From Candidatus Woesebacteria bacterium RBG_16_42_24 (lineage in GTDB: Bacteria > Patescibacteriota > Microgenomatia > UBA8517), in contig MGFX01000006.1 in the NCBI GenBank assembly GCA_001792115.1, forward strand, positions 146,537 to 210,536: 64,000 nucleotides of DNA. Direction: 5' to 3'. The notes under the pieces are model-generated. The model saw only the letters and a program-made list of their open reading frames with translations, had not been told where the DNA came from and did not search any database. A program made the position numbers and the translations under genes. Numbering within the stretch: the stretch's first letter is position 1; every line of letters begins with the position of its first letter. Shown here piece by piece: positions 1 to 64,000 of the stretch.

Positions 1-105
1 CGATTGGAAGCTATTTCTGTATTAAGTAAAAGATTAAGTAGGGAGGATTATCCCAGGAGAATTATCTTTGAATCTAAAATATTGCTAAAGCAGATCTATT
101 TTTGA
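1..105 (+). CDS. possible 3' end of a gene truncated by the window edge
   Basis: Open frame from base 1 (RLEAISVLSKRLSREDYPRRIIFESKILLKQIYF) ending TGA at 103-105; no recognisable motif. Confidence 0.3.
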   Translation, partial: RLEAISVLSKRLSREDYPRRIIFESKILLKQIYF

Positions 106-207
106 GGCTAGAATGAAGTCGTTTTGGTGGAGGCCTCCAATTTTGTGGGTCCAGAGTTCAATCCTGACCTATTTTAGCTAAAAAATTCAAGTTAATTCTT
201 ATGGGGG

Positions 208-465
208 CTATCTTACCTTTTGATATTCTTCGTAGGCAGTTGTAAAAGCGGAATTTACCGCCTTCATCAGTTCAATAACTTTAGCCTTGACGTCTACAGA
301 TTTCACTACATCGTTTTCAGCAAATCTGTGGGCCCAGACCTCAATCAATTTGGTTATTGATTCTCCCTCTTCAGTCGTACCCCCCGAGCTGACTATAGAG
401 CGACGAACCTTTTCTGAGTCCCAGTCCTCGGTTGTACCGTCTCTTTTTAGTACAGCAAGCGTCAT
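208..465 (-). CDS. stand-alone ATP-cone domain protein
   Basis: N-terminal VLKRDGTTEDWDSEKV matches the ATP-cone signature V.KRDG..E.FD..KI; 85 aa, whole protein is the domain. Confidence 0.8.
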   Translation of the reverse strand: MTLAVLKRDGTTEDWDSEKVRRSIVSSGGTTEEGESITKLIEVWAHRFAENDVVKSVDVKAKVIELMKAVNSAFTTAYEEYQKVR

Positions 466-482
466 ATATTCATTTTAGATCA

Positions 483-548
483 TTTATAACAGATTTCAAG
501 AACACCGCGAATTATTAATTCGCGGATGAATTGAAACTGATATGTCAT
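483..548 (-). mobile_element. miniature hairpin-bearing repeat (IS200/IS605-end-like), partial copy 1
   Basis: Reverse complement of 8346-8407 with identical flanks and a different internal hairpin (CCGCGAATTATTAATTCGCGG). Confidence 0.6.
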
Positions 549-565
549 GGGAAACTTCTTAAGTC

Positions 566-2341
566 CTACCAACTTCCTCCTCCCCCTCCGCCAAAACCAC
601 CTCCAGAGCCTCCCCCACCTCCAAAACCTGATCCCCCACTCGCGGCACCCTTTGGCCTTGAGGCAGAAATTCCCGAGCCGAGTCCGGTATTAATATAGCC
701 AAGAGAGGCGTTAAAGTGAACGATATTTAAATTAGTTCCATGATACCAATTCAAGTTTTTAATATCAGCGTCTTTGAAGGCTTGAATAAACTTTTCGGTT
801 ATGCCAAAGGCGATAGCGTAAGGAAGAACCTCCTCAAAAAAGTTGTGTTTCTCATAGATTTTCGTTCGCCAGGAGCCTAAGTTTAGAACTTCTTTAAAAC
901 CTACTATTTCGGCTAAAGCCTTTCTTCCTTTACCAGTCCTTGCCGGCATAAAAAATGAGAAGGCGATGATAATAAGTCCTGAACCTATAAAAGCAATGAA
1001 AAAAGAGGCGGGGCTTACGATAAATGGTGCAATTCCGCCTCCCAAAAAAAATCCCGCAAAAATAGTGATTATTCCCACTGCCAAGTACTTATTTCTAACC
1101 TCGTCCGGCCGGCCCTCAAAATAGCCATTCATAGTTAGATCTTCATATAGATTCTTTTCCGCCTCTTTCAAGCTTTGGTAGGCTTTTGGATGGAGTTTGG
1201 TTAGTACCGCGGGAATATCTCGCTTTTCGCTAAATAACATATCAAGAACTGAAAGCTCGTAGGGCTTTAAGACCCCCTCATCTTTTTTGGTATAGTGAAG
1301 GGTAAACTTAGTTTTTCCGAAAAGCCCTTTTTTTGATTCCTCTTCGATTTTTATAAATCCTCGCCTCGCCAAATCTATGACTGTCGCCGTAATGTCTCGA
1401 AGGTGTGCTTTCTCGTCTACCAAGGTTCCAACTTCTCCCGGAGATAAATTCCTAGGGGGACTCACGCTTGTTGATATTGCGTTCAGGTTCTCCAAAAGTG
1501 GAACAGGCTCCTCCCCCAGTTGCTCGTTGAAGATGTCGATGAATTTTTTATCACGACCCTTTAGCATATAAAGCCTAAACATGATTATTAAGACCGCAAT
1601 CGGGACCAAATAAAGCCAATTGTCCAAAAGAAAAATGAGGAGTTTTTGGGCTGATGTGGGGAAAGTTAAGGCGGATTTATCAAGGGCAACTGCAACTGTT
1701 AAACCTTGTTGGGGGTCAACATTTTTTGTAGTGAACGTGGCGGTATCTCTCTCCGAGGTCTTTGTGCAGTTTTCTTCTTGACTACCGAAATAGCCGGTAA
1801 AACAGGCGGTATTTATGAGGCTTCCGTCTGGAGTATAGACGTTGGCAGTTGCAGAAAGTATCGAGACAGGCCAATCGTTACCGGTTACATTCCAATAGAG
1901 CTCGGCAGACTCACCTGGCGTGGTAATAACCTGGCTAACTTTGTAGGTGATTACGTAGGTATTTCTCCCTGTTATTGTCAGATCCGGATCGCCGATTCTA
2001 ATTTTTGTGTTATTTCCTTCCTTGGTGATTTTTGTTTCTAACTTCTTCCCACCGGAATCCGTGACAGAGAGAAGGTTGAGGCGAATATTTAAGTTATTGC
2101 CATATTGTGTTTGGTATTTGACGGGGATTGTCCGATAAATTCCATGCTTTTGCAACCCCGCAAAGTCCACGATTATCGTTTCCGTGACGCCAACCGTGGT
2201 GTCTTGATTAACTCTAATGTCCGCCTTAAAGCTTTCAATTATCCAACCAGTATCATCTTGGGCATAGACTTTTCCTTGGGTTGCAAGAAAGAAAAGAAGA
2301 AAAACACTAAACACGCTAAAAATTTTCCTTAAAAGGAGCAT
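566..2341 (-). CDS. DUF2207 family membrane protein
   Basis: Signal peptide, HGIYRTIP and LYWNVTG.DW motifs, TM helices, LPYAIAFG, Gly-rich GGGFGGGGGGSW C-terminus. Confidence 0.85.
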   Translation of the reverse strand: MLLLRKIFSVFSVFLLFFLATQGKVYAQDDTGWIIESFKADIRVNQDTTVGVTETIIVDFAGLQKHGIYRTIPVKYQTQYGNNLNIRLNLLSVTDSGGKKLETKITKEGNNTKIRIGDPDLTITGRNTYVITYKVSQVITTPGESAELYWNVTGNDWPVSILSATANVYTPDGSLINTACFTGYFGSQEENCTKTSERDTATFTTKNVDPQQGLTVAVALDKSALTFPTSAQKLLIFLLDNWLYLVPIAVLIIMFRLYMLKGRDKKFIDIFNEQLGEEPVPLLENLNAISTSVSPPRNLSPGEVGTLVDEKAHLRDITATVIDLARRGFIKIEEESKKGLFGKTKFTLHYTKKDEGVLKPYELSVLDMLFSEKRDIPAVLTKLHPKAYQSLKEAEKNLYEDLTMNGYFEGRPDEVRNKYLAVGIITIFAGFFLGGGIAPFIVSPASFFIAFIGSGLIIIAFSFFMPARTGKGRKALAEIVGFKEVLNLGSWRTKIYEKHNFFEEVLPYAIAFGITEKFIQAFKDADIKNLNWYHGTNLNIVHFNASLGYINTGLGSGISASRPKGAASGGSGFGGGGGSGGGFGGGGGGSW

Positions 2342-2389
2342 AATACTAATTTATCATATAATCTGATACTCTAAAGGCATAATCTTTGG

Positions 2390-3157
2390 ATGAAAGCCAT
2401 TAAAATCCTATTTTTATTTCTTCTACTTATAGCAGTCGGGGTAGTAATGTTTAAAATAGGCAACGCAGTTCCTAAAAAAGAAACACCACTCCCCGCTCCT
2501 AAAGTAATGGGGGTATCGGAAGTTGTAGTGGCCGGCGAAGAATATTCCTTTACGACCATTAAAGTGACAGATGCTTCAAGAGTAAAACTTTTGCCGAACT
2601 TTTTGGAACAAAAGACGTCAGAAGAAATTATTAATGAAGGAAGATGTAAAAATTTGGTGAACGGAGGATTCTATTCGGAGAAATTTACACCCATTGGACT
2701 TTTTATAAGTGAGCGAGAAGAAATACAAAAGAGACAGATAAATGCAACATTTAACGGATTTTTTCTAGTAAGCGAAGGAAATATTCCTGAGATTTTAAGA
2801 GAGACTCGGGATGAGGAATATAGAATTGGTCTTCAAGCTGGCCCTATCCTCATTTTGAATTCCACCCCTTTAATACTTAAGCTTAAAGAGGAAGAGCAGG
2901 AGAAAGATAGAAGGGTTATTGTCGCGCTAAATGATAAAGGAGAGACATTTTTTATTGTCGTATTTACACAAAACTCTGTTTTTTCAGGACCGACCCTAGC
3001 ATCTCTACCTGAACTTTTACAAGAAGTTCAAAATTCCTTAGGCGAAAATTTTGTTTCTGCGCTAAACCTGGACGGAGGTGCTGCATCAACTTTTTGGGGT
3101 GAGGGGGCAAGACTCAAAGAGCTATCCCCTATCGGAAGTTACTTCTGTATAAACTAA
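2390..3157 (+). CDS. phosphodiester glycosidase (NAGPA-like) family exported protein
   Basis: N-terminal TM; NGGFY, QAGPIL and ALNLDGGAAS motifs. Confidence 0.75.
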   Translation: MKAIKILFLFLLLIAVGVVMFKIGNAVPKKETPLPAPKVMGVSEVVVAGEEYSFTTIKVTDASRVKLLPNFLEQKTSEEIINEGRCKNLVNGGFYSEKFTPIGLFISEREEIQKRQINATFNGFFLVSEGNIPEILRETRDEEYRIGLQAGPILILNSTPLILKLKEEEQEKDRRVIVALNDKGETFFIVVFTQNSVFSGPTLASLPELLQEVQNSLGENFVSALNLDGGAASTFWGEGARLKELSPIGSYFCIN

Positions 3158-3178
3158 TATCTCGCGCAGGAAATGGGG

Positions 3179-3679
3179 TTAGTGTTTTCTTGTCAATCTG
3201 TCTATTTCGTTTTCGTGTTCCTTAACAAACCAGTTGTCTAAATATGGCAGATACCTAATCTGTAAATCTTTCGGCAACTTGAAAAAATTGCCTTGATATA
3301 CTCCTCTACAATTTTTACTTCCACAATGACAATCAAAAGTTCCATCGTTATATCCATTTATAGAATAATCATAAGTAATTTCATCGCCTTTTTTAATATC
3401 TTTCATCGCAAAAACTTTCCTTTTACCTTCTATTGTTTTTACATAAGTTGAGGAGTCACAAGAGTGATTGATGTGTCTTTCCGGAGGTTGCATCAAAACT
3501 ATTTTCCCATCGGCTAAATAGTCGCATTCATACTCATGTTGGTATTTTGTTAATTTGGAAGGATCTTTTACTGCGTGCGAGTCATTAATTTCTAAAACAA
3601 TTTCTCCTTTTTTGATGTTTTCTAAAGCATATACGCCTTTTCCTTGAATTTTAGAAACTTTTACTGTAACCCTTTTCAT
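3179..3679 (-). CDS. SET domain protein-lysine methyltransferase with post-SET cysteines
   Basis: GKGVYA, INHSCD, EITYDY, CHCGSKNCRG motifs. Confidence 0.9.
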   Translation of the reverse strand: MKRVTVKVSKIQGKGVYALENIKKGEIVLEINDSHAVKDPSKLTKYQHEYECDYLADGKIVLMQPPERHINHSCDSSTYVKTIEGKRKVFAMKDIKKGDEITYDYSINGYNDGTFDCHCGSKNCRGVYQGNFFKLPKDLQIRYLPYLDNWFVKEHENEIDRLTRKH

Positions 3680-3740
3680 AATTGAAGTATATTTAGAAAT
3701 TTTTAAACACCCGAAGGAAATGGGCCCCTATGTTTGTCTT

Positions 3741-4070
3741 TTAGAACAGCTTGCCACCAAGCGGAACATCTTTGTCTGGTACAACAAGAATTGCTTTTCC
3801 TTCTTCATCAGGAAAACCCAAAGTTAGGACTTCTGATACTGCGGGTCCCATCTGAAAAGGTGGAAGGTTCACAACTCCTGCAATTAACCTTCCTTTAAGT
3901 TCTTCTTTTTTGTAATGAGTGAATTGACCGATTGATTTTTTGACTCCGATTTCCGGGCCAAAATCTACCTCCATCTTGTAACATGGTTTACGCGCCTCGG
4001 GGTAATCCTCAACCTTTACAATTTTTCCCACCCTTATGTCAAGTTTATTGAAGTCGTCAATAGTAGCCAT
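3741..4070 (-). CDS. csaA: tRNA-binding OB-fold protein / CsaA chaperone
   Basis: DFNKLDIRVGKI, VDFGPEIG, VVNLPP..MG..SEVLTLG, G.KLF. Confidence 0.8.
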   Translation of the reverse strand: MATIDDFNKLDIRVGKIVKVEDYPEARKPCYKMEVDFGPEIGVKKSIGQFTHYKKEELKGRLIAGVVNLPPFQMGPAVSEVLTLGFPDEEGKAILVVPDKDVPLGGKLF

Positions 4071-4227
4071 TTCGAATATTATAGCAGTTTAATTTTTAGA
4101 GCCCACGCAGGAAATGGTTTTGAAATTGGGGGCCTGCTTACAGGGACGGTCCTTGTAAGCGACTACCAAAGCTGACGGTTGCATATCTGAATTTTTCCTA
4201 AACACCGGAAAAGATATAATAATAACT

Positions 4228-5091
4228 GTGATTATAAAAGGCAAAAAAGAATTTATTGACCAGATAACGAAATTCGACATAAAGACCAAATATGCAGTTG
4301 TAAAACCTAATTGGAAAAGTAACCATGAAGGCGAATTCACCGAGCCAGAAATACTTAGCTGGCTTTTTGAGGCTCTGCCAAACCAGAAAAAGATTGTCGT
4401 AGAAAGCTATACTCCCTGGAGAGGATTAAAATTTATTGAATCCGATTCTCATAAAGGAAAGGGAGTAACTCTTGATGGTGGTAAGGCTCACTGGGATTTC
4501 TACAAGGAGCAAGACCAGCATTTTTTAGGTACAACAGGAATAGGTAACGTATTAAAGAAACACAAAGTAGACTATATAAATATTACAAACGAAGTTTGGG
4601 GTGGAAAATGTATTGGTCCGGAGGTTATAAAAAAGGAAGTTACTGATAAGAAAGAAAGGATTACGTGGGAGGAGCTCTACTCCTATATACCTCAAAAACT
4701 TTATCAAATACGAAAATCGTCAACGCTAATCAGCTTGTCCAAAATTAAAATTGAGGAGGGTATCCAGGCAATCTATATTAGTATGTCAATAAAAAATCTT
4801 TTTGGACTTATTCCCCATCCATCTCGCTGGATACCTTTCCACGGAGAAAATCACGAGTCGGTATCAGAGGTAACGCGCGATATTTACACACTCTACACGC
4901 TTTTATTCGATAAGACCCTCTGGGTTGCTGAAGGCATTAAAACTTTAGTTAGAAATTATTGTGAGCCTCACCAAAAGGTGGTCGAAAATCAAAACTTATT
5001 ATTCGTTGGTCGGAGTGCAAAACAAGTTGATTCTGAAGCCTGCAAAATTCTTGGAATAGACCCCGCTAAGGTTCCCCATCTCCACTTATAA
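4228..5091 (+). CDS. DUF362-like protein
   Basis: VVKPNW, LISLSKIK, SMSIKNLFGLIP motifs typical of DUF362. Confidence 0.6.
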   Translation: MIIKGKKEFIDQITKFDIKTKYAVVKPNWKSNHEGEFTEPEILSWLFEALPNQKKIVVESYTPWRGLKFIESDSHKGKGVTLDGGKAHWDFYKEQDQHFLGTTGIGNVLKKHKVDYINITNEVWGGKCIGPEVIKKEVTDKKERITWEELYSYIPQKLYQIRKSSTLISLSKIKIEEGIQAIYISMSIKNLFGLIPHPSRWIPFHGENHESVSEVTRDIYTLYTLLFDKTLWVAEGIKTLVRNYCEPHQKVVENQNLLFVGRSAKQVDSEACKILGIDPAKVPHLHL

Positions 5092-5138
5092 CTACGTAAG
5101 AAAATTCACACTACTCGCGCAGGAAACGGTCTTCGTCT

Positions 5139-5819
5139 TTATGCTAAGACATAATCCGCGTAAGCGATTGTAAGAAGCTCGTCTTCGACTATTTGCATCT
5201 CTGCAAGCCTTATGTCCTCTTCGCTGTACTCTTCATCTGGCCCGAGCTCTAAACGGTCTCTAACCATAAAATCTGTTGGTTTGTAGTGGTCTGGAAACAC
5301 GCGTTTTGCAACAAGAATGTCTTTCAGAAAAGCCGACCATTCCACCGTCTCACTACTTTGGGTCAAACTGCTTTTCTCGATGGAACCAACCTCTTTTGCC
5401 AAGTCTCTAAGTGGTTGAGGAATCCTATGCCACCCTGCGGGCTGCCTGCTATTTCGTATTACCTTTTCACCGCCGCCTAAATCTTTACCAATGAGTATTG
5501 TGGGGAAACCTCTGGCATTAACCGGAGTTAGAACAAACCCGACTGAAATTCCGCCGTCAGGCGTTTTGACGGAGAACTGCTTAGGATCTGTTTGCACAAT
5601 TCGAATTGCAAGGAGTTTGTTATCGATTGTCGGAATGGAGAAAAACTTTTCTCCCAAAACCCAGCCGCCAAACTGCCTAAAGTCGTAGCCCGGCCAGTCG
5701 CTAAAATCCCAATCACTACCTTCAGGTTCGGCTCCGGTAAGATAGTCCTTATTGGACATAATTTCACCAAGGATATCCGAAAACGAAAGCGTGGTTTCCT
5801 CTTCTTCTTTCCCTGCCAT
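5139..5819 (-). CDS. hypothetical protein
   Basis: 226-aa ORF filling the gap between repeats A4 and A5; TATAAT upstream. Confidence 0.6.
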   Translation of the reverse strand: MAGKEEEETTLSFSDILGEIMSNKDYLTGAEPEGSDWDFSDWPGYDFRQFGGWVLGEKFFSIPTIDNKLLAIRIVQTDPKQFSVKTPDGGISVGFVLTPVNARGFPTILIGKDLGGGEKVIRNSRQPAGWHRIPQPLRDLAKEVGSIEKSSLTQSSETVEWSAFLKDILVAKRVFPDHYKPTDFMVRDRLELGPDEEYSEEDIRLAEMQIVEDELLTIAYADYVLA

Positions 5820-5886
5820 ATATTTTTAGAAAAAGTGAGGGAAATTATAACATAAATAATTCGGAGGCCGCGCAGGAAATGGGGCC

Positions 5887-6165
5887 TTATGCCGAAGATT
5901 GAATTTGGAGTTTCTTTTCAACTTTTGAAATTCTAGGTTCGTGATCTTCATAAACTTTATGAGTTAATATTTCCTGCCCTTCTCTTATTACCTTGAGCTC
6001 GCCCATTACCTCATCCATTTTTCCATAAAATTCATCTTTTGTTGGAAGGTGACTGATATCATCTTTAGTTGCGATTCTGTTTTCAATAGCATCATCCAAC
6101 CGTTCGTCAAATGTAACTTCCATTAAGTCTTTAATCGCCATGAGATCTTTGTTTGTAAGTGCCAT
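5887..6165 (-). CDS. small coiled-coil hypothetical protein
   Basis: IATKDDISHLPTKDEF repeat and HEPRISKVE tail; 92 aa. Confidence 0.65.
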   Translation of the reverse strand: MALTNKDLMAIKDLMEVTFDERLDDAIENRIATKDDISHLPTKDEFYGKMDEVMGELKVIREGQEILTHKVYEDHEPRISKVEKKLQIQSSA

Positions 6166-6262
6166 AGCGCTATTTAACTATAGAACGCCTATTTCGTCAA
6201 GCAAAAGATATGTGGCCCGCGCAGGAAATGGGGCCTCAATGTATCCAATTTGGTAAACTTAC

Positions 6263-7255
6263 TTGATGGATAAAAATATAAAGCCGGGTTACAAAAAATA
6301 TTTGGCTTCAATGCACGGAAAGTTTATTACCCCCGATGATGTGATTAGAGAGGTTGTAAAAGAGGGGGCTGGTAATTTGGTATCGAAAAAACGAATTATT
6401 GCAGGCGAAGTGAGTGAGGTATACAACATTATTTTAGAAAACAAAAAGCCCGTAATCCTTCGAATTTCAAGAAGTCCACGGCCAAACTTTCTTCAAGATA
6501 AGTGGGCAATGGAGCAAGTCAAAAAGCTGGGTGTTCCTGTTCCTGAAATCCTACTTATTAAATACCTAATTGTTGGGAATCAAGAACTTTCCTTTTGTTT
6601 AATGGAGAAAGCGGAAGGAAAATCACTCGAGAGGGGGGGCATAAATTTTGAATCGCTTCCCGAAGCAATAAGGAAATCGTATATCTTACAAGCTGGAGAA
6701 ATTCTATCCAAAATTCACTCCATTGAAACCCTAGGTTTTGGATGGATTATTGGAGAGGGAAAGGCGGAATACAACACCTCTGAAGAAATTATTGACGAAC
6801 TGTTAAAAAGAAAAGAGAGGATATATAAGGTCGCTGATGCTCAAAAGTTTGATCGACGGCTTGTCGACGAAGCCCTGGACATTGTAGGCAGATTCAGGGA
6901 AAGATATTCTCACATTAACCCCCACCTAAACCATGCAGACTACGGGCACAAGCACTTTATGGTAAAGAAGGGAAAAATTGTGGCTGTTTTGGATTGGGGT
7001 GGAGTACGAAGCGATTCACCAATATATGATTTCGCTAATTGGGATTATTGGTACGGGCATTACATTCCGACCAATTGGTTAAAAGAAGGCTACCAGAACA
7101 AACAACTATTTGACGAGAATTTTGAAGACACCCTTCACGTTATGAGAATCATGAAAGGGATAGAAATAGCCGATTGGTACGAGTCGCAAAACTATGGAGA
7201 GGCAGTTGAAAAAGCACTTGCCAAGTTGACCGATGACTTGAATTACTTCAAGTGA
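6263..7255 (+). CDS. aminoglycoside phosphotransferase / choline kinase family protein
   Basis: GVPVPEIL, HADYGHKH (HxD catalytic loop), VLDWG, PIYDFA. Confidence 0.8.
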   Translation: MMDKNIKPGYKKYLASMHGKFITPDDVIREVVKEGAGNLVSKKRIIAGEVSEVYNIILENKKPVILRISRSPRPNFLQDKWAMEQVKKLGVPVPEILLIKYLIVGNQELSFCLMEKAEGKSLERGGINFESLPEAIRKSYILQAGEILSKIHSIETLGFGWIIGEGKAEYNTSEEIIDELLKRKERIYKVADAQKFDRRLVDEALDIVGRFRERYSHINPHLNHADYGHKHFMVKKGKIVAVLDWGGVRSDSPIYDFANWDYWYGHYIPTNWLKEGYQNKQLFDENFEDTLHVMRIMKGIEIADWYESQNYGEAVEKALAKLTDDLNYFK

Positions 7256-7297
7256 TTATTAGCATTTAAGCGCTTACAGCGAAGGAAGTGGGACCAT

Positions 7298-7648
7298 TTA
7301 GCCTTTTGAAGCTATCAAACTAATTTCAATTTTCGCACCCATTGGCAGCTCCTTCACACATACAGTTTCTCTGGCTGGATAAGGTTCCGAAAAATAACTT
7401 CCATAAATTTCGTTAACATCCCCGTATAAGGACATGTCTGTTACATAAATCGTGGTTTTAACAACGTCGGCAAAAGTCACACCCGCTTTTTCAAGTACCC
7501 CTTTCAAATTTTTCATTACCTGATGGGTTTGCTCTTTTATACTTCCCTCCAAAAGTTTTCCCTCCGGAGTCAAATAAACCTGACCTGATGTAAAGACAAA
7601 ATTGTCTTTTGTAACGGAGGGAGAAAAAGGGAGTTTTGGGTGACCCAT
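7298..7648 (-). CDS. RidA/YjgF/YER057c family imine deaminase
   Basis: PFSP, FTSGQ, VVKTTIY, YPARETV, LPMGAKIEI. Confidence 0.9.
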   Translation of the reverse strand: MGHPKLPFSPSVTKDNFVFTSGQVYLTPEGKLLEGSIKEQTHQVMKNLKGVLEKAGVTFADVVKTTIYVTDMSLYGDVNEIYGSYFSEPYPARETVCVKELPMGAKIEISLIASKG

Positions 7649-7696
7649 ACGAGCTGATTATATCAAAACCTGTGTGCAGGAAGTAGGTTCTTGTAA

Positions 7697-8242
7697 TTAT
7701 TCCAGAAGATATTCCCAGCCTGGTTGCCAAGCTTTTTTCTTTCTCCAATCCTCGGCAAAAGCTTGCTTCCAAGTTTTTCCTTTTATAAGTACATCCAAAG
7801 CCAGCTGAGGTGCTTTATGGGCAACAATGGCGACATGTTTTCCATCGTAATTTTCTTTTAAGAAATCCAAAAAATCCTGAATTCTTTTCTCAACATCTTC
7901 GTAGCTTTCACCATTGGGAAACCTTTTTGTAATATTTTCTTCTTGCTTCGGCTCGACAATCTTCGATGGTTTGCCGTTTAAATCCCCATAATTACACTCA
8001 CGTAATCTCTTATCGTAAATAATTTCAACAATCCCGCCAAAAGTGAGATTTGCTGAATCTGCCGATCTTTTCAAATCAGAACAGAAGACAACATCAAATT
8101 TCTTGCCCTTTACTTGCTTTCTCAGCTCTTTCGACTCCCGTACTCCTTTTTCAGAAAGTTCTGCATCCGACCAACCAGAAGATATCCCCGTCTCATTATC
8201 GGTAGTTGTCCCATGAACAAAATATGTAATTTTTACAGGCAT
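7697..8242 (-). CDS. histidine phosphatase (PGM-like) family protein
   Basis: VHGTT (RHG variant), SDLKRS, LRECNYG, GES, VAH. Confidence 0.85.
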   Translation of the reverse strand: MPVKITYFVHGTTTDNETGISSGWSDAELSEKGVRESKELRKQVKGKKFDVVFCSDLKRSADSANLTFGGIVEIIYDKRLRECNYGDLNGKPSKIVEPKQEENITKRFPNGESYEDVEKRIQDFLDFLKENYDGKHVAIVAHKAPQLALDVLIKGKTWKQAFAEDWRKKKAWQPGWEYLLE

Positions 8243-8251
8243 AAATAAATT

Positions 8252-8407
8252 TATGACATCCTCCGCGGACTAAAAGTCCGCGGTTTCCCTTCAAAGGAGG
8301 ATGATACTTCGACAAGCTCAGTATCATTCTGAGTATTATCGAAGAATGACATATCAGTTTCAATTCATCCCCGATTTAATCGGGGTGTTCTTGAAATCTG
8401 TTATAAA
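8252..8407 (+). mobile_element. miniature two-hairpin repeat (IS200/IS605-end-like), copy 2, with nested REP-like pair
   Basis: ATGACAT + CCGCGGACTAAAAGTCCGCGG hairpin ... ATGACATATCAG + CCCCGATTTAATCGGGG hairpin; homologous to 483-548 and 49319-49428. Confidence 0.6.
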
Positions 8408-8451
8408 CTTGATTTATTCTACTTCGGGGCTAATTTGAAGACAAATTATTT

Positions 8452-9102
8452 CTACAATATTTTCTTAATTTCTTTTAATTCTTTAATCATTTTGAAGGCT
8501 AGTGACTCCAGCTCGGGGTGGGGATCTTTGTTGACGGCAATGCCGTAGTGAAGTTCTCGGAAAAGTGCTATGTCGCTATCACCGTCTCCGATTACGGAAC
8601 ATCTCTCTTTCTCTATATTATTTCTTGAAATAAATTCGTTAAATTGCTCAAGCTTTTTTGCCGCCTGGTCAGCATAATAATTAAGATCCACTAGGTTGCC
8701 CTCTTTATCCCAAATTAAATCTGTATTTGCATACCAGTGGGGTATACCCAGCCTTTCTGCAATGGCCTCGACATAAAGGTCAACAGATCCGGAAATTAAA
8801 CACAGTCGGTAGAACTTTTTAAGATACTCTACAATTTCAACTACATCCTTTTTAAATTTCCAAGATCTAAACATTTTTTCCATATATTTTTTATTCGCGT
8901 TTCGCGTACTTCTCCAAAGACCAATTAATTCTTTCTTTGCGTCAAGGTAAGACAACTTACCTTTTCTGAAACGTTCTTCAAATATATCAACATGGGTAGC
9001 ACGGGAAGCTCCCAACCCTTCGGTGATTTCGTACCAGGAAATGGTTTCAGTCAAAGTCCCGTCTATATCTAAAATAACTGTATCAATTTTTTCTTTTAGC
9101 AT
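8452..9102 (-). CDS. HAD-superfamily hydrolase (phosphoserine phosphatase-like)
   Basis: DIDGTL motif I, ISGS motif II, K motif III, GDGDSD motif IV. Confidence 0.85.
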   Translation of the reverse strand: MLKEKIDTVILDIDGTLTETISWYEITEGLGASRATHVDIFEERFRKGKLSYLDAKKELIGLWRSTRNANKKYMEKMFRSWKFKKDVVEIVEYLKKFYRLCLISGSVDLYVEAIAERLGIPHWYANTDLIWDKEGNLVDLNYYADQAAKKLEQFNEFISRNNIEKERCSVIGDGDSDIALFRELHYGIAVNKDPHPELESLAFKMIKELKEIKKIL

Positions 9103-9169
9103 TCTTTTTCAAAATTTTATCACGATCCTGAGTTTTACCGAAGGACTCCGAAGCTACTTTGAAGACAAA

Positions 9170-9589
9170 TTATTTTATGGATTCTTCGAATTTTTTGTGA
9201 GGAGAGTCCGGCTGAGCTTGGACCATTTCTAATTTATTTCCCTCTGGGTCAAAAAGAAATGCTGTAAGATTATTGTCTCGCAGTTTTAAAATTTCAGAAT
9301 CAAAAGCCACCCCCCTCCCCTCCATTTCTTTCTTGGTATTGGCTAGATCATCAACAGTGAAGCTTATGTGACGAACTCCCAGACTTTTTGTATCATCGAA
9401 GACTGGTCTTTTTTCGCCGCCTAAGCAAAGTTCTAAATATTGTCCTTCGGAGATATGAAGAAAGACTATTCTTAAAGACCCGTCGTCATTCGTAATTCGG
9501 AAAGCCTCGGTCAATCCCAATCCCCTGCAATAATAATCCAGCATCTTATCAATGTCTTTTACTCTTATAGCGACGTGTCCAAATCTCAT
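9170..9589 (-). CDS. VOC/glyoxalase family protein
   Basis: HVAIRVKD, YLEL, HISFTVDD, DPEGNKLE. Confidence 0.9.
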   Translation of the reverse strand: MRFGHVAIRVKDIDKMLDYYCRGLGLTEAFRITNDDGSLRIVFLHISEGQYLELCLGGEKRPVFDDTKSLGVRHISFTVDDLANTKKEMEGRGVAFDSEILKLRDNNLTAFLFDPEGNKLEMVQAQPDSPHKKFEESIK

Positions 9590-9627
9590 AGATTAATTCT
9601 AAGTTGGAACCGATCTCAAGACAAATT

Positions 9628-10083
9628 TTAAAATCTGCTTTCGAGCCAGAGCTTGGTGAAGAAGATTGTAAAAATTATAGAAACTACAGTGACACACTGC
9701 CAGATTATTTGGTGTATAAACCAAACAGAATCATTATGGAAAATGGAATGAAACGGAAGCTTTTCGGGCGGATTTCTGTTTATAGTGGAGAATTGCTGGT
9801 TAAACCAATAAATAGTTTCACCCAGACTTCTAACCACCCAAAAAACGGAGATAATTAGAAGGAATAAATACCAGTCGTTTAGCAAATAAGAAACCAGCGA
9901 AGAAGCAATCCAAAATGGGCCAAAAACGACCGCATCTCCCCAAGCGATAATTCCTAATAGATTAAGGTTTGGAGTAAGGCCGTAAGCGTTTTTGCGATAT
10001 TTACATTCATAATATCCCTTCACAAATACCCCAAGATTTACCAGAGCGTAGGCCCAAATAACGAGTTGCTGCCAATTCTCCAT
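9628..10083 (-). CDS. hypothetical membrane protein
   Basis: 151 aa with ~4 hydrophobic helices; TACAAT 6 nt upstream of ATG. Confidence 0.7.
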   Translation of the reverse strand: MENWQQLVIWAYALVNLGVFVKGYYECKYRKNAYGLTPNLNLLGIIAWGDAVVFGPFWIASSLVSYLLNDWYLFLLIISVFWVVRSLGETIYWFNQQFSTINRNPPEKLPFHSIFHNDSVWFIHQIIWQCVTVVSIIFTIFFTKLWLESRF

Positions 10084-10122
10084 ATCTGAATTGTACCTCG
10101 GAGCTAATTTGAAGACAAATTA

Positions 10123-10488
10123 TTAAGTCTGATTTGCGGTTTCTTTATAAGCAGAAAATAAATGGTTTATAGCTTGCTTAGCCATACGTTTATCTTGAAT
10201 TAACTCCCACATAACAATAGCTCCTTGGAGACCAAGTAATAATTTGTATAATGAATACGGGACGGTCTGCGGATTACCCATTATCTCCTGTCTTGCCTGT
10301 GCCCAACTGATAGCGATTTCCCTGGGTGATATATGCTTATCCGCTATTCTTTCGACAAGGACTCTACAAACATCGTAAGGGTATCCACTAGCCAGTGAAC
10401 TATGCTTCCTGAGACGGTGCATTAACTCGCCAGAAGATGGCATATTTATTACCTCTTCCACCTCTCCGACCCTTTTTGCTTCAATCAT
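10123..10488 (-). CDS. hypothetical protein
   Basis: 121-aa ORF, extended -10 TGATATAAT 7 nt upstream. Confidence 0.55.
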   Translation of the reverse strand: MIEAKRVGEVEEVINMPSSGELMHRLRKHSSLASGYPYDVCRVLVERIADKHISPREIAISWAQARQEIMGNPQTVPYSLYKLLLGLQGAIVMWELIQDKRMAKQAINHLFSAYKETANQT

Positions 10489-10520
10489 GAAAAGAATTAT
10501 ATCACTATTTAGAGTGAATT

Positions 10521-10787
10521 CTATTTTTTGCCATCGAGACGGGCAACTGGTTTTACCCCCTTAAAAGTGCCGTTTAAAAATTGAGTTACTAGCCGGTTTA
10601 CTTTTTCTCTATATAACCAGGCGTAAGCGGAACTAAGTGTTACCTTGGATGAATGTAAAGAGCTTCCGGAAATTAGACGTACATCTTCAACGGTAGGATG
10701 GATACCTCTTTTTATGGTTTGGACAACCAAAATAATATCATCTCGAGATGGTAAATGACTTCTCTCGTGCATAATTTTTGCGGGCAA
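10521..10787 (-). CDS. hypothetical protein
   Basis: 88-aa ORF; TTG start 6 nt after the TAGAAT of repeat B5. Confidence 0.5.
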   Translation of the reverse strand: MPAKIMHERSHLPSRDDIILVVQTIKRGIHPTVEDVRLISGSSLHSSKVTLSSAYAWLYREKVNRLVTQFLNGTFKGVKPVARLDGKK

Positions 10788-10902
10788 TGGCTAATTCTAC
10801 TCCGAAGCTAATTTGAAGACAATAATTTAGCTTAAGTCTAAAATTGGTTAAGTAGGCTTCACTAGACATTTAACAATCTAAGGTAAATAATTGCTCTGAA
10901 AT

Positions 10903-11595
10903 ATGGAACTAAAAATACACGATTTTCAATTATCAATTCTGCGGGAGCTTCTTTTTAGACCCAACGCGCGCTTTCGGGATTTAAAGAAAGTAGATATTAC
11001 GAATGACCACTTTACTTTTCATTTAAAACAGCTGGTTAAGGAAGGATTGGTTATAAAACAAAACAAGGTTTACAGTCTTACAGACGAAGGAAAAGAGTTT
11101 GCAAATAGAATGGATACTGAGGCACTTAGGATTGAGAGACAGGGGAAAATAGCAGTCGGGCTTCATGCGGTAAGACTTAGAAATGGTAAGACGGAACACC
11201 TTGTACATCAAAGGCTTAAAGAACCCTTTTATGGCTGGTACGGATCCCAGAGCGGAAAAGTAAGGTGGGGAGAAAATCCTTTGGACTGCGCTAAAAGAGA
11301 ATTTAGAGAGGAAACCGGGCTTACAGGAAAATTTACACTTAAGGGAATTGTTCACTACCACCACTTTCATCAAGACGGAAGGTTGCTTGAAGATAAATAT
11401 TTTTGGATTTATAAGGTGGAAAACACAAAGGGAGATTTTATGGAAGAGGTCCCAGAGGGTAAAAATATATGGATAAGTGAGGCCAAATATCGAAAACTGA
11501 AAAACGTTTTTGCAACTTTTGACGAAGTTCGCGAGGTATTAAATAGTAAAAAGCTACTTTATTTAGATAGAGCAAGATTTGTTAAGAGCTACTAA
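10903..11595 (+). CDS. winged-HTH + Nudix hydrolase fusion
   Basis: N-terminal wHTH (FTFHLKQLVKEGLV..YSLTDEG); Nudix box GKVRWGENPLDCAKREFREETGL. Confidence 0.85.
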   Translation: MELKIHDFQLSILRELLFRPNARFRDLKKVDITNDHFTFHLKQLVKEGLVIKQNKVYSLTDEGKEFANRMDTEALRIERQGKIAVGLHAVRLRNGKTEHLVHQRLKEPFYGWYGSQSGKVRWGENPLDCAKREFREETGLTGKFTLKGIVHYHHFHQDGRLLEDKYFWIYKVENTKGDFMEEVPEGKNIWISEAKYRKLKNVFATFDEVREVLNSKKLLYLDRARFVKSY

Positions 11596-11649
11596 AAAGC
11601 TCTCGGTGAGGTTTTAGGTCTTTTCCCCGAAGCTACTTTGAGGACAACC

Positions 11650-13890
11650 CTAGCTGGTGACCGAGACTCGGTATTTTTTGCTCTGCCAGATTCCCCAGAC
11701 GAAAATCGCGATAAGAACGGCAATTGCCACTTTTGCCCCAAAAGTTCCGTGGTACTGGACGATAACCGGCGCGGCAATAAGGCTGACCAGGTTCACAACT
11801 TTAATCATAGGGTTAAGCGCAGGTCCGGCAGTATCCTTTAGTGGATCCCCTACCGTATCTCCCTCAACCGAAGCCTTGTGGGCGTCAGATCCCTTACCTC
11901 CAAAGTGGCCGTCCTCGATAAACTTCTTGGCATTATCGAGTGCGCCTCCGGCAACAGACATATAAACTGCTAAAAGTTGTCCCGTGAGTATTACTCCCGC
12001 AAGAAATGCTCCCAAAGCCTCAACTTCGAAAATAAGTCCCACAAGCAGTGGCAGGGAAACCGAAATAGCCACCAAACTTATTAAGTCTTTTTGGGCTGCG
12101 GCGGTTGTGATACTCACAACCTTTTCGTATTCGGGAGTTTTGGTCCCTTCCATTACCCCAGGAACCTTAAACTGTTTTCTTACTTCTTCAACCACCTTAA
12201 TGGCTGCTCTTGCAACAGCCTTAATGGCAATTGCGGCAAAAAGAAGGGGCAAGGCTCCCCCCAGCAAAAATCCAATTACGGTTGGAAGAGAAGAAATTCG
12301 AATTGATTCAAGAACCTGAACTCCTATTCTTTCCTGTACGATCCCCACGTCTGTTATGAATGAAAAGAAAAGGGCGGTTGCCGCAATAACCGCGGAAGCA
12401 ATTGCCAGCTGTTTGGTTATCGCTTTGGTGGTATTTCCAACAGAGTCCAAGTCCGCCATTATTTTTGCTGCGCTTTCGGGAACCCCAGCCATCTCCCCTA
12501 TTCCGTTGGCATTATCTGCAATTGGTCCGAATGCATCCATCGCTACGTTATTTCCGGTCAGGGACAACATTCCAATTCCGATCATCGCTACCCCGTATAA
12601 CATGTAAATGGGCGGCATTCCCCAGTAGATAAGAAGGCTTGAGGCAAGGGCCGCGCAAATTACGAATACGCTCCAGACCGAAGATTCCATACCAACCCCG
12701 AGACCCGAAAGGATTGTGGTTGCACTTCCGGTTTTGGTTGACTCCGCAATCTCAAGAACGGGCCGCCTCTTGTAAGAAGTGAAGTAAGAGGTAAGAGGAT
12801 TAAATGCAACCGCCAGGGCGATTCCGACGGCATTAAGAAGAGCTAGTTTCCACTCCCCCGCATAAAACATTGCAAAGGCAAAAGCCGAAAGAACCGTAAA
12901 AACACTTGAGAGTTCATAGCTTCTAAACATGGCTTCTTCCGCGTCTTTAGCACGCAGCCATTTCGCTGGAAATTTTTCCCAAATGGGAACGGCTAGCGTT
13001 CCGATGATTGAGGAAACAACTCCAATTGCGCGGACCACTAAGGGGTAAACTATCCAGAAAGACTGACCCGTTAAGTGATAAAGAACAAGCCCTAAAATTA
13101 AAGAAGAAACAATTGTTACTTCGTAAGACTCGAAGATATCGGCTGCCATTCCGGCGCAGTCCCCGACGTTATCCCCGACAAGGTCTGCTACAACCCCCGC
13201 ATTTCTCGGATCATCCTCGGGTAAGTTTTTCTCGACTTTACCCACAAGGTCTGCTCCCATGTCAGCGGCCTTGGTATAAATTCCTCCCCCTATTCTCATA
13301 AAAAGGGCAACGAGTGTTCCTCCGAAACCAAAACCCAGAAGTGCGTCGGGCGCAGCTTTGCCAAAAACCATAAATATAATTGTTCCCCCGAGAAGCCCGA
13401 GTCCGTCCGTAAGCATTCCGGTAAATGTTCCCGCCCTGTAGGCTGTAGTTAAGGCGCCGTTATAATCCCCTTTTACTGCCTTTGCGGTGACCCTCACATT
13501 TCCCTCAATGGCAACCCTCATTCCGAGTTGTCCGACAAGAGTGGAGAAAGTTGCACCAACAATAAAGGCGATAGTTCGGCCTAAAGCGACTATCAAAGTT
13601 GCATTGTCGCCAAATCTGGCAACTGCTTCGCTAGACGGCGGAACAACGTAGACGCTTAAGAAGAGGATCACAATTAATGCAAGAAGCACAAGAGTAATTG
13701 TTTTTAGTTGTTTTCTAAGGTACCCCTCCGCTCCCCGCTTAATAGCTTTCCAGACGGTTTGCATTTTTTCGGTGCCCTTATCCTCTGAAGAAGTTTTCTT
13801 CCAAAGCCAGAGGGCATAGATAAGGGCCGAAAAGGCAACGCCTATTACTCCCCAAATCATCATTTGCTCAAAAGCGGCTAATTCATTCAT
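11650..13890 (-). CDS. hppA: membrane-integral ion-translocating pyrophosphatase, K+-independent type
   Basis: GGIYTKAADMGADLVGKVE, DDPRN, DNVGD, GNTTKA, GDTVGDPLKDTAGP. Confidence 0.95.
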   Translation of the reverse strand: MNELAAFEQMMIWGVIGVAFSALIYALWLWKKTSSEDKGTEKMQTVWKAIKRGAEGYLRKQLKTITLVLLALIVILFLSVYVVPPSSEAVARFGDNATLIVALGRTIAFIVGATFSTLVGQLGMRVAIEGNVRVTAKAVKGDYNGALTTAYRAGTFTGMLTDGLGLLGGTIIFMVFGKAAPDALLGFGFGGTLVALFMRIGGGIYTKAADMGADLVGKVEKNLPEDDPRNAGVVADLVGDNVGDCAGMAADIFESYEVTIVSSLILGLVLYHLTGQSFWIVYPLVVRAIGVVSSIIGTLAVPIWEKFPAKWLRAKDAEEAMFRSYELSSVFTVLSAFAFAMFYAGEWKLALLNAVGIALAVAFNPLTSYFTSYKRRPVLEIAESTKTGSATTILSGLGVGMESSVWSVFVICAALASSLLIYWGMPPIYMLYGVAMIGIGMLSLTGNNVAMDAFGPIADNANGIGEMAGVPESAAKIMADLDSVGNTTKAITKQLAIASAVIAATALFFSFITDVGIVQERIGVQVLESIRISSLPTVIGFLLGGALPLLFAAIAIKAVARAAIKVVEEVRKQFKVPGVMEGTKTPEYEKVVSITTAAAQKDLISLVAISVSLPLLVGLIFEVEALGAFLAGVILTGQLLAVYMSVAGGALDNAKKFIEDGHFGGKGSDAHKASVEGDTVGDPLKDTAGPALNPMIKVVNLVSLIAAPVIVQYHGTFGAKVAIAVLIAIFVWGIWQSKKYRVSVTS

Positions 13891-14007
13891 TAGTATTAAA
13901 ATCGACCCGCGAAGGGGTCACATGCCTTATTCTAAAAAAAGTTTGGAGAATTTGCAATATTTATTTATCTAGTAGAATTTAAGACAGATTTCTTAACGAG
14001 GTAGTTC

Positions 14008-14046
14008 TTGACAAAACTTTACTACGATACTATATAGTATCGTAGT
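14008..14046 (+). promoter_or_regulatory. sigma70-type promoter overlapped by 26-bp perfect palindrome (candidate operator)
   Basis: TTGACA 14008-14013; ACTACGATACTATATAGTATCGTAGT 14021-14046 covers the -10 region. Confidence 0.75.
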
Positions 14047-14049
14047 GAG

Positions 14050-14499
14050 ATGACTAAGGTGTCTAGATTACCATTAAGAAACGATGTTTGGGGTAGGATT
14101 TTCAAACTCTTTATAGAAACACTTGCAGGAGTTAAAGAAGAAACCAAACTAGAGATGTTTGTACGAGACTTTTTTTCGCCCACCGAAAGAATAATGTTTG
14201 CAAAGCGTCTCGCTGCCTCCGTACTTTTGTCTAAGGGTCATAACTATCAAAATATTAGACAAATATTGAGGATAAGCCCCTCGACAATTGCTAGAATAAA
14301 CTTGAAAGTAAAATATGAAGGCAAGGGGCTAAATGTTGTTATTGCAGATATATTGAGAAAACAAGATGCAAGAATTATTTGGAAAGAGATTGAAGATCTG
14401 TTCGATCTTCCCACTAAAGCTAGCTTAAAGTCCCCCGAAAGGTTTAAGAGAGGGCTTGCCCGCCAGCAAGAGATCACCGAACTTAAAGAAAGATTTTAG
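14050..14499 (+). CDS. TrpR-like (YerC/YecD) DNA-binding protein
   Basis: FFSPTERIMFAKRLAASVLL..G.NYQNI...L.ISPSTIAR matches the Trp repressor-like family. Confidence 0.8.
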   Translation: MTKVSRLPLRNDVWGRIFKLFIETLAGVKEETKLEMFVRDFFSPTERIMFAKRLAASVLLSKGHNYQNIRQILRISPSTIARINLKVKYEGKGLNVVIADILRKQDARIIWKEIEDLFDLPTKASLKSPERFKRGLARQQEITELKERF

Positions 14500-14502
14500 C
14501 AG

Positions 14503-14530
14503 CACTACAATACTATATAGTATTGTAGTG
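14503..14530. repeat. 28-bp perfect palindrome, second copy of the upstream site
   Basis: CACTACAATACTATATAGTATTGTAGTG, 3 nt after the stop codon. Confidence 0.85.
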
Positions 14531-14589
14531 TGAGATTAGTGCGTATCTTTAAAAGTTGTGTTTGATTGTCGAAGTAGCGGTAAGCAGAT

Positions 14590-15195
14590 TTAGATTTTCT
14601 TTAGAGAGGAAAGGATTGAGTCCATTTCATCGAGCATGGTTTTGGTTTTCCCTGCTGGAGTAATGTAAGCAATGTGGCCATAGAGAGTTGGGGCCCCCCA
14701 GCCGTATTGGGTTTTGTGACAAATCCCAAAGCCGCTTGAAGATAACTCCTCCCCGGTCCAGCTTCGTCTAAATAAGTCCGAGCTTTGGATGGTGATTTCT
14801 TTAAATGCGTCGTAGCGGGCGCTTGGGCCTTCAGTATCCGCATCCCCCGGGTAAAGGCAGACCGCTCCCCCAAACCCTCCCTGGGTGATTGAGATTTGAT
14901 AAGCGCCTTTTGTAAGAATAATTTTTTCATCGTCGGCCCCCGAGGACTCTCGGGTATCTTGCCAGTCATCAGGAACGCTTAATTCGTACTTGGGGAAGGA
15001 AAGAATCCCGCCTCCGGTAACTTTTTTTGTATTTTTTGCAGGAGTTGTAGGGGTTAAGGTAGGTGAATTTAGGGATGTTTGGGGAGAAGTTGTTTCCGGT
15101 TTCTTTAACGAAAATCCAAATTTGCCTATGCCAAAAGAAAGAGCTGCAACGAGGATGATTATGATTGCTATTAAGATTGGGACAAGATATTTCAT
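14590..15195 (-). CDS. membrane-anchored exported hypothetical protein
   Basis: N-terminal TM, P/T-rich linker, YELSVPDDW and DSILSSLK (PsbP-like pattern). Confidence 0.7.
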   Translation of the reverse strand: MKYLVPILIAIIIILVAALSFGIGKFGFSLKKPETTSPQTSLNSPTLTPTTPAKNTKKVTGGGILSFPKYELSVPDDWQDTRESSGADDEKIILTKGAYQISITQGGFGGAVCLYPGDADTEGPSARYDAFKEITIQSSDLFRRSWTGEELSSSGFGICHKTQYGWGAPTLYGHIAYITPAGKTKTMLDEMDSILSSLKKI

Positions 15196-15196
15196 G

Positions 15197-17197
<2,001 letters not shown>

Positions 17198-17231
17198 TTA
17201 TACCCCAAAATGAGGGTAAATGGAAGGAAAA

Positions 17232-17327
17232 AATCAGTATTCCGGTACTCCGGTATTCCAGTTTTCAGTTTATCGGTTTACCGGTTGACCAGTCTGACTG
17301 GACTACTGGAATACTGGTCAACTGATT
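17232..17327. repeat. degenerate 8-nt tandem units arranged as a long inverted repeat
   Basis: TATTCCGG/TACTCCGG/TATTCCAG... followed by complementary CTGGAATA/CTGGTCAACTGATT. Confidence 0.6.
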
Positions 17328-17923
17328 CTTATAACAAAATTAGTAAGCTGCAAAAGGACATTTCCGTTGGCGTAAAGTGCATTAAGGACTTTAACAGCCT
17401 TTTTTAAATTCTGCGCGTTTTTTACCCAATCCCCATTTCCTTTTACGAGATCTTGGTGCCAGGAGGATATTAATTCATCCAAGAAATTTACGGCCTCCTC
17501 TCTTTTTTTAATGCTATCCACAAATAGTAATTTTTCTGGAGTCTTAAGTCTTAAGAATTCTGATACCTTTTCACTTTCCACTTTTAACTTTTTACTTTTC
17601 ACTCGTATAACCTGGCACCTCGATAAAATGGTGGGAAGGACCTTTTTGGAGGAGGTTGCAGAGAGAACATAATAGAGATTATCCTGAGGCTCCTCCAGAG
17701 CCTTCAAGAAGGCGTTTTGGGCCTCGATGGTCGCCTCATCTATACTCTTAATATATATAGCGCAAGGTCTATCTTGCGAGAGCCTGCTTATGCGAGAAAG
17801 GGCCCGGACATCTTCTATTTTTGCCAGTGGAAAGGGGGTTAGTTGGGCTTTAACCTTTTTTGATAGCTTCTCCACCTCTTTGACTAGGTCCGGGTCACTA
17901 CCTATTAGCAAAAATGAATGCAC
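17318..17923 (-). CDS. holB: DNA polymerase III delta'-like subunit (short)
   Basis: IEDVR, EAQNAFLKALEEP, LPTILSRC. Confidence 0.75.
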   Translation of the reverse strand: MHSFLLIGSDPDLVKEVEKLSKKVKAQLTPFPLAKIEDVRALSRISRLSQDRPCAIYIKSIDEATIEAQNAFLKALEEPQDNLYYVLSATSSKKVLPTILSRCQVIRVKSKKLKVESEKVSEFLRLKTPEKLLFVDSIKKREEAVNFLDELISSWHQDLVKGNGDWVKNAQNLKKAVKVLNALYANGNVLLQLTNFVIRIS

Positions 17924-17960
17924 GGCAAGAGAAGTATTATGAAAGCTATCCCGCTTGTCA

Positions 17961-17982
17961 ATAGTTCGACTTCGCTCACTAT
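17961..17982 (+). repeat. REP-like hairpin (stem-TTCGAC-n-GCTCA-stem)
   Basis: ATAGT TCGACTTCGCTC ACTAT; related copies at 8301-8346 and 53926-53950. Confidence 0.55.
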
Positions 17983-18030
17983 GATACTTCTCTTGCGGGC
18001 GACATCGCCATGAGGCATAATAGTTAAAGT

Positions 18031-19770
18031 ATGGCTGCCCAAATGGCGGTTTCTTCGGCGGTAAATGGAGACAGTGCCAAGACCTTGGCTGACATTCTAG
18101 TTACCCAGGGGGCTTTTAGCGTAGATCTAGCCAAGCAAGTAAAACTCGCGGAGGTCCAAACGGGCAAATCCCAAGAAGAGATATTAAAGTCTCAGAATCT
18201 TGTGTCTGAAACCGACCTGGTTAAGGCCAAAGCTGCACTTTATAACATTCCCTACGTCGATTTGGCAAATTTACCCGCTTCTCCCGAAGCTCTCGCGGTC
18301 CTTCCTCAAGAAGTTGCAGAAAAGTTTAAGGTATTCCCTATTTCGGTAGATTCTGCTCAAAAACAACTGATACTTGCGATGACAGATCCGATGGATCTTA
18401 CCGCCATCGAATTTATTGAACAAAAAGCGTCATTAAGAGTTAAACCAGTAGCTGCAGAACCAACCAAAATTGCTGAATTTATCGTCTCCCGTTATTCAAC
18501 CTCCCTGGCCGAAGAGGTTACGGAGGCCCTGAAAGAAGTTGGCCCAGAGGGAGGAAATCTAAAGATTTTTGATACTACAAGGGTGGGCCTAATCAGGGAG
18601 GAGAAAATTGCCGAAATAGTTTCTCATATCCTGGAATTTGCCATGAAATCTCGCTCCTCCGATGTACATATAGAACCCCAGGAAAAGTCGACTAGAGTGC
18701 GCTATCGAATAGATGGAATATTGCAGGAAAAGCTTACTACTCCAAAAGATTTGCACGAAGCATTAGTTTCGAGGATAAAAATTCTATCTGGAATGAAGAT
18801 CGACGAAAGAAGGATTCCTCAAGATGGGAGGTTTAATTTTAAAGCCGGGGGGGAGGAAGTCGACCTTCGTGTTTCGTCTCTTCCCACCGCCTGGGGAGAA
18901 AAGATGGTTTTAAGGCTTCTTAAAAAATCCGGGGGGGTACCGTCTTTACCCGAACTTGGACTCCGCGGTCGCGCTCTTAAAAATTTAGAAGATGCAATTT
19001 TGCGCCCCCATGGAATTATTATCCTTTGTGGCCCCACAGGAAGCGGGAAAACAACGACTCTTTATTCAGTTATTACAAAAATCTCAACGCCCAAAGTAAA
19101 TATTATTACCCTGGAAGACCCTATCGAGTATAAGATTGCGGGGGTAAATCAGGTTCAGATTAATCCTGCGGCCGGACTGTCTTTTGCCTCGGGACTAAGG
19201 AGTTTTTTAAGGCAAGACCCGAATATTATTTTGGTCGGAGAAATTCGTGATAAAGAAACCGCAGATTTGGCAATACAGGCCTCATTAACCGGTCACTTGG
19301 TTTTTTCTACGCTTCATACTAACGATGCCTCGGGTGCCCTCCCCAGACTTATTGATATGGGAGCAGAGCCCTACCTTCTGGCTTCGTCGATAACCGCAAT
19401 TGTTGGTCAAAGAGTCGTCAGGCAAATACACAAAGATTGTAAAGTAGGATATTCCCCAGACCCTAAGGTGCTAGCCGATATGAAGGCGGTACTTGGGAGC
19501 TTGTGGCCGGTGGGGCGCGATGGACAGCTTTATAAAGGCGGAGGAGACGCGGAATGTGACAATTCAGGGTATTTCGGAAGAATCGGAATTTTTGAGGTAT
19601 TGCCAGTCAGCGAAAAAATTAGTAGGCTAATATTGGAGAGGGCAGCGAGTTCCGCCATTGAGCGTGAAGCCCGCGAAGAGGGAATGATTACTCTTAAACA
19701 AGACGGGTATTTGAAGGTCTTAGAGGGGCTCTCAACAATTGAAGAGGTTCTTAGAGTCGCCCAAGAATAA
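18031..19770 (+). CDS. pilB: type IV pilus assembly ATPase PilB/GspE
   Basis: SDVHIEP, RIPQDGR, GPTGSGKTTT, EDPIEY, LRQDPN, STLHTN. Confidence 0.95.
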   Translation: MAAQMAVSSAVNGDSAKTLADILVTQGAFSVDLAKQVKLAEVQTGKSQEEILKSQNLVSETDLVKAKAALYNIPYVDLANLPASPEALAVLPQEVAEKFKVFPISVDSAQKQLILAMTDPMDLTAIEFIEQKASLRVKPVAAEPTKIAEFIVSRYSTSLAEEVTEALKEVGPEGGNLKIFDTTRVGLIREEKIAEIVSHILEFAMKSRSSDVHIEPQEKSTRVRYRIDGILQEKLTTPKDLHEALVSRIKILSGMKIDERRIPQDGRFNFKAGGEEVDLRVSSLPTAWGEKMVLRLLKKSGGVPSLPELGLRGRALKNLEDAILRPHGIIILCGPTGSGKTTTLYSVITKISTPKVNIITLEDPIEYKIAGVNQVQINPAAGLSFASGLRSFLRQDPNIILVGEIRDKETADLAIQASLTGHLVFSTLHTNDASGALPRLIDMGAEPYLLASSITAIVGQRVVRQIHKDCKVGYSPDPKVLADMKAVLGSLWPVGRDGQLYKGGGDAECDNSGYFGRIGIFEVLPVSEKISRLILERAASSAIEREAREEGMITLKQDGYLKVLEGLSTIEEVLRVAQE

Positions 19771-19775
19771 TACAG

Positions 19776-20840
19776 ATGAGTAATATAAAACATTTGCTTG
19801 AGCTCACGGTCGAAAGGAATGCTTCCGACCTTCACGCAATTAACGGTATTCCGCCAACCTTAAGAATAGAAGGCCAACTCCACCCCGTACCTAATGAGGC
19901 TGTTTCAACGCCCGACACAATCTATTCCTATCTTAAAGAGATTCTTTCTACGGAGATGCTCGAGAGGCTCGTTGTCAATAAAGAAATAGACTTTTCCCTT
20001 GCCTTTTCCGAGAAAGCCAGATTCAGGGTAAATGCCTACTCAACAAAGGGGTCTTTTGCAATTTCATTTAGAAAAATTCCGCTTGAAATACCCGAAATAG
20101 ACTCTTTGGGGCTTCCGAAAATTCTGCATTCGTTCACTTCCCTACGCCAAGGATTTATTTTGGTGACAGGCCCAACCGGACACGGAAAGTCGACGACAAT
20201 TGCTGCCGTACTTGATGAGATAAACCATACTCGGGAAACTCACATCATCACAATTGAGGACCCCATCGAATTTATCTTCAAATCTCAAAAATCGATAATT
20301 TCCCAAAGGGAGATGGGGGTCGACACGCACTCTTGGCAGATTGCCTTAAGAAGTGTTCTTAGAGAAGACCCCGACGTAGTTTTAGTCGGGGAAATGAGGG
20401 ATTATGAGACCATTGCGGCGGCTCTCACCGTAGCTGAAACGGGCCATTTAGTTTTTGCCACATTACACACAAACTCCGCTGCTCAGACGATAGATAGAAT
20501 TGTAGACGTGTTTCCGGACGAGCAACAGGAGCAGGTGCGCCTCCAGCTTTCAAACGTCATTGAGGCCGTATTTTCCATGAGACTTGTTCCCGGTACTACT
20601 GGAAACAGGGTTGTTGCCTATGAAATGATGTTGGGTTCCCCGGCAATCAAAACTGCCATTCGCGATGGCAAGACCCACCAAATAGACAATATTTTACAGA
20701 CTTCACAAGAGATTGGCATGAACACCCTGGAAGTATCCCTCGCCTCTTTAATCAAAAGCGGGAAGGTAAATCTTGAGACCGCCCAATCCTACTCCTTAAG
20801 ACCGGAAGAGTTAAACAGACTTATCCGCTCCGCCAGATAG
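19776..20840 (+). CDS. pilT: type IV pilus retraction ATPase PilT
   Basis: ASDLH, GPTGHGKSTT, LREDPDV, AETGHLVFATLHT, AIKTAIRDGK. Confidence 0.95.
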   Translation: MSNIKHLLELTVERNASDLHAINGIPPTLRIEGQLHPVPNEAVSTPDTIYSYLKEILSTEMLERLVVNKEIDFSLAFSEKARFRVNAYSTKGSFAISFRKIPLEIPEIDSLGLPKILHSFTSLRQGFILVTGPTGHGKSTTIAAVLDEINHTRETHIITIEDPIEFIFKSQKSIISQREMGVDTHSWQIALRSVLREDPDVVLVGEMRDYETIAAALTVAETGHLVFATLHTNSAAQTIDRIVDVFPDEQQEQVRLQLSNVIEAVFSMRLVPGTTGNRVVAYEMMLGSPAIKTAIRDGKTHQIDNILQTSQEIGMNTLEVSLASLIKSGKVNLETAQSYSLRPEELNRLIRSAR

Positions 20841-20845
20841 TCAAT

Positions 20846-22057
20846 ATGCAAAGGTATAGATATAAAGCCAAGAATAGAAATGGGGACATAGTAGCCGGGG
20901 AGGTAGAAGCCTCCACCTCGCTTTTGGCCGCAAAACTCGTTCGTCAAAAAGGCTTGGTAGTTATTTCTATAACGCCTATATCAAAAGGCATACTGGATCT
21001 ATTTGCCAAAGTAAGAGACAACATTTCCTATGGAGACCTGGCTGTATTCACCAGACAGCTTGCAACCATGATCAACGCGGGCCTTCCTCTTACCGAGGCA
21101 CTACTTATATTAAGAGCTCAGTCAAAGCCCGCTTTACAAAAAATTGTTGCTCAGGTTTTGGCAGACGTTGAGGGCGGAACAGCTCTCTCCTCGGCTTTCG
21201 CTAAACACTCGAGGGTTTTTTCTCCCTCGTATATTGCCTTGGTACGCTCGGGTGAGGTAGGAGGACTTTTAGATACTGTTTTGGTAAGACTCGCCGACAA
21301 TATGGAAAAAGAGCAAGAGTTTAGAGGTAAGGTAAAGGGGGCACTCATTTACCCCGCAATTATTGTGGCCGGAATGTTTATTGTGGGGTTTATTATGATG
21401 GTCTTTGTCATCCCCAGACTTCTTAGCCTATACACGGAATTTGGCGCAAAAATTGAGCTTCCGTTTCCGACACGGGTGTTAATGTTTGTTTCTGGAGCAT
21501 TGTCGAAATTCTGGCCAATTCTTCTTATCTTAACCGGCGCGGCAATATATGGATATGGGTTATATAGAAAGTCCCCGAAAGGAAGAAGAAAAACCGATGA
21601 GCTTCTTTTTAAAATTCCTATTTGGGGGGAGCTTCAAAGACAAATTATATTAACCGAGCTAACCAGGACCCTTTCTTTGTTAGTTGGAGCGGGAGTTTCT
21701 ATTCTTGAGAGCTTGCAAATAACCTCTGAAGTTGTACCGAACGTAGTCATATCCGATGCCCTTAAAGACGTCTCCAAGCAGGTAGAAAAAGGATTTCCTG
21801 TCGCCTATTCTTTTGCCAAACACCCCGACGCTTTCCCTTTTATTCTCTCCCAGATGATCTCGGTCGGAGAGGAAACGGGGAAAATGGACGAGGTATTATC
21901 AAAAGTTTCCCACATTTTTGAAGTTGAGAGCGATCAAAAAGTTAAAACCCTAACCAGCTCAATCGAGCCTATAATTATGATTTTCCTCGGGGTCGGAGTC
22001 GGATTTTTGGTAGTAGCCATTATTTTGCCGATTTACAACCTGACGACCCAATTATAA
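20846..22057 (+). CDS. pilC: type IV pilus platform protein PilC/GspF
   Basis: FTRQLATMINAGLPL, GEVGG, GALIYP, GEETG, IEP. Confidence 0.95.
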   Translation: MQRYRYKAKNRNGDIVAGEVEASTSLLAAKLVRQKGLVVISITPISKGILDLFAKVRDNISYGDLAVFTRQLATMINAGLPLTEALLILRAQSKPALQKIVAQVLADVEGGTALSSAFAKHSRVFSPSYIALVRSGEVGGLLDTVLVRLADNMEKEQEFRGKVKGALIYPAIIVAGMFIVGFIMMVFVIPRLLSLYTEFGAKIELPFPTRVLMFVSGALSKFWPILLILTGAAIYGYGLYRKSPKGRRKTDELLFKIPIWGELQRQIILTELTRTLSLLVGAGVSILESLQITSEVVPNVVISDALKDVSKQVEKGFPVAYSFAKHPDAFPFILSQMISVGEETGKMDEVLSKVSHIFEVESDQKVKTLTSSIEPIIMIFLGVGVGFLVVAIILPIYNLTTQL

Positions 22058-22255
22058 AGGATAGTAAAGATTGCTCGGAGAACGCCTTTCTCAAAAACAC
22101 TCGTCGAGTTAGTTCTCGTTCGGCAGTTTTGCCCACTCCTCACTTAGCGTCTCGCCAGCCCGAATTCTCTTACTAGATTTAGGCTCTTTCTGGGGCTGGT
22201 TCGACATATTTTTCGAAAGGGCCCTCCTCGCTCACTCGCTATTGGTATAGGGTAC

Positions 22256-22284
22256 TTGACAGGGGCGTAAACTTATTTGATACT
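22256..22284 (+). promoter_or_regulatory. putative promoter of the major pilin
   Basis: TTGACA-17-GATACT; GGGGGTGA SD-like sequence upstream of ATG 22345. Confidence 0.5.
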
Positions 22285-22344
22285 GAATATAGACTACTTT
22301 TTGTTTCCTTTAAGAAGCGAGAGGGGGTGAAATTTGACTAAAAT

Positions 22345-22899
22345 ATGACTGCCCGATTTAAAGGTTTTACACTCGTAGAACTTCTTATTGTTATCGCAAT
22401 CATCGGAGTTTTGGCGGTTGTAGTTCTTATCGCCATTAACCCGGTGGAGCAATTAGCCAAAACCAGGGATGCGGGAAGAATTTCGACTGTCACCCAGCTT
22501 GGACACGCTGTACAGGCGTATTACACGTCACATGCAACCCAGACAGACCCATATCCTTTGGCGGCTACCTGGAACGCTGATTTGACGGCATCTGGAGAAC
22601 TTACCGTATTTCCGAGTGGAATAGCTTATACCGGAAGCCCTGACGTTTGTACTGAGAACGACGAACCTGGGACTGACGCAACCTACTGCTACGACTTGGA
22701 TTTATCAGGAGCAATACCTCCCGGGGCAATTGTTTACTCTCGATTGGAATCACTGAACCAGAACAACAAGTGTACTAGTCCGGATATAGCTTTTGTTCTA
22801 TTCTCAACTGCAGACGGACGTGGAGGAGTTGTGTGTGCTGCTGATGCACTCCCGGGAAGCATTAACCCACTAAACTCTGGACTCTTTGATTACAAGTAA
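22345..22899 (+). CDS. type IV pilin (probable major pilin)
   Basis: G|FTLVE prepilin motif; own promoter and downstream hairpin (AGCGCCAG...CTGGCGCT, ~22928-22970). Confidence 0.85.
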   Translation: MTARFKGFTLVELLIVIAIIGVLAVVVLIAINPVEQLAKTRDAGRISTVTQLGHAVQAYYTSHATQTDPYPLAATWNADLTASGELTVFPSGIAYTGSPDVCTENDEPGTDATYCYDLDLSGAIPPGAIVYSRLESLNQNNKCTSPDIAFVLFSTADGRGGVVCAADALPGSINPLNSGLFDYK

Positions 22900-22981
22900 A
22901 GGTTGCTTGGCTAGGAGTTTATACGAAAGCGCCAGAAGAGCTACTTAAAGTATAAGTGGCAGCTGGCGCTAGCGTATTGAA

Positions 22982-23773
22982 ATGGAACTAATTTATACTT
23001 TTTTAGTCCTCATCTTGGGCCTAGCCGTGGGTTCATTCGTCTCGGCTCTCACCTATAGAGTCCCCAGGGGAATAAGTATTGCCAAGGGTCGCTCATTTTG
23101 CCCCAAATGCAGCGCCAAAATTTCCTGGTATGACAATATTCCCCTTCTCTCCTATTTGGCCTTAGGGGGAAAATGTAGGAGATGCAAAGAGAAAATTTCC
23201 CTGCGCTACCCCCTGATAGAGGGAGCGACTGCTCTCGGTTTCCTATACCTTTTTTCCTATAGCTGTCCCCCGGGAAGCTTTGAAGTAGCCTGTCTTTGGA
23301 AGAGTGCTACCGGAAGCCTTTATTTGCCATTTTTACTTTTTATTTTTACCTTAATGACGGCCATTTTCGTCATCGATTTGGAGAGTCAAATTATTCCTGA
23401 CAGCTTGGTTTTTACCCTTTTTATCTCAACTTTTCTAATTTTAATCAGCACAGACCTTCCAATCTTTACCCACCTTGTATCTGGATTTAGCGCGGCGCTT
23501 TTTCTTCTTGTTCTTTTTTTAATCACCAAACAAAAAGGAATGGGGTTGGGAGATGTTAAACTCGCCCTTTTTGCTGGGGCCTTTTTAGGATGGCCCCACA
23601 CGGTTACTTGGCTTTTTGCTAGTTTTGTACTTGGAGCAGTGGTGGGAGTTATCTTAATACTTCTTAAGAAAGCCTCTTTCGGAAAACACATTCCCTTCGG
23701 ACCCTTTTTGGTAGTATCCTTTTTTGTAAGCGTGTTTTTTGGAGAAAGGATTTTAGCCTGGTTAAATTTCTAA
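22982..23773 (+). CDS. pilD: prepilin peptidase PilD
   Basis: RSFCPKC, GKCRRC, IDLE, GMGLGDVKL, IPFGPFL. Confidence 0.95.
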   Translation: MELIYTFLVLILGLAVGSFVSALTYRVPRGISIAKGRSFCPKCSAKISWYDNIPLLSYLALGGKCRRCKEKISLRYPLIEGATALGFLYLFSYSCPPGSFEVACLWKSATGSLYLPFLLFIFTLMTAIFVIDLESQIIPDSLVFTLFISTFLILISTDLPIFTHLVSGFSAALFLLVLFLITKQKGMGLGDVKLALFAGAFLGWPHTVTWLFASFVLGAVVGVILILLKKASFGKHIPFGPFLVVSFFVSVFFGERILAWLNF

Positions 23774-23780
23774 ATAAGGA

Positions 23781-24395
23781 ATGAAATTTTTCACTAAACA
23801 AGAACTGTTCGCGATTTTTGCCATTCTTCTTGTAATAATTTTAATCTCTCTTGCCAACTTTAAGGTTTCTTTAAGACGAGCCCGGGATGCCCAAAGAAAA
23901 AATGACATCGGGGCAATAGCAGACGGGCTTAATCGCTACGCAAATGATTTTGCCAAATATCCTCTCGCCTCCCCCGATGGGAAAATTTTAGCTTGTCGGC
24001 CGGTAATTTCTGAAGATAAAAACAAAAGAAAAATAGTCGAATTTGAACCTTGTGAATGGGAGAAAGACGCACTTGCCGACGCCCTGGACCCTACTTTCCC
24101 CAGCTATATCAAAAATTTGCCATCCGATCCACAAGACGATCTGGGCGTAAGCTATTTATATTTATCAAATGGAGCCAGATTTCAAATTTATGCGGTTCTT
24201 GAGGGAGTGGACGAGGACGAATATGACCCTAAAATAGTTGCCAGGAACTTAATGTGCGGGATAAGGATTTGTAATTTTGGCCGCTCAACAGGAGTTCCTC
24301 TTGATAAATCTATTGAAGAATACGAAAATGAATTAATAATAGAAAATTCCAAATTCCAACGACAAAGTCGGTTACTCTTTCCAAATGCCAAATAA
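23781..24395 (+). CDS. pilin-like (GspG-type) protein with degenerate leader
   Basis: FTKQE + hydrophobic helix, ARDAQRKND, LPSDP; no Gly before Phe. Confidence 0.7.
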   Translation: MKFFTKQELFAIFAILLVIILISLANFKVSLRRARDAQRKNDIGAIADGLNRYANDFAKYPLASPDGKILACRPVISEDKNKRKIVEFEPCEWEKDALADALDPTFPSYIKNLPSDPQDDLGVSYLYLSNGARFQIYAVLEGVDEDEYDPKIVARNLMCGIRICNFGRSTGVPLDKSIEEYENELIIENSKFQRQSRLLFPNAK

Positions 24396-24936
24396 ATATC
24401 AAAATTCTAAATTCATATTTGCTAGTTTGAAATATAAATTTAACTGGAAATTGGAAACTGGAAATTGGAAACTGGTTCGCGGTTTCACCTTAATAGAACT
24501 TTTGCTGGTTATATCTATTATCGGGATATTGGCCACATTCACCCTCTTTTATTATCCCTCAGCCCAAAAGCAGGCCAGAGACGCACAGAGAAGGTCGGAT
24601 ATTAAACAATACCAGACACTTCTTGAAACTTTTGCGGGAAGTAATAACAATCTTTATCCATCAAGAACTACCATTCGGCGCCCCGACGAGCTTTGCGGCA
24701 GCTGTGGTGCTGCTTGCCCCCTTGGACAGCTCAGTTGTCCCCGGGATCCTTCAAGTACTACTTATGAATATTCCTACCTAAGTAACGGGACAGGAAGCCC
24801 CAACAACACAGCAACGCAATATGTCTTGTGGACTACTTTAGAAAATATCCCCATTACAACTTATTGGATTGTTTGTTCCAGCGGAAGGACCGGTACCAGC
24901 ACAGTCGTTCCCCCTAATTCTGACTGCCCAATATGA
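24385..24936 (+). CDS. minor pilin (GspG-like)
   Basis: G|FTLIE, ARDAQRRSD. Confidence 0.85.
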   Translation: MPNKYQNSKFIFASLKYKFNWKLETGNWKLVRGFTLIELLLVISIIGILATFTLFYYPSAQKQARDAQRRSDIKQYQTLLETFAGSNNNLYPSRTTIRRPDELCGSCGAACPLGQLSCPRDPSSTTYEYSYLSNGTGSPNNTATQYVLWTTLENIPITTYWIVCSSGRTGTSTVVPPNSDCPI

Positions 24937-25442
24937 TTAACAGAAACTCAAAACTCAAAACTCAAAACTCAAAATTCCTGCGTGCGCAGGCAGGCAAAAC
25001 TAATTCTACATTCGGTTTTACCCTGATTGAGCTTCTCGTGGTTATATCGATAATTGCCGTTTTGGCCGGGATATCTATTTTCGGACTCCAGGGAGCCCGG
25101 GAGTCTGCAAGGGACGGTCGCAGGAAAGCCGACCTCGAACAAATTCGTGCCGGACTTGAATTATATAAGGCTGACTGCGGCGACTACCCGGCCACGTTAC
25201 CGCCCCCCCCAAATCCGCTTCTTGGAGATAATTCTCCTTCTTCTTGCTTGGCAACCAATACCTATATCTCAAGCGTTCCCGACGACCCCAACCCGGGGCG
25301 GGACTATAATTACGCAAGATTGACTTCTAGAACTTATGAACTTTGTTCAGCCCTTGAGAGAGTAACGTCGCCCAGTGTTTCTTGCGGCGGAGATTCCACC
25401 TGCGGTACGCCAGATTGTACTTATAAAGTAGTAAACCCCTAG
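24933..25442 (+). CDS. minor pilin (GspG-like)
   Basis: G|FTLIE, ARDGRRKADL, VPDDP. Confidence 0.85.
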   Translation: MINRNSKLKTQNSKFLRAQAGKTNSTFGFTLIELLVVISIIAVLAGISIFGLQGARESARDGRRKADLEQIRAGLELYKADCGDYPATLPPPPNPLLGDNSPSSCLATNTYISSVPDDPNPGRDYNYARLTSRTYELCSALERVTSPSVSCGGDSTCGTPDCTYKVVNP

Positions 25443-25469
25443 AGGACAAAATTTAATGACTAATGACTA

Positions 25470-25958
25470 ATGACAAATGAAAGAAAAGGCTATACCCTTG
25501 TTGAAATTTTGGTAGTGATTTCCATCGTCGGCTTACTTTTTGGCGTAGGCTTCGTAAGTTATAGAGAGTTTTCGCGAAGACAAGCACTTGCCGGCGCTGC
25601 GCGGCAGGTTGGGGGCGACCTTAGGCTTGCACAGGAACTTGCCCTTGCCGGGAAAAAGCCAGCCGTTTGTGGAGCAAACGCCTTGGACGGGTACCAGTTC
25701 GTAGTCACCCCCCCCAATTCATACCGGGTCAGAGCCGTATGTAATCTTACTACGGCTATTGAGAAAACCGTTGTTGTCAGTTCCGGGGTGAGCATATCGG
25801 GCTTAGTCCCCGATCTTACTCCGTCCAACACGATTCTCTTTAAGACTTTGAGCGGGGGCACAAATATTCCCGCGGGTACAACAGTAATTACCCTTACCCA
25901 AGATGTAACTGCCGACACTCGTCGAATCACCGTAACTGCAGGAGGAGAAATACGATAA
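25470..25958 (+). CDS. minor pilin (FimT/GspH-like)
   Basis: G|YTLVE, DLRLAQELA, ITVTAGGEI. Confidence 0.8.
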   Translation: MTNERKGYTLVEILVVISIVGLLFGVGFVSYREFSRRQALAGAARQVGGDLRLAQELALAGKKPAVCGANALDGYQFVVTPPNSYRVRAVCNLTTAIEKTVVVSSGVSISGLVPDLTPSNTILFKTLSGGTNIPAGTTVITLTQDVTADTRRITVTAGGEIR

Positions 25959-26038
25959 TAAACTCAAAACTCAAAACTCAAAACTCAAAATTATTTGGAA
26001 ACTGGAAACTGGAAACTGGAAATTCCTCGCGAAGCGAG

Positions 26039-26467
26039 GTGGGTCAGTCTCTTTTTGAGGTAATTGTAGCCATCGGAGTTATCGCAGCAGTCATTGTGGG
26101 GGTTGTCGTTTTGGCCACGAATTCAATAAGAAATACTACTTTTACGCGAAATAATTCATTAGCAACCCGCTATGCCCAAGAGGCCATTGAGTGGTTGAGA
26201 GGAGAAAGGGACGCAGACTGGGCTACTTTTCGGGCTAATGCAGGGGTTTCCGGTAATAAGTATTGCCTCGATGCCCTTAACTGGACAAAGCCTCAAGCCT
26301 GTAATGCTACCGAAGTAATAAGCGATACTATACTTACCAGAAGTGTAACGTTTTCCAATATTCTTGCGACCCAAGTTAATGCTAACGTCACGGTCTCCTG
26401 GAACGATTCCCAAGGGGCGCACCAGGTGGCAACCAGCACTGTATACACCGATTGGAGGTCGAGGTAA
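26039..26467 (+). CDS. minor pilin (PilV-like); true start may be ~25952
   Basis: G|QSLFE, ATRYAQEAIE, VTVSW. Confidence 0.8.
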   Translation: MGQSLFEVIVAIGVIAAVIVGVVVLATNSIRNTTFTRNNSLATRYAQEAIEWLRGERDADWATFRANAGVSGNKYCLDALNWTKPQACNATEVISDTILTRSVTFSNILATQVNANVTVSWNDSQGAHQVATSTVYTDWRSR

Positions 26468-26950
26468 ATGGGAAAAAGGGAAACTGGCGGCTTTTCGGTG
26501 ATTGAGATACTGGTTGTAGTTTTAGTATTTGTAACTCTTGCGGTTTTGGCCACCGAAAGCTTACTTCTTTCACTTAGGGGTTCAAAAAGGTCCGAGTCTT
26601 CAATCGGTGTTAGGGAGAACTTAAACTATGCGCTTTCGATTATGGAGAGACAATTGCACAATGCGGAGAGTATTACCCTTTGTACCCCGACAGAAATTAC
26701 CTATACTGATACCAACGCCCTGACTGCCAAGTTTTCCTGCGACCTTACTAATGGATTTGTAGCATCATCGTCTGCCCAGCTAACCTCAAGCGAAGTAAGA
26801 ATCACTGCCTGTAATTTTACTTGTACTACGGGAAGCGCGGGAATTCCAGCGTCCGTTTCAATTTCGCTTACGGCGGAGGACGCCGACTCGGGAGGCCTTG
26901 AACAGCAACAGGTAACCACCAATACCCAAATAATGCTCAGAACTTATTAG
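26468..26950 (+). CDS. minor pilin (PilW-like)
   Basis: G|FSVIE, ENLNYALSIMERQLHNA. Confidence 0.8.
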   Translation: MGKRETGGFSVIEILVVVLVFVTLAVLATESLLLSLRGSKRSESSIGVRENLNYALSIMERQLHNAESITLCTPTEITYTDTNALTAKFSCDLTNGFVASSSAQLTSSEVRITACNFTCTTGSAGIPASVSISLTAEDADSGGLEQQQVTTNTQIMLRTY

Positions 26951-26994
26951 CTGGTGTTGACCTGGGTTTGTCCCATTGGTAAGATTAATTAGTA

Positions 26995-27900
26995 ATGATG
27001 AAAAACCTGTCCGGACCCCGAGAGAAGGGTCAAGCTCTTTTGGTAGTACTTCTTTCGATGGCCGTAATTCTAACTGTTGTACTCTCGATTATTTCCCGTT
27101 CTATAACCGATATTTCTCTGACTTCTTATTCAGAAGATGCTTTAAGAGCTTTCTCTGCAGCCGAGGCGGGAGTGGAGCGGGCTTTGATAGTCGGTACAGA
27201 CGTCAGCGAGGCAATTGGAGATGCATCCTTCATAGCAAACGTATCGGGGCTAGGAGAGGGCTCTAGCTTCTTCAATTATCCAGTCGAAATTTACTCTGGG
27301 GAGAGCGTTTATATTTGGTTCGTCTCCCATAATCCGACAACAGGTGCTCTGACTTGTTCGGGACAACCTTGTTTTACGGGAAATAGCGCAGAATTTTGTT
27401 GGGGAAAACCAGGCACGCCTCCTGATGATTCAAGTCCGGCAATAGAGGTTTCTTACTTGATAGATATGTCGCAGAGGGGCGTATTAAATGGAAATTTTGT
27501 AGACGCGCTTATTGGAAGGAGTGTTCATGATCCGAACTCCGGAAGACAATCAATTAACAAGTTTCAATTAGCTCAATCATCTGGGTGTAGTATGCCCGAT
27601 GGTACGAATTACGCTTTCACAAGCGGCAGCATTCCTTTGACGGGTATTCCTTGTTATCAAACTCCCGGGTGTATGCTAGCTGTTAGAGTCCGCTCGCTAT
27701 ACAATCCGGTTTCCAGCCCAAATCCAATAGGGATTAAGGTTGGGGGTGGACTTCTGCCAGCCCAAGGAAAATTAATCAAGTCTCAAGGGACCACTTCTTC
27801 CCAATCTTCGGTCAGGAAAATAGAAGCTTACAGGACATTCGGTGGGCCAGCGCCAATCTTTGACGCGACAGTATTCAGCCAGGGCAGTGTTAGCAAATAA
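26995..27900 (+). CDS. minor pilin (PilX-like)
   Basis: G|QALLVVL without E5, AFSAAEAGVERAL. Confidence 0.8.
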   Translation: MMKNLSGPREKGQALLVVLLSMAVILTVVLSIISRSITDISLTSYSEDALRAFSAAEAGVERALIVGTDVSEAIGDASFIANVSGLGEGSSFFNYPVEIYSGESVYIWFVSHNPTTGALTCSGQPCFTGNSAEFCWGKPGTPPDDSSPAIEVSYLIDMSQRGVLNGNFVDALIGRSVHDPNSGRQSINKFQLAQSSGCSMPDGTNYAFTSGSIPLTGIPCYQTPGCMLAVRVRSLYNPVSSPNPIGIKVGGGLLPAQGKLIKSQGTTSSQSSVRKIEAYRTFGGPAPIFDATVFSQGSVSK

Positions 27901-27905
27901 TACAA

Positions 27906-28919
27906 ATGAGTGTTGGACTCGATATTGGCTCCAAAACAATCAAAATTGTCGAGCTAGCAAGGGACGCTAGCGGTTTTAAATTGCGTGGTTCGGGTGTAAT
28001 TGGCTATTCAGGCAATCCGCCAGAGCACGCTCAAGACGATAAGGAACTTGGTAGCCTTGCAACCGCTATTAAAAAACTGCATAGAGAGGCCAATATTTCC
28101 TCAAGAGAAATCGCCGTAGCACTTCCCGAACCGCAAGTTTTTACCCGGGCAATAAAATTTCCACCTTTAAATGACCAGGAGGTAGCTTCTGCGGTTAAAT
28201 GGGAGGCCGAACAATATATTCCCATTCCAGTGTCTGAAGCCGTAATTCAGCACCAGATACTGGAAAGAAGAGAAGCCGAGTCTCCCCCTGAAGTTTTGGT
28301 TCTATTGGTAGCCGCTCCGAAGGCGCTCATTGAGAAGTACATCAGAGTAATTGAATTGGCTGGGTTAAATGTGGTTGCGGTTGAAACCGAACTCATGGCA
28401 TTGGTGCGCGCACTCGCTCCACCAGATCAGACTGTGTTACTCGTTGATTTTGGTGCTCGCTCCACAGATATCGCTATAGCTAAAAATGGCCAACTTGCGT
28501 TCACCCGTTCAATTCCCACAGCGGGAGAAGCTTTCACCAGGGCCGTCGCACAGTCACTTGGAGTTCAGGTCGCCCAAGCAGAAGAATATAAAAGAGCCTA
28601 TGGGTTTTCGGAATCACAACTCGAGGGTAAAATTAAGAGCGCCCTCGATCCTGTATTTACAATAATTAATGAGGAAATTAAAAAAGCAATCCACTTCTAT
28701 CAAGCTGAGGAGAAGGGCGAGACTCCAAAGTCAGTAATCGTTTCGGGTGGAAGTTCGGGACTACCGGAAATGATTGGGGCAATGACCAGATCCCTCAATC
28801 TTGAGGTTGTAATCGGAAATCCCTTTGCAAAGGTGCTAGTTGACCCTGCGGTTGCAAAAACGGTAGCTCCTTATGCTCCGCTTTACCCTATTTCAGTAGG
28901 ACTGGCAATGAGGAGATAG
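27906..28919 (+). CDS. pilM: type IV pilus assembly protein PilM
   Basis: GLDIGSKTIK, EAEQYIP, VDFGA, SGGSS, GLAMR. Confidence 0.95.
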   Translation: MSVGLDIGSKTIKIVELARDASGFKLRGSGVIGYSGNPPEHAQDDKELGSLATAIKKLHREANISSREIAVALPEPQVFTRAIKFPPLNDQEVASAVKWEAEQYIPIPVSEAVIQHQILERREAESPPEVLVLLVAAPKALIEKYIRVIELAGLNVVAVETELMALVRALAPPDQTVLLVDFGARSTDIAIAKNGQLAFTRSIPTAGEAFTRAVAQSLGVQVAQAEEYKRAYGFSESQLEGKIKSALDPVFTIINEEIKKAIHFYQAEEKGETPKSVIVSGGSSGLPEMIGAMTRSLNLEVVIGNPFAKVLVDPAVAKTVAPYAPLYPISVGLAMRR

Positions 28920-28922
28920 GCT

Positions 28923-29450
28923 ATGGTCCAAATTAACTTGCTGCCCACCGATTTAGCCCCAAGGCCGTCGGTAATAAGAGTTTCGGGTATTGTCAAAAGG
29001 ATTTTGGTTGTGGGATTTATTATTTTTATTTTGGCGGGGGCAATAGCGGCAGCTTTATATTTGTTTTATTCAAGAGAGCTTTCGGACTCGAAGGCAAAAG
29101 TCAGTGAACTTAAAACAAACATTAAAGCCCTTGAGGTGACAGAGACAAGACTCATTTTGGTTCGGGATAGATTAGAAAAAGCCGGGCTCATTTTGGGGGC
29201 GGAGAGTTCGATGGACGAGGTGGAGTCAGCTGCAAAATTGGTTACAAATTTCCCGCAGGGAGTAATCCTCTCTGACGCAAAATTTCAAAAGGAAACCTCT
29301 GATCTTACGTTAAATTCTCCAAATACAACGGTCCTTAGAGAACTTTTTAAAGTTCTTACGGGAAGCAGTTTATATAAAAACATCGACATGACCTCATTCT
29401 CTTTCTCACCACAAGGAGGTTTTGACATTAAAATCCAACTTATTAAATGA
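28923..29450 (+). CDS. pilN: PilN-like protein
   Basis: INLLP N-terminal motif, TM helix, coiled coil, position after pilM. Confidence 0.8.
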   Translation: MVQINLLPTDLAPRPSVIRVSGIVKRILVVGFIIFILAGAIAAALYLFYSRELSDSKAKVSELKTNIKALEVTETRLILVRDRLEKAGLILGAESSMDEVESAAKLVTNFPQGVILSDAKFQKETSDLTLNSPNTTVLRELFKVLTGSSLYKNIDMTSFSFSPQGGFDIKIQLIK

Positions 29451-30136
29451 AAATATTTGATCCCGGAAGTATTCTGACAAATGTGAGGGTCCTGATCGGA
29501 CCGACAGCTTTCTTAGGGGCTTTGGTGATTCTTTCAGTTATTGCCCTTAGGGTCGGAGTTTCCCGGGTCGTTTTTCTGCGAACCCAAGTAGCAGAATCCA
29601 AAAATGAAGAAAGACACTTAACCGAGAAGCTCGAAGTTCTTAAGTCTTCTGAGGCAAGTGCCCTACCCCTTGCGGACTTAAGCCTAATTGCAGTGCCTTC
29701 CGATAATCCTGCACTTACAATAATTTCCCAGGTAAAAGCTTTAGCGAGTCAGAAAGGTATTGCTATCACGTCTTTCGAGGCTAAACAGGCTTCTAGCGTA
29801 GAAGAGGATATTTCTAAAACGGAAATTGAACTGGTTCTTGCCGGCGAAATGCGTTCCTTATTAGACTTTTTACAGGCCCTCAAAACTATTTCTCCGCTTG
29901 TAACTTTAGATCAAACGACACTTCGTCAGGAATCAGGGGCAGCAAGAGTAGACGTACTTCTTTTGGGCAATTTTGCTTCCCTGCCGCAAACGCTTCCTTC
30001 GCTATCGTCTCCCTTTAATGAGCTAACCGCCGAGGAAAAGGATATTTTGGCGAAGATTTCGTCTTACTCTCAGCCCCAATTTACCGAGGTTTTACCGTCC
30101 GGGCCTTACGAGAGAACGGACCTCTTTAATTTCTAA
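29447..30136 (+). CDS. PilO-like protein
   Basis: TM + coiled coil, position after pilN. Confidence 0.65.
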   Translation: MKIFDPGSILTNVRVLIGPTAFLGALVILSVIALRVGVSRVVFLRTQVAESKNEERHLTEKLEVLKSSEASALPLADLSLIAVPSDNPALTIISQVKALASQKGIAITSFEAKQASSVEEDISKTEIELVLAGEMRSLLDFLQALKTISPLVTLDQTTLRQESGAARVDVLLLGNFASLPQTLPSLSSPFNELTAEEKDILAKISSYSQPQFTEVLPSGPYERTDLFNF

Positions 30137-30366
30137 TCCAGTTCTTCTATCAAGAGGTTAATAGACTTTTTTTCAAGAGTTGCCCTTACCTTAACAAGAT
30201 TTCTTATTGTTTTTATTGTTTTGCCTTCCTTGCCGATTATAAGGCCCATATATTCGGGTTTGGCTCGTATTGTAAAAACAATGAGTGAGTCCTCATTTTT
30301 TTCATCGACCTCAAAATCCTCGTTTCCGGTAATATTTTTTACCAAATAAGAGATTAAATCTTTCAT
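30133..30366 (-). CDS. khpA: KH-domain RNA-binding protein KhpA
   Basis: MGLIIGKEGKTIKTIR; directly downstream of rpsP. Confidence 0.85.
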   Translation of the reverse strand: MKDLISYLVKNITGNEDFEVDEKNEDSLIVFTIRAKPEYMGLIIGKEGKTIKTIRNLVKVRATLEKKSINLLIEELD

Positions 30367-30593
30367 TTGTGTAATTGAGAAATAAGAGCAGTCACCCCTT
30401 TTGAGAGCTTAGCCCCTTGAGCTTGCCAACTTTTTACTTTTGTAGTATCAATTTTTTTGTAGTCCTTAGAGGGTTGCCAAAATCCCAGAATATCCAAATT
30501 TTTGCCGCCCTTTTTGACTTTTTTGTCGACCACTACAATACGATAAAAGGTCTTTCGTCTGACTCCTACCCGATGTAATTTTATTACCAACAT
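30363..30593 (-). CDS. rpsP: 30S ribosomal protein S16
   Basis: IKLHRVG...FYRIVV, LGFWQP, GAKLS. Confidence 0.9.
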   Translation of the reverse strand: MLVIKLHRVGVRRKTFYRIVVVDKKVKKGGKNLDILGFWQPSKDYKKIDTTKVKSWQAQGAKLSKGVTALISQLHK

Positions 30594-30624
30594 AGTAAAA
30601 GATTGTACCTATTTTTCGGCTAAT

Positions 30625-31293
30625 TTACAAGAGAGATTTTAGGGCCATCTCGGCAGCCTTCTGTTCGGCCTCGCTTTTATTTTTACCCTGCCCACTAGCT
30701 AACGCTTGATTCTCAACTACCACTTCAACTATAAAGCTCTTGGCGTGGTCGGGTCCCGATTCATGGGTAACTACGTATCTTGGAGCAGGTTTGCCCTTAG
30801 CCTGAATCAATTCTTGTAGTCTACTTTTTGCGTCTTTCAAGTCGTGTTTCGCCTTTTCTGAAATTTGGGAGAAAAGATGTAACTTAAGAAATTGATAAAC
30901 CTTGATGACTCCTTGGTCGATGTATAAAGCTCCAATTATTGCCTCAACTGTATCCGCAAGGAGCGAGGAATTTTCCCGACCACCCCCCTCTTCCTCCCCC
31001 TTAGAAAGGTAGAGTTTCGCTCCAACTTTTAGTTTTTCGGCAATTCCGGCCAAATTTTGGGTATTTACCAGGTTTGCGCGAAGTGCGGTTAAATACCCTT
31101 CGGGTTTATCGGGATATCGCTCGTAAATCTCTTTTGAGACTAAAAATTCTAAGATTGCGTCTCCCAAGAATTCTAGGCGTTCATTTGAACCTCGAACTTT
31201 TGGGTTTTCGTTGACCCAAGAACGATGTGTCAAGGCTTGAGTCAAGAGCTCTCGGTTAGCAAATAAAGAGCTTAACTCATCCAGGTTTTTCAT
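30625..31293 (-). CDS. rnc: ribonuclease III
   Basis: ALTHRS, NERLEFLGDAIL, ADTVEAIIGA, dsRBD KSRLQE..GPDHAK; ATG 31293 preferred. Confidence 0.95.
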   Translation of the reverse strand: MKNLDELSSLFANRELLTQALTHRSWVNENPKVRGSNERLEFLGDAILEFLVSKEIYERYPDKPEGYLTALRANLVNTQNLAGIAEKLKVGAKLYLSKGEEEGGGRENSSLLADTVEAIIGALYIDQGVIKVYQFLKLHLFSQISEKAKHDLKDAKSRLQELIQAKGKPAPRYVVTHESGPDHAKSFIVEVVVENQALASGQGKNKSEAEQKAAEMALKSLL

Positions 31294-31294
31294 T

Positions 31295-31543
31295 TTATTT
31301 GATTTCTTCGTGAGAGGAGAGAGCTTCAATTAAATCCCCTACGGTTTCTAGTTCGGTAAAATCAAGATGAGTAGTATTAAATCCTTCTTTTTCCAGCAAA
31401 TGGGTGAAATCTGTCAAATCTGTAGGAGTCATATGCAGGTCTTCGCTAAAAAAATCCTCTTCGTCTATATCCTCTGGCTCAACTCCTATATGGGAAGACA
31501 AGAGTTCCTTAATTTTGGTTTTACTGTCGGATACCTCATCCAT
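31295..31543 (-). CDS. acyl-carrier-protein-like protein lacking canonical Ser
   Basis: IKELLSSHIGVEPEDI..F.EDL...TVGDLI ACP pattern, acidic, between nusB and rnc. Confidence 0.7.
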   Translation of the reverse strand: MDEVSDSKTKIKELLSSHIGVEPEDIDEEDFFSEDLHMTPTDLTDFTHLLEKEGFNTTHLDFTELETVGDLIEALSSHEEIK

Positions 31544-31910
31544 CGGATTTTTTCTCCTTTTCAATATTAGAATAAATAGTACCCAATACGCCATTTACGA
31601 ATGCGGCCGAGGATTCAGCGCCGAACTCCTTGGCCAGCTCAACCGCTTCGTCAATTACCACTTTTGGAGGCGTATTTTCGTTTTCCATTTCATAGATTGC
31701 GAGTCTTAAAATTGCCAGGTCGATTCGATTTAACTTGTCGACCGGCCAAGCAGTTGCGGCTTTCTCGATCTTATTATCAATTTTTGGAAGTTTTGCGACG
31801 ACGTTCTTGGCCATTTGATTTAAATTTGGCTGGTGAGTAAAGTCTTCTGCAAAAAGATATTTAAGCGTCTCTCTTCTTTTGAGGTGGCGGGGGTCGAAGG
31901 CAGTCTTCAT
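31536..31910 (-). CDS. nusB: transcription antitermination factor NusB
   Basis: IDLAILRLAIYE, VVIDEAVELAKEFG, FVNGVLG. Confidence 0.95.
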   Translation of the reverse strand: MKTAFDPRHLKRRETLKYLFAEDFTHQPNLNQMAKNVVAKLPKIDNKIEKAATAWPVDKLNRIDLAILRLAIYEMENENTPPKVVIDEAVELAKEFGAESSAAFVNGVLGTIYSNIEKEKKSDG

Positions 31911-32062
31911 TTATAGAATCCACAGTATGGGCAAGCCCTGTGAGGCTCTTTAAGTTTTTTACAGTTTGGACAGGGTGTTAGATTTGGGAGCCTAAAGACT
32001 TTTTTACCTTGCCTTCTTCCGGACCTACCCTTCGTACTTTTCTTTTTTGGTACTGGTGCCAT
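31907..32062 (-). CDS. rpmF: 50S ribosomal protein L32
   Basis: MAPVPKKKS, CPNC...PHRACPYCGFYK. Confidence 0.95.
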   Translation of the reverse strand: MAPVPKKKSTKGRSGRRQGKKVFRLPNLTPCPNCKKLKEPHRACPYCGFYK

Positions 32063-32125
32063 ATTTATCTCTAGTAACTCACGCACAATTTTAACCGAAG
32101 GCAACCATACTTGGCAACCACCAGA

Positions 32126-34147
32126 TTAGTTTGGGGCGATTCCTTTGTCTTTTAGCATTTTAGTTAGTTCTGGATAATCGTTGGGGTTTTGAGAGATAGC
32201 AAGGGCAACCTCTTTTGCCTTTTTAATGAGTTTGCTATCTTGCCAAGAAGCTATTTTTAGGTTAAGAAAACCACTTTGTTTTACCCCAAAGACTTCACCC
32301 GGGCCACGAAGTTTAAGATCCAACTCCGCCAGTTCAAAACCGGATAAAGGTCTAGTCAATGCATTTAGGCGTGTTGCGACGTTTCTTCCCGTATTTTGGG
32401 CAAAAATTAGACAATAAGACTTTTGAAAGCTTCTGCCGACCCTACCACGTAGCTGATGAAGTTGAGCCAACCCAAATCGCTCTGCTCCTTCTATGACCAT
32501 AACAGCCGCGTTTGGAATGTCTATTCCAACTTCAACAACAGGGGTTGCAACCAATACTTGTGTAAAGTTTCTGGTAAAATTTTCTATAGCCAGATTCTTA
32601 TCCTTAAGAGACATTTTGCCGTGAATTAAGCCCAATTTGACTTTGGGCATTAATTTTTGAAGGTTATCAAACTCCTTGGTCGCTGCCTTAACTTGGACAA
32701 AAGTTTCGACTTGCGATTCTTCAATTAGGGGGCAAATAACAAAAGCTTGTACTTTATCTTTTAGAATCTTTTCTTCCATCCATCCATAAGCAGCTTCGCG
32801 CTTTTTGAGCGGAACAATCCAGGTGGTTATTTTTTTGCGTCCGATTGGTAATTCACGCAAGGCGCTTAAATCAAGGTCTCCATAAACAGTCAGGGCGACG
32901 GTTCGTGGAATGGGTGTAGCAGTCATGGTGAGAACATGAGGCGAGATTTTTCTACTCCCAACCTTTCGGATTAAATGTGCTCTTTGCTCGACGCCGAACC
33001 TATGTTGTTCATCAATTACAACTAAGGCGACCTTGTCAAAATCAACTTTTCGGTGAATTAAAGCATGTGTGCCAACGAAAACGTCTGTTTTACCAATGTC
33101 TTTTTTAATTCCTTCGGATGTAACCAACGTAACCCTGACTTTATAGGGAGAGAATAACTTACTTAGTGTTTCGTAATGTTGTTGAGCAAGAATTTGAGTC
33201 GGAGCCATAAAAACAGACTGATAGCCGTTTGAGAAAGAAACAAATGATGCCAAAGCCGCGACCACGGTTTTGCCGCTCCCGACATCTCCCTCAAGAATCC
33301 TATTCATGGGAAAGTCGTTTGTAAGATCCTGTAAAATCTCTTCAGTTGCTTTAGTTTGCGAGGATGTGAGAGTAAAAGGTAGCGAGCTTGCGAATGCCTC
33401 CACTTCTTTTTGATCGACAATTAGTTTATATGCAGCTTCGTTTTTTAACCATTCCTCTTTACGATAAAGACTCGAAAGTTGAAGAAAAAGTAATTCGTTA
33501 AAGGAAAGTCGGAGCTTTCCTTTTTGAGCATCCTCCAAACTTTTGGGGAAATGAACCGCTTCAATCGATTGAGCTAAAGAAAGAAAACCAAAGGAATTAA
33601 GAAGTTTCTGGGGCAAAAATTCTTCAAATCCTTGTTTTATAAGAGGGTAAGCTAGCGCAATCTTTGTTCGTAACCATTTTGACGAGACTCCAGCAGTTTC
33701 GTGATAAATGGGGATGAGTCTTCCGGTATGAACTCCGGGAGCGGTCTTTGCAATCTCATATTCTGGAGAGATTAAGGTCTTTTTCCTTGAAAACCACCCT
33801 ATTTTCCCGGCCAGAAGAACCATTGTTCCTTCAGGCAGATTCTTAACTAAAAAGGGTTGGTTGAACCAGACAACATCAATTGTCCCCGTCCTATCCTGGA
33901 CTTTAGCCAATTGAAGCTTCCTGCCCCATTTGGTGTAGATATTTTTGATTGAAATTATTTCGCCTCCGACTGTGGCCAGCTCATCGGGGATGAGAGATGA
34001 AATTTTCTTTGTGTTTCTAAAGTCTAAATATCTAAAAGGCACATGCAGGAGAAGATCCTCGATTGTGAATATCTCGAGCTTTTCTAAGCGTCTAGTGTAT
34101 GCAGGGCCGACTGAAGGTAACGAAATAATCGCTGACGTAAGTTTCAT
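32126..34147 (-). CDS. recG: ATP-dependent DNA helicase RecG
   Basis: GDVGSGKT, IDEQHRFG, MTATPIPRT, QLHQLRGRVGR, RGPGE. Confidence 0.95.
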   Translation of the reverse strand: MKLTSAIISLPSVGPAYTRRLEKLEIFTIEDLLLHVPFRYLDFRNTKKISSLIPDELATVGGEIISIKNIYTKWGRKLQLAKVQDRTGTIDVVWFNQPFLVKNLPEGTMVLLAGKIGWFSRKKTLISPEYEIAKTAPGVHTGRLIPIYHETAGVSSKWLRTKIALAYPLIKQGFEEFLPQKLLNSFGFLSLAQSIEAVHFPKSLEDAQKGKLRLSFNELLFLQLSSLYRKEEWLKNEAAYKLIVDQKEVEAFASSLPFTLTSSQTKATEEILQDLTNDFPMNRILEGDVGSGKTVVAALASFVSFSNGYQSVFMAPTQILAQQHYETLSKLFSPYKVRVTLVTSEGIKKDIGKTDVFVGTHALIHRKVDFDKVALVVIDEQHRFGVEQRAHLIRKVGSRKISPHVLTMTATPIPRTVALTVYGDLDLSALRELPIGRKKITTWIVPLKKREAAYGWMEEKILKDKVQAFVICPLIEESQVETFVQVKAATKEFDNLQKLMPKVKLGLIHGKMSLKDKNLAIENFTRNFTQVLVATPVVEVGIDIPNAAVMVIEGAERFGLAQLHQLRGRVGRSFQKSYCLIFAQNTGRNVATRLNALTRPLSGFELAELDLKLRGPGEVFGVKQSGFLNLKIASWQDSKLIKKAKEVALAISQNPNDYPELTKMLKDKGIAPN

Positions 34148-34171
34148 TATTTAGAACAATGATACTACAAT

Positions 34172-34276
34172 CTAGAAAGCGCTTAAGAAGGGAATAATCG
34201 AGGTAAATATTAGAGCCAAGCTGGCTATAACCACCAAAATGACAAATAATTTCCTTTGTTTATTAGAAAGTAGCAT
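34172..34276 (-). CDS. small single-TM protein, 34 aa (below ORF-track cutoff)
   Basis: MLLSNKQRKLFVILVVIASLALIFTSIIPFLSAF; ATG abuts tyrS stop. Confidence 0.55.
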   Translation of the reverse strand: MLLSNKQRKLFVILVVIASLALIFTSIIPFLSAF

Positions 34277-35425
34277 TTATTTAACTTTAAGAAAATTTTT
34301 TTTGCCGACTTTGATTTCATCTCCAGATTTTGGTTTATAGTTAGTATCTTTTATCACTTTTCCACCAATTTCTACCGCCCCCGCGTCGATGAGCCTTTTT
34401 GCATCGCTAATACTTGCGAGAGAGGTATATGGCGCAATTGTTAAAGCCAGGGTACCCCTTGTATCAACTTCTGTATTATATTTTGGTTTTCTCTCTTGAA
34501 ATGTTGTTTCGAAATATTCTTGACTAGGTTCAACCGAGTCGTTGCCCCAAAGCATATCTACTATTTCCGAAGCAAGACGTTTTTTCTCTCCCATTGGATC
34601 TTTTCTTATTTTCTCTTCAAGACCCACTAAATCTTCTTCCGTAAGAAGCTCAAACCCGGGCAGAATTGTTTCGTCCGGGAAAGATAAGATACCTGCATAG
34701 AAATTTTCGGGAGTGGAATCCAAAAATAGTGCGTTTCCTGTTGTTTTCCCAACCTTATTCCCATCTTTATCTACGAGCAGTTTTGTCGCTAATACATATT
34801 TTTCTCTACCTTTGAAGGTTTTTAAAAGAGTTCTTCCCGCAAGCATGTTAAAAATTTGGTCAGATCCCCCAACTTCAAGGTCAACCTCCATTTCCAGAGA
34901 GTCGATTCCTTGGGCTATCGGGTAGAGAAACTCGCTCAAATAGATTGGCTCATTTTTCTTGAGTCTTAAGTCAAACATGTCCCTTTCTATCATCTGTTGC
35001 ACAGTGAAGTTTGAGGCTATATCTATGAGGTCTTTAAATGTCTTTTTGTCGTTCCATTCGGAGTTGTAGAGTATCTTTGCAGGATTTTCTCCTCCAAAAT
35101 CTAACACTTTCGAGATTTGTTCTTTCCATTTTTCGGTGTTTTTGATTACCTCTTCCCGATTTAGTTTTTTTCTTGCAATGAGCTTGTCGGAAGGGTCCCC
35201 AATCATTCCTGTGAAATCCCCGATAAGAAAAATTACCTCGTGGCCAAGTTTTTGGAATTGTCTAAGTTTAAATAGACCTACCAGGTTTCCCAGGTGGAGG
35301 GATGGCATAGAGGGGTCGAAACCTTGGTAGAGCTTGATTTTGCGAGAGGACATTAACTTAATAAGTCCATCCCGTGAAGGTAGAATTTCGGCAACTCCCC
35401 TGGTTAAAACTTGATCAATGTCCAT
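34277..35425 (-). CDS. tyrS: tyrosine--tRNA ligase
   Basis: YQGFDPS..SLHLGN, GGSDQ, KVGKT, C-terminal S4-like domain. Confidence 0.95.
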   Translation of the reverse strand: MDIDQVLTRGVAEILPSRDGLIKLMSSRKIKLYQGFDPSMPSLHLGNLVGLFKLRQFQKLGHEVIFLIGDFTGMIGDPSDKLIARKKLNREEVIKNTEKWKEQISKVLDFGGENPAKILYNSEWNDKKTFKDLIDIASNFTVQQMIERDMFDLRLKKNEPIYLSEFLYPIAQGIDSLEMEVDLEVGGSDQIFNMLAGRTLLKTFKGREKYVLATKLLVDKDGNKVGKTTGNALFLDSTPENFYAGILSFPDETILPGFELLTEEDLVGLEEKIRKDPMGEKKRLASEIVDMLWGNDSVEPSQEYFETTFQERKPKYNTEVDTRGTLALTIAPYTSLASISDAKRLIDAGAVEIGGKVIKDTNYKPKSGDEIKVGKKNFLKVK

Positions 35426-35465
35426 TTATACCTATTTTAGGCATACTTTGCTACAATGACAAGTA

Positions 35466-38039
35466 ATGTGGAGAGATAGGGTAAGAAAAAGAAGGCTATC
35501 CCGTATAAGTAGCCTGGGAGCCCTCAATAGCCGAAAAATATTAAAGATTGTCAAATTTGCCTTTTTGGGAGTGATTGGACTCTTTTTTGCGACCTTTTTG
35601 CTACTTCCCGTTTTTGCATTTAATTTGCCCTCCCCCGACCAAGTGGTCAGGCGGGAGGGATTTTCTACCAAGATTTTAGATAGAAACGGTGAGGTCCTCT
35701 ATGACATTTTCTTAGACCAAAGAAGAACATTGGTTCCCTTGGACGAAGTGCCGCTTTACATGAGACAAGCAACTATCGCAATTGAAGATAAAAACTTTTA
35801 CAAGCACCAGGGTTTTGATCCAACGGGATACTTGCGCGCAATCTACAATATCGTCGTCAATAGAAGGCTCCAAGGAGGCTCGACCCTTACCCAACAGCTG
35901 GTCAAAAATGTCCTCCTCTCTCCCGAAAGAACGATATTTAGAAAAGTGAGAGAATTCATTCTTGCTATCCAGATCGAGAGAAAATACACAAAAGACGAAA
36001 TTTTACAGATGTATCTTAATGAGGCTCCTTATGGAGGAACAGCTTGGGGGGTGGGGTCTGCCGCTGAAATTTACTTTGGTAAAAAAGTAAAAGACTTGAC
36101 GCTTATTGAATCAGCGGTTTTGGCCGGTATGCCCCAAAGACCCTCGGTTTACTCTCCCTATTCATCGACTCCCAATGCATATATGGGGCGCACGCAGGAA
36201 GTTTTAAGAAGAATGCGAGAGGATGGATATATCTCCAAAGACCAAGAGGAGTCTGCCAAACGTGAGCTTGATAATGTCAAGTTTCAAGAAAGAGGAGCCA
36301 GTTTCAAAGCTCCGCACTTTGTTCAATATGTACAGAAGGTTCTTTCTGAAAGGTATGGAGAAGTAGTGGTTGAACAAGGGGGGCTTAAAGTTACAACTAC
36401 TCTTGATTTAGAACTACAGGAAAAAGCCGAAGATATAATTAAGGAAGAAATTGATAAAGTCGAGAAGCAAAATATTACAAATGGCGCGGCAGTTGCACTA
36501 AATCCCGAAACAGGGGAAATTTTGGCTATGGTTGGGTCAAAAGATTTTAACGCCCCCGACTACGACGGTCAATTTAACACCGCGGTTCAAGCCCTCAGAC
36601 AACCGGGAAGTTCTATTAAACCTGTTACTTATGTAACCGCTCTTAAGGAGGGCTACACGGCTTCTACACTTTTAATGGACGTTGAGACTACTTTCCCCGG
36701 TGGAGAAGGCCAGCCTGATTATAAGCCAGTAAATTATGACGGAAAATTTCGAGGCCCTATGCAAGTACGCTTTGCCCTAGCCAATTCTATAAACATGGCT
36801 GCAGTTAAGATGCTCGCAATGGTTGGGATTGAGGATACGTTAGAGACCGCCTATGACCTAGGAATTTCGACTCTTGAACCTACAAAGGAAACTTTAAGCC
36901 GAGTTGGGCTTTCATTAACGCTTGGTGGGGGTGAGGTCAGGCTGTATGAGCTAACTAGCGCGTACGCAGCGTTTATGAACGGCGGATTTAGGGTCGACCC
37001 TGTGGCTATTCTCAAAGTAGAAGATTCTAAGGGTAAAGTGCTCGAGGAGATAAAGCCCAAAAAAGGAAAAAGAGTATTAAGTCCCGAGCAGGCTTTCGTT
37101 ATTGCCGATATTCTTTCTGATAATAATGCCCGTTCCGAAATTTTCGGGACAAATTCACTTCTTAACATTCCCGGTAAAACCGTGGCGGTTAAGACCGGAA
37201 CTACTAACGATAAACGCGACAACTGGACCATTGGAGGAAACTCGCAGGGCGTTGTAGGAACATGGGTCGGAAATAACGACTACTCCCCCATGCTACAAGT
37301 CGCATCCGGTGTTTCAGGCGCTTCTCCGATTTGGAGAAGGGTACTTCTGGAACTTTTGAAGGATAAGCCGGCAGTTAAATTTGAAATTCCCTCAGGTATA
37401 GTCACAGCTTCTGTAGATAGCATTTCTGGATACCGTGCTCACGACGGGTATGCTTCAAGGAGCGAATATTTTATTAAGGGTACAGAACCCGGCGAGGATT
37501 CGGTGCATGTCAAATTAAAAGTTTGTAAATCAGACGGAAAATTGGCGACACCCAGCGATATTGCCAGTGGAAACTTTGAGGAAAAAGAGTTTTTCGTTTT
37601 CAAGGAAGAGGATCCTTTCGCCGGCCCCGGCGAACCTAATCGTTGGCAGGAAGGAATATTGGCCTGGTTGAGTACTCAGGGGGATTCACGCTACCATCCT
37701 CCAGGAGATTACTGCGGCACGTCAACTCCAGTAAACGTGGAGTTTGATACTCCGGCTGACCATACTTCGGGCTTACCCAACACCTTTAAGGTCAAGGTTA
37801 GAGCCGATTCCACTTCTGATATTGTCCTGATCGAGCTTGAAGTGGACGGAACCAAAATTAGGACTTTTACGGGGCCGCCATATGAGCAGGATGTGACGCT
37901 TTCCGATGGAGTTCATACAATCAGGGCTAAGGCCAGAGACGCCAACGGCAAGGAATCTGATAGAAGTATTACAATTGGAGTAAATGTTGCTTGGGACTAC
38001 TCCCCTTCTCCTACTCCAAGCCCTACACCAACCCCTTGA
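35466..38039 (+). CDS. class A penicillin-binding protein (PBP1A family) with C-terminal Ig-like domain
   Basis: EDKNFYKH, QGGSTLTQQLVKN, RKVRE; SSIK, SIN, KTGT. Confidence 0.95.
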   Translation: MWRDRVRKRRLSRISSLGALNSRKILKIVKFAFLGVIGLFFATFLLLPVFAFNLPSPDQVVRREGFSTKILDRNGEVLYDIFLDQRRTLVPLDEVPLYMRQATIAIEDKNFYKHQGFDPTGYLRAIYNIVVNRRLQGGSTLTQQLVKNVLLSPERTIFRKVREFILAIQIERKYTKDEILQMYLNEAPYGGTAWGVGSAAEIYFGKKVKDLTLIESAVLAGMPQRPSVYSPYSSTPNAYMGRTQEVLRRMREDGYISKDQEESAKRELDNVKFQERGASFKAPHFVQYVQKVLSERYGEVVVEQGGLKVTTTLDLELQEKAEDIIKEEIDKVEKQNITNGAAVALNPETGEILAMVGSKDFNAPDYDGQFNTAVQALRQPGSSIKPVTYVTALKEGYTASTLLMDVETTFPGGEGQPDYKPVNYDGKFRGPMQVRFALANSINMAAVKMLAMVGIEDTLETAYDLGISTLEPTKETLSRVGLSLTLGGGEVRLYELTSAYAAFMNGGFRVDPVAILKVEDSKGKVLEEIKPKKGKRVLSPEQAFVIADILSDNNARSEIFGTNSLLNIPGKTVAVKTGTTNDKRDNWTIGGNSQGVVGTWVGNNDYSPMLQVASGVSGASPIWRRVLLELLKDKPAVKFEIPSGIVTASVDSISGYRAHDGYASRSEYFIKGTEPGEDSVHVKLKVCKSDGKLATPSDIASGNFEEKEFFVFKEEDPFAGPGEPNRWQEGILAWLSTQGDSRYHPPGDYCGTSTPVNVEFDTPADHTSGLPNTFKVKVRADSTSDIVLIELEVDGTKIRTFTGPPYEQDVTLSDGVHTIRAKARDANGKESDRSITIGVNVAWDYSPSPTPSPTPTP

Positions 38040-38080
38040 CATTGGTATGGTATAATTTGCTAACCCGCCCACAAAAGAGG

Positions 38081-38464
38081 ATGGCAGTAAGAGAAAGAGA
38101 CTTTCAATATTGCACTCCGGAAGCCCTTCCTGAGAGTTGGGAGATTACCCGTGTCGAGATTCGAAGGGGCCACAAGACATATATTCCCACCAAAATCCGA
38201 AGAGACGGTAGCGGTCCTTACTCACATTTTGTGCTAGAAGAGATCCGTTGGCTTCATACGCGTATAGAAGCTCTTAGAGGAGGATCGACTGAATTAAACC
38301 AAGCTGAAACAATGTCTAATGAGGAACGCAGGAGGAGTTATATTAATGTAATAAATACGTTTTGTGGTCACGAGAATGCTACTATAGAATTTATTCCAAT
38401 TAAAGGCGGGAGTTTTAATTATCGGCTCGCTTTGAAAAATGGTAATGGTAACAACGGCCATTAA
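38081..38464 (+). CDS. hypothetical protein
   Basis: ATG 38081 after TGGTATAAT and AGAGG. Confidence 0.5.
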   Translation: MAVRERDFQYCTPEALPESWEITRVEIRRGHKTYIPTKIRRDGSGPYSHFVLEEIRWLHTRIEALRGGSTELNQAETMSNEERRRSYINVINTFCGHENATIEFIPIKGGSFNYRLALKNGNGNNGH

Positions 38465-40410
38465 CCCTTAATAACGCCGCCAAATTTTTCATTGAGTCTT
38501 CTGATTACTAATTTACGGATTTCATCTACTTCACCATCAGTTAAGGTTTTGCTTGGGTGTTGATACCAGAGGCGGAATGTGTAGGAATCTTGAAAGGTGT
38601 CAGTAAGCTCTACCCTAGCTATTAACTTATCTGACGATTTTATAGAAGAAATTACTTCGCCAATCTTGGTTCTTCCAGGAAATGATAAAGTAATATCCTC
38701 AATTTGGGCCGGATATTTGGGAATGGCCGTAAAGCTTCCAACCTCCTTACTGTCTGCTCTTAATTCTTCTACATCAATTTCGTAGTAAAAGGAGCCTTCT
38801 TCTAACTCTCCGAAGGAGCCAATCTCTCTTGGGCCAGATTTGACGCTCAATCTCCGGCTGGGCAAGTAGTGTGGCCCCTCCTCGGGTGTGAGTTTTCCTT
38901 CAAATTTCAGTTCCGCAAGCAGGCCTTCAATCATACCTTTAGCTTCTCTAAAGGAGCTACCAACGAATATTCCGGCAAGAGTCATTTTCTCTTCTGGTAA
39001 ATCCTGCCTGCCGGCCGGCAGGTATATATTTGCCATTTCGAAAAGATGATACGGCTCTTTCTCTCCGGAGTTTTCCTTAGCCGCTTTGACAAGAGAAGGC
39101 ATTAAGGAAGTTCTTAGGTACTCCCCTTCAGGACCTAGGGGATTTTTTAGTTTTAGACCACTTGGGGCTTCACCGGAAGAAACTAAAGAAAGCGTGTAAA
39201 CTTCGGCTGCCCCGTAGCCCTTCAGAATGCTTTTGATTTTGCTTTCGAATTCAAATGGAGAATTAACCAACGGTTCTGGTATTGCCCCCTCCATTAATTT
39301 GCTTGGAAGCTTGTGGTAGCCATAAATTCTGGCAATCTCTTCAACAATGTCTTCAGGAAGGGACACGTCGTTTGCTCTCCATGAAGGAACAAGGACTTCT
39401 AGAGTGCCTCCTCTCCAGTTTGCCTCGAATCCTAAAGACCCGAATATTTGTGTTATGTTACTTTTAGAAAGCGAAATACCCAACCTACTATTTATGAAAT
39501 CGAGGTTAGTTTGAACCTTCATGGGTTTATAGGGATTGGGATAGATATCAAGTATTTCTTTTTCTGCCTTACCCTTGGTGAGACTTTCAAATAAATCAAT
39601 TCCGCGAGAAATACCTAGACTAACCAATTCCGGGTCGAGACTTTTTTCGAAAAGAACCGCCGCCTCGGTTCGGTGAGCCAAGCTCATAGAAGTTTTTCTA
39701 ATGTTTACTGGATTATAAGTTTGGACAAAAAGAAGAATATTTTTGGTAGTTTCGTCGACTGCTGAATTTTCCCCTCCCATAATTCCGGCAAGGTCAATGA
39801 GTCTTCCCTTTCCATCCTCAATTACAATATCGTCTCCGAAAAGAGCGTGGGTCTTTCCGTCAAGAGTTGTTAGCTTCTCTACTCTTCTACTTTTGCGTAG
39901 TACCATTTTTGCTCCTAAGATTTTGTCATAGTCAAATGTATGAACCGGTTGTCCAAGCTCGTGCATAATGTAGTTTGAAATATCAACAACGTTATTTATC
40001 GGTCTTACTCCGCATAAGCTAAGCCTTTCCTTCATCCAATCTGGAGACTGGGCGATACTAACATTTCTTATTAAAACAGCAGAGAATCTGGGACACAAAC
40101 TAGAATCAACATTAACTTCTAAGTAATTCACCTTGCTAACAAATTTAAGATTACCTACTTTTATCGGATAAAGTAAGGCCTTGACGCCAAATTGGGGCAA
40201 GATTGCGCAAGCTTCTCTGGCTATACCAAATACCGAGGCAGAGTCGACCCTATTGGTAGTTACTTCAATCGAATAGATTGAGTCGCTGCCTACCCTTTCG
40301 ACCTTTTCAACAGAAGGCCCGCACAGGGAGAGGTCCTCCGCAATTTTATTTGTGGATGCCTTAGTCTGCAAAAAGTCTCTCAGCCAGTTGTCCGGCACTA
40401 ATATATTCAT
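38461..40410 (-). CDS. pheT: phenylalanine--tRNA ligase beta subunit (no B2 OB-fold)
   Basis: EVTTNRVD, INNVVDISNY, LAGIMGG, VPSWR.D, EEIARIYGY, LRTSL, C-terminal FDX-ACB. Confidence 0.95.
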   Translation of the reverse strand: MNILVPDNWLRDFLQTKASTNKIAEDLSLCGPSVEKVERVGSDSIYSIEVTTNRVDSASVFGIAREACAILPQFGVKALLYPIKVGNLKFVSKVNYLEVNVDSSLCPRFSAVLIRNVSIAQSPDWMKERLSLCGVRPINNVVDISNYIMHELGQPVHTFDYDKILGAKMVLRKSRRVEKLTTLDGKTHALFGDDIVIEDGKGRLIDLAGIMGGENSAVDETTKNILLFVQTYNPVNIRKTSMSLAHRTEAAVLFEKSLDPELVSLGISRGIDLFESLTKGKAEKEILDIYPNPYKPMKVQTNLDFINSRLGISLSKSNITQIFGSLGFEANWRGGTLEVLVPSWRANDVSLPEDIVEEIARIYGYHKLPSKLMEGAIPEPLVNSPFEFESKIKSILKGYGAAEVYTLSLVSSGEAPSGLKLKNPLGPEGEYLRTSLMPSLVKAAKENSGEKEPYHLFEMANIYLPAGRQDLPEEKMTLAGIFVGSSFREAKGMIEGLLAELKFEGKLTPEEGPHYLPSRRLSVKSGPREIGSFGELEEGSFYYEIDVEELRADSKEVGSFTAIPKYPAQIEDITLSFPGRTKIGEVISSIKSSDKLIARVELTDTFQDSYTFRLWYQHPSKTLTDGEVDEIRKLVIRRLNEKFGGVIKG

Positions 40411-40438
40411 ATATGTATGATAAGATGATATATCATCA

Positions 40439-41464
40439 TTAGAATTGCCTAAGGAATTGAAGGCCAGAACTATATAAAAGGCGTATATCTGGGATGGAAA
40501 GACCAGACTTCATCATGTACGTTCTCTCAACTCCCCAGCCAAAAGCGAATCCTGTATATTTACTTGGATCGATACCCCCATTTTTGAGAACGACAGGGTG
40601 AACCATCCCGGCCCCACCCAATTCAAGCCAGCCTCCTTTGCAGACTTTACAACCCTTCCCTTCGCAAATCCCACAGGTAATGTCTACTTCGAAGGAAGGC
40701 TCAGTGAATTGAAAGTGGAAGGGACGTAGTCTTGTTTTTCTTTCTTTCCCAAAGAAATTTCGGGCGAAGTAATCAAGCGTTCCTTTTAGGTGAGCAATCG
40801 ATATCCCCTCATCTATGACCAAACCTTCGAATTGATGAAACATTGGAAAGTGTGAGACGTCGATTTGTCTTCTATAACACTTGGCAATATTTATCATCCT
40901 TATTGGAGGTGTTTTTACTCGCTGCATTTCCCTTAACTGACCGGATGATGTTTGAGGAGTCAGTACCATTTCGCCGAACTTTGGATGATTGAGGCCTTCC
41001 ACAAAAAACGTTTCCCACTCATCCCGCGCCGGGTGGTCTTTGGGCATATTAAGTCCCCCAAAAGCAAACCAGTCCCACTCAACTTCAGGATAGCGAACTC
41101 TGACAAAACCAATTTGGGCAAATGTATTTGCGATTTCATCAATTGCATGAGTTACGAGATGGAGATGGCCTCGAGGAGGTTTTATCCCCGGAATTGTGGG
41201 GTCAAACCAATCACGGGCAGATTCTTTGAGAGAATTTTTTCTTTCAGAAAGAAGTGAGGTAAGTGCATTTTTGGCCTCGTTGATCAAAACTCCGACGAGC
41301 TTTTTTTCCTCACTAGGGACTGACTTTATCCTCTTAAATAACTCCGTTAATTTCCCGCTTCTTCCAAGGTAAGCAATTCTTAATTCTTCCAAGTCTTCCG
41401 CCGACTTCGCGGCAGAAATTTGGGCTATTGCCTGATTTTTTAGACTAAGTATTTCTTCTCTCAT
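40439..41464 (-). CDS. pheS: phenylalanine--tRNA ligase alpha subunit
   Basis: HPARD, CYRR, FHQFEG, FQFTEPS, GFAFGWGVER. Confidence 0.95.
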   Translation of the reverse strand: MREEILSLKNQAIAQISAAKSAEDLEELRIAYLGRSGKLTELFKRIKSVPSEEKKLVGVLINEAKNALTSLLSERKNSLKESARDWFDPTIPGIKPPRGHLHLVTHAIDEIANTFAQIGFVRVRYPEVEWDWFAFGGLNMPKDHPARDEWETFFVEGLNHPKFGEMVLTPQTSSGQLREMQRVKTPPIRMINIAKCYRRQIDVSHFPMFHQFEGLVIDEGISIAHLKGTLDYFARNFFGKERKTRLRPFHFQFTEPSFEVDITCGICEGKGCKVCKGGWLELGGAGMVHPVVLKNGGIDPSKYTGFAFGWGVERTYMMKSGLSIPDIRLLYSSGLQFLRQF

Positions 41465-41550
41465 AAGTTGATACCCATTTTATAGTATAGGCTTGATTGA
41501 GAAAATAGCATTGTTAAATTACGTTCCTGTCTTCAGGTTACGATTTAGTT

Positions 41551-41850
41551 CTAACAATTTTCCCAAGCTTCAAGACTAGGCCCCTTCAGGTATATAGTTG
41601 CGTCAGGATGTTCCTCCCGAACATTAGGATTATTCTCACGGGGGGCTAGGATTTTTGCCGCTTCTGTTTGTGAATTGTGTTTTGCATGTAAATCTAGAAC
41701 TTCCTGGTCCGAAAGACCTGCAACACTAATATTGCGATTGGCTAAGGCTAAAGTAGCGCGAGTTACTTCTAGACCAGATTTCCATGGGGAGCCACCCCCA
41801 CATACATCTGAATGTGAATGATAAATTTTTATTTCTTTCATATGTATCAC
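41551..41850 (-). CDS. hypothetical protein
   Basis: 99-aa ORF; GGGGTGA SD-like sequence precedes ATG 41841. Confidence 0.45.
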   Translation of the reverse strand: MIHMKEIKIYHSHSDVCGGGSPWKSGLEVTRATLALANRNISVAGLSDQEVLDLHAKHNSQTEAAKILAPRENNPNVREEHPDATIYLKGPSLEAWENC

Positions 41851-41867
41851 CCCATTTCTTTACCAAT

Positions 41868-41891
41868 AAAAAACCTCCCCTTCGGGAGGTT
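41868..41891 (-). terminator. intrinsic terminator (3:4 hairpin of attenuator)
   Basis: AACCTCCC-GAAG-GGGAGGTT followed by U-tract. Confidence 0.85.
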
Positions 41892-41919
41892 ATTCCCAAC
41901 AGAGCTTCAACCTCCCTAC

Positions 41920-41967
41920 TTAAGAGAGGGTAAAGCTAAAGAATGTAACTGATAAAACTTTTGTCAT
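41920..41967 (-). promoter_or_regulatory. Phe-containing leader peptide of a pheM-like attenuator
   Basis: MTKVLSVTFFSFTLS*; followed by mutually exclusive 1:2, 2:3 and 3:4 pairings; located between rplT and pheS. Confidence 0.75.
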
Positions 41968-41986
41968 TAGAGTGATTTTAACTTGT

Positions 41987-42325
41987 TTATTTGACTATTT
42001 CAACAATTTTCTTAAATGTGTTAGGGTCATTCACTGCAATGTCGGCTAAAATTTTTCTATCTAGTTCAATTTCGGCTTTTTTGAGACCTGCCACGAATTT
42101 TGAATAGGATAACCCTTCTTCCCTCACTGCTGAATTGAGTCTGATAATCCAAAGACTTCTTAGATCTCGCTTCCTTAATTTTCTTCCGTGGTACGCATAT
42201 TGCCCAGCATGAAGTAAAGCTTCTTTTGCGGCTTGGATTCTTACCCTTCGAGCCTGCTTAAAGCCCTTAGCCCTAGCAAGAAATTTTCTGTGGCGCCTAG
42301 CCGATGTTGATTTTACTCTTGCCAT
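41987..42325 (-). CDS. rplT: 50S ribosomal protein L20
   Basis: [32 protein letters not shown]. Confidence 0.97.
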
Positions 42326-42349
42326 GGTTTGATTTTACTAAGGACAAAA

Positions 42350-42544
42350 TTACTTGCCAAGTACCTTTCTAATTTTTCTGGCATAAACATTTTTTACCTT
42401 GGTCGGCCTTCGGAGGCGTCTAAGCCTTTTAGCCGATTTCCCCACACTTAAGTGTCGGGCGAAAGCCTTGCGTCTTAAGACTTTCCCATTCTTTGTAATT
42501 CTAAATCTATTAGTTAACGACTTTCTTGTCTTTGCCTTCGGCAT
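42350..42544 (-). CDS. rpmI: 50S ribosomal protein L35
   Basis: MPKAKTRKS...RFRITKNGK; infC-rpmI-rplT order. Confidence 0.95.
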   Translation of the reverse strand: MPKAKTRKSLTNRFRITKNGKVLRRKAFARHLSVGKSAKRLRRLRRPTKVKNVYARKIRKVLGK

Positions 42545-43067
42545 ATATCTGCTCTACTCTCTTTTTCCCTAATGGTGAAATTATAGTTATTAAGTGTCGG
42601 CCAAAAAATTTTGGCTCCATATCGGTGATAACAGTACCCCCTAAAATGTCTAAGATTCTTTTTATCAAAAGGTAACCGAACCTCGTACTCCCCATTTGGC
42701 GTCCTGTGAAAACTACCACGACCTTGACTTTATCTTTATCGCTTAAAAATTCTCTGATTCTTTCAATCCTAAAGTTGAAATCATTCTCAGCAATAAAAGG
42801 CGAAAATCTTATTTCTTTTATCTCTCCGCCTTTGGCTCTCTTTTGCTGACTCCTTAGTTTTTTCTCTTCTTGATAGCGAAACTTACCCAGGTCAACTATC
42901 TTGGCAACGGGCGGGTTGGCAGCGGGAGCAATTTCGATAAGCGCGAGTTTCAAACTTTTTGCTTTGGCTAAGGCAGTCTCCCTTGTAAGAATTCCAAGTT
43001 GCTTTCCAGCGCCATCTATGACTCGAAGCTTCTCGGCTCTAATTTGGTCGTTGATTCTATAACTCAC
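42510..43067 (-). CDS. infC: translation initiation factor IF-3
   Basis: RINDQIRA, PPVAKIVDLGKFRY, KEIRF. Confidence 0.95.
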   Translation of the reverse strand: MSYRINDQIRAEKLRVIDGAGKQLGILTRETALAKAKSLKLALIEIAPAANPPVAKIVDLGKFRYQEEKKLRSQQKRAKGGEIKEIRFSPFIAENDFNFRIERIREFLSDKDKVKVVVVFTGRQMGSTRFGYLLIKRILDILGGTVITDMEPKFFGRHLITIISPLGKKRVEQIYAEGKDKKVVN

Positions 43068-43113
43068 CTGAACTTGTTAAATTGTAACATCCTTGAAGCT
43101 ATTTCACAAATCA

Positions 43114-44865
43114 TCATAAACTCTTGGTTTCAATCTCTTTTCTTATATTACCAATAAATTTGTCAATTGAAAGTGCTCCGGAATCTTTACCGCTTCTACC
43201 ACGCACAGAAACCGTTTTTTCCTTCTCTTCTTTATCTCCTAAAATGAGCATGTATGGAATTTTTTGAATTTGAGCGTCTCTTATTTTGGCTTGCAACCTT
43301 TCGTTTCTTTCGTCTAGCTCTGCTCGAATACCATTTTCTTTGAGTTTCTCCCAAACGCTCTTGGCATAGGAGAGATTTTTGTCGGTAATTGGAAGTACTT
43401 TAACTTGAACCGGAGAAAGCCAAACGGGAAAGTTTCCTCCCCAGTGCTCGATGAGGAAGGCAATAAAGCGCTCGTGCGACCCAAGGGGCGCGCGGTGGAT
43501 AATAACGGGAGTTTCTTCTTTGCCGCTTTTATCAACATATTTTAAGTTGAACCTTTTTCCCATAAATAGGTCAATCTGGTTTGTTGAAATTCCGAATTCT
43601 CTACCAATTGAGGAGCGGATTACGAAATCAATCTTTGGGCCGTAAAATGCGGCGCTTCCGATGTCCTCGACCATTTTGATATCAACTTTACCTGCAGCCT
43701 CACGCATCAGCCCCTCTGCGAGTTTCCACATATCCTCGTCTCCATGGTATTTTTTCTTGTTTGTTGGATCCCTTAATGAAAGAACCAAATGGTATTCAGT
43801 AATCCCTAAGGTTTTATAATAGTATTCGTGAAGCCTCATGACGTTCACAAATTCCCCGACAGCTTGCTCTGGGGTACAGTAGATGTGGGAGTCGTTTTGG
43901 CTGAACCCCCGCACCCTCATCATACCGAAAAGCTCTCCTGAGGCCTCATAGCGGTAGCAAGTCCCGTACTCTGCAAGCCTTAAAGGGAGTTCTTTATAGC
44001 TTCTTACCTTCGACTTATAAATCATGTGGTGGTGCGGGCAGTTCATGGGTTTGAGATAATATTCCTCTCCCCCCTCCCCCTTCATCGGAGGGTACATGTC
44101 GTCTTTATAATAAGGGAGGTGGCCGGATGTAAAGTAAAGACCCGACTTTGTGATATTGGGAGTGGTGACCCTCTGATATCCCCAGGCTTCTTCGGTTTCC
44201 TTGGCCCACTTTTCAATCTCCTCTTTAATGATGTTGCCTTTGGGGAGCCAGAGGACGAGTCCGGGTCCTACTTCCTCGGAAATGGTAAAAAGCTCGAGTT
44301 CTTTACCAATTTTTCTGTGGTCGCGTTTTTTTGCCTCCTCAAGGTCGGCCAAATATTTGTCTAATTCTTTTTGAGTCGCAAAAATAGTTCCGTAGATACG
44401 CGTAAGCATGGTGTTTTTCTCGCTTCCTCGCCAATATGCCCCCGCGACAGAAAGAAGTTTGAAGTATTTAATTTCTTTGGCTGGATTATCTATGTGGCCA
44501 CCCCGACAAAGATCAATAAAATTTCCGGATTGATAAACCGTTATGTCCTGGTTATCTTTTTCAAATTCCCTAATTAGTTCGAGCTTATATTGGTTGTCCT
44601 TGAATCTTTCCTTGATCGCATGAATCGATTCATGAAAGCGCCTGAATTCCTTCCAATCTTTTACAAGCTGGTGCATTTTTTCCTCTATTTTTACTAAATC
44701 TTCCTCCGAAATTTTGGTATCAGCGAAGTCAAAATCATAGTAAAAACCATTCTCTATTGGAGGCCCGAGGGTAGGCTTAGCATTTGGCCACAATGAAGTT
44801 ACCGCCGCAGCCAAGAGGTGCGAAGTTGAATGTCTCAAATTATCTAAATTATTCTTCGTTGCCAC
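43114..44865 (-). CDS. thrS: threonine--tRNA ligase (no N-terminal TGS domain)
   Basis: LRHSTSHLL, DLCRGGH, RDHRKIG, KPMNCPHH, YGPKID, GSHERF. Confidence 0.97.
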   Translation of the reverse strand: MATKNNLDNLRHSTSHLLAAAVTSLWPNAKPTLGPPIENGFYYDFDFADTKISEEDLVKIEEKMHQLVKDWKEFRRFHESIHAIKERFKDNQYKLELIREFEKDNQDITVYQSGNFIDLCRGGHIDNPAKEIKYFKLLSVAGAYWRGSEKNTMLTRIYGTIFATQKELDKYLADLEEAKKRDHRKIGKELELFTISEEVGPGLVLWLPKGNIIKEEIEKWAKETEEAWGYQRVTTPNITKSGLYFTSGHLPYYKDDMYPPMKGEGGEEYYLKPMNCPHHHMIYKSKVRSYKELPLRLAEYGTCYRYEASGELFGMMRVRGFSQNDSHIYCTPEQAVGEFVNVMRLHEYYYKTLGITEYHLVLSLRDPTNKKKYHGDEDMWKLAEGLMREAAGKVDIKMVEDIGSAAFYGPKIDFVIRSSIGREFGISTNQIDLFMGKRFNLKYVDKSGKEETPVIIHRAPLGSHERFIAFLIEHWGGNFPVWLSPVQVKVLPITDKNLSYAKSVWEKLKENGIRAELDERNERLQAKIRDAQIQKIPYMLILGDKEEKEKTVSVRGRSGKDSGALSIDKFIGNIRKEIETKSL

Positions 44866-45002
44866 TTAAGCTGATTTTATCTTATTCAGGGCTAGGCTGC
44901 AAAGGAGATTAGCGACTTTTTGTATCAGGTTGAAGAACGCCGAAAATATTTCCTTCAGCATCTTTGAAATATTGGTGCCAACCGACTCCGTGAATTAGAT
45001 TT

Positions 45003-45533
45003 TTAGGGAAAACAGTTTGGCCAGAGATTTCCTTTGCCGATTGAGACGACATAGGCTGCTGTTTGGGCCGATTCTTCGGCATTGTAACGAAGGTCCAAAT
45101 TTGTATCTTCTCCTATTGCCTGTCGGTTACTTGTCCAGCTGGATTTACCAAACTGGTAAAGACCGACATAGGGCCCGTTTACCGCCAGAGGATTAAAACC
45201 CGATTCACAAGTTGCGATGTGCCGCATTACATTGGGGTCTACTCCATATTGGGCGGCAAAGCGCTCAATATATGCGTGGATTTGCTCGGGAGGTATTGTT
45301 GGAACGGGGATTGGGGTAGGAATGGGACTTGGGCTTGGGGTCGGAGAGGGTGTTGGAGTAGAAGTAGGCGTAGGGGTTTGAGAAGGAGAAGGGGTGACGG
45401 TTGGAGAAGTGGTGGGTGTTGTCACTAAGCTCAAAACTTCCCCTTTGATACCTCCCTTAAAAAACCAGAGAATCCCAGCGATCCCCAAACCCAAAATTGC
45501 AAGAAATATGTATTTCCGAACATTTCTCATCAC
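45003..45533 (-). CDS. membrane-anchored lytic transglycosylase/Rpf-like protein
   Basis: TM, (TP/SP)n linker, IATCESGFNP.A..G.Y.GLYQF, WPNC. Confidence 0.8.
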   Translation of the reverse strand: MMRNVRKYIFLAILGLGIAGILWFFKGGIKGEVLSLVTTPTTSPTVTPSPSQTPTPTSTPTPSPTPSPSPIPTPIPVPTIPPEQIHAYIERFAAQYGVDPNVMRHIATCESGFNPLAVNGPYVGLYQFGKSSWTSNRQAIGEDTNLDLRYNAEESAQTAAYVVSIGKGNLWPNCFP

Positions 45534-45604
45534 GCAAGATTATATCATTCGGGTTATCTTGGCTCTAAGGAGTAAGAAGACCTAGTTTTTAGATAGTAAT
45601 ATTG

Positions 45605-45675
45605 TGGACCCGGGGGGAATTGAACCCCCTACTCTTCCATGCCATGGAAGCATGTTACCGGTATACCACGGGCCC
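45605..45675 (-). tRNA. tRNA-Ala(GGC)
   Basis: Cloverleaf; anticodon arm CTTCC-ATGGCAT-GGAAG; G3:U70 pair. Confidence 0.93.
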
Positions 45676-45701
45676 TTTTAACAAAACTAGTATAGCAAAA
45701 A

Positions 45702-47516
45702 TTATCGGCTTTTAAGAACAAAGTGGCTTCTTCTGGCTTGGGTTTCGTCAAGAATTATTTTCCTTATCCTGACACTTTTTGGTGTAACCTCGACGAGTTC
45801 GGTTTCGTCGATGTATTCAAGTGCATTTTCCAAAGACATGGCTTTAGGGGTATTAAAGTGAATCGAAGTTCCATCGCCTTTTGATCGCATATTGGAAAGC
45901 TGTTTTTCTTTACAAACATTAACCCAGATATCGTCGTATCTTGAATTTTGCCCAACAACTTGCCCTTTGTAGACTTTTTCGGCCGGTCCGTAAAACATTT
46001 CTCCTCTATCCTGAACGTTAACCAGTCCATAAAGCCTTGTTTCACCCGTTTCAAAGGCAACCAAGGAACCCCTGTCTCTTGTTTTTTGAAAGCCGTCGTC
46101 GGGTAAAAAGGCCTCAAAAGAAGCGTTTATGATCCCTAATCCTTTCGTATCGGTAATAAATTCGGATCTAAAACCGATTAATTCCTTAGTCGCCACTAAA
46201 TATTCCAAGTAAACGATTCCTTCGACATTGTCCATATCTTTAAGTTCGGCATGTCGCTGACCCATTTTGTTAATTACCTTTCCGGAGTATTCTTCGGGAA
46301 CTTCGATAAAGACTTTCTCATAAGGGGTATGGGTTTTGCCGTCAACTATCTTGGTAATAACTTGCGGTCGGCTAACTTGTAATTCATATCCTTCACGTCT
46401 AAGTCTTTCGATAAAAATGGCCAAATGAAGTTCCCCCCTTCCGGAAATAGTCCAAGTGGTGTTGACGTTTTCTTCAACTCTTAGGGCAACGTCTGTTTCT
46501 AATTCTTTAAAAAGCCGCATCCTTATTTGGCTTGAGGTTTTGAATTGGCCTTCTTTTCCTCCGAAGGGAGAATTATTGACCATGAAGATCATTTTGACCG
46601 TAGGTTCTTCAATATCAAGTAAAGGTAGCGCAACCGGACTTTCGATATCGGCTATCGTTTCCCCGATATTAATATCGGAAATTCCCGATACAGATACAAT
46701 ATCGCCGGCTTGGGCTTCTTCGACATATATCTTCCCCAAACCCTTAAAAGTAGCAATCGAGGTAATTTTGGCCGTATTGATATTTCCTTCCCGATCGATT
46801 TGAGCCACATCCTGACCGTTTTTAACAACACCGTTTGAAATTTTTCCTGTCGCGATACGGCCTTTATAGTCGTCTTTTCCCAAAGTAGAGATTCTTAACT
46901 GCAGAGGCTTAGTGCTGTCACCTATCGGTTCGGGGATATATTCCAAAATAGCTTCAAAAACCGGCCCAATTCCGGTCATTTCGGAAAGATCGGACTTGAC
47001 TCCGGCCCGACCGTTTCGGCCCGATGCGTAAACAATCGGAAAAATAGCGTTATCTTCATCGGCCCCAAGTTCCAAAAACAAATTAAAAGTTTTATCGATG
47101 GCATAATCCGGCCGTGCATCTTTTCTGTCTATTTTATTGATAACTACAATAATTTTTAATCCCATTTTTAATGCCTGCTTTAAAACAAAACGGGTTTGGG
47201 GCATTGGGCCTTCTTTGGCATCAACCAAAAGTAAAGCTCCGTCGGCCATGGATAAAACACGCTCTACCTCTCCGCCGAAATCGGCGTGGCCAGGTGTATC
47301 GATGATGTTAATCTTAACGCCTTTGTATAAAATTGAAGCGTTTTTGGAGAATATTGTGATACCCCTTTCTCGTTCAAGGTCGTTTGAATCCATTATCTGC
47401 TTAACCTCATCAAGGTCTTTTTTAAGTTCTGTATGGGATTGGCGCAATAGAGCGTCAACCAGGGTAGTTTTACCGTGGTCTACATGAGCGATAATGGCAA
47501 CGTTTCTTATATTCAT
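45702..47516 (-). CDS. typA: translational GTPase TypA/BipA
   Basis: AHVDHGKTTLVD, DTPGHADFGGEVER, NKID, GRGELHL. Confidence 0.97.
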   Translation of the reverse strand: MNIRNVAIIAHVDHGKTTLVDALLRQSHTELKKDLDEVKQIMDSNDLERERGITIFSKNASILYKGVKINIIDTPGHADFGGEVERVLSMADGALLLVDAKEGPMPQTRFVLKQALKMGLKIIVVINKIDRKDARPDYAIDKTFNLFLELGADEDNAIFPIVYASGRNGRAGVKSDLSEMTGIGPVFEAILEYIPEPIGDSTKPLQLRISTLGKDDYKGRIATGKISNGVVKNGQDVAQIDREGNINTAKITSIATFKGLGKIYVEEAQAGDIVSVSGISDINIGETIADIESPVALPLLDIEEPTVKMIFMVNNSPFGGKEGQFKTSSQIRMRLFKELETDVALRVEENVNTTWTISGRGELHLAIFIERLRREGYELQVSRPQVITKIVDGKTHTPYEKVFIEVPEEYSGKVINKMGQRHAELKDMDNVEGIVYLEYLVATKELIGFRSEFITDTKGLGIINASFEAFLPDDGFQKTRDRGSLVAFETGETRLYGLVNVQDRGEMFYGPAEKVYKGQVVGQNSRYDDIWVNVCKEKQLSNMRSKGDGTSIHFNTPKAMSLENALEYIDETELVEVTPKSVRIRKIILDETQARRSHFVLKSR

Positions 47517-47615
47517 ACCCTAAAAAAATAAAAAGCCGCTTTTTTGCAGCTTTAATAAAGAAAGCTTTAAAACTAAGTTAAGTATAAACCTATAGGATTA
47601 TTTAAGCAATTTAGG

Positions 47616-47689
47616 TGGACGGTAAGGGACTCGAACCCCTGACCTCTTACACGTCAAGTAAGCGCTCTAGCCAACTGAGCTAACCGTCC
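47616..47689 (-). tRNA. tRNA-Val(GAC)
   Basis: GGACGGTTAGCTCAGTTGG...CTTAC-TTGACGT-GTAAG...GGTTCGAGTCC. Confidence 0.95.
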
Positions 47690-47721
47690 AGGTACGGATA
47701 TTATACATTCTGAAGAAAACT

Positions 47722-48354
47722 TTAACCAGCTGAACGTTGAAGGTAATGGTCTGGGGAAAGAAGGAACTTGCTTCCGTGCTTTTTGTATATAGACCAATAG
47801 TTTTTCTTGTCCGCCCTTTTATTTACTGCAGAGAGCCAGTGACTGGCATGTTCGATCTTCTTTCTAAAGGAGGTAATAAACTCCAGTAACCTTTCAAAAA
47901 ATACCAGATGGTAGACTCCCGGATTTGCCGGAGCCTGGATGACGGCTATTTCAACCTCTTGAGCCAAATCCTGGGTAGATTGGGCCAGAGTTAATGTTTC
48001 TTGCATTATGGCGTGGAGCTGGAGTTTGAGTTTGTTACTTTCTCGCTCGATAAGAGCCACCTCTTCTTCTCTAAGCTTTCGCTCAAGTGCAAGTTGGTTT
48101 TTTAATTTTTTGTTTTCTTCGAACTTACCAGAAAAAACTTCATCAAACTCTAAGCTTTCTCCAGGAGCCATTTCAGCTTGGTATTTCTTGGGTTCACGAA
48201 ATCCGAATATCTGATCGAGGGCGTCTTTTGACGACCCTTCTAAAAGGTCCTTTTTTAGGCTCATTGAGGTTCCGGAGCCAATATCCTTAAGCGCCTCGAG
48301 CACATTTTGGCGCCTGACTTGCTTTTGAAATTTGGATTTTTGAGTTTTATCCAC
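47722..48354 (-). CDS. DUF5660-like coiled-coil protein
   Basis: PGVYHL.FFERL, A..WL, YW..YKKHGSKFLLS pattern recalled from CPR proteins. Confidence 0.6.
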   Translation of the reverse strand: MDKTQKSKFQKQVRRQNVLEALKDIGSGTSMSLKKDLLEGSSKDALDQIFGFREPKKYQAEMAPGESLEFDEVFSGKFEENKKLKNQLALERKLREEEVALIERESNKLKLQLHAIMQETLTLAQSTQDLAQEVEIAVIQAPANPGVYHLVFFERLLEFITSFRKKIEHASHWLSAVNKRADKKNYWSIYKKHGSKFLLSPDHYLQRSAG

Positions 48355-48368
48355 TCTAATTCGGAATC

Positions 48369-49253
48369 TTATAATAAGGAAGTTAGGGAGTCAAGCGCGC
48401 TTCGCTTTTTTAGGATTGAAGCTATAAGTCTCCTTCTTTCGGGGGTGTTCAGGTTTTCAAAGGATTTTTCGTCAGCGGCGTTTTCTTTAAGGGCGGCGTC
48501 GATTTCGGTTTCGCTAACTTTGATATCCTTTTCTTCCGCAATTCTAGAAAGAACCAAGTCGAGCTTCAAGGCTTCCCTGGCTTGGACTTGGTATTCGCCC
48601 CTTAATGTTTCAGGAGTTTTCCCGATTGAGGCCAGATATTTTTCAAGAGATAGCCCTAATCTCTCTGTTCGCTCCAATAGTCCAGCGAGTCTCGTGTCAA
48701 CCTCCTCATCTATTAAAGGTCTGGGTACATTTACCTCGCTTGTTGAAATCAGGACTTTTATAACTTCCTGCTCCTTTTCTTCTTTTGTTTTTTCTTTTGG
48801 CTTTTCCGATTTGCCCTTGTCTGGAGTCCAGATTGATCCAACTTTGGCAGTACTTGCGATAGCATTCTGATAATCCCCCAACTTTATCTCGGGCATTTCA
48901 CAGGTAGTCGCCCTTATTTGCCAATCCTCGTCTTCTTTTGCGCTAACTAGCTCAAACCTCGGGTAAATAAGGGGTTTTATGCTGAATTTTGTAATTGCAT
49001 CACCTAAAGCCTTAGGCAGAAGTTTTGCCAGAGTTTTCTCTATTAAGGTCGATTCTGAAATCCGTTCTTTGACTTTTGTAATAGGAGCCCTACCCTTGCG
49101 GAATCCGGGGATCTCGGTGTCATGGGCTAGCTCGGCCAAAGCTTCTTCTTTTGAGCTTTTAATCACGGCAAACGGAATTTTAAATGTAATCTGAATTGTT
49201 CCGTCGGCCTCGCGTGCAAGAACTGAATCAATTTGTTGGTCCGCCTTTGTCAT
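48369..49253 (-). CDS. tig: trigger factor lacking the PPIase domain
   Basis: IPGFRKGRAP ribosome-binding motif; C-terminal domain follows directly; ATG 49253 preferred. Confidence 0.9.
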   Translation of the reverse strand: MTKADQQIDSVLAREADGTIQITFKIPFAVIKSSKEEALAELAHDTEIPGFRKGRAPITKVKERISESTLIEKTLAKLLPKALGDAITKFSIKPLIYPRFELVSAKEDEDWQIRATTCEMPEIKLGDYQNAIASTAKVGSIWTPDKGKSEKPKEKTKEEKEQEVIKVLISTSEVNVPRPLIDEEVDTRLAGLLERTERLGLSLEKYLASIGKTPETLRGEYQVQAREALKLDLVLSRIAEEKDIKVSETEIDAALKENAADEKSFENLNTPERRRLIASILKKRSALDSLTSLL

Positions 49254-49318
49254 TTTTACAAAAATATCCACGCACAATGCGTGGGATGCCTATTTTACCA
49301 GAGGAGTAACAAAAATGC

Positions 49319-49428
49319 TATGACATTCCCCCCGCCCTAAAAGGCGGGTCTTCTTCTGTAAGAGAATGACATATCAGGATTCGATCCCTCCCCGATTAAA
49401 TCGGTGTTTCCTTGAATGATGTTATGAA
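49319..49428 (+). mobile_element. miniature two-hairpin repeat, copy 3
   Basis: TATGACAT + CCCGCCCTAAAAGGCGGG ... GAATGACATATCAG + CCGATTAAATCGG ... TTGAA..TGTTAT. Confidence 0.55.
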
Positions 49429-49577
49429 CCCCCTTTGTGTTGGGTTTTGAATTGAGTCGCATTAAATTTCCCCTGTTGGCCTTTAGCCCCAAATTTGCTC
49501 TGTTTGAAAAAATCTGGAGTCCTAAAACCTAAAGAAGGTCCTGCTTTCTTCTTTACAAAGGAACTTTTCTGTTTCAT
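49422..49577 (-). CDS. small basic protein, 51 aa (below ORF-track cutoff)
   Basis: MKQKSSFVKKKAGPSLGFRTPDFFKQSKFGAKGQQGKFNATQFKTQHKGGS; TACAAT just upstream. Confidence 0.55.
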   Translation of the reverse strand: MKQKSSFVKKKAGPSLGFRTPDFFKQSKFGAKGQQGKFNATQFKTQHKGGS

Positions 49578-49732
49578 ATATCATAATTGTAAATTGTAAA
49601 TTGATAATTGTAAATTTATGTTTTATACTTTAATTGCCAAAGTGTGTTTAATGGATAGTCTTCGAGTAAGCTTCCGTTAATCCTCGAGGCGTTCGATGCT
49701 TTCAATCGTTAGAAAGGAGGTAATTAAAATAC

Positions 49733-49996
49733 ATGGCTACCAAGCTATTTGTAGGTAATCTTGACTATACTGTTACGTCCGACGATCTTAAGGCGGCATT
49801 TGCAGGAGTAGGCACAGTTGTAGACGCCGTAGTTATTTCAGACAAAATGACCGGCAGAAGTAGGGGTTTCGGATTTGTGGAAATGAGCTCTGAAGCAGAG
49901 GTTAAAGATGCAATCGAGAAACTGAATGGATCCGACCTTAAGGGTAGAAAGATAAACGTAAACGAAGCTCGCCCTCCCAGAGAAACCCAAGCCTAA
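49733..49996 (+). CDS. RRM RNA-binding protein
   Basis: RNP2 LFVGNL, RNP1 RGFGFVEM; strong SD AAAGGAGGT. Confidence 0.95.
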   Translation: MATKLFVGNLDYTVTSDDLKAAFAGVGTVVDAVVISDKMTGRSRGFGFVEMSSEAEVKDAIEKLNGSDLKGRKINVNEARPPRETQA

Positions 49997-50001
49997 TTTT
50001 T

Positions 50002-50340
50002 TTAGTCGCTTGCGAGTTTGTGAAGAAACCACGATACTAGCGATAGTACAATCGAGGCAAGTATTGCTGTGGTGAAGGTGCTTATAGAGAAACCTGGTAC
50101 GATTTTGCTTACCACCCAAAGCAGGAACACGTTAATTAAGAAAGCCGTAATACCAAAAGTAAGAATCGATATCGGAAGCGCTATAAGCTGAACAATAGGA
50201 CGGATAAAGGTATTGACGATTCCGATTACGATAGCGGCAACAAGAGCCGCCCATACACCTGTGAGAGTAAATCCTGGGACCAAGTAGGCTACAACAAAAA
50301 GTGTAAAAACGTTGATCGCAAGACGTACAACAAGTTTCAT
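50002..50340 (-). CDS. 4-TM phage-holin-like (YvlD-type) membrane protein
   Basis: GIVNTFIRP...LPISILTFG..FLIN motif. Confidence 0.8.
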   Translation of the reverse strand: MKLVVRLAINVFTLFVVAYLVPGFTLTGVWAALVAAIVIGIVNTFIRPIVQLIALPISILTFGITAFLINVFLLWVVSKIVPGFSISTFTTAILASIVLSLVSWFLHKLASD

Positions 50341-50358
50341 TACTTCATATTGAACGAT

Positions 50359-51369
50359 TTAGAAAGTATTTGTCAAATGCTTATGAAAAAAAACAATATT
50401 TCTCGCTACAACAACATCCCAAGAAAGATTTAAGTTGTGGTCTGCTTTCTGATAAACGTAATAGTTTAAGTCCAATTTTAGGTTTAGAAGAGAATTAGCC
50501 AACTCTTCGGACCAAATAGCCGGTACGGCATCATCATTAGTCCCCTGGTGAAGTTCAATGGGTGCTTTGATTTTATGATAATTCAAATCAATAGCATAAA
50601 GGTCTGGATCGTATAATTCCTCAAACTTTGCGAGCTCTCTGCGTATCAGTTTGCCTCTATCTTCAGATTCATCAGTGTAATAAAGGATTGAATAAGGGAA
50701 AGGTTTGGAAACCGGGGCCCAAAGTACAGTTGGATAAGGCTGTTGTGTAACTTCTAGGACCGTGAGAGCTATTTGTCCCCCGTTTGAGTGTCCCCAGATT
50801 AATGTATTTTTCTTATCCCACTTGTCAATTGAATCCAACGATTTTAACAATGTCAGTGCTGTAGTGTAGGTCTGGAATCTTGATTCAAAAATACTTCCGG
50901 CTTCTGCGTCAGATCCCCCATAGCCTAGGAAGTCAGGTGCGATAGTAATATACCCGTTTGAAGCAAAATACTCCCCGGCGCGTTTAGTGCCGTCACCAGT
51001 CTTATAGATTTCTTGGTCGACGTAACCTCGGAACATTACAACTAAGGGGAATGGTCCCTCACCCTTGGGGATGTTAAGAAGCCCTGTTACTTTCTTCTTT
51101 TCCTTCCCGGTGAGTGCGGGATCTAAATTGAAAGAGAAGGTGAGTGAGCTGAACCCGACTTCGTCCTTAACGGTCTCTGCTATTTCTATTTGAGACATGG
51201 GAATATCACTATAGGAAAGATTTTCAATCGTATATTTATCGAGGGGACGTGGTTTAATTTGATTGATAAAAGGTGGAGCTTGGGTTTCTTTTGGGAAGAA
51301 ATTTAGTAATAAATATACTGATCCCGCTCCGAGTACAAATATAAAAATGGCTGAAAGAATCCTTTTCAC
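50359..51369 (-). CDS. exported alpha/beta hydrolase (S9-like)
   Basis: PDFLGYG, GHSNGG, HQGTND, ADH. Confidence 0.85.
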   Translation of the reverse strand: MKRILSAIFIFVLGAGSVYLLLNFFPKETQAPPFINQIKPRPLDKYTIENLSYSDIPMSQIEIAETVKDEVGFSSLTFSFNLDPALTGKEKKKVTGLLNIPKGEGPFPLVVMFRGYVDQEIYKTGDGTKRAGEYFASNGYITIAPDFLGYGGSDAEAGSIFESRFQTYTTALTLLKSLDSIDKWDKKNTLIWGHSNGGQIALTVLEVTQQPYPTVLWAPVSKPFPYSILYYTDESEDRGKLIRRELAKFEELYDPDLYAIDLNYHKIKAPIELHQGTNDDAVPAIWSEELANSLLNLKLDLNYYVYQKADHNLNLSWDVVVARNIVFFHKHLTNTF

Positions 51370-52790
51370 TTAAATAACATTTGTACTGCCGTAAAGGCCG
51401 AGAATCCTCCGTAGAAGACAAATGCTAATCCTACAAAAAACATTCTTATGACGGAGGGCCTGAGTTCTTTGGCAATGGCTGTTAGATTGAGCCAAAGGAT
51501 TAAACCGGTGTATATAAACATGGACATCGCATTTAGGACAGCTCCGGTGACTACAAGAGAAAGAGGTTCAGTAAATCCCAAAGCGAAAATTATTATACCT
51601 GCCAGAATCTGGAACGCTAAAAAGGCGAAAAAGAATAAATGTAGCCTACTCACCTTGAAGCGGTTAGGTGAGAGGAGCACCAGATTCTCACTCATTATCC
51701 TGGCATTCGAGCCAAATACAGAGAATTGAGTACCAAAAAGCATCAATGCTGCCATTAGGAGAAAAAATGTACCCATAAAAGCGAATGTTTTTTCTGCGAT
51801 CACACCCGACTCAAAAATAACAAAATTTATGCTCGTTTCAACACCTTTCGAACCGTGAACTGTTGAGTAAGCTAGAAGAGAAAGAAGAAGCATAGTGAAG
51901 GCTCCGGTTGCCCAAAATATAATTGCGTGCTCGATATTAATCCTTCTCCACCAGGTTTTAAATTTAGTAAGATTTTCGTTGGTTGTATCAAAAGTTGTCC
52001 CTGTCAAAACTATGCTCTCTTTCTTTCCTGCTAAAATATTTATGATGTGGCCGGAATAGGAACCCATTCCATAACCTTTCTCTTTTACATAAAGAGATTG
52101 GGCAAGGTTAAGATTTCCGCCTGCTCCGGCGTAGGCTAAAGCGGCCAAGAAGGTGGCGAAAGGCAGCCCCGCGGGCAGAAACCAGAAGTTTTCTCCTTTT
52201 CCGATTACGCCCTGGGTTAAAGCTGCCCAGTCGCTCCCTTTTGCTAAAAATAAGGTAATTATAAGTACGAAAGGAATGCCTACTAAAATTATTGCTTTTT
52301 GTACCCTTTCTTGTGTTTTATAGACGACGCGACCAAGACTATATAGAACGCCTATTAGGAGAAGAAAAAGTATGCCGATAAGACCCGAATAAGGAATTCC
52401 AACCCCTTTTGCAAAGACGGTTGCGGAAGCTGCGATTATTCCGGGCCACATCCAAGGAATGAATGTGGTCAAGATAAACCAAACCGGCGCTAAGTTGCCG
52501 AATTTTCGGGTAAGCCCTACAAATATACTCTCGCCAGTGACAAGCGTATAACGTTCAATTTCCATATTTATGAAGAATTGGAAGGTGATTCCAAGAATTG
52601 CGGCCCAGATAATTCCGAGGCCAAAATTTGAGGAAAGATACGGCCAAAGTATTAGTTCGCCACTTCCCAATCCTACACCAAGAATAATAAAACTCGGACC
52701 AATAAGCTTAAGTAAGGGTGGCGCTGGGGGTAATTCATTTTTTGCAAGTGGGGAAAGTGCTGACATTAACTTTAGTGTACAAGATTTCAT
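51366..52790 (-). CDS. Nramp/APC-superfamily-like transporter
   Basis: IGPSF..GVGLGSGELILWP, ERYTL.TGE, ~11 TM helices. Confidence 0.75.
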   Translation of the reverse strand: MKSCTLKLMSALSPLAKNELPPAPPLLKLIGPSFIILGVGLGSGELILWPYLSSNFGLGIIWAAILGITFQFFINMEIERYTLVTGESIFVGLTRKFGNLAPVWFILTTFIPWMWPGIIAASATVFAKGVGIPYSGLIGILFLLLIGVLYSLGRVVYKTQERVQKAIILVGIPFVLIITLFLAKGSDWAALTQGVIGKGENFWFLPAGLPFATFLAALAYAGAGGNLNLAQSLYVKEKGYGMGSYSGHIINILAGKKESIVLTGTTFDTTNENLTKFKTWWRRINIEHAIIFWATGAFTMLLLSLLAYSTVHGSKGVETSINFVIFESGVIAEKTFAFMGTFFLLMAALMLFGTQFSVFGSNARIMSENLVLLSPNRFKVSRLHLFFFAFLAFQILAGIIIFALGFTEPLSLVVTGAVLNAMSMFIYTGLILWLNLTAIAKELRPSVIRMFFVGLAFVFYGGFSAFTAVQMLFK

Positions 52791-52817
52791 TTATACGCTC
52801 CAGATGTGTAATATTAG

Positions 52818-53927
52818 TTGACAATGAAAACCGTGATTCATCAGATACGAACGCCAGTAAAGAGAGAAGGAGCGGGTAGATACCTTATGCTCACTCTAAT
52901 CAGTTTTGCGCTATCCGTAATAGTAACCAGAGTCATCTTGCAGGTCACTAATTATCCTCAGCTAGCTTGGGGAGAGTTTCATATTGCGCACATACTTTTT
53001 GGCGGCCTCATGCTATTTGTGGCTGCACTTTTGCCTTTAGTTTTGGCTAATCGCTCAATTTATGTAGCCAGCGCAGTACTATCCGGAGCGGGAGTAGGCT
53101 TATTTATTGATGAAGTAGGAAAATTTATAACACGCCAAAATGACTACTTTTATGCGCCAGCTATGCCGATAATCTATGCTTTTTTCCTTTTGACAGTACT
53201 CGTCTATTTTCAGGTAAGGAAAAGACCTAGAAAGGATGCAAGGGCAGAGCTCTATCGGTCTCTTGATTCCATGGCCGAGATTCTTGACTATGATTTAGAA
53301 CCGCACGAGTTCGCTTCCCTCAAAAGAAGATTAAAATACGTCTCCCAGAGGAAAGAATCACCGGCATTGGCAGATCTGGCTGGTAAGCTTTTAAAATTTC
53401 TGGATTTTCGGCAGCTAGATATAGTTCCAAGAAGTCATAATTTAATTGAAAGAGTGGGAGTAAAACTTGAGAAGTTTGAAGAGAAATATATTCGCAAAGG
53501 GTTATATAAAGCAGCGCTTATATTGTGGCTGACTGCCTCCGGGATAATTGCGATCTCGGATCTAGCAAGGAGCTATGTGGCATTTTTCTCGTATGAGGCT
53601 CTTTATGAACTAGTTTCTAGACTGATTTCTTCAGGTATTTTAGTAAGTGATGCGAGTATCTACTGGTTTTTAGTAAGACTTAGTCTTGAGGCACTCGTGG
53701 GGGTCGCTTTAGTAGTATCTGCATTTCTTTTAGCTAAAGGTTCGGAAAAAACCGGCGTATCGATTGCCTACTACGGTATTCTTCTTTCCTTAACTACGGT
53801 CAATCTGTTAGTCTTCTACTTCGACCAAACAAGAGCTTTTCTTTCAACCGCTGGCCAACTTACACTTCTTCTTATGATTATCCATTTCCAGCATAGATTT
53901 TTATATTCTTCAGAAACCATCTCTTGA
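52818..53927 (+). CDS. hypothetical multi-TM membrane protein
   Basis: HIAHILFGG and GLFIDEVGKFI motifs, ~8 TM helices. Confidence 0.7.
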   Translation: MTMKTVIHQIRTPVKREGAGRYLMLTLISFALSVIVTRVILQVTNYPQLAWGEFHIAHILFGGLMLFVAALLPLVLANRSIYVASAVLSGAGVGLFIDEVGKFITRQNDYFYAPAMPIIYAFFLLTVLVYFQVRKRPRKDARAELYRSLDSMAEILDYDLEPHEFASLKRRLKYVSQRKESPALADLAGKLLKFLDFRQLDIVPRSHNLIERVGVKLEKFEEKYIRKGLYKAALILWLTASGIIAISDLARSYVAFFSYEALYELVSRLISSGILVSDASIYWFLVRLSLEALVGVALVVSAFLLAKGSEKTGVSIAYYGILLSLTTVNLLVFYFDQTRAFLSTAGQLTLLLMIIHFQHRFLYSSETIS

Positions 53928-53950
53928 TCCTTCGACTAACGCTCAGGATC
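53926..53950 (+). repeat. REP-like hairpin
   Basis: GATCCT TCGACTAACGCTC AGGATC. Confidence 0.55.
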
Positions 53951-53979
53951 TGCGTACTCTTCAGGAGTTAATAAGGTAC

Positions 53980-54009
53980 TTGACTTCGGGTTTTCTTCGG
54001 TAGTATAAA
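53980..54009 (+). promoter_or_regulatory. promoter of polymerase cassette containing a CTTCGG-N5-CTTCGG direct repeat
   Basis: TTGACT 53980-53985, TATAAA 54004-54009; CTTCGG at 53984 and 53995. Confidence 0.55.
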
Positions 54010-54015
54010 GGGTAG

Positions 54016-54276
54016 ATGCTTGAGAAAATCTCCGCTCCTGTATCGGTTGGATTCACCTTCGACCACACTACTCGTAGGGTAATCCCTAAATGGGTAATCT
54101 GGGAAGGGCGCACTTACCCTATTGAGAAAGTCGGGCTTCACCACACTTATAGAGCTGGTAGAACTCTATTCCATGTCTTTTCAGTTGCCTCAAAAACCCT
54201 TTTTTTTAGGCTTGTACTTAATACAGATACCTTGCATTGGAGATTGGAGGAGATTTCCGATGGAATGTCAGACTAA
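54016..54276 (+). CDS. small beta-rich protein (DUF6504/ImuB-C-terminus-like), putative polymerase accessory factor
   Basis: P.WVIWEGRTY.I..V...F.V......L.....W.L pattern; directly upstream of Y-family polymerase. Confidence 0.6.
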   Translation: MLEKISAPVSVGFTFDHTTRRVIPKWVIWEGRTYPIEKVGLHHTYRAGRTLFHVFSVASKTLFFRLVLNTDTLHWRLEEISDGMSD

Positions 54277-54277
54277 A

Positions 54278-54391
54278 AATCGGTTTATCGGTTTCTCGGT
54301 TATCAGATATCGGTGGATCGGCTTGTCAGATTACAAAATCCGAAAATCCGAAAAACTGAAATCAGAAGACTGATGACCTGACAAACTGAAT
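54278..54391. repeat. degenerate ~8-nt tandem units forming a long inverted repeat
   Basis: ATCGGTTT ATCGGTTT CTCGGTT... then AAATCCGA AAATCCGA AAAACTGA... Confidence 0.6.
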
Positions 54392-55639
54392 ATGTTGGCT
54401 TTCAATCCCAAACCCTCAACCATAATGCACCTGGACCTTAATTCCTGTTTTGCGACGATTGAGCAACAGGCAAATCCGCAGCTTCGGGGCAAACCCATCG
54501 CGGTTGCCGCCTACACCACCCCATCCGGTTGCATCATTGCCCCTTCGGTTGAGGCCAAAAGATATGGGATCAAGGTCGGAATGAGGGTCAAAGACGGCAA
54601 ACTTCTCTATCCAGGCTTGATAGTTCTTTCTCCCGACCCATGGAAATATAGAAACGTACACCTTGCCCTTCGAAGAATCGTTTCCGATTATACCGACAAA
54701 TTTGTGCCGAAGAGTATTGATGAATTCGTTTTAGACCTAGAAGGATACCCCTGTTTAGTAGCAAGTAGTATGCAGCAAGTAGCAAGGGAGATTAAGGAGA
54801 GAATCAAGGAGGAGATCGGAGAATGGCTGACGGTTTCAGTGGGAATTGCCCCAAACAAATTTCTTGCCAAAACTGCAGCCTCCCTCCATAAACCCGACGG
54901 GTTGGATGAGATTGATAAAGAAAACTTTGCCAAAGTTTATTCGGGCCTTAAACTTACGGAGCTATGTGGGATAAAACTTCGAAACGCAGTTCGGCTAAAC
55001 AACATGGGCATATTTAGCGTTTTGGATTTCTTCGAGGCACCATATCCTAAGCTGAAGGCTGCCTTTGAATCGATCCTTGGATACTATTGGTATTTGCGCT
55101 TGCGAGGTTGGGAAATAGACGACGTTGTTTTTGGCAGACGCTCATATGGCAATTCTTTCGCCCTGCCTAGGCCATTAGTAACAGTTGAAGAGCTCTCTCC
55201 TGTTCTTTCTAAACTCGTTCAAAAAATGGGAGCAAGATTTAGGCGGGCTGGATATAAAGCCAAAGGAGTTCATTTGGCAATCGCCTACCGGGACGGAACA
55301 TTTTGGCACCAGGGAGTTACAACCACAAGAATCTTATTCGACAGCAGGGACATTTATAGAGTCGCATTTAGACTTCTTAATCGAAGTCCCTATAGAAAAG
55401 CTGTCAGGGAGCTCGCCGTATCGGTTTTTAACTTGATAGATGAGCCGTCTTTGCAGCTTGAACTATTTGACGACCTAAGGAAAAAGGAGCGAATAGTGAA
55501 TGCGGTCGATGCCGTAAATGAACGCTGGGGAGACTTTGTCATAACTCCAGCTCGCATGCTTGGAACTAAAAATGCCGTAATTGACAGAATCGCCTTTGGC
55601 GGAGTCAAGGAACTCGAGGAATTTACCCTTCGATATTAG
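54392..55639 (+). CDS. dinB: Y-family DNA polymerase (DinB/PolY type)
   Basis: HLDLNSCFATIE, SVEAKRYG, SIDE, LAKTA..KPDG, QLELF clamp motif. Confidence 0.9.
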   Translation: MLAFNPKPSTIMHLDLNSCFATIEQQANPQLRGKPIAVAAYTTPSGCIIAPSVEAKRYGIKVGMRVKDGKLLYPGLIVLSPDPWKYRNVHLALRRIVSDYTDKFVPKSIDEFVLDLEGYPCLVASSMQQVAREIKERIKEEIGEWLTVSVGIAPNKFLAKTAASLHKPDGLDEIDKENFAKVYSGLKLTELCGIKLRNAVRLNNMGIFSVLDFFEAPYPKLKAAFESILGYYWYLRLRGWEIDDVVFGRRSYGNSFALPRPLVTVEELSPVLSKLVQKMGARFRRAGYKAKGVHLAIAYRDGTFWHQGVTTTRILFDSRDIYRVAFRLLNRSPYRKAVRELAVSVFNLIDEPSLQLELFDDLRKKERIVNAVDAVNERWGDFVITPARMLGTKNAVIDRIAFGGVKELEEFTLRY

Positions 55640-56153
55640 TTAAATCGACGGCCGTTCCTACTCCAACTTTGTTTTTTTCAGAGAACCCTCCCGCGACCTC
55701 TAAGACATAATCGACTAATCCGTCAGGAATTAGTAGGGGTAATTCGCGGTCCGCTGTTCCTTCTGCGGGAGGTTGAACTTCCTTTGTGATTTGGGTAATT
55801 TTTCCGTCATTTATCCAAATTATGTCAATGGGAATCAGCATTCCCTTCATCCAAAAGGATGGTTTAAAGTCTTTGTTTGCAAATACGAAGAGCATCCCTT
55901 CATTTGGGGCTAAAGATTTTCTTCCGGAAAGTCCCTTAGAGCGCTCGCTATCCTCATCGGCTACCTCAACTAAAAGTTCAACCTCACCTACTTTAAGGAC
56001 TTTCTTATCCCCTATTGTGGTTTGGACAGTTTTTGAAGCATATGAGCCAGGATTGGAAAGAGCCTTCTGGGCCTCTTGTGGGTATTTAGTGAATACTCCC
56101 AGAATAACAATTAATGCCGCAACAGCTGCAAGGAGTAAAAACGTCTGCTTCAT
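55623..56153 (-). CDS. DUF192 family protein
   Basis: VEVAD...R.KGLSGR, GMLFVF, FWMKGM.IPIDIIW, YVLEV. Confidence 0.9.
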   Translation of the reverse strand: MKQTFLLLAAVAALIVILGVFTKYPQEAQKALSNPGSYASKTVQTTIGDKKVLKVGEVELLVEVADEDSERSKGLSGRKSLAPNEGMLFVFANKDFKPSFWMKGMLIPIDIIWINDGKITQITKEVQPPAEGTADRELPLLIPDGLVDYVLEVAGGFSEKNKVGVGTAVDLTNIEG

Positions 56154-56302
56154 TATCTAACAGTTTGTATCAGATCCTGCGAAGGGGTAGAATCCTGCCT
56201 TCTAGGGTTCTTCAAAGAGAAAAAATAACTAATAAGGCCCAAAAGAATTACAGCCATACAGGCTAAAATTAAGAAATTATTGTTGTCCTTAAATTCCTTC
56301 AT
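56153..56302 (-). CDS. small single-TM protein, 49 aa (below ORF-track cutoff)
   Basis: MKEFKDNNNFLILACMAVILLGLISYFFSLKNPRR...; TAATG overlap with the DUF192 start. Confidence 0.55.
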   Translation of the reverse strand: MKEFKDNNNFLILACMAVILLGLISYFFSLKNPRRQDSTPSQDLIQTVR

Positions 56303-56407
56303 AATAGATTTCAAGGAAACCCTAGATTTTTATCTAAGGAGGAATTGAACCTACTATATCATCCTCCCTCAGGGAAACCGCAAACTTTAGTTTGCTTAAG
56401 GATGTTA

Positions 56408-56611
56408 TTAGAATCCTTGGTATTCCCAGGTTTCCTGATTAAAAGCTTCGTCACCTAAAATTTTCGGACTATCACCCCAGGAGGTGGTACTAAGAAAAGT
56501 GTAAGACATAGCTACTAAAAGAGCAAAGACGAAAACGGGCAAGAGAAAAAGGAGAATGTTAAGGGAATTGTTGAGACGGTTTTTGTGGAGATGTAAGATT
56601 TCTGGCAGCAT
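56408..56611 (-). CDS. small single-TM hypothetical protein
   Basis: 67 aa, one hydrophobic helix, TAAAAT 7 nt upstream. Confidence 0.55.
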   Translation of the reverse strand: MLPEILHLHKNRLNNSLNILLFLLPVFVFALLVAMSYTFLSTTSWGDSPKILGDEAFNQETWEYQGF

Positions 56612-56715
56612 ACTTCTATTTTACACGAGATTGCAAATAGGTGAAAATAGGTTAAGATTTCTTAGATGGTAAGAAAGTACCCTAAATACCCTAGATTATT
56701 TAGTCAGCACTTCTA

Positions 56716-57792
56716 ATGCCCGACCTGTTTATCCGTTCAAAATTAAATCCCATTTTAAGAAATATCCCGGGCCATGATTGGGAGGCAGTTAAAGTCTACA
56801 ATCCGGGTGTTATTTTCCACGAAGGGAATTTCCATCTTTTCTACCGTGCGGTTGGTAGAGGCAAGGGACGGCATTCGGCGATTGGCTACGCTATTTCAAA
56901 AGATGGAGAACATTTTAAAAGATTAGCAAAACCACTATTAGATAGAGATGAAGGAAACCCCCATGAATATCGAGGGTTAGAAGATCCCCGACTTACAAAA
57001 ATTGATGACACTTTTTATATGGCTTATGCTGCTTATGATGGTAGTTCAGTTAGATTGTCGATCGCAACTTCTAAAGATCTCAAAAAATGGGTAAAACATC
57101 CTCCGGCTTTTAAAGACTTTCTTTTAACAAAAATGGGTGGAGTTTTTGTGAAGTGGATAGAAGGAAAGCCAATTGATCTATATAAGCCCAAAACACCCGA
57201 GCGTGATATTAGAACAAAAGCAGGTGGTATTTTTCCAGAGAAAATCGGCGGTAAATACTGGATGTTATTTAATGAGTTTCGCATTTGGCTTGCTCAATCA
57301 GACGACTTGATAACATGGAACGCCCTCCCCGGACCTTATATTGGGCCCAGGAAGGGAAGTGAATTATTTGACAACGTATTTGTAGAGATGGGACCTCCTC
57401 CCATAAAAACCGACAAAGGGTGGCTAGTTCTTTATCACGGTATAGACTTAAAAGACATTTATCGCTTGGGCTTTATTCTACTAGATATTAATGATCCAAA
57501 AAAAATTATATACCGCTCAGATCAAGCGATATTTGAGCCAAGCGAGCGTTATGAGAAAGAAGGTATTTACGATATCCTTCCTGGTGGACTAGACAAAATT
57601 TTAAATATGAATACATTCGAATTAAGACAGTATTTAGGGAATCTAACCAATAAGGGAATTATGCCGGAAGTAATTTTTTGCTGCGGAGCAGTAGTGGTAG
57701 AAAATGATTTAAGAATCTATTATGGTGCTGGAGACACATCTATTTGTACTGCTACCGTTTCTCTTGAGAAAATTCTGTCTTTAGCAAGTTGA
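56716..57792 (+). CDS. glycoside hydrolase family 130 (mannoside phosphorylase/glycosidase)
   Basis: VYNPG, YRA, GLEDPR, GPPPIKT.KGWL..YHG, IYYGAGD. Confidence 0.9.
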   Translation: MPDLFIRSKLNPILRNIPGHDWEAVKVYNPGVIFHEGNFHLFYRAVGRGKGRHSAIGYAISKDGEHFKRLAKPLLDRDEGNPHEYRGLEDPRLTKIDDTFYMAYAAYDGSSVRLSIATSKDLKKWVKHPPAFKDFLLTKMGGVFVKWIEGKPIDLYKPKTPERDIRTKAGGIFPEKIGGKYWMLFNEFRIWLAQSDDLITWNALPGPYIGPRKGSELFDNVFVEMGPPPIKTDKGWLVLYHGIDLKDIYRLGFILLDINDPKKIIYRSDQAIFEPSERYEKEGIYDILPGGLDKILNMNTFELRQYLGNLTNKGIMPEVIFCCGAVVVENDLRIYYGAGDTSICTATVSLEKILSLAS

Positions 57793-57867
57793 AATTGTAA
57801 ATCCCTACGTATACGATCCTTAATTTGACTATTAACACCTGGACCACTACAATACTGATCCAAAGCT

Positions 57868-58203
57868 ATGAGTAAAGCAGAATTAAAAGCAGAATCATTA
57901 GATACTTTTAGAAATTGGTGGTTCGTTAATCAGGGAGATCCGGATATACCATATAACCCACAGGATGAGTGGACTATAGCACTCAGACGAAGACATAGAC
58001 TTCCTATCGATGCCACATTAATCGATGTTCTAAGAGTAGCCATGGAACTTGTAGAAAAACCCGGTTGGGAACATGAGGCCTCTGAACTAGTTCTTAATCG
58101 TCGACTTGAAACTTCAGAATTCAGGGCTTTATTACCTTTCCCTGAAGGAAGTACACCTGAACAAAAAATTATAATTCTTCTGCAGAAAACACTTCGAAAA
58201 TAA
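57868..58203 (+). CDS. hypothetical protein
   Basis: 111 aa; TTGACT-17-TACAAT promoter upstream. Confidence 0.55.
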   Translation: MSKAELKAESLDTFRNWWFVNQGDPDIPYNPQDEWTIALRRRHRLPIDATLIDVLRVAMELVEKPGWEHEASELVLNRRLETSEFRALLPFPEGSTPEQKIIILLQKTLRK

Positions 58204-58215
58204 ATATTTCTTTTG

Positions 58216-58301
58216 TGCCAGGGACAGGACTCGAACCTGCACTCCCGTTAAAGGGAACACGGCCCTAAACCGTGTGTGTCTGCCAATTTCACCACCCTGG
58301 C
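58216..58301 (-). tRNA. tRNA-Leu(TAG)
   Basis: GCCAGGGTGGTGAAATTGGCAGACA...CACGG-TTTAGGG-CCGTG, long variable arm, GGTTCGAGTCC. Confidence 0.95.
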
Positions 58302-58312
58302 TTTAGGCTATA

Positions 58313-58942
58313 TTATACCAGTTTGGGTCTTTTTGAGGCCTTCGGTTTGCCTAAATAAATGTTCAATGTCTTATACCCCGATAAAACTAGAGCTATTGCA
58401 CGCATGGAACCGTCGTCTATATCTCCGGCCATCTTTTTTAGACACCAAGTTCTACCTTTAGTGCCGGTTCCACCCTCAAATACAATTGGGAATAAATATT
58501 CATCGGAGCTTATAATATCTGCAAAATCCATAATTCTGGGTATTGCTCTTTTGGACCTTGCACGCATACGTTTGGAGTTATTTTTTATCGCTTTTTTGAC
58601 ATAGGCAGCTGTTTGTTCGAGCGAGCAACAAGTCCAAGCCGAAGGCAAGCCCCCTGCTTGTCTCCACACTCCGAGCTCATTTATAGTAGCACTAGCCAGC
58701 CACCAATTACTATTGTTATATGCTTTTAATCTCCCTTTCGAACCTTCAGCTACGATATCATCCAACTGCTTCTGACTGAGCTTATTTGTAGAGTATTTTG
58801 AGTGACTAAGTTTACTTAAAAATTGAGATCTCGCAAGCTTAGGTAAAAATTTCGTCCCTTTCCGACGAGAAAGTTTAAGCTTGTCTGCTGCTACAAAGGC
58901 ACGTTTTACATTTAGAGGAGGAACTCTTTTTAAAAGGTTCAT
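58313..58942 (-). CDS. basic hypothetical protein
   Basis: 209-aa ORF, TATAAT upstream. Confidence 0.6.
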   Translation of the reverse strand: MNLLKRVPPLNVKRAFVAADKLKLSRRKGTKFLPKLARSQFLSKLSHSKYSTNKLSQKQLDDIVAEGSKGRLKAYNNSNWWLASATINELGVWRQAGGLPSAWTCCSLEQTAAYVKKAIKNNSKRMRARSKRAIPRIMDFADIISSDEYLFPIVFEGGTGTKGRTWCLKKMAGDIDDGSMRAIALVLSGYKTLNIYLGKPKASKRPKLV

Positions 58943-58967
58943 GCCTAGCAGTCAATTATACCTCAAC

Positions 58968-59495
58968 TTAGCCTTCCAGGTCGAAGTATATAGGGAGAGA
59001 TTCGATTTTTTGCATGAAAAATTTTACCTTCCAAGCCCAAGTTGAGCTAGGAGGAGCGTAGCGCCTGGCGATACGATTGATAGTTGGTGCTCCCCTATCT
59101 ATATACTTTTCCCTAAGGGCTTTGCCTACAACTTCAATCGATTCGTCCCAAGAACTAAATTGATAGTTCCCGTTTGCCCATCCATAAGCGTTAAACGAAT
59201 TTTTGGGAATTCTTTTACCGAATGTTGATTCTACCCCGGTGATTGCCGGAATAAGCCTCCAGTCGAGGTTATAGGTGTCGGCTACCTCAATAAATTTATC
59301 GGAGTAGCCAGCCAAAGGAGAATTATGAGATTCAAGATAACTCTTAAGAATCTCGGCTCTAGGGTCTTGCCCATTAACAACTTTAACCCTTAGAGAAGCA
59401 GAAGGGTCAGCCACGTAAGAAGCGGCCGCGACATGTCCGGCAAAAGAAAAAGTTAACAAAGCTAAGACTATAAGTATAGATAATATTTTTGACAT
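58968..59495 (-). CDS. exported lysozyme-fold (glucosaminidase-like) cell-wall enzyme
   Basis: Signal peptide; LDWRLIPAITGVESTFG, NAYGW, F.SWDESI, YAPP. Confidence 0.75.
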   Translation of the reverse strand: MSKILSILIVLALLTFSFAGHVAAASYVADPSASLRVKVVNGQDPRAEILKSYLESHNSPLAGYSDKFIEVADTYNLDWRLIPAITGVESTFGKRIPKNSFNAYGWANGNYQFSSWDESIEVVGKALREKYIDRGAPTINRIARRYAPPSSTWAWKVKFFMQKIESLPIYFDLEG

Positions 59496-59509
59496 ATATC
59501 CTTTTCAAC

Positions 59510-59619
59510 AAAAGAGGGTCGCCTGTTGGCGACCCTCATATATGTGAGTAGAGCCTTGCGGCACTACTCGAAAAATTCCAACGCTCGATACTGCAAAGCA
59601 GATCTTGCCTCGGAATCTA
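59510..59619 (-). ncRNA. candidate structured leader / sRNA ending in a terminator
   Basis: Promoter TTGACA(59655-59650)-18-TATAGT; three hairpins, the last a 10-bp GC stem plus UUUU. Confidence 0.55.
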
Positions 59620-59675
59620 GGTAGTACTATATCATATACTTATAGGTCTTGTCAAGGGTGGGGATGTTTTTTAAG

Positions 59676-60446
59676 CTAATGAGGTCTCTTTTGCGCAAGA
59701 AGAAAAATAGAAGGACCGAAATTTATGAACCCAAAAGGAATTTGCAGTTTTTTTTCAATTGATATAAGCGTATCCAAGGGAAGGAGGCTTTTTAGTCTTG
59801 GGCTACGTATATTAGAGACGGAGCGCACCTCTAATATATCAAAGTCACATTCGATAAGTTTGTGTTTAATTACTTCAGGGTGGTAATTAAGAAAAGGCAG
59901 GGCAGCATCTCTAATTGATTTTTTACTGCGCAGGTCCTTCGGAAAAATGTCTAAGGGGAATGTCAGATTGCCTTTAAAAAATTCAGAAACTGTTGCTTTG
60001 AAGTGTTTTTTGTTGGCAAACTCTAAGATTAGGTATCCCCTATTTTTTAAAAGATTGCACATAATTTCTATTGCCCCCTCAATATCTTTTATGTGATGGA
60101 AGACTCTAACGCAGACAATTAAGTCCATACTTTTTGGCTTTATTTTCCCAGGTAAGTTTTCAATAGCGGAGTGGACGAAATAAAAGTTTTTAGAATTAAA
60201 TTTTTGTCTGGCTTGCGAGAGTAACTTGGAAGAGGGGTCGGAAAGGGTTATTTTTTTGGCTCGAAATGCGTATGAAGAAGTAAGCCTGCCGTAACCCGCG
60301 CCAATTTCTAAAATTGTTTTGGTCTCAGGAATTTTATTTAAGAAAGCCTTTATAGCTTCAACTTCCGATTGGTGCTCGTACTGCCTGCCTTCCCAGTAGG
60401 ACGGATAGTCGTAAGTATCGTAGTGTGCGCCCATAAACTTACTCAA
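59676..60446 (-). CDS. class I SAM-dependent methyltransferase
   Basis: ILEIGAGYGR, DPS, DLIVCVRVFHH, LLKNRGYLI. Confidence 0.9.
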   Translation of the reverse strand: MSKFMGAHYDTYDYPSYWEGRQYEHQSEVEAIKAFLNKIPETKTILEIGAGYGRLTSSYAFRAKKITLSDPSSKLLSQARQKFNSKNFYFVHSAIENLPGKIKPKSMDLIVCVRVFHHIKDIEGAIEIMCNLLKNRGYLILEFANKKHFKATVSEFFKGNLTFPLDIFPKDLRSKKSIRDAALPFLNYHPEVIKHKLIECDFDILEVRSVSNIRSPRLKSLLPLDTLISIEKKLQIPFGFINFGPSIFLLAQKRPH

Positions 60447-60540
60447 ACTTTCTTTATTGAAGAAAGTTTGGCAAAGAAAAATTACAAAAATTTTGGAATA
60501 ACTGGTATTTTAGCACGAGGACATAAGAAAGGAGTCTGAT

Positions 60541-61185
60541 TCACTCCATTTCGGCCATGAATTTGCCCACTCCCTCTGACCACGAACCGGGAGAAAGAGG
60601 CGTGTATTTACTCATTATTTCCTCTAAGCTCTTATACCCTTTGTCTAAATACTCTTCTCTGATACCTTTCGACACTAGTTCAATTCCCTCTTGGAAAGAA
60701 GAAAAGCCCAAGGTTCCCTCGCTATGGATTCCCCAACCCCAACAGTTGTTTGATTCGGGAGGGATTTTCTTACAAAGGTTCGATTCCTGTTGGGCAATAG
60801 CCGTAGTTAAACGAAAATCAAGGCCATATTTATCGGCAGTATCTACGATAGATGGAGCGTAAGGCTCTAGCGGTGAGTCATAATAGGCAAGATACTGACG
60901 AACTAATTCATGTCTGGCATCTTCCTTGTTTACATACCCAGAAACGCTTGGGAAACTTGTGGGAAGTGAAGCATAAACTCGTACACCGGATTTGGGCGAA
61001 TCAAGGATATTTGTCTGTTTTTCAATACTGCCCACTTTAGTAATATCCGAAAGAGAAAATAAAGATACTAAACTAGCAATAATTACTACCGGGGTTATTG
61101 TAAAAAATAAAGAGGCGAGAATCATATTTTTCCAGAAGGAAAAATTTTCTCGCCCATCGTTAATATTTTCCATCTTTGTCAGCAT
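60541..61185 (-). CDS. membrane-anchored lysozyme-fold (glucosaminidase-like) protein
   Basis: LDFRLTTAIAQQESN, NCWGWG, FSSFQEGI, KYTP; paralog of 58968-59495. Confidence 0.75.
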   Translation of the reverse strand: MLTKMENINDGRENFSFWKNMILASLFFTITPVVIIASLVSLFSLSDITKVGSIEKQTNILDSPKSGVRVYASLPTSFPSVSGYVNKEDARHELVRQYLAYYDSPLEPYAPSIVDTADKYGLDFRLTTAIAQQESNLCKKIPPESNNCWGWGIHSEGTLGFSSFQEGIELVSKGIREEYLDKGYKSLEEIMSKYTPLSPGSWSEGVGKFMAEME

Positions 61186-61283
61186 GACATAGTTTGAAGC
61201 TGAAAGTCAAGCTATGGAAGCTGAAAGTTAGGCTCAAATAATGTATAATGTGATTCTGGCGGACCGCTTTTTAGATCGAAAAT

Positions 61284-61355
61284 GGGCCTGTAGCTCAATG
61301 GTAGAGCAAATCCCTCTTAAGGATGAGGTTGAAGGTTCGAATCCTTCCAGGCTCA
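61284..61355 (+). tRNA. tRNA-Lys(CTT)
   Basis: GGGCCTGTAGCTCAATGGTAGAGCA..ATCC-CTCTTAA-GGAT..GGTTCGAATCC. Confidence 0.93.
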
Positions 61356-61390
61356 CAACGCCATTTTCGAACGCCGCATAGGGGGAGGAA

Positions 61391-61421
61391 GAGGTTGGAG
61401 GTTCGAGTCCTCCTGGGCTCA
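61391..61421 (+). repeat. duplicated tRNA 3' half (att-like scar)
   Basis: 26/31 identical to 61325-61355 with a compensatory T-stem change. Confidence 0.7.
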
Positions 61422-61450
61422 CTCAAAAATCTCCGCGGAGATTTTTGAGT
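61421..61450. terminator. 30-bp perfect palindrome, probable terminator
   Basis: ACTCAAAAATCTCCGCGGAGATTTTTGAGT. Confidence 0.6.
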
Positions 61451-61556
61451 GCAAGCACACTATCAAACAGATTAGACGGTTCGAGGGATAAGAAGTTTAC
61501 CCTGAAAACGAAGTTTTTAGGGAATCCCCTGGGCTAACAATCTATGTTTCGTTCTC

Positions 61557-63638
61557 TTGACAATGAGTGAAAAAGCAGGCATTATATCCGTTGTGAAAAC
61601 AAAAAGGAGATCCTCGAGAGTTAGAAAATCGGAAGGTCGCTCAACATGGCTCATGGCTCTTTGGACATTAGTGGTTGTAGCTGTGTTGTTTGTGGGGATA
61701 CAAGTGTTAGGTAAGATAAAGGCGGCCTTTGGAGGATCAGTGCAGGCCGCCGGAACTGCAAATATTCAGGCTTCGGCTGATACTTATCTGCGAGAGGACG
61801 TGGCTGCTTCACCCGGAAATTTTAAGATTATTAATATTTCAAACGTAAGAAACAAGAAACATTGGGGTTTGGTGCGCTTTACGGTGGTCGGTTTGGATTC
61901 GACTGCTACAGTTGTATCAGCTAACATAAAGTTTTACGTGTCTAATGGTGTTAATAAAAACGGTTCGACCGTTTCGGCAGGGTATTTGTGTAAAGCGGTG
62001 GGGGGAAGTTGGAGCGAAGGATCTACAACATGGAACTCGACCAATAATCCGGTAGCTGATTGTAGTGCCACTTTTAATTTAGACACTCCAGGTGCGCCAG
62101 GGGCGGTGCCAGGGGAGACTAAGATCTCAGGAGATGTTTCATCGGTGGTGACTGGTAATGGAACATACGATTTCTATATCATGACAAATGTTTTAGATGA
62201 CGTGACATATTCATCTAAAGAGGCTGATACGACTTCTGCGGGGGGTGCGTTTGTGATCCCGGATAATTATCCGACATTGACTATTAATTGGCAGATGGAA
62301 GGCCAGATTACACCTACTCCGACTCCTACGGTACCGCTTACCCACGGGCCATTTGTGGGAGGAGTGACAGATACCGTAGCCAAAGTGTTTGTGAGAACTT
62401 CGTCTGCTACGTCGGTACAGCTTGAGTACAGCACGGTCCCTGATTTGTCTTCGGGAGTGATGCAGAGTGAAGTGAAGAATACGACTTCGAGTGCGGATTA
62501 CACAACAATTTTGGGACTGTCAGGATTGTCGGCCGGAACGACGTACTATTATTCGGTAGTGGGAAACAGTACTATCTATCACTTTACGACTTTCCCCTCC
62601 CAGCTTTCTTTACCGACCAGTTTGCAGTTTGCGGTATTCGCCGATTTGTCTTCTCAAGATGTTACTGCCCCTGGGTATATGACTGCGGCAAACATGAATC
62701 CTGCGTTTGTCGGACAAATTGGAGATTTAGGTCATCAGCCCGACCCAGGAGCGAGACCATTACCCATTGTTATTGAAAATTGGCGCAAGAGATTTAAGCA
62801 GGCTTATGGTGATTATGATCCCATGAGACCAGATGGTAAAGATTTTGCTAGTGCATTTAGGAACATTCCACTCTTTCACATTTGGGATGACCACGACTAT
62901 GGTAAGAACAATGCTGACAAAACTACCTTTTCAGGATCGGATGCTTATATAAGACCGCTTGTTGTGAATTCCTTCCTGGAGTACAACCCATTGTACGAAT
63001 TGGCTTCGGGCGATCCCTTGAACAAAGGTATGTGGTACAGCTTTAGGTATGGTAAGCTGGCTGAGGTTTATGTACTTGATGTAAGGTCTCAAAGATCACC
63101 GAATTCGACTTCTTTTTCAGATCCAACTAAGGCAATGTTGGGAACCGAACAAGAGGATTGGCTAAAGAATAGGTTGAGTACTGCTCAGGCCGATGGGGTG
63201 GTATGGAAAGTGATTGTGTCTCCGTCGAGTTGGAACCCGCTTGGGAAGGGTTACAACAATACTCCTAAAGGAGAGGACAACTGGGCGTTGTTTCCTATAG
63301 AACGGACTGAGTTGATTAACTATATTAACGATCCTGTGAATCCAATTCGAAATGTGTTTGTAGTGACGGGAGATATGCACACGGGGGGTGCATATGATGA
63401 CGGAACACATGGGGTTATTCCGGAGCTTACGGTACCCCACACTAATATCAACCAGCAGAACTATTGTACAGGTACAAACGTAAAGAGCATAGCTGATTGT
63501 GGACTGTGGACTCAGATATTGCCAGGGAAGAATAATGCAGGGTTTGGGTGGTTTGATTTGACTCCAACTAGCGCAAATCTCAAAGTTATCCGTGCCGACG
63601 GTTTCCAGCAGTTCTCTTATACCAGAACGGCACAATAA
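61557..63638 (+). CDS. surface-anchored PhoD-like alkaline phosphatase with N-terminal DNRLRE-like domain
   Basis: TM, ADTYLRE...SSKE domain, PTPT linker, HGPFVG, GD, WDDHDYG.N, LDVRSQR, LG.EQ.DWL, TGDMH. Confidence 0.8.
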   Translation: MTMSEKAGIISVVKTKRRSSRVRKSEGRSTWLMALWTLVVVAVLFVGIQVLGKIKAAFGGSVQAAGTANIQASADTYLREDVAASPGNFKIINISNVRNKKHWGLVRFTVVGLDSTATVVSANIKFYVSNGVNKNGSTVSAGYLCKAVGGSWSEGSTTWNSTNNPVADCSATFNLDTPGAPGAVPGETKISGDVSSVVTGNGTYDFYIMTNVLDDVTYSSKEADTTSAGGAFVIPDNYPTLTINWQMEGQITPTPTPTVPLTHGPFVGGVTDTVAKVFVRTSSATSVQLEYSTVPDLSSGVMQSEVKNTTSSADYTTILGLSGLSAGTTYYYSVVGNSTIYHFTTFPSQLSLPTSLQFAVFADLSSQDVTAPGYMTAANMNPAFVGQIGDLGHQPDPGARPLPIVIENWRKRFKQAYGDYDPMRPDGKDFASAFRNIPLFHIWDDHDYGKNNADKTTFSGSDAYIRPLVVNSFLEYNPLYELASGDPLNKGMWYSFRYGKLAEVYVLDVRSQRSPNSTSFSDPTKAMLGTEQEDWLKNRLSTAQADGVVWKVIVSPSSWNPLGKGYNNTPKGEDNWALFPIERTELINYINDPVNPIRNVFVVTGDMHTGGAYDDGTHGVIPELTVPHTNINQQNYCTGTNVKSIADCGLWTQILPGKNNAGFGWFDLTPTSANLKVIRADGFQQFSYTRTAQ

Positions 63639-63659
63639 TCTAGTCTTCTTTAAACGAGG

Positions 63660-64000
63660 CTAAATTCCCAGCGAGAAAATATTGAAACTTCTTTGATTAG
63701 AAATTGACTTGTCCCCTTCATTTAATACGAAAGTTAACTTCAAAAGCCCTGAAACGCCCGGTGCTTTCAGCTTAAAAATCATTAGAGCGGAATGGAAAGG
63801 CTCAATAAGCGGAGCATAAACAAGCCGGGTAGTTTCGGTGGACTCCCCCACCTCGTTAAGAGTTAGGATTGTCTCCTCATTAAGTATAGTTTGGCCAAGG
63901 TTACTAACTACTAAAGCTACATAAAATTCACTACCCGACCTAATAATAAGAGGTCTAAATGTGGCTGCAATACGGGCCGAAGCGACTCTCTCTGGTTGCC
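63660..64000 (-). CDS. 3' part of a hypothetical protein, truncated by the window edge
   Basis: Frame of ORF 63660-63851 stays open to the window end. Confidence 0.5.
   Translation of the reverse strand, partial: QPERVASARIAATFRPLIIRSGSEFYVALVVSNLGQTILNEETILTLNEVGESTETTRLVYAPLIEPFHSALMIFKLKAPGVSGLLKLTFVLNEGDKSISNQRSFNIFSLGI

Follow-up and report, generated by a model that had tools for sequence, protein, structure and literature searches.

A two-tag gene-cassette array in Candidatus Woesebacteria, likely a gene-swapping platform of an undescribed kind

Results

Gene content and setting of the array

The window analysed here is a 64,000-nucleotide stretch of DNA from a groundwater bacterium with an 873-kb genome (G000; completeness 98%). 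It contains 14 small accessory genes with copies of one short repeat (tag A) and then of another (tag B) in between. These genes are flanked on the left by a NAGPA-like gene (2390..3157, + strand; PF09992) and on the right by a gene (11650..13890, - strand) that probably encodes an hppA-like membrane pyrophosphatase. Contigs of run X1, possibly the source run, match the window letter for letter over 2000-8282 and 8298-13000, and those of runs X4, X7 and X9 agree with it over long pieces with no differing letters; since these contigs of public runs are identical to the window, the array is no misassembly. Four tRNAs are the only Rfam matches in the window at the gathering score, and none lies near the array. 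At the position of the array, the cumulative GC skew curve of the contig flattens out.

The A part of the array encodes a SET-domain protein (3179..3679, - strand; PF00856), a CsaA-like tRNA-binding protein (3741..4070, -; PF01588, TIGR02222), a reversed DUF362 gene (4228..5091, +; PF04015) and a 226-aa hypothetical protein without a Pfam or NCBIfam family (5139..5819, -). It continues with a 92-aa hypothetical protein (5887..6165, -), which has a 53% identical homologue within the array on contig C9 of G084, and a reversed APH-family phosphotransferase gene (6263..7255, +; PF01636) that scores far under every resistance-gene cut-off. The last two genes of this part encode a RidA family protein (7298..7648, -; PF01042) and a histidine phosphatase (7697..8242, -; PF00300), the latter being A-type here and B-type in G012 and G063.

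The B part encodes a HAD hydrolase (8452..9102, -; PF00702, PF12710), a VOC/glyoxalase protein (9170..9589, -; PF00903) with a 75% homologue behind a B site in G012, and a 151-aa membrane protein (9628..10083, -), whose 82% homologue in L062 ends at a B site beside another neighbour. These are followed by a two-gene cassette for hypothetical proteins of 121 and 88 aa (10123..10787, -) and by a reversed wHTH-Nudix gene (10903..11595, +; PF00293, PF14947), which is bounded by B in G000 while its 77% homologue sits in the A part of G084. Between the two parts lies a cluster of small palindromic repeats (8252..8407, no strand assigned), which an earlier note on this DNA had read as a hairpin element marking the switch from A to B. 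This does not hold: pieces of the cluster recur on contigs C1, C2 and C6, and relatives pass from A to B without it, so that it is a passenger outside the platform.

Two unlike tags in a single orientation

Both repeat families described in the earlier note are real, with eight copies of A followed by six of B, one of each decayed. The A family has the core CGCGCAGGAAATGG and seven clear copies, at 3163, 3710, 4104, 5116, 5869, 6218 and 7278. The first site, A1 (3161..3181), starts 3 nt past the stop codon of the NAGPA-like gene and forms the outer left end of the platform, in the same position in G001, L059 and L062; sites A2 to A7 lie at 3708..3728, 4102..4122, 5114..5134, 5867..5887, 6216..6236 and 7276..7296, and the decayed eighth copy, A8 (7671..7691; PWM score 13.8), is where homology with G001 stops. 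The B family has the core GCTAATTTGAAGACAA and five clear copies, at 8429, 9153, 10103, 10807 and 11632, a number reached by none of 100 shuffles over the whole window. Its sites are B1 (8419..8449), B2 (9143..9173), the decayed sixth copy B3 (9590..9630), B4 (10093..10123), B5 (10797..10827) and B6 (11622..11649), the outer right end, whose core ends 2 nt off the hppA stop codon and which has the same position in G001. All these copies are intergenic and on the + strand, also around the three reversed genes, just as had been claimed. Almost every gap had been said to contain a copy; gap 10488/10521 contains neither A nor B. Nor are the motifs common intergenic words: at the PWM cut-off that yields seven A and five B inside the array, the rest of the genome yields one A and no B.

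The two tags are inverted copies of one another only over a 5-bp word. B contains a 7-bp dyad with a 4-base loop, so that it is not free of hairpins. A long form of B, known from 12 copies, carries a 17-19-nt insert in its middle; B3, with an insert in the loop, fits this form. Position 3 of the A core is C in G000, G001 and G015 as against G in other genomes, and position 5 of the B core is C in all four copies of G012. Most A core positions are 90-97% conserved across cassettes that are only about 75% identical. A is modestly similar to the antisense 3' end of tRNA-Ser as found in other genomes of the class, whose matching tRNAs were themselves picked out with an A-derived pattern; the tRNA-Ser genes of G000 do not match A, and 3 of 300 shuffled motifs reached an equal score against the tRNAs of G000. 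B matched no tRNA.

The tags often lie close to gene ends. In 31 of 47 cases no more than 8 nt separate A from the stop codon of the adjoining gene; for B, this stop codon falls inside the site or at most 9 nt away in 42 of 62. Where B faces a gene start, a -10 box is found at a distance of 16-18 bp in 25 of 58 sites, as against 0 of 20 sites facing a gene end (p 1.6e-4 by Fisher's test; the copies are not independent). On the - strand of G000, B1 offers a -35 box (8439-8444) 17 bp from a -10 box (8416-8421), and the corresponding boxes lie at 10113-10118 and 10090-10095 for B4 and at 10817-10822 and 10794-10799 for B5. These sequences support a role for short B as a putative -35 box of the next gene, paired with a -10 box borne by the cassette.

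Comparison with related genomes

B-marked arrays occur in 14 of the 139 genomes of the order (Ca. Woesebacteria, 12 genera), at no fewer than six unrelated loci and with up to three arrays per genome. Counted over 24 stretches, the 152 sites all lie on a single strand, and every A precedes every B in 16 of the 18 stretches that have both tags, although kin and shared cassettes are not independent in either count. The order is broken in two arrays (G139 C4 and G023), both of which look like a second A..B unit. As A and B occur together in a fixed order at at least six loci, they are two parts of one platform and not, as first suggested, two separate hotspots. The counts of A and B can be unequal (6:1, 1:6), minimal A-cargo-B units are seen in G001 and L062, and in four arrays only 28-29 bp, free of cargo, separate A from B. 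A tRNA is absent from 28 of the 29 array loci scanned, the nearest, in L081, being 2.5 kb from its B site.

A comparison of the locus across relatives, proposed in the earlier note, revealed genes gained, lost and reordered at the repeats (G001, L059, L062 and L063). In G001, of the same genus, the six genes between A1 and RidA are missing, RidA directly follows A1 and a different gene stands ahead of B, while L059, L062 and L063 carry different cargo inside the same ends. Homology blocks across genera often run from tag to tag, as for a nitrilase in G012, G063 and G139, two cassettes common to G084 and G085 and a toxin-antitoxin pair common to G063 and G140. Shared genes start and stop at the tags and their neighbours differ, with breakpoints within the 12-16-bp cores; cassettes bounded exactly by two B or by two A sites are met again with other neighbours to their left and right, and the long form of B also marks a breakpoint. 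In transfers between G085 and G140 that are 97-100% identical, identity begins at the first bases of the B core. The repeats are thus junctions of mobile one- or two-gene cassettes, as had been proposed, since gene content and order vary with breakpoints in them.

Empty sites were found at two loci. In G019 and G022 the NAGPA-like gene directly adjoins hppA and no tag is present, while a second locus is empty and tag-free in four genomes and filled, with partly different cargo, in G084 and G085. The outer boundaries of the platform are sharp, immediately left of A and immediately right of B, with no clear target duplication at the empty site.

In wider samples, the B core was absent from 250 other genomes sampled across the phylum, and the long form of B from 400 genomes sampled across the class. 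Viral contigs gave no matches for three B patterns and one A pattern; a second A pattern had three matches, all within coding sequence, which look like chance. A suspected second motif in the array at C1:277-290 kb proved to be a common -35-like word and was dropped. A thrS tree (30 rows; no G063 match) split two same-genus genomes, so that it is no host tree and is silent on inheritance. No junction of a one-cassette circle was seen in assembled contigs, which lose rare variants; contig joints at tags were discarded, having sides of at most 30 letters or short matches, probably from other organisms.

Search for a recombinase

No recombinase was found among 179 representative cargo and flank proteins (of 276), the sole transposase-like gene there being one IS30-like ORF in the G051 stretch. 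With the consensus of attC boxes being RYYYAAC ... GTTRRRY, none of the 14 sites in the window shows, on one strand or the other, complementary boxes spaced by 30-140 nt, and no integrase was found in any array; the initial impression that both are lacking is supported.

In G000 the queries used for large serine recombinases and resolvases (PF07508, PF00239), IS110, rve and Cas1 (PF01867) all came back empty. Its two tyrosine recombinases, the only PF00589 matches in this genome, are housekeeping Xer-like proteins with XerC, XerD and XerA as best models; against TIGR02249, the model of the integron integrase IntI, with its cut-off of 265 bits, they reach just 126 and 46, and both kinds are present in all 139 genomes. 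Two Y1-type transposase genes have small flanking repeats of their own and, by eye, no link to A or B. G000 also has ComEC and a type IV pilus operon.

Of 20 large-serine-recombinase loci retrieved from array-bearing genomes, 14 directly adjoin the 3' end of a tRNA, and at none of the 20 enzymes is there a convincing A or B site. Large serine integrases are known to join unlike rather than like sites. In addition, B is a poor fit to a double-stranded att site, because it takes a 17-19-nt insert mid-site. A recombinase remnant next to the G044 array terminates in a motif unlike A or B. A 270-aa tyrosine integrase of some array-bearing genomes (G138, G085 and G044), mostly beside trmD, was rejected as a candidate: it also occurs in genomes without a B match, has no tag close by and is absent from G000. 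We also considered that A might be the coding tail of an integrase or B a tRNA T-arm in register; a search for a gene with such a tail gave none. The earlier note had proposed a test for a recombinase that tracks the arrays, and none was found.

Discussion

Taken together, these data point to what is likely an undescribed gene-swapping platform. Our main reading, to which we give a probability of about one half, is a two-site gene-cassette platform in which genes are gained, lost and reordered at breakpoints in A and B by an enzyme encoded elsewhere. The fixed A-then-B order is likely to arise because the enzyme, acting in trans, recombines only A with A and B with B.

Under this two-site reading, the empty sites show that an A-cargo-B unit enters a tag-free intergenic gap, usually directly past a stop codon, and the breakpoints in the cores show that cassettes swap neighbours. 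Single cassettes could leave and enter between like tags, and incoming DNA could replace any A-to-B stretch through two like-with-like crossovers; both processes would preserve the order. The -35 box in short B, together with the -10 box carried by the cassette, would provide the promoter of the next gene. The DNA may come in by natural uptake, and a visiting integrase may be the enzyme, the most plausible candidate being one of those that target tRNA ends, which are common in the family. A fuller version, a natural cassette exchange with two heterospecific sites, driven by an undescribed recombinase or by uptake and joining by the host, in which any A-to-B stretch is swapped, single genes are added at like sites and B turns the captured gene on, we put forward tentatively.

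The main alternative, which we consider somewhat doubtful, needs no dedicated enzyme: DNA taken up by competence would find its anchor in long homology, either in a flanking region or in a cassette common to both, and host recombination would make the joint at the identical tag of 12-16 bp. The tags would persist as aids to spread and, for B, to expression. Like-with-like order would then come automatically, no recombinase was found to track the arrays, and ComEC and pili are at hand; the lineage-specific variants at A position 3 and B position 5 are what homogenisation predicts, and the 97-100% identity of between-genus transfers and the breakpoint at a long-form B are in keeping with it. Host recombination leaves unexplained, however, the founding insertions into tag-free gaps with sharp outer ends, and A is strongly conserved at most core positions yet has no promoter role. 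Moreover, 12-16 bp is short for RecA.

We regard as unlikely a non-autonomous transposable unit with A as its left and B as its right end, nested central insertions of which would yield A...A B...B with no need of like-with-like exchange. The sharp outer boundaries, the minimal units in G001 and L062, the four cargo-free A-B pairs and the two order exceptions would suit such a unit, but exact A-to-A and B-to-B cassettes recur among other neighbours, the A:B counts are unequal, and the search for a transposase between A and B, for terminal inverted repeats and for a clear duplication of the target at the empty site found none of these. Strict central targeting would be an extra assumption.

Given that both enzymes are found in every genome of the order as against B in 14, we see little prospect that the tags are dif-like sites for host XerC/D-like recombinases. 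B is readable as a pair of arms in which a 6-bp inner dyad flanks a spacer of 6 bp, the distance from the first A to an Xer-like gene is about 7 kb, and the G000 array is at a GC skew plateau; against this, five complete genomes yielded no conserved B-like single site, arrays on five other contigs show no skew switch, the putative spacer tolerates a 19-nt insert, and a genome can hold up to three arrays. Least credible, and largely refuted by the breakpoint data, is that the tags are purely regulatory motifs of co-located accessory genes with no role in movement: short B does form a good sigma-70-type promoter with cassette-borne -10 boxes, but the tags keep a single orientation beside reversed genes, where the -10 box is missing (0 of 20), are absent elsewhere in the genome and coincide with homology breakpoints.

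Several known systems share features with the array. SCCmec composite islands with ccr-less elements resemble it in having tandem modules that are set apart by 15-18-bp direct repeats of two site types and, on our main reading, in being moved in trans. SCC is tied to one fixed target, rlmH, and has kilobase modules and ccr genes (CcrAB/CcrC large serine recombinases), none of which was found here. The pdif modules of Acinetobacter plasmids carry one or two genes, including toxin-antitoxin pairs, between short sites for an enzyme encoded elsewhere, but these are XerC/D sites of 11-6-11 layout in alternating orientation, while all sites here point one way and lack Xer arms. In recombinase-mediated cassette exchange, a laboratory method, two unlike co-oriented sites allow contents to be swapped by like-with-like crossovers; the array shares only this logic and the kept order, the method being engineered. 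We know of no counterpart to the fixed A-then-B polarity in integrons, pdif modules or tRNA islands.

Integrons and CALINs (Cury et al. 2016, PMC4889954) share with the array single accessory genes (Nudix, GNAT, VOC, HAD, toxin-antitoxin pairs), a recombination-type site beside the stop codon, mostly co-directional genes, the frequent lack of a nearby integrase and gene-plus-site cassettes shuffled between genomes. They differ in having attI and one attC class, where the array has two unlike sites in fixed order, and one Pc with mostly promoterless cassettes, where each short B appears to supply half a promoter. With no IntI, attC boxes or long palindrome, the array is not an integron, and its cassettes often have their own -10 box and may be reversed. 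In the tycheposon-built Prochlorococcus islands (bioRxiv 10.1101/2020.12.28.424599), an example of tandem islands formed by repeated integration at tRNA ends, direct repeats of an attachment motif separate successive arrivals, and A may bear a modest likeness to a tRNA-Ser 3' end; in contrast to such islands, the arrays have no tRNA at their ends and no integrase in their gene-sized units, use a second tag unlike the first and occupy many unrelated loci.

These arrays bear on how Patescibacteria, whose genomes are smaller than 1.5 Mb, acquire and exchange accessory genes, a subject on which the main text of a recent survey (PMC12455944) uses none of the words integron, cassette, recombinase and integrase. 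With units, two tags, empty and filled sites and near-identical between-genus transfers defined, the route becomes testable with short synthetic sites. The A-then-B polarity suggests one of two things: a recombinase whose two sites are orthogonal, in which case it would be a useful tool, or self-reinforcing tags riding on natural competence. If the fuller version, cassette exchange at two heterospecific sites, is true, ultra-small bacteria of different genera would share one accessory-gene pool in which toxin-antitoxin pairs and Erm-like methyltransferases figure, with no need of integrons, plasmids or phages.

An array of tagged genes beside hppA

In the window (G000:C6:146537-210536; the G000 genome, that of Candidatus Woesebacteria bacterium RBG_16_42_24, is 873-kb and 98% complete), 14 accessory genes lie between a NAGPA-like gene (2390..3157, + strand) and an hppA-like gene (11650..13890, - strand). 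Eight copies of a short direct repeat, A, occupy the gaps over 3161 to 7691, and six copies of an unlike repeat, B, those over 8419 to 11649. All of these tags, whose cores span 12-16 bp, are on the + strand, and one copy in each family is decayed; an earlier note had reported that the copies within each family point the same way. The same note had seen no convincing intergenic copy in the remaining 52 kb of the window, and a whole-genome matrix scan yielded one match to A and none to B outside the array at the same cut-off. GC content is a little lower in the array (38-40%) than in its flanks (41-45%), and contigs of four runs are identical to the array over long pieces. The hairpin element at 8252-8407 consists of clustered palindromes, which are also found at other places in the genome. 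For 6 of the 14 window proteins, 53-92% identical homologues were found in other arrays.

The NAGPA-like gene is one of two paralogues (43% identical) placed in tandem around ATP-cone and DUF2207 genes (window 1-28 and 2390-3157; fetched locus L085:15771-16565), and the array adjoins only the second. Elsewhere in the window, thrS (43114-44865) is only 51% identical to that of the same-genus genome G001 and stands apart from it in the tree, which suggests that it may have been replaced by transfer; 54392-55639 is, judging by sequence motifs, presumably a DinB/UmuC-like Y-family polymerase gene.

Founding and gene content of the arrays

The earlier note had read the array as serial gene insertions with junctions at the repeats, and a comparison of the locus across relatives upheld this reading in part: gene content differs. 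In two genomes (G019 and G022) the NAGPA-like and hppA-like genes directly adjoin, with no tag in between. The order in G001 is NAGPA-A-RidA-AAA ATPase-B-hppA; this genome is without six genes that G000 has between its outer left A site (3161..3181) and RidA (7298..7648, - strand), and homology ends at A sites. The G001 layout is repeated in three of six metagenome loci, as far as their sequence reaches; L059, L062 and L063 have the first site as in G000, followed by other cargo. At L062, a homologue of the window's 151-aa gene (9628..10083, - strand) ends at B with a racemase as its neighbour, and the site at L063 is a hybrid of the left part of A and the right part of B. The B-side cassette of G001 is a lone AAA_15/AbiEii-type ATPase gene (L021:1567-3012), possibly a defence gene.

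Arrays are founded by an A..B unit. At a second locus, between DUF5667 and CAAX protease genes, the gap is short, empty and tag-free in four genomes, and genomes G084 and G085 carry A-to-B arrays whose cargo is partly different, inserted after the upstream stop codon and before a promoter-like stretch that remains intact. Since the empty sites are tag-free and these two are filled, the tags arrive with the unit. Outer edges are sharp: on the left the boundary falls a few bases outside A, and on the right it falls 0-10 bases outside the B core.

Distribution and order of the tags

B occurs in 14 of the 139 genomes of the order, representing 12 of 91 genera, in copies clustered at gene-sized spacing. 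The reversed pattern, run on the same 139 genomes as a control, gave one match, and 250 other genomes across the phylum gave no match to B. From B-bearing genomes and metagenome loci we assembled 24 stretches, at six or more unrelated places and up to three per genome. At a single cut-off, using matrices derived from these same stretches, A accounts for 56 of the sites they contain, B for 84, and a long form of B, with an insert in the loop, for 12; one strand carries them all. The order is fixed: 16 of the 18 stretches with both tags, kin among them not being independent, are strictly A-then-B, neither order nor relative strand having been imposed, and the two exceptions (G139, contig C4, and G023) both resemble a second A..B unit. 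In four arrays, only 28-29 bp, without cargo, separate the last A from the first B.

B has a 7-bp dyad around 4 bases, and short B, read in gene direction, carries a TTGTCT hexamer. Among the 58 B sites that face a gene start, 25 have a TAnnnT box spaced 16-18 bp behind this hexamer, with a spacing of exactly 17 in 21 of them; none of the 20 that face a gene end has one. Hexamer and box would together form a hybrid promoter. Long-form B (G140, G084, G085, G068, G023) has a 17-19-nt hairpin within its loop, a palindrome that in G084 also interrupts a copy of the tRNA-Leu 5' end (L164:12448-12510), 200 bp upstream of the intact tRNA. Core variants track lineage more than cassette. An A-derived pattern matches 92 of 299 genomes of the class (G203 left out), with tRNA-Ser at or near the match in 16 of 17 loci checked, although this likeness, to the antisense 3' end, comes from a partly circular test; the tRNA-Ser genes of G000 itself do not match A. 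We therefore give near even odds that A derives from an antisense tRNA-Ser 3' end.

Cassettes and breakpoints

Cassettes are shared across genera. Inter-genus homology blocks often begin at one tag and end at another, their neighbours differing, and many others end within genes, as expected at ~75% identity. Bases right of the core are common to pairs with the same right-hand gene, as are bases left of it for the left-hand gene; blocks shared by G085 and G140 are 97-100% identical, and the identity sets in with the opening bases of the B core. Because flanking bases track the adjoining gene and this identity begins where the B core does, crossover falls inside the cores. Depending on the genome, the histidine phosphatase and the HTH/Gp49-RelE pair are bounded by A or by B.

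Stop codons abut the tags (31/47 for A, 42/62 for B), a likeness to integron cassettes, in which the stop codon is known to abut the site. The cargo comprises numerous toxin-antitoxin pairs along with Nudix, SET, GNAT, HAD, EamA and methyltransferase genes; no recombinase family turned up among the 179 proteins chosen to represent all 276. Arrays of G085 and G139 contain or adjoin Erm-like rRNA methyltransferase genes (L078:6629-7438, L066:5471-6244, L084:9672-10475), which score 201-202 bits against a broad Erm model, slightly below its cut-off of 212.

Search for an enzyme and rival mechanisms

No enzyme that acts on the tags turned up. G000 encodes two Xer-like tyrosine recombinases, of a kind present in 139/139 genomes and far under the IntI cut-off, and searches of its genome for serine recombinase, IS110, rve and Cas1 gave no match. 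Of the 139 genomes, 95 carry large serine recombinases. Among 20 of their loci fetched from array-bearing genomes (L096-L115), 14 abut an antisense tRNA 3' end (tRNAs at such loci being Asp, Leu, Asn, Gln, Val, Pro, Glu, Lys, Ile and Ser), and at none of the 20 is the enzyme accompanied by a convincing copy of A or B; in G139, G015, G068, G051 and G000, arrays are present and the search for large serine recombinases gave no match. In G044, about 500 bp past the final B site of the array, lies a large serine recombinase remnant missing its catalytic domain (L077:6463-7590); its tail motif is different from A and B and has an inverted copy 1.5 kb further. Several Woesebacteria carry a 270-aa tyrosine integrase (L146-L151), beside trmD in five of six loci, with no flanking cargo.

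Like-with-like recombination (A with A, B with B) would move cassettes, this being the simplest reaction that changes both cassette neighbours and never mixes the order. We put the probability that a trans-acting site-specific enzyme performs it at about 0.5. Host homology-driven joining after DNA uptake, for which G000 has ComEC and pili, is a tentative and rather doubtful alternative. Pure nesting of transposon-like ends, set beside sharp outer edges on the one hand and cassettes with differing neighbours on the other, we consider unlikely. That Xer recombinases, present in all 139 genomes, act on the tags is very improbable: a dif reading of the tags fails on their distribution, on GC skew at the arrays and on the insert tolerated in B. 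That the tags, with breakpoints inside their cores, are regulatory only is scarcely credible.

Relation to known systems

The A/B arrays work like integron arrays but, by the integron definitions in PMC4889954, fall outside them, having no IntI and, by a search for paired attC boxes at the 14 window sites, no attC; the earlier note had already remarked that neither attC nor an integrase was in view. They are similar to tandem tRNA islands, as described in bioRxiv 10.1101/2020.12.28.424599, but have no tRNA and no integrase. They also invite comparison with SCC islands, pdif modules and cassette exchange. A search of openly accessible papers, by title and abstract start, returned no account of such arrays and no paper combining Woesebacteria and integrons; the words integron, cassette, recombinase and integrase are absent from the main text of PMC12455944, a survey of gene exchange in Patescibacteria.

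G000 has at least four further small-gene arrays with other direct-repeat families: at C1:132700-137300, adjoining tRNA-Asn; at C1:277200-283500, after rpsJ and inside a split S10 operon, where the repeat has a B-like layout of site then -10 box; at C4:10300-17400, adjoining tRNA-His; and at C7:51800-52900, where the repeats duplicate the final codons of an ftsZ-like gene. Given these, arrays bounded by repeats are a general feature here, and what sets the present one apart is the A-then-B pair. That the A/B platform uses a new mechanism is possible, at odds well short of even; the platform itself is a real, lineage-specific means of carrying cassettes and apparently new to the literature.
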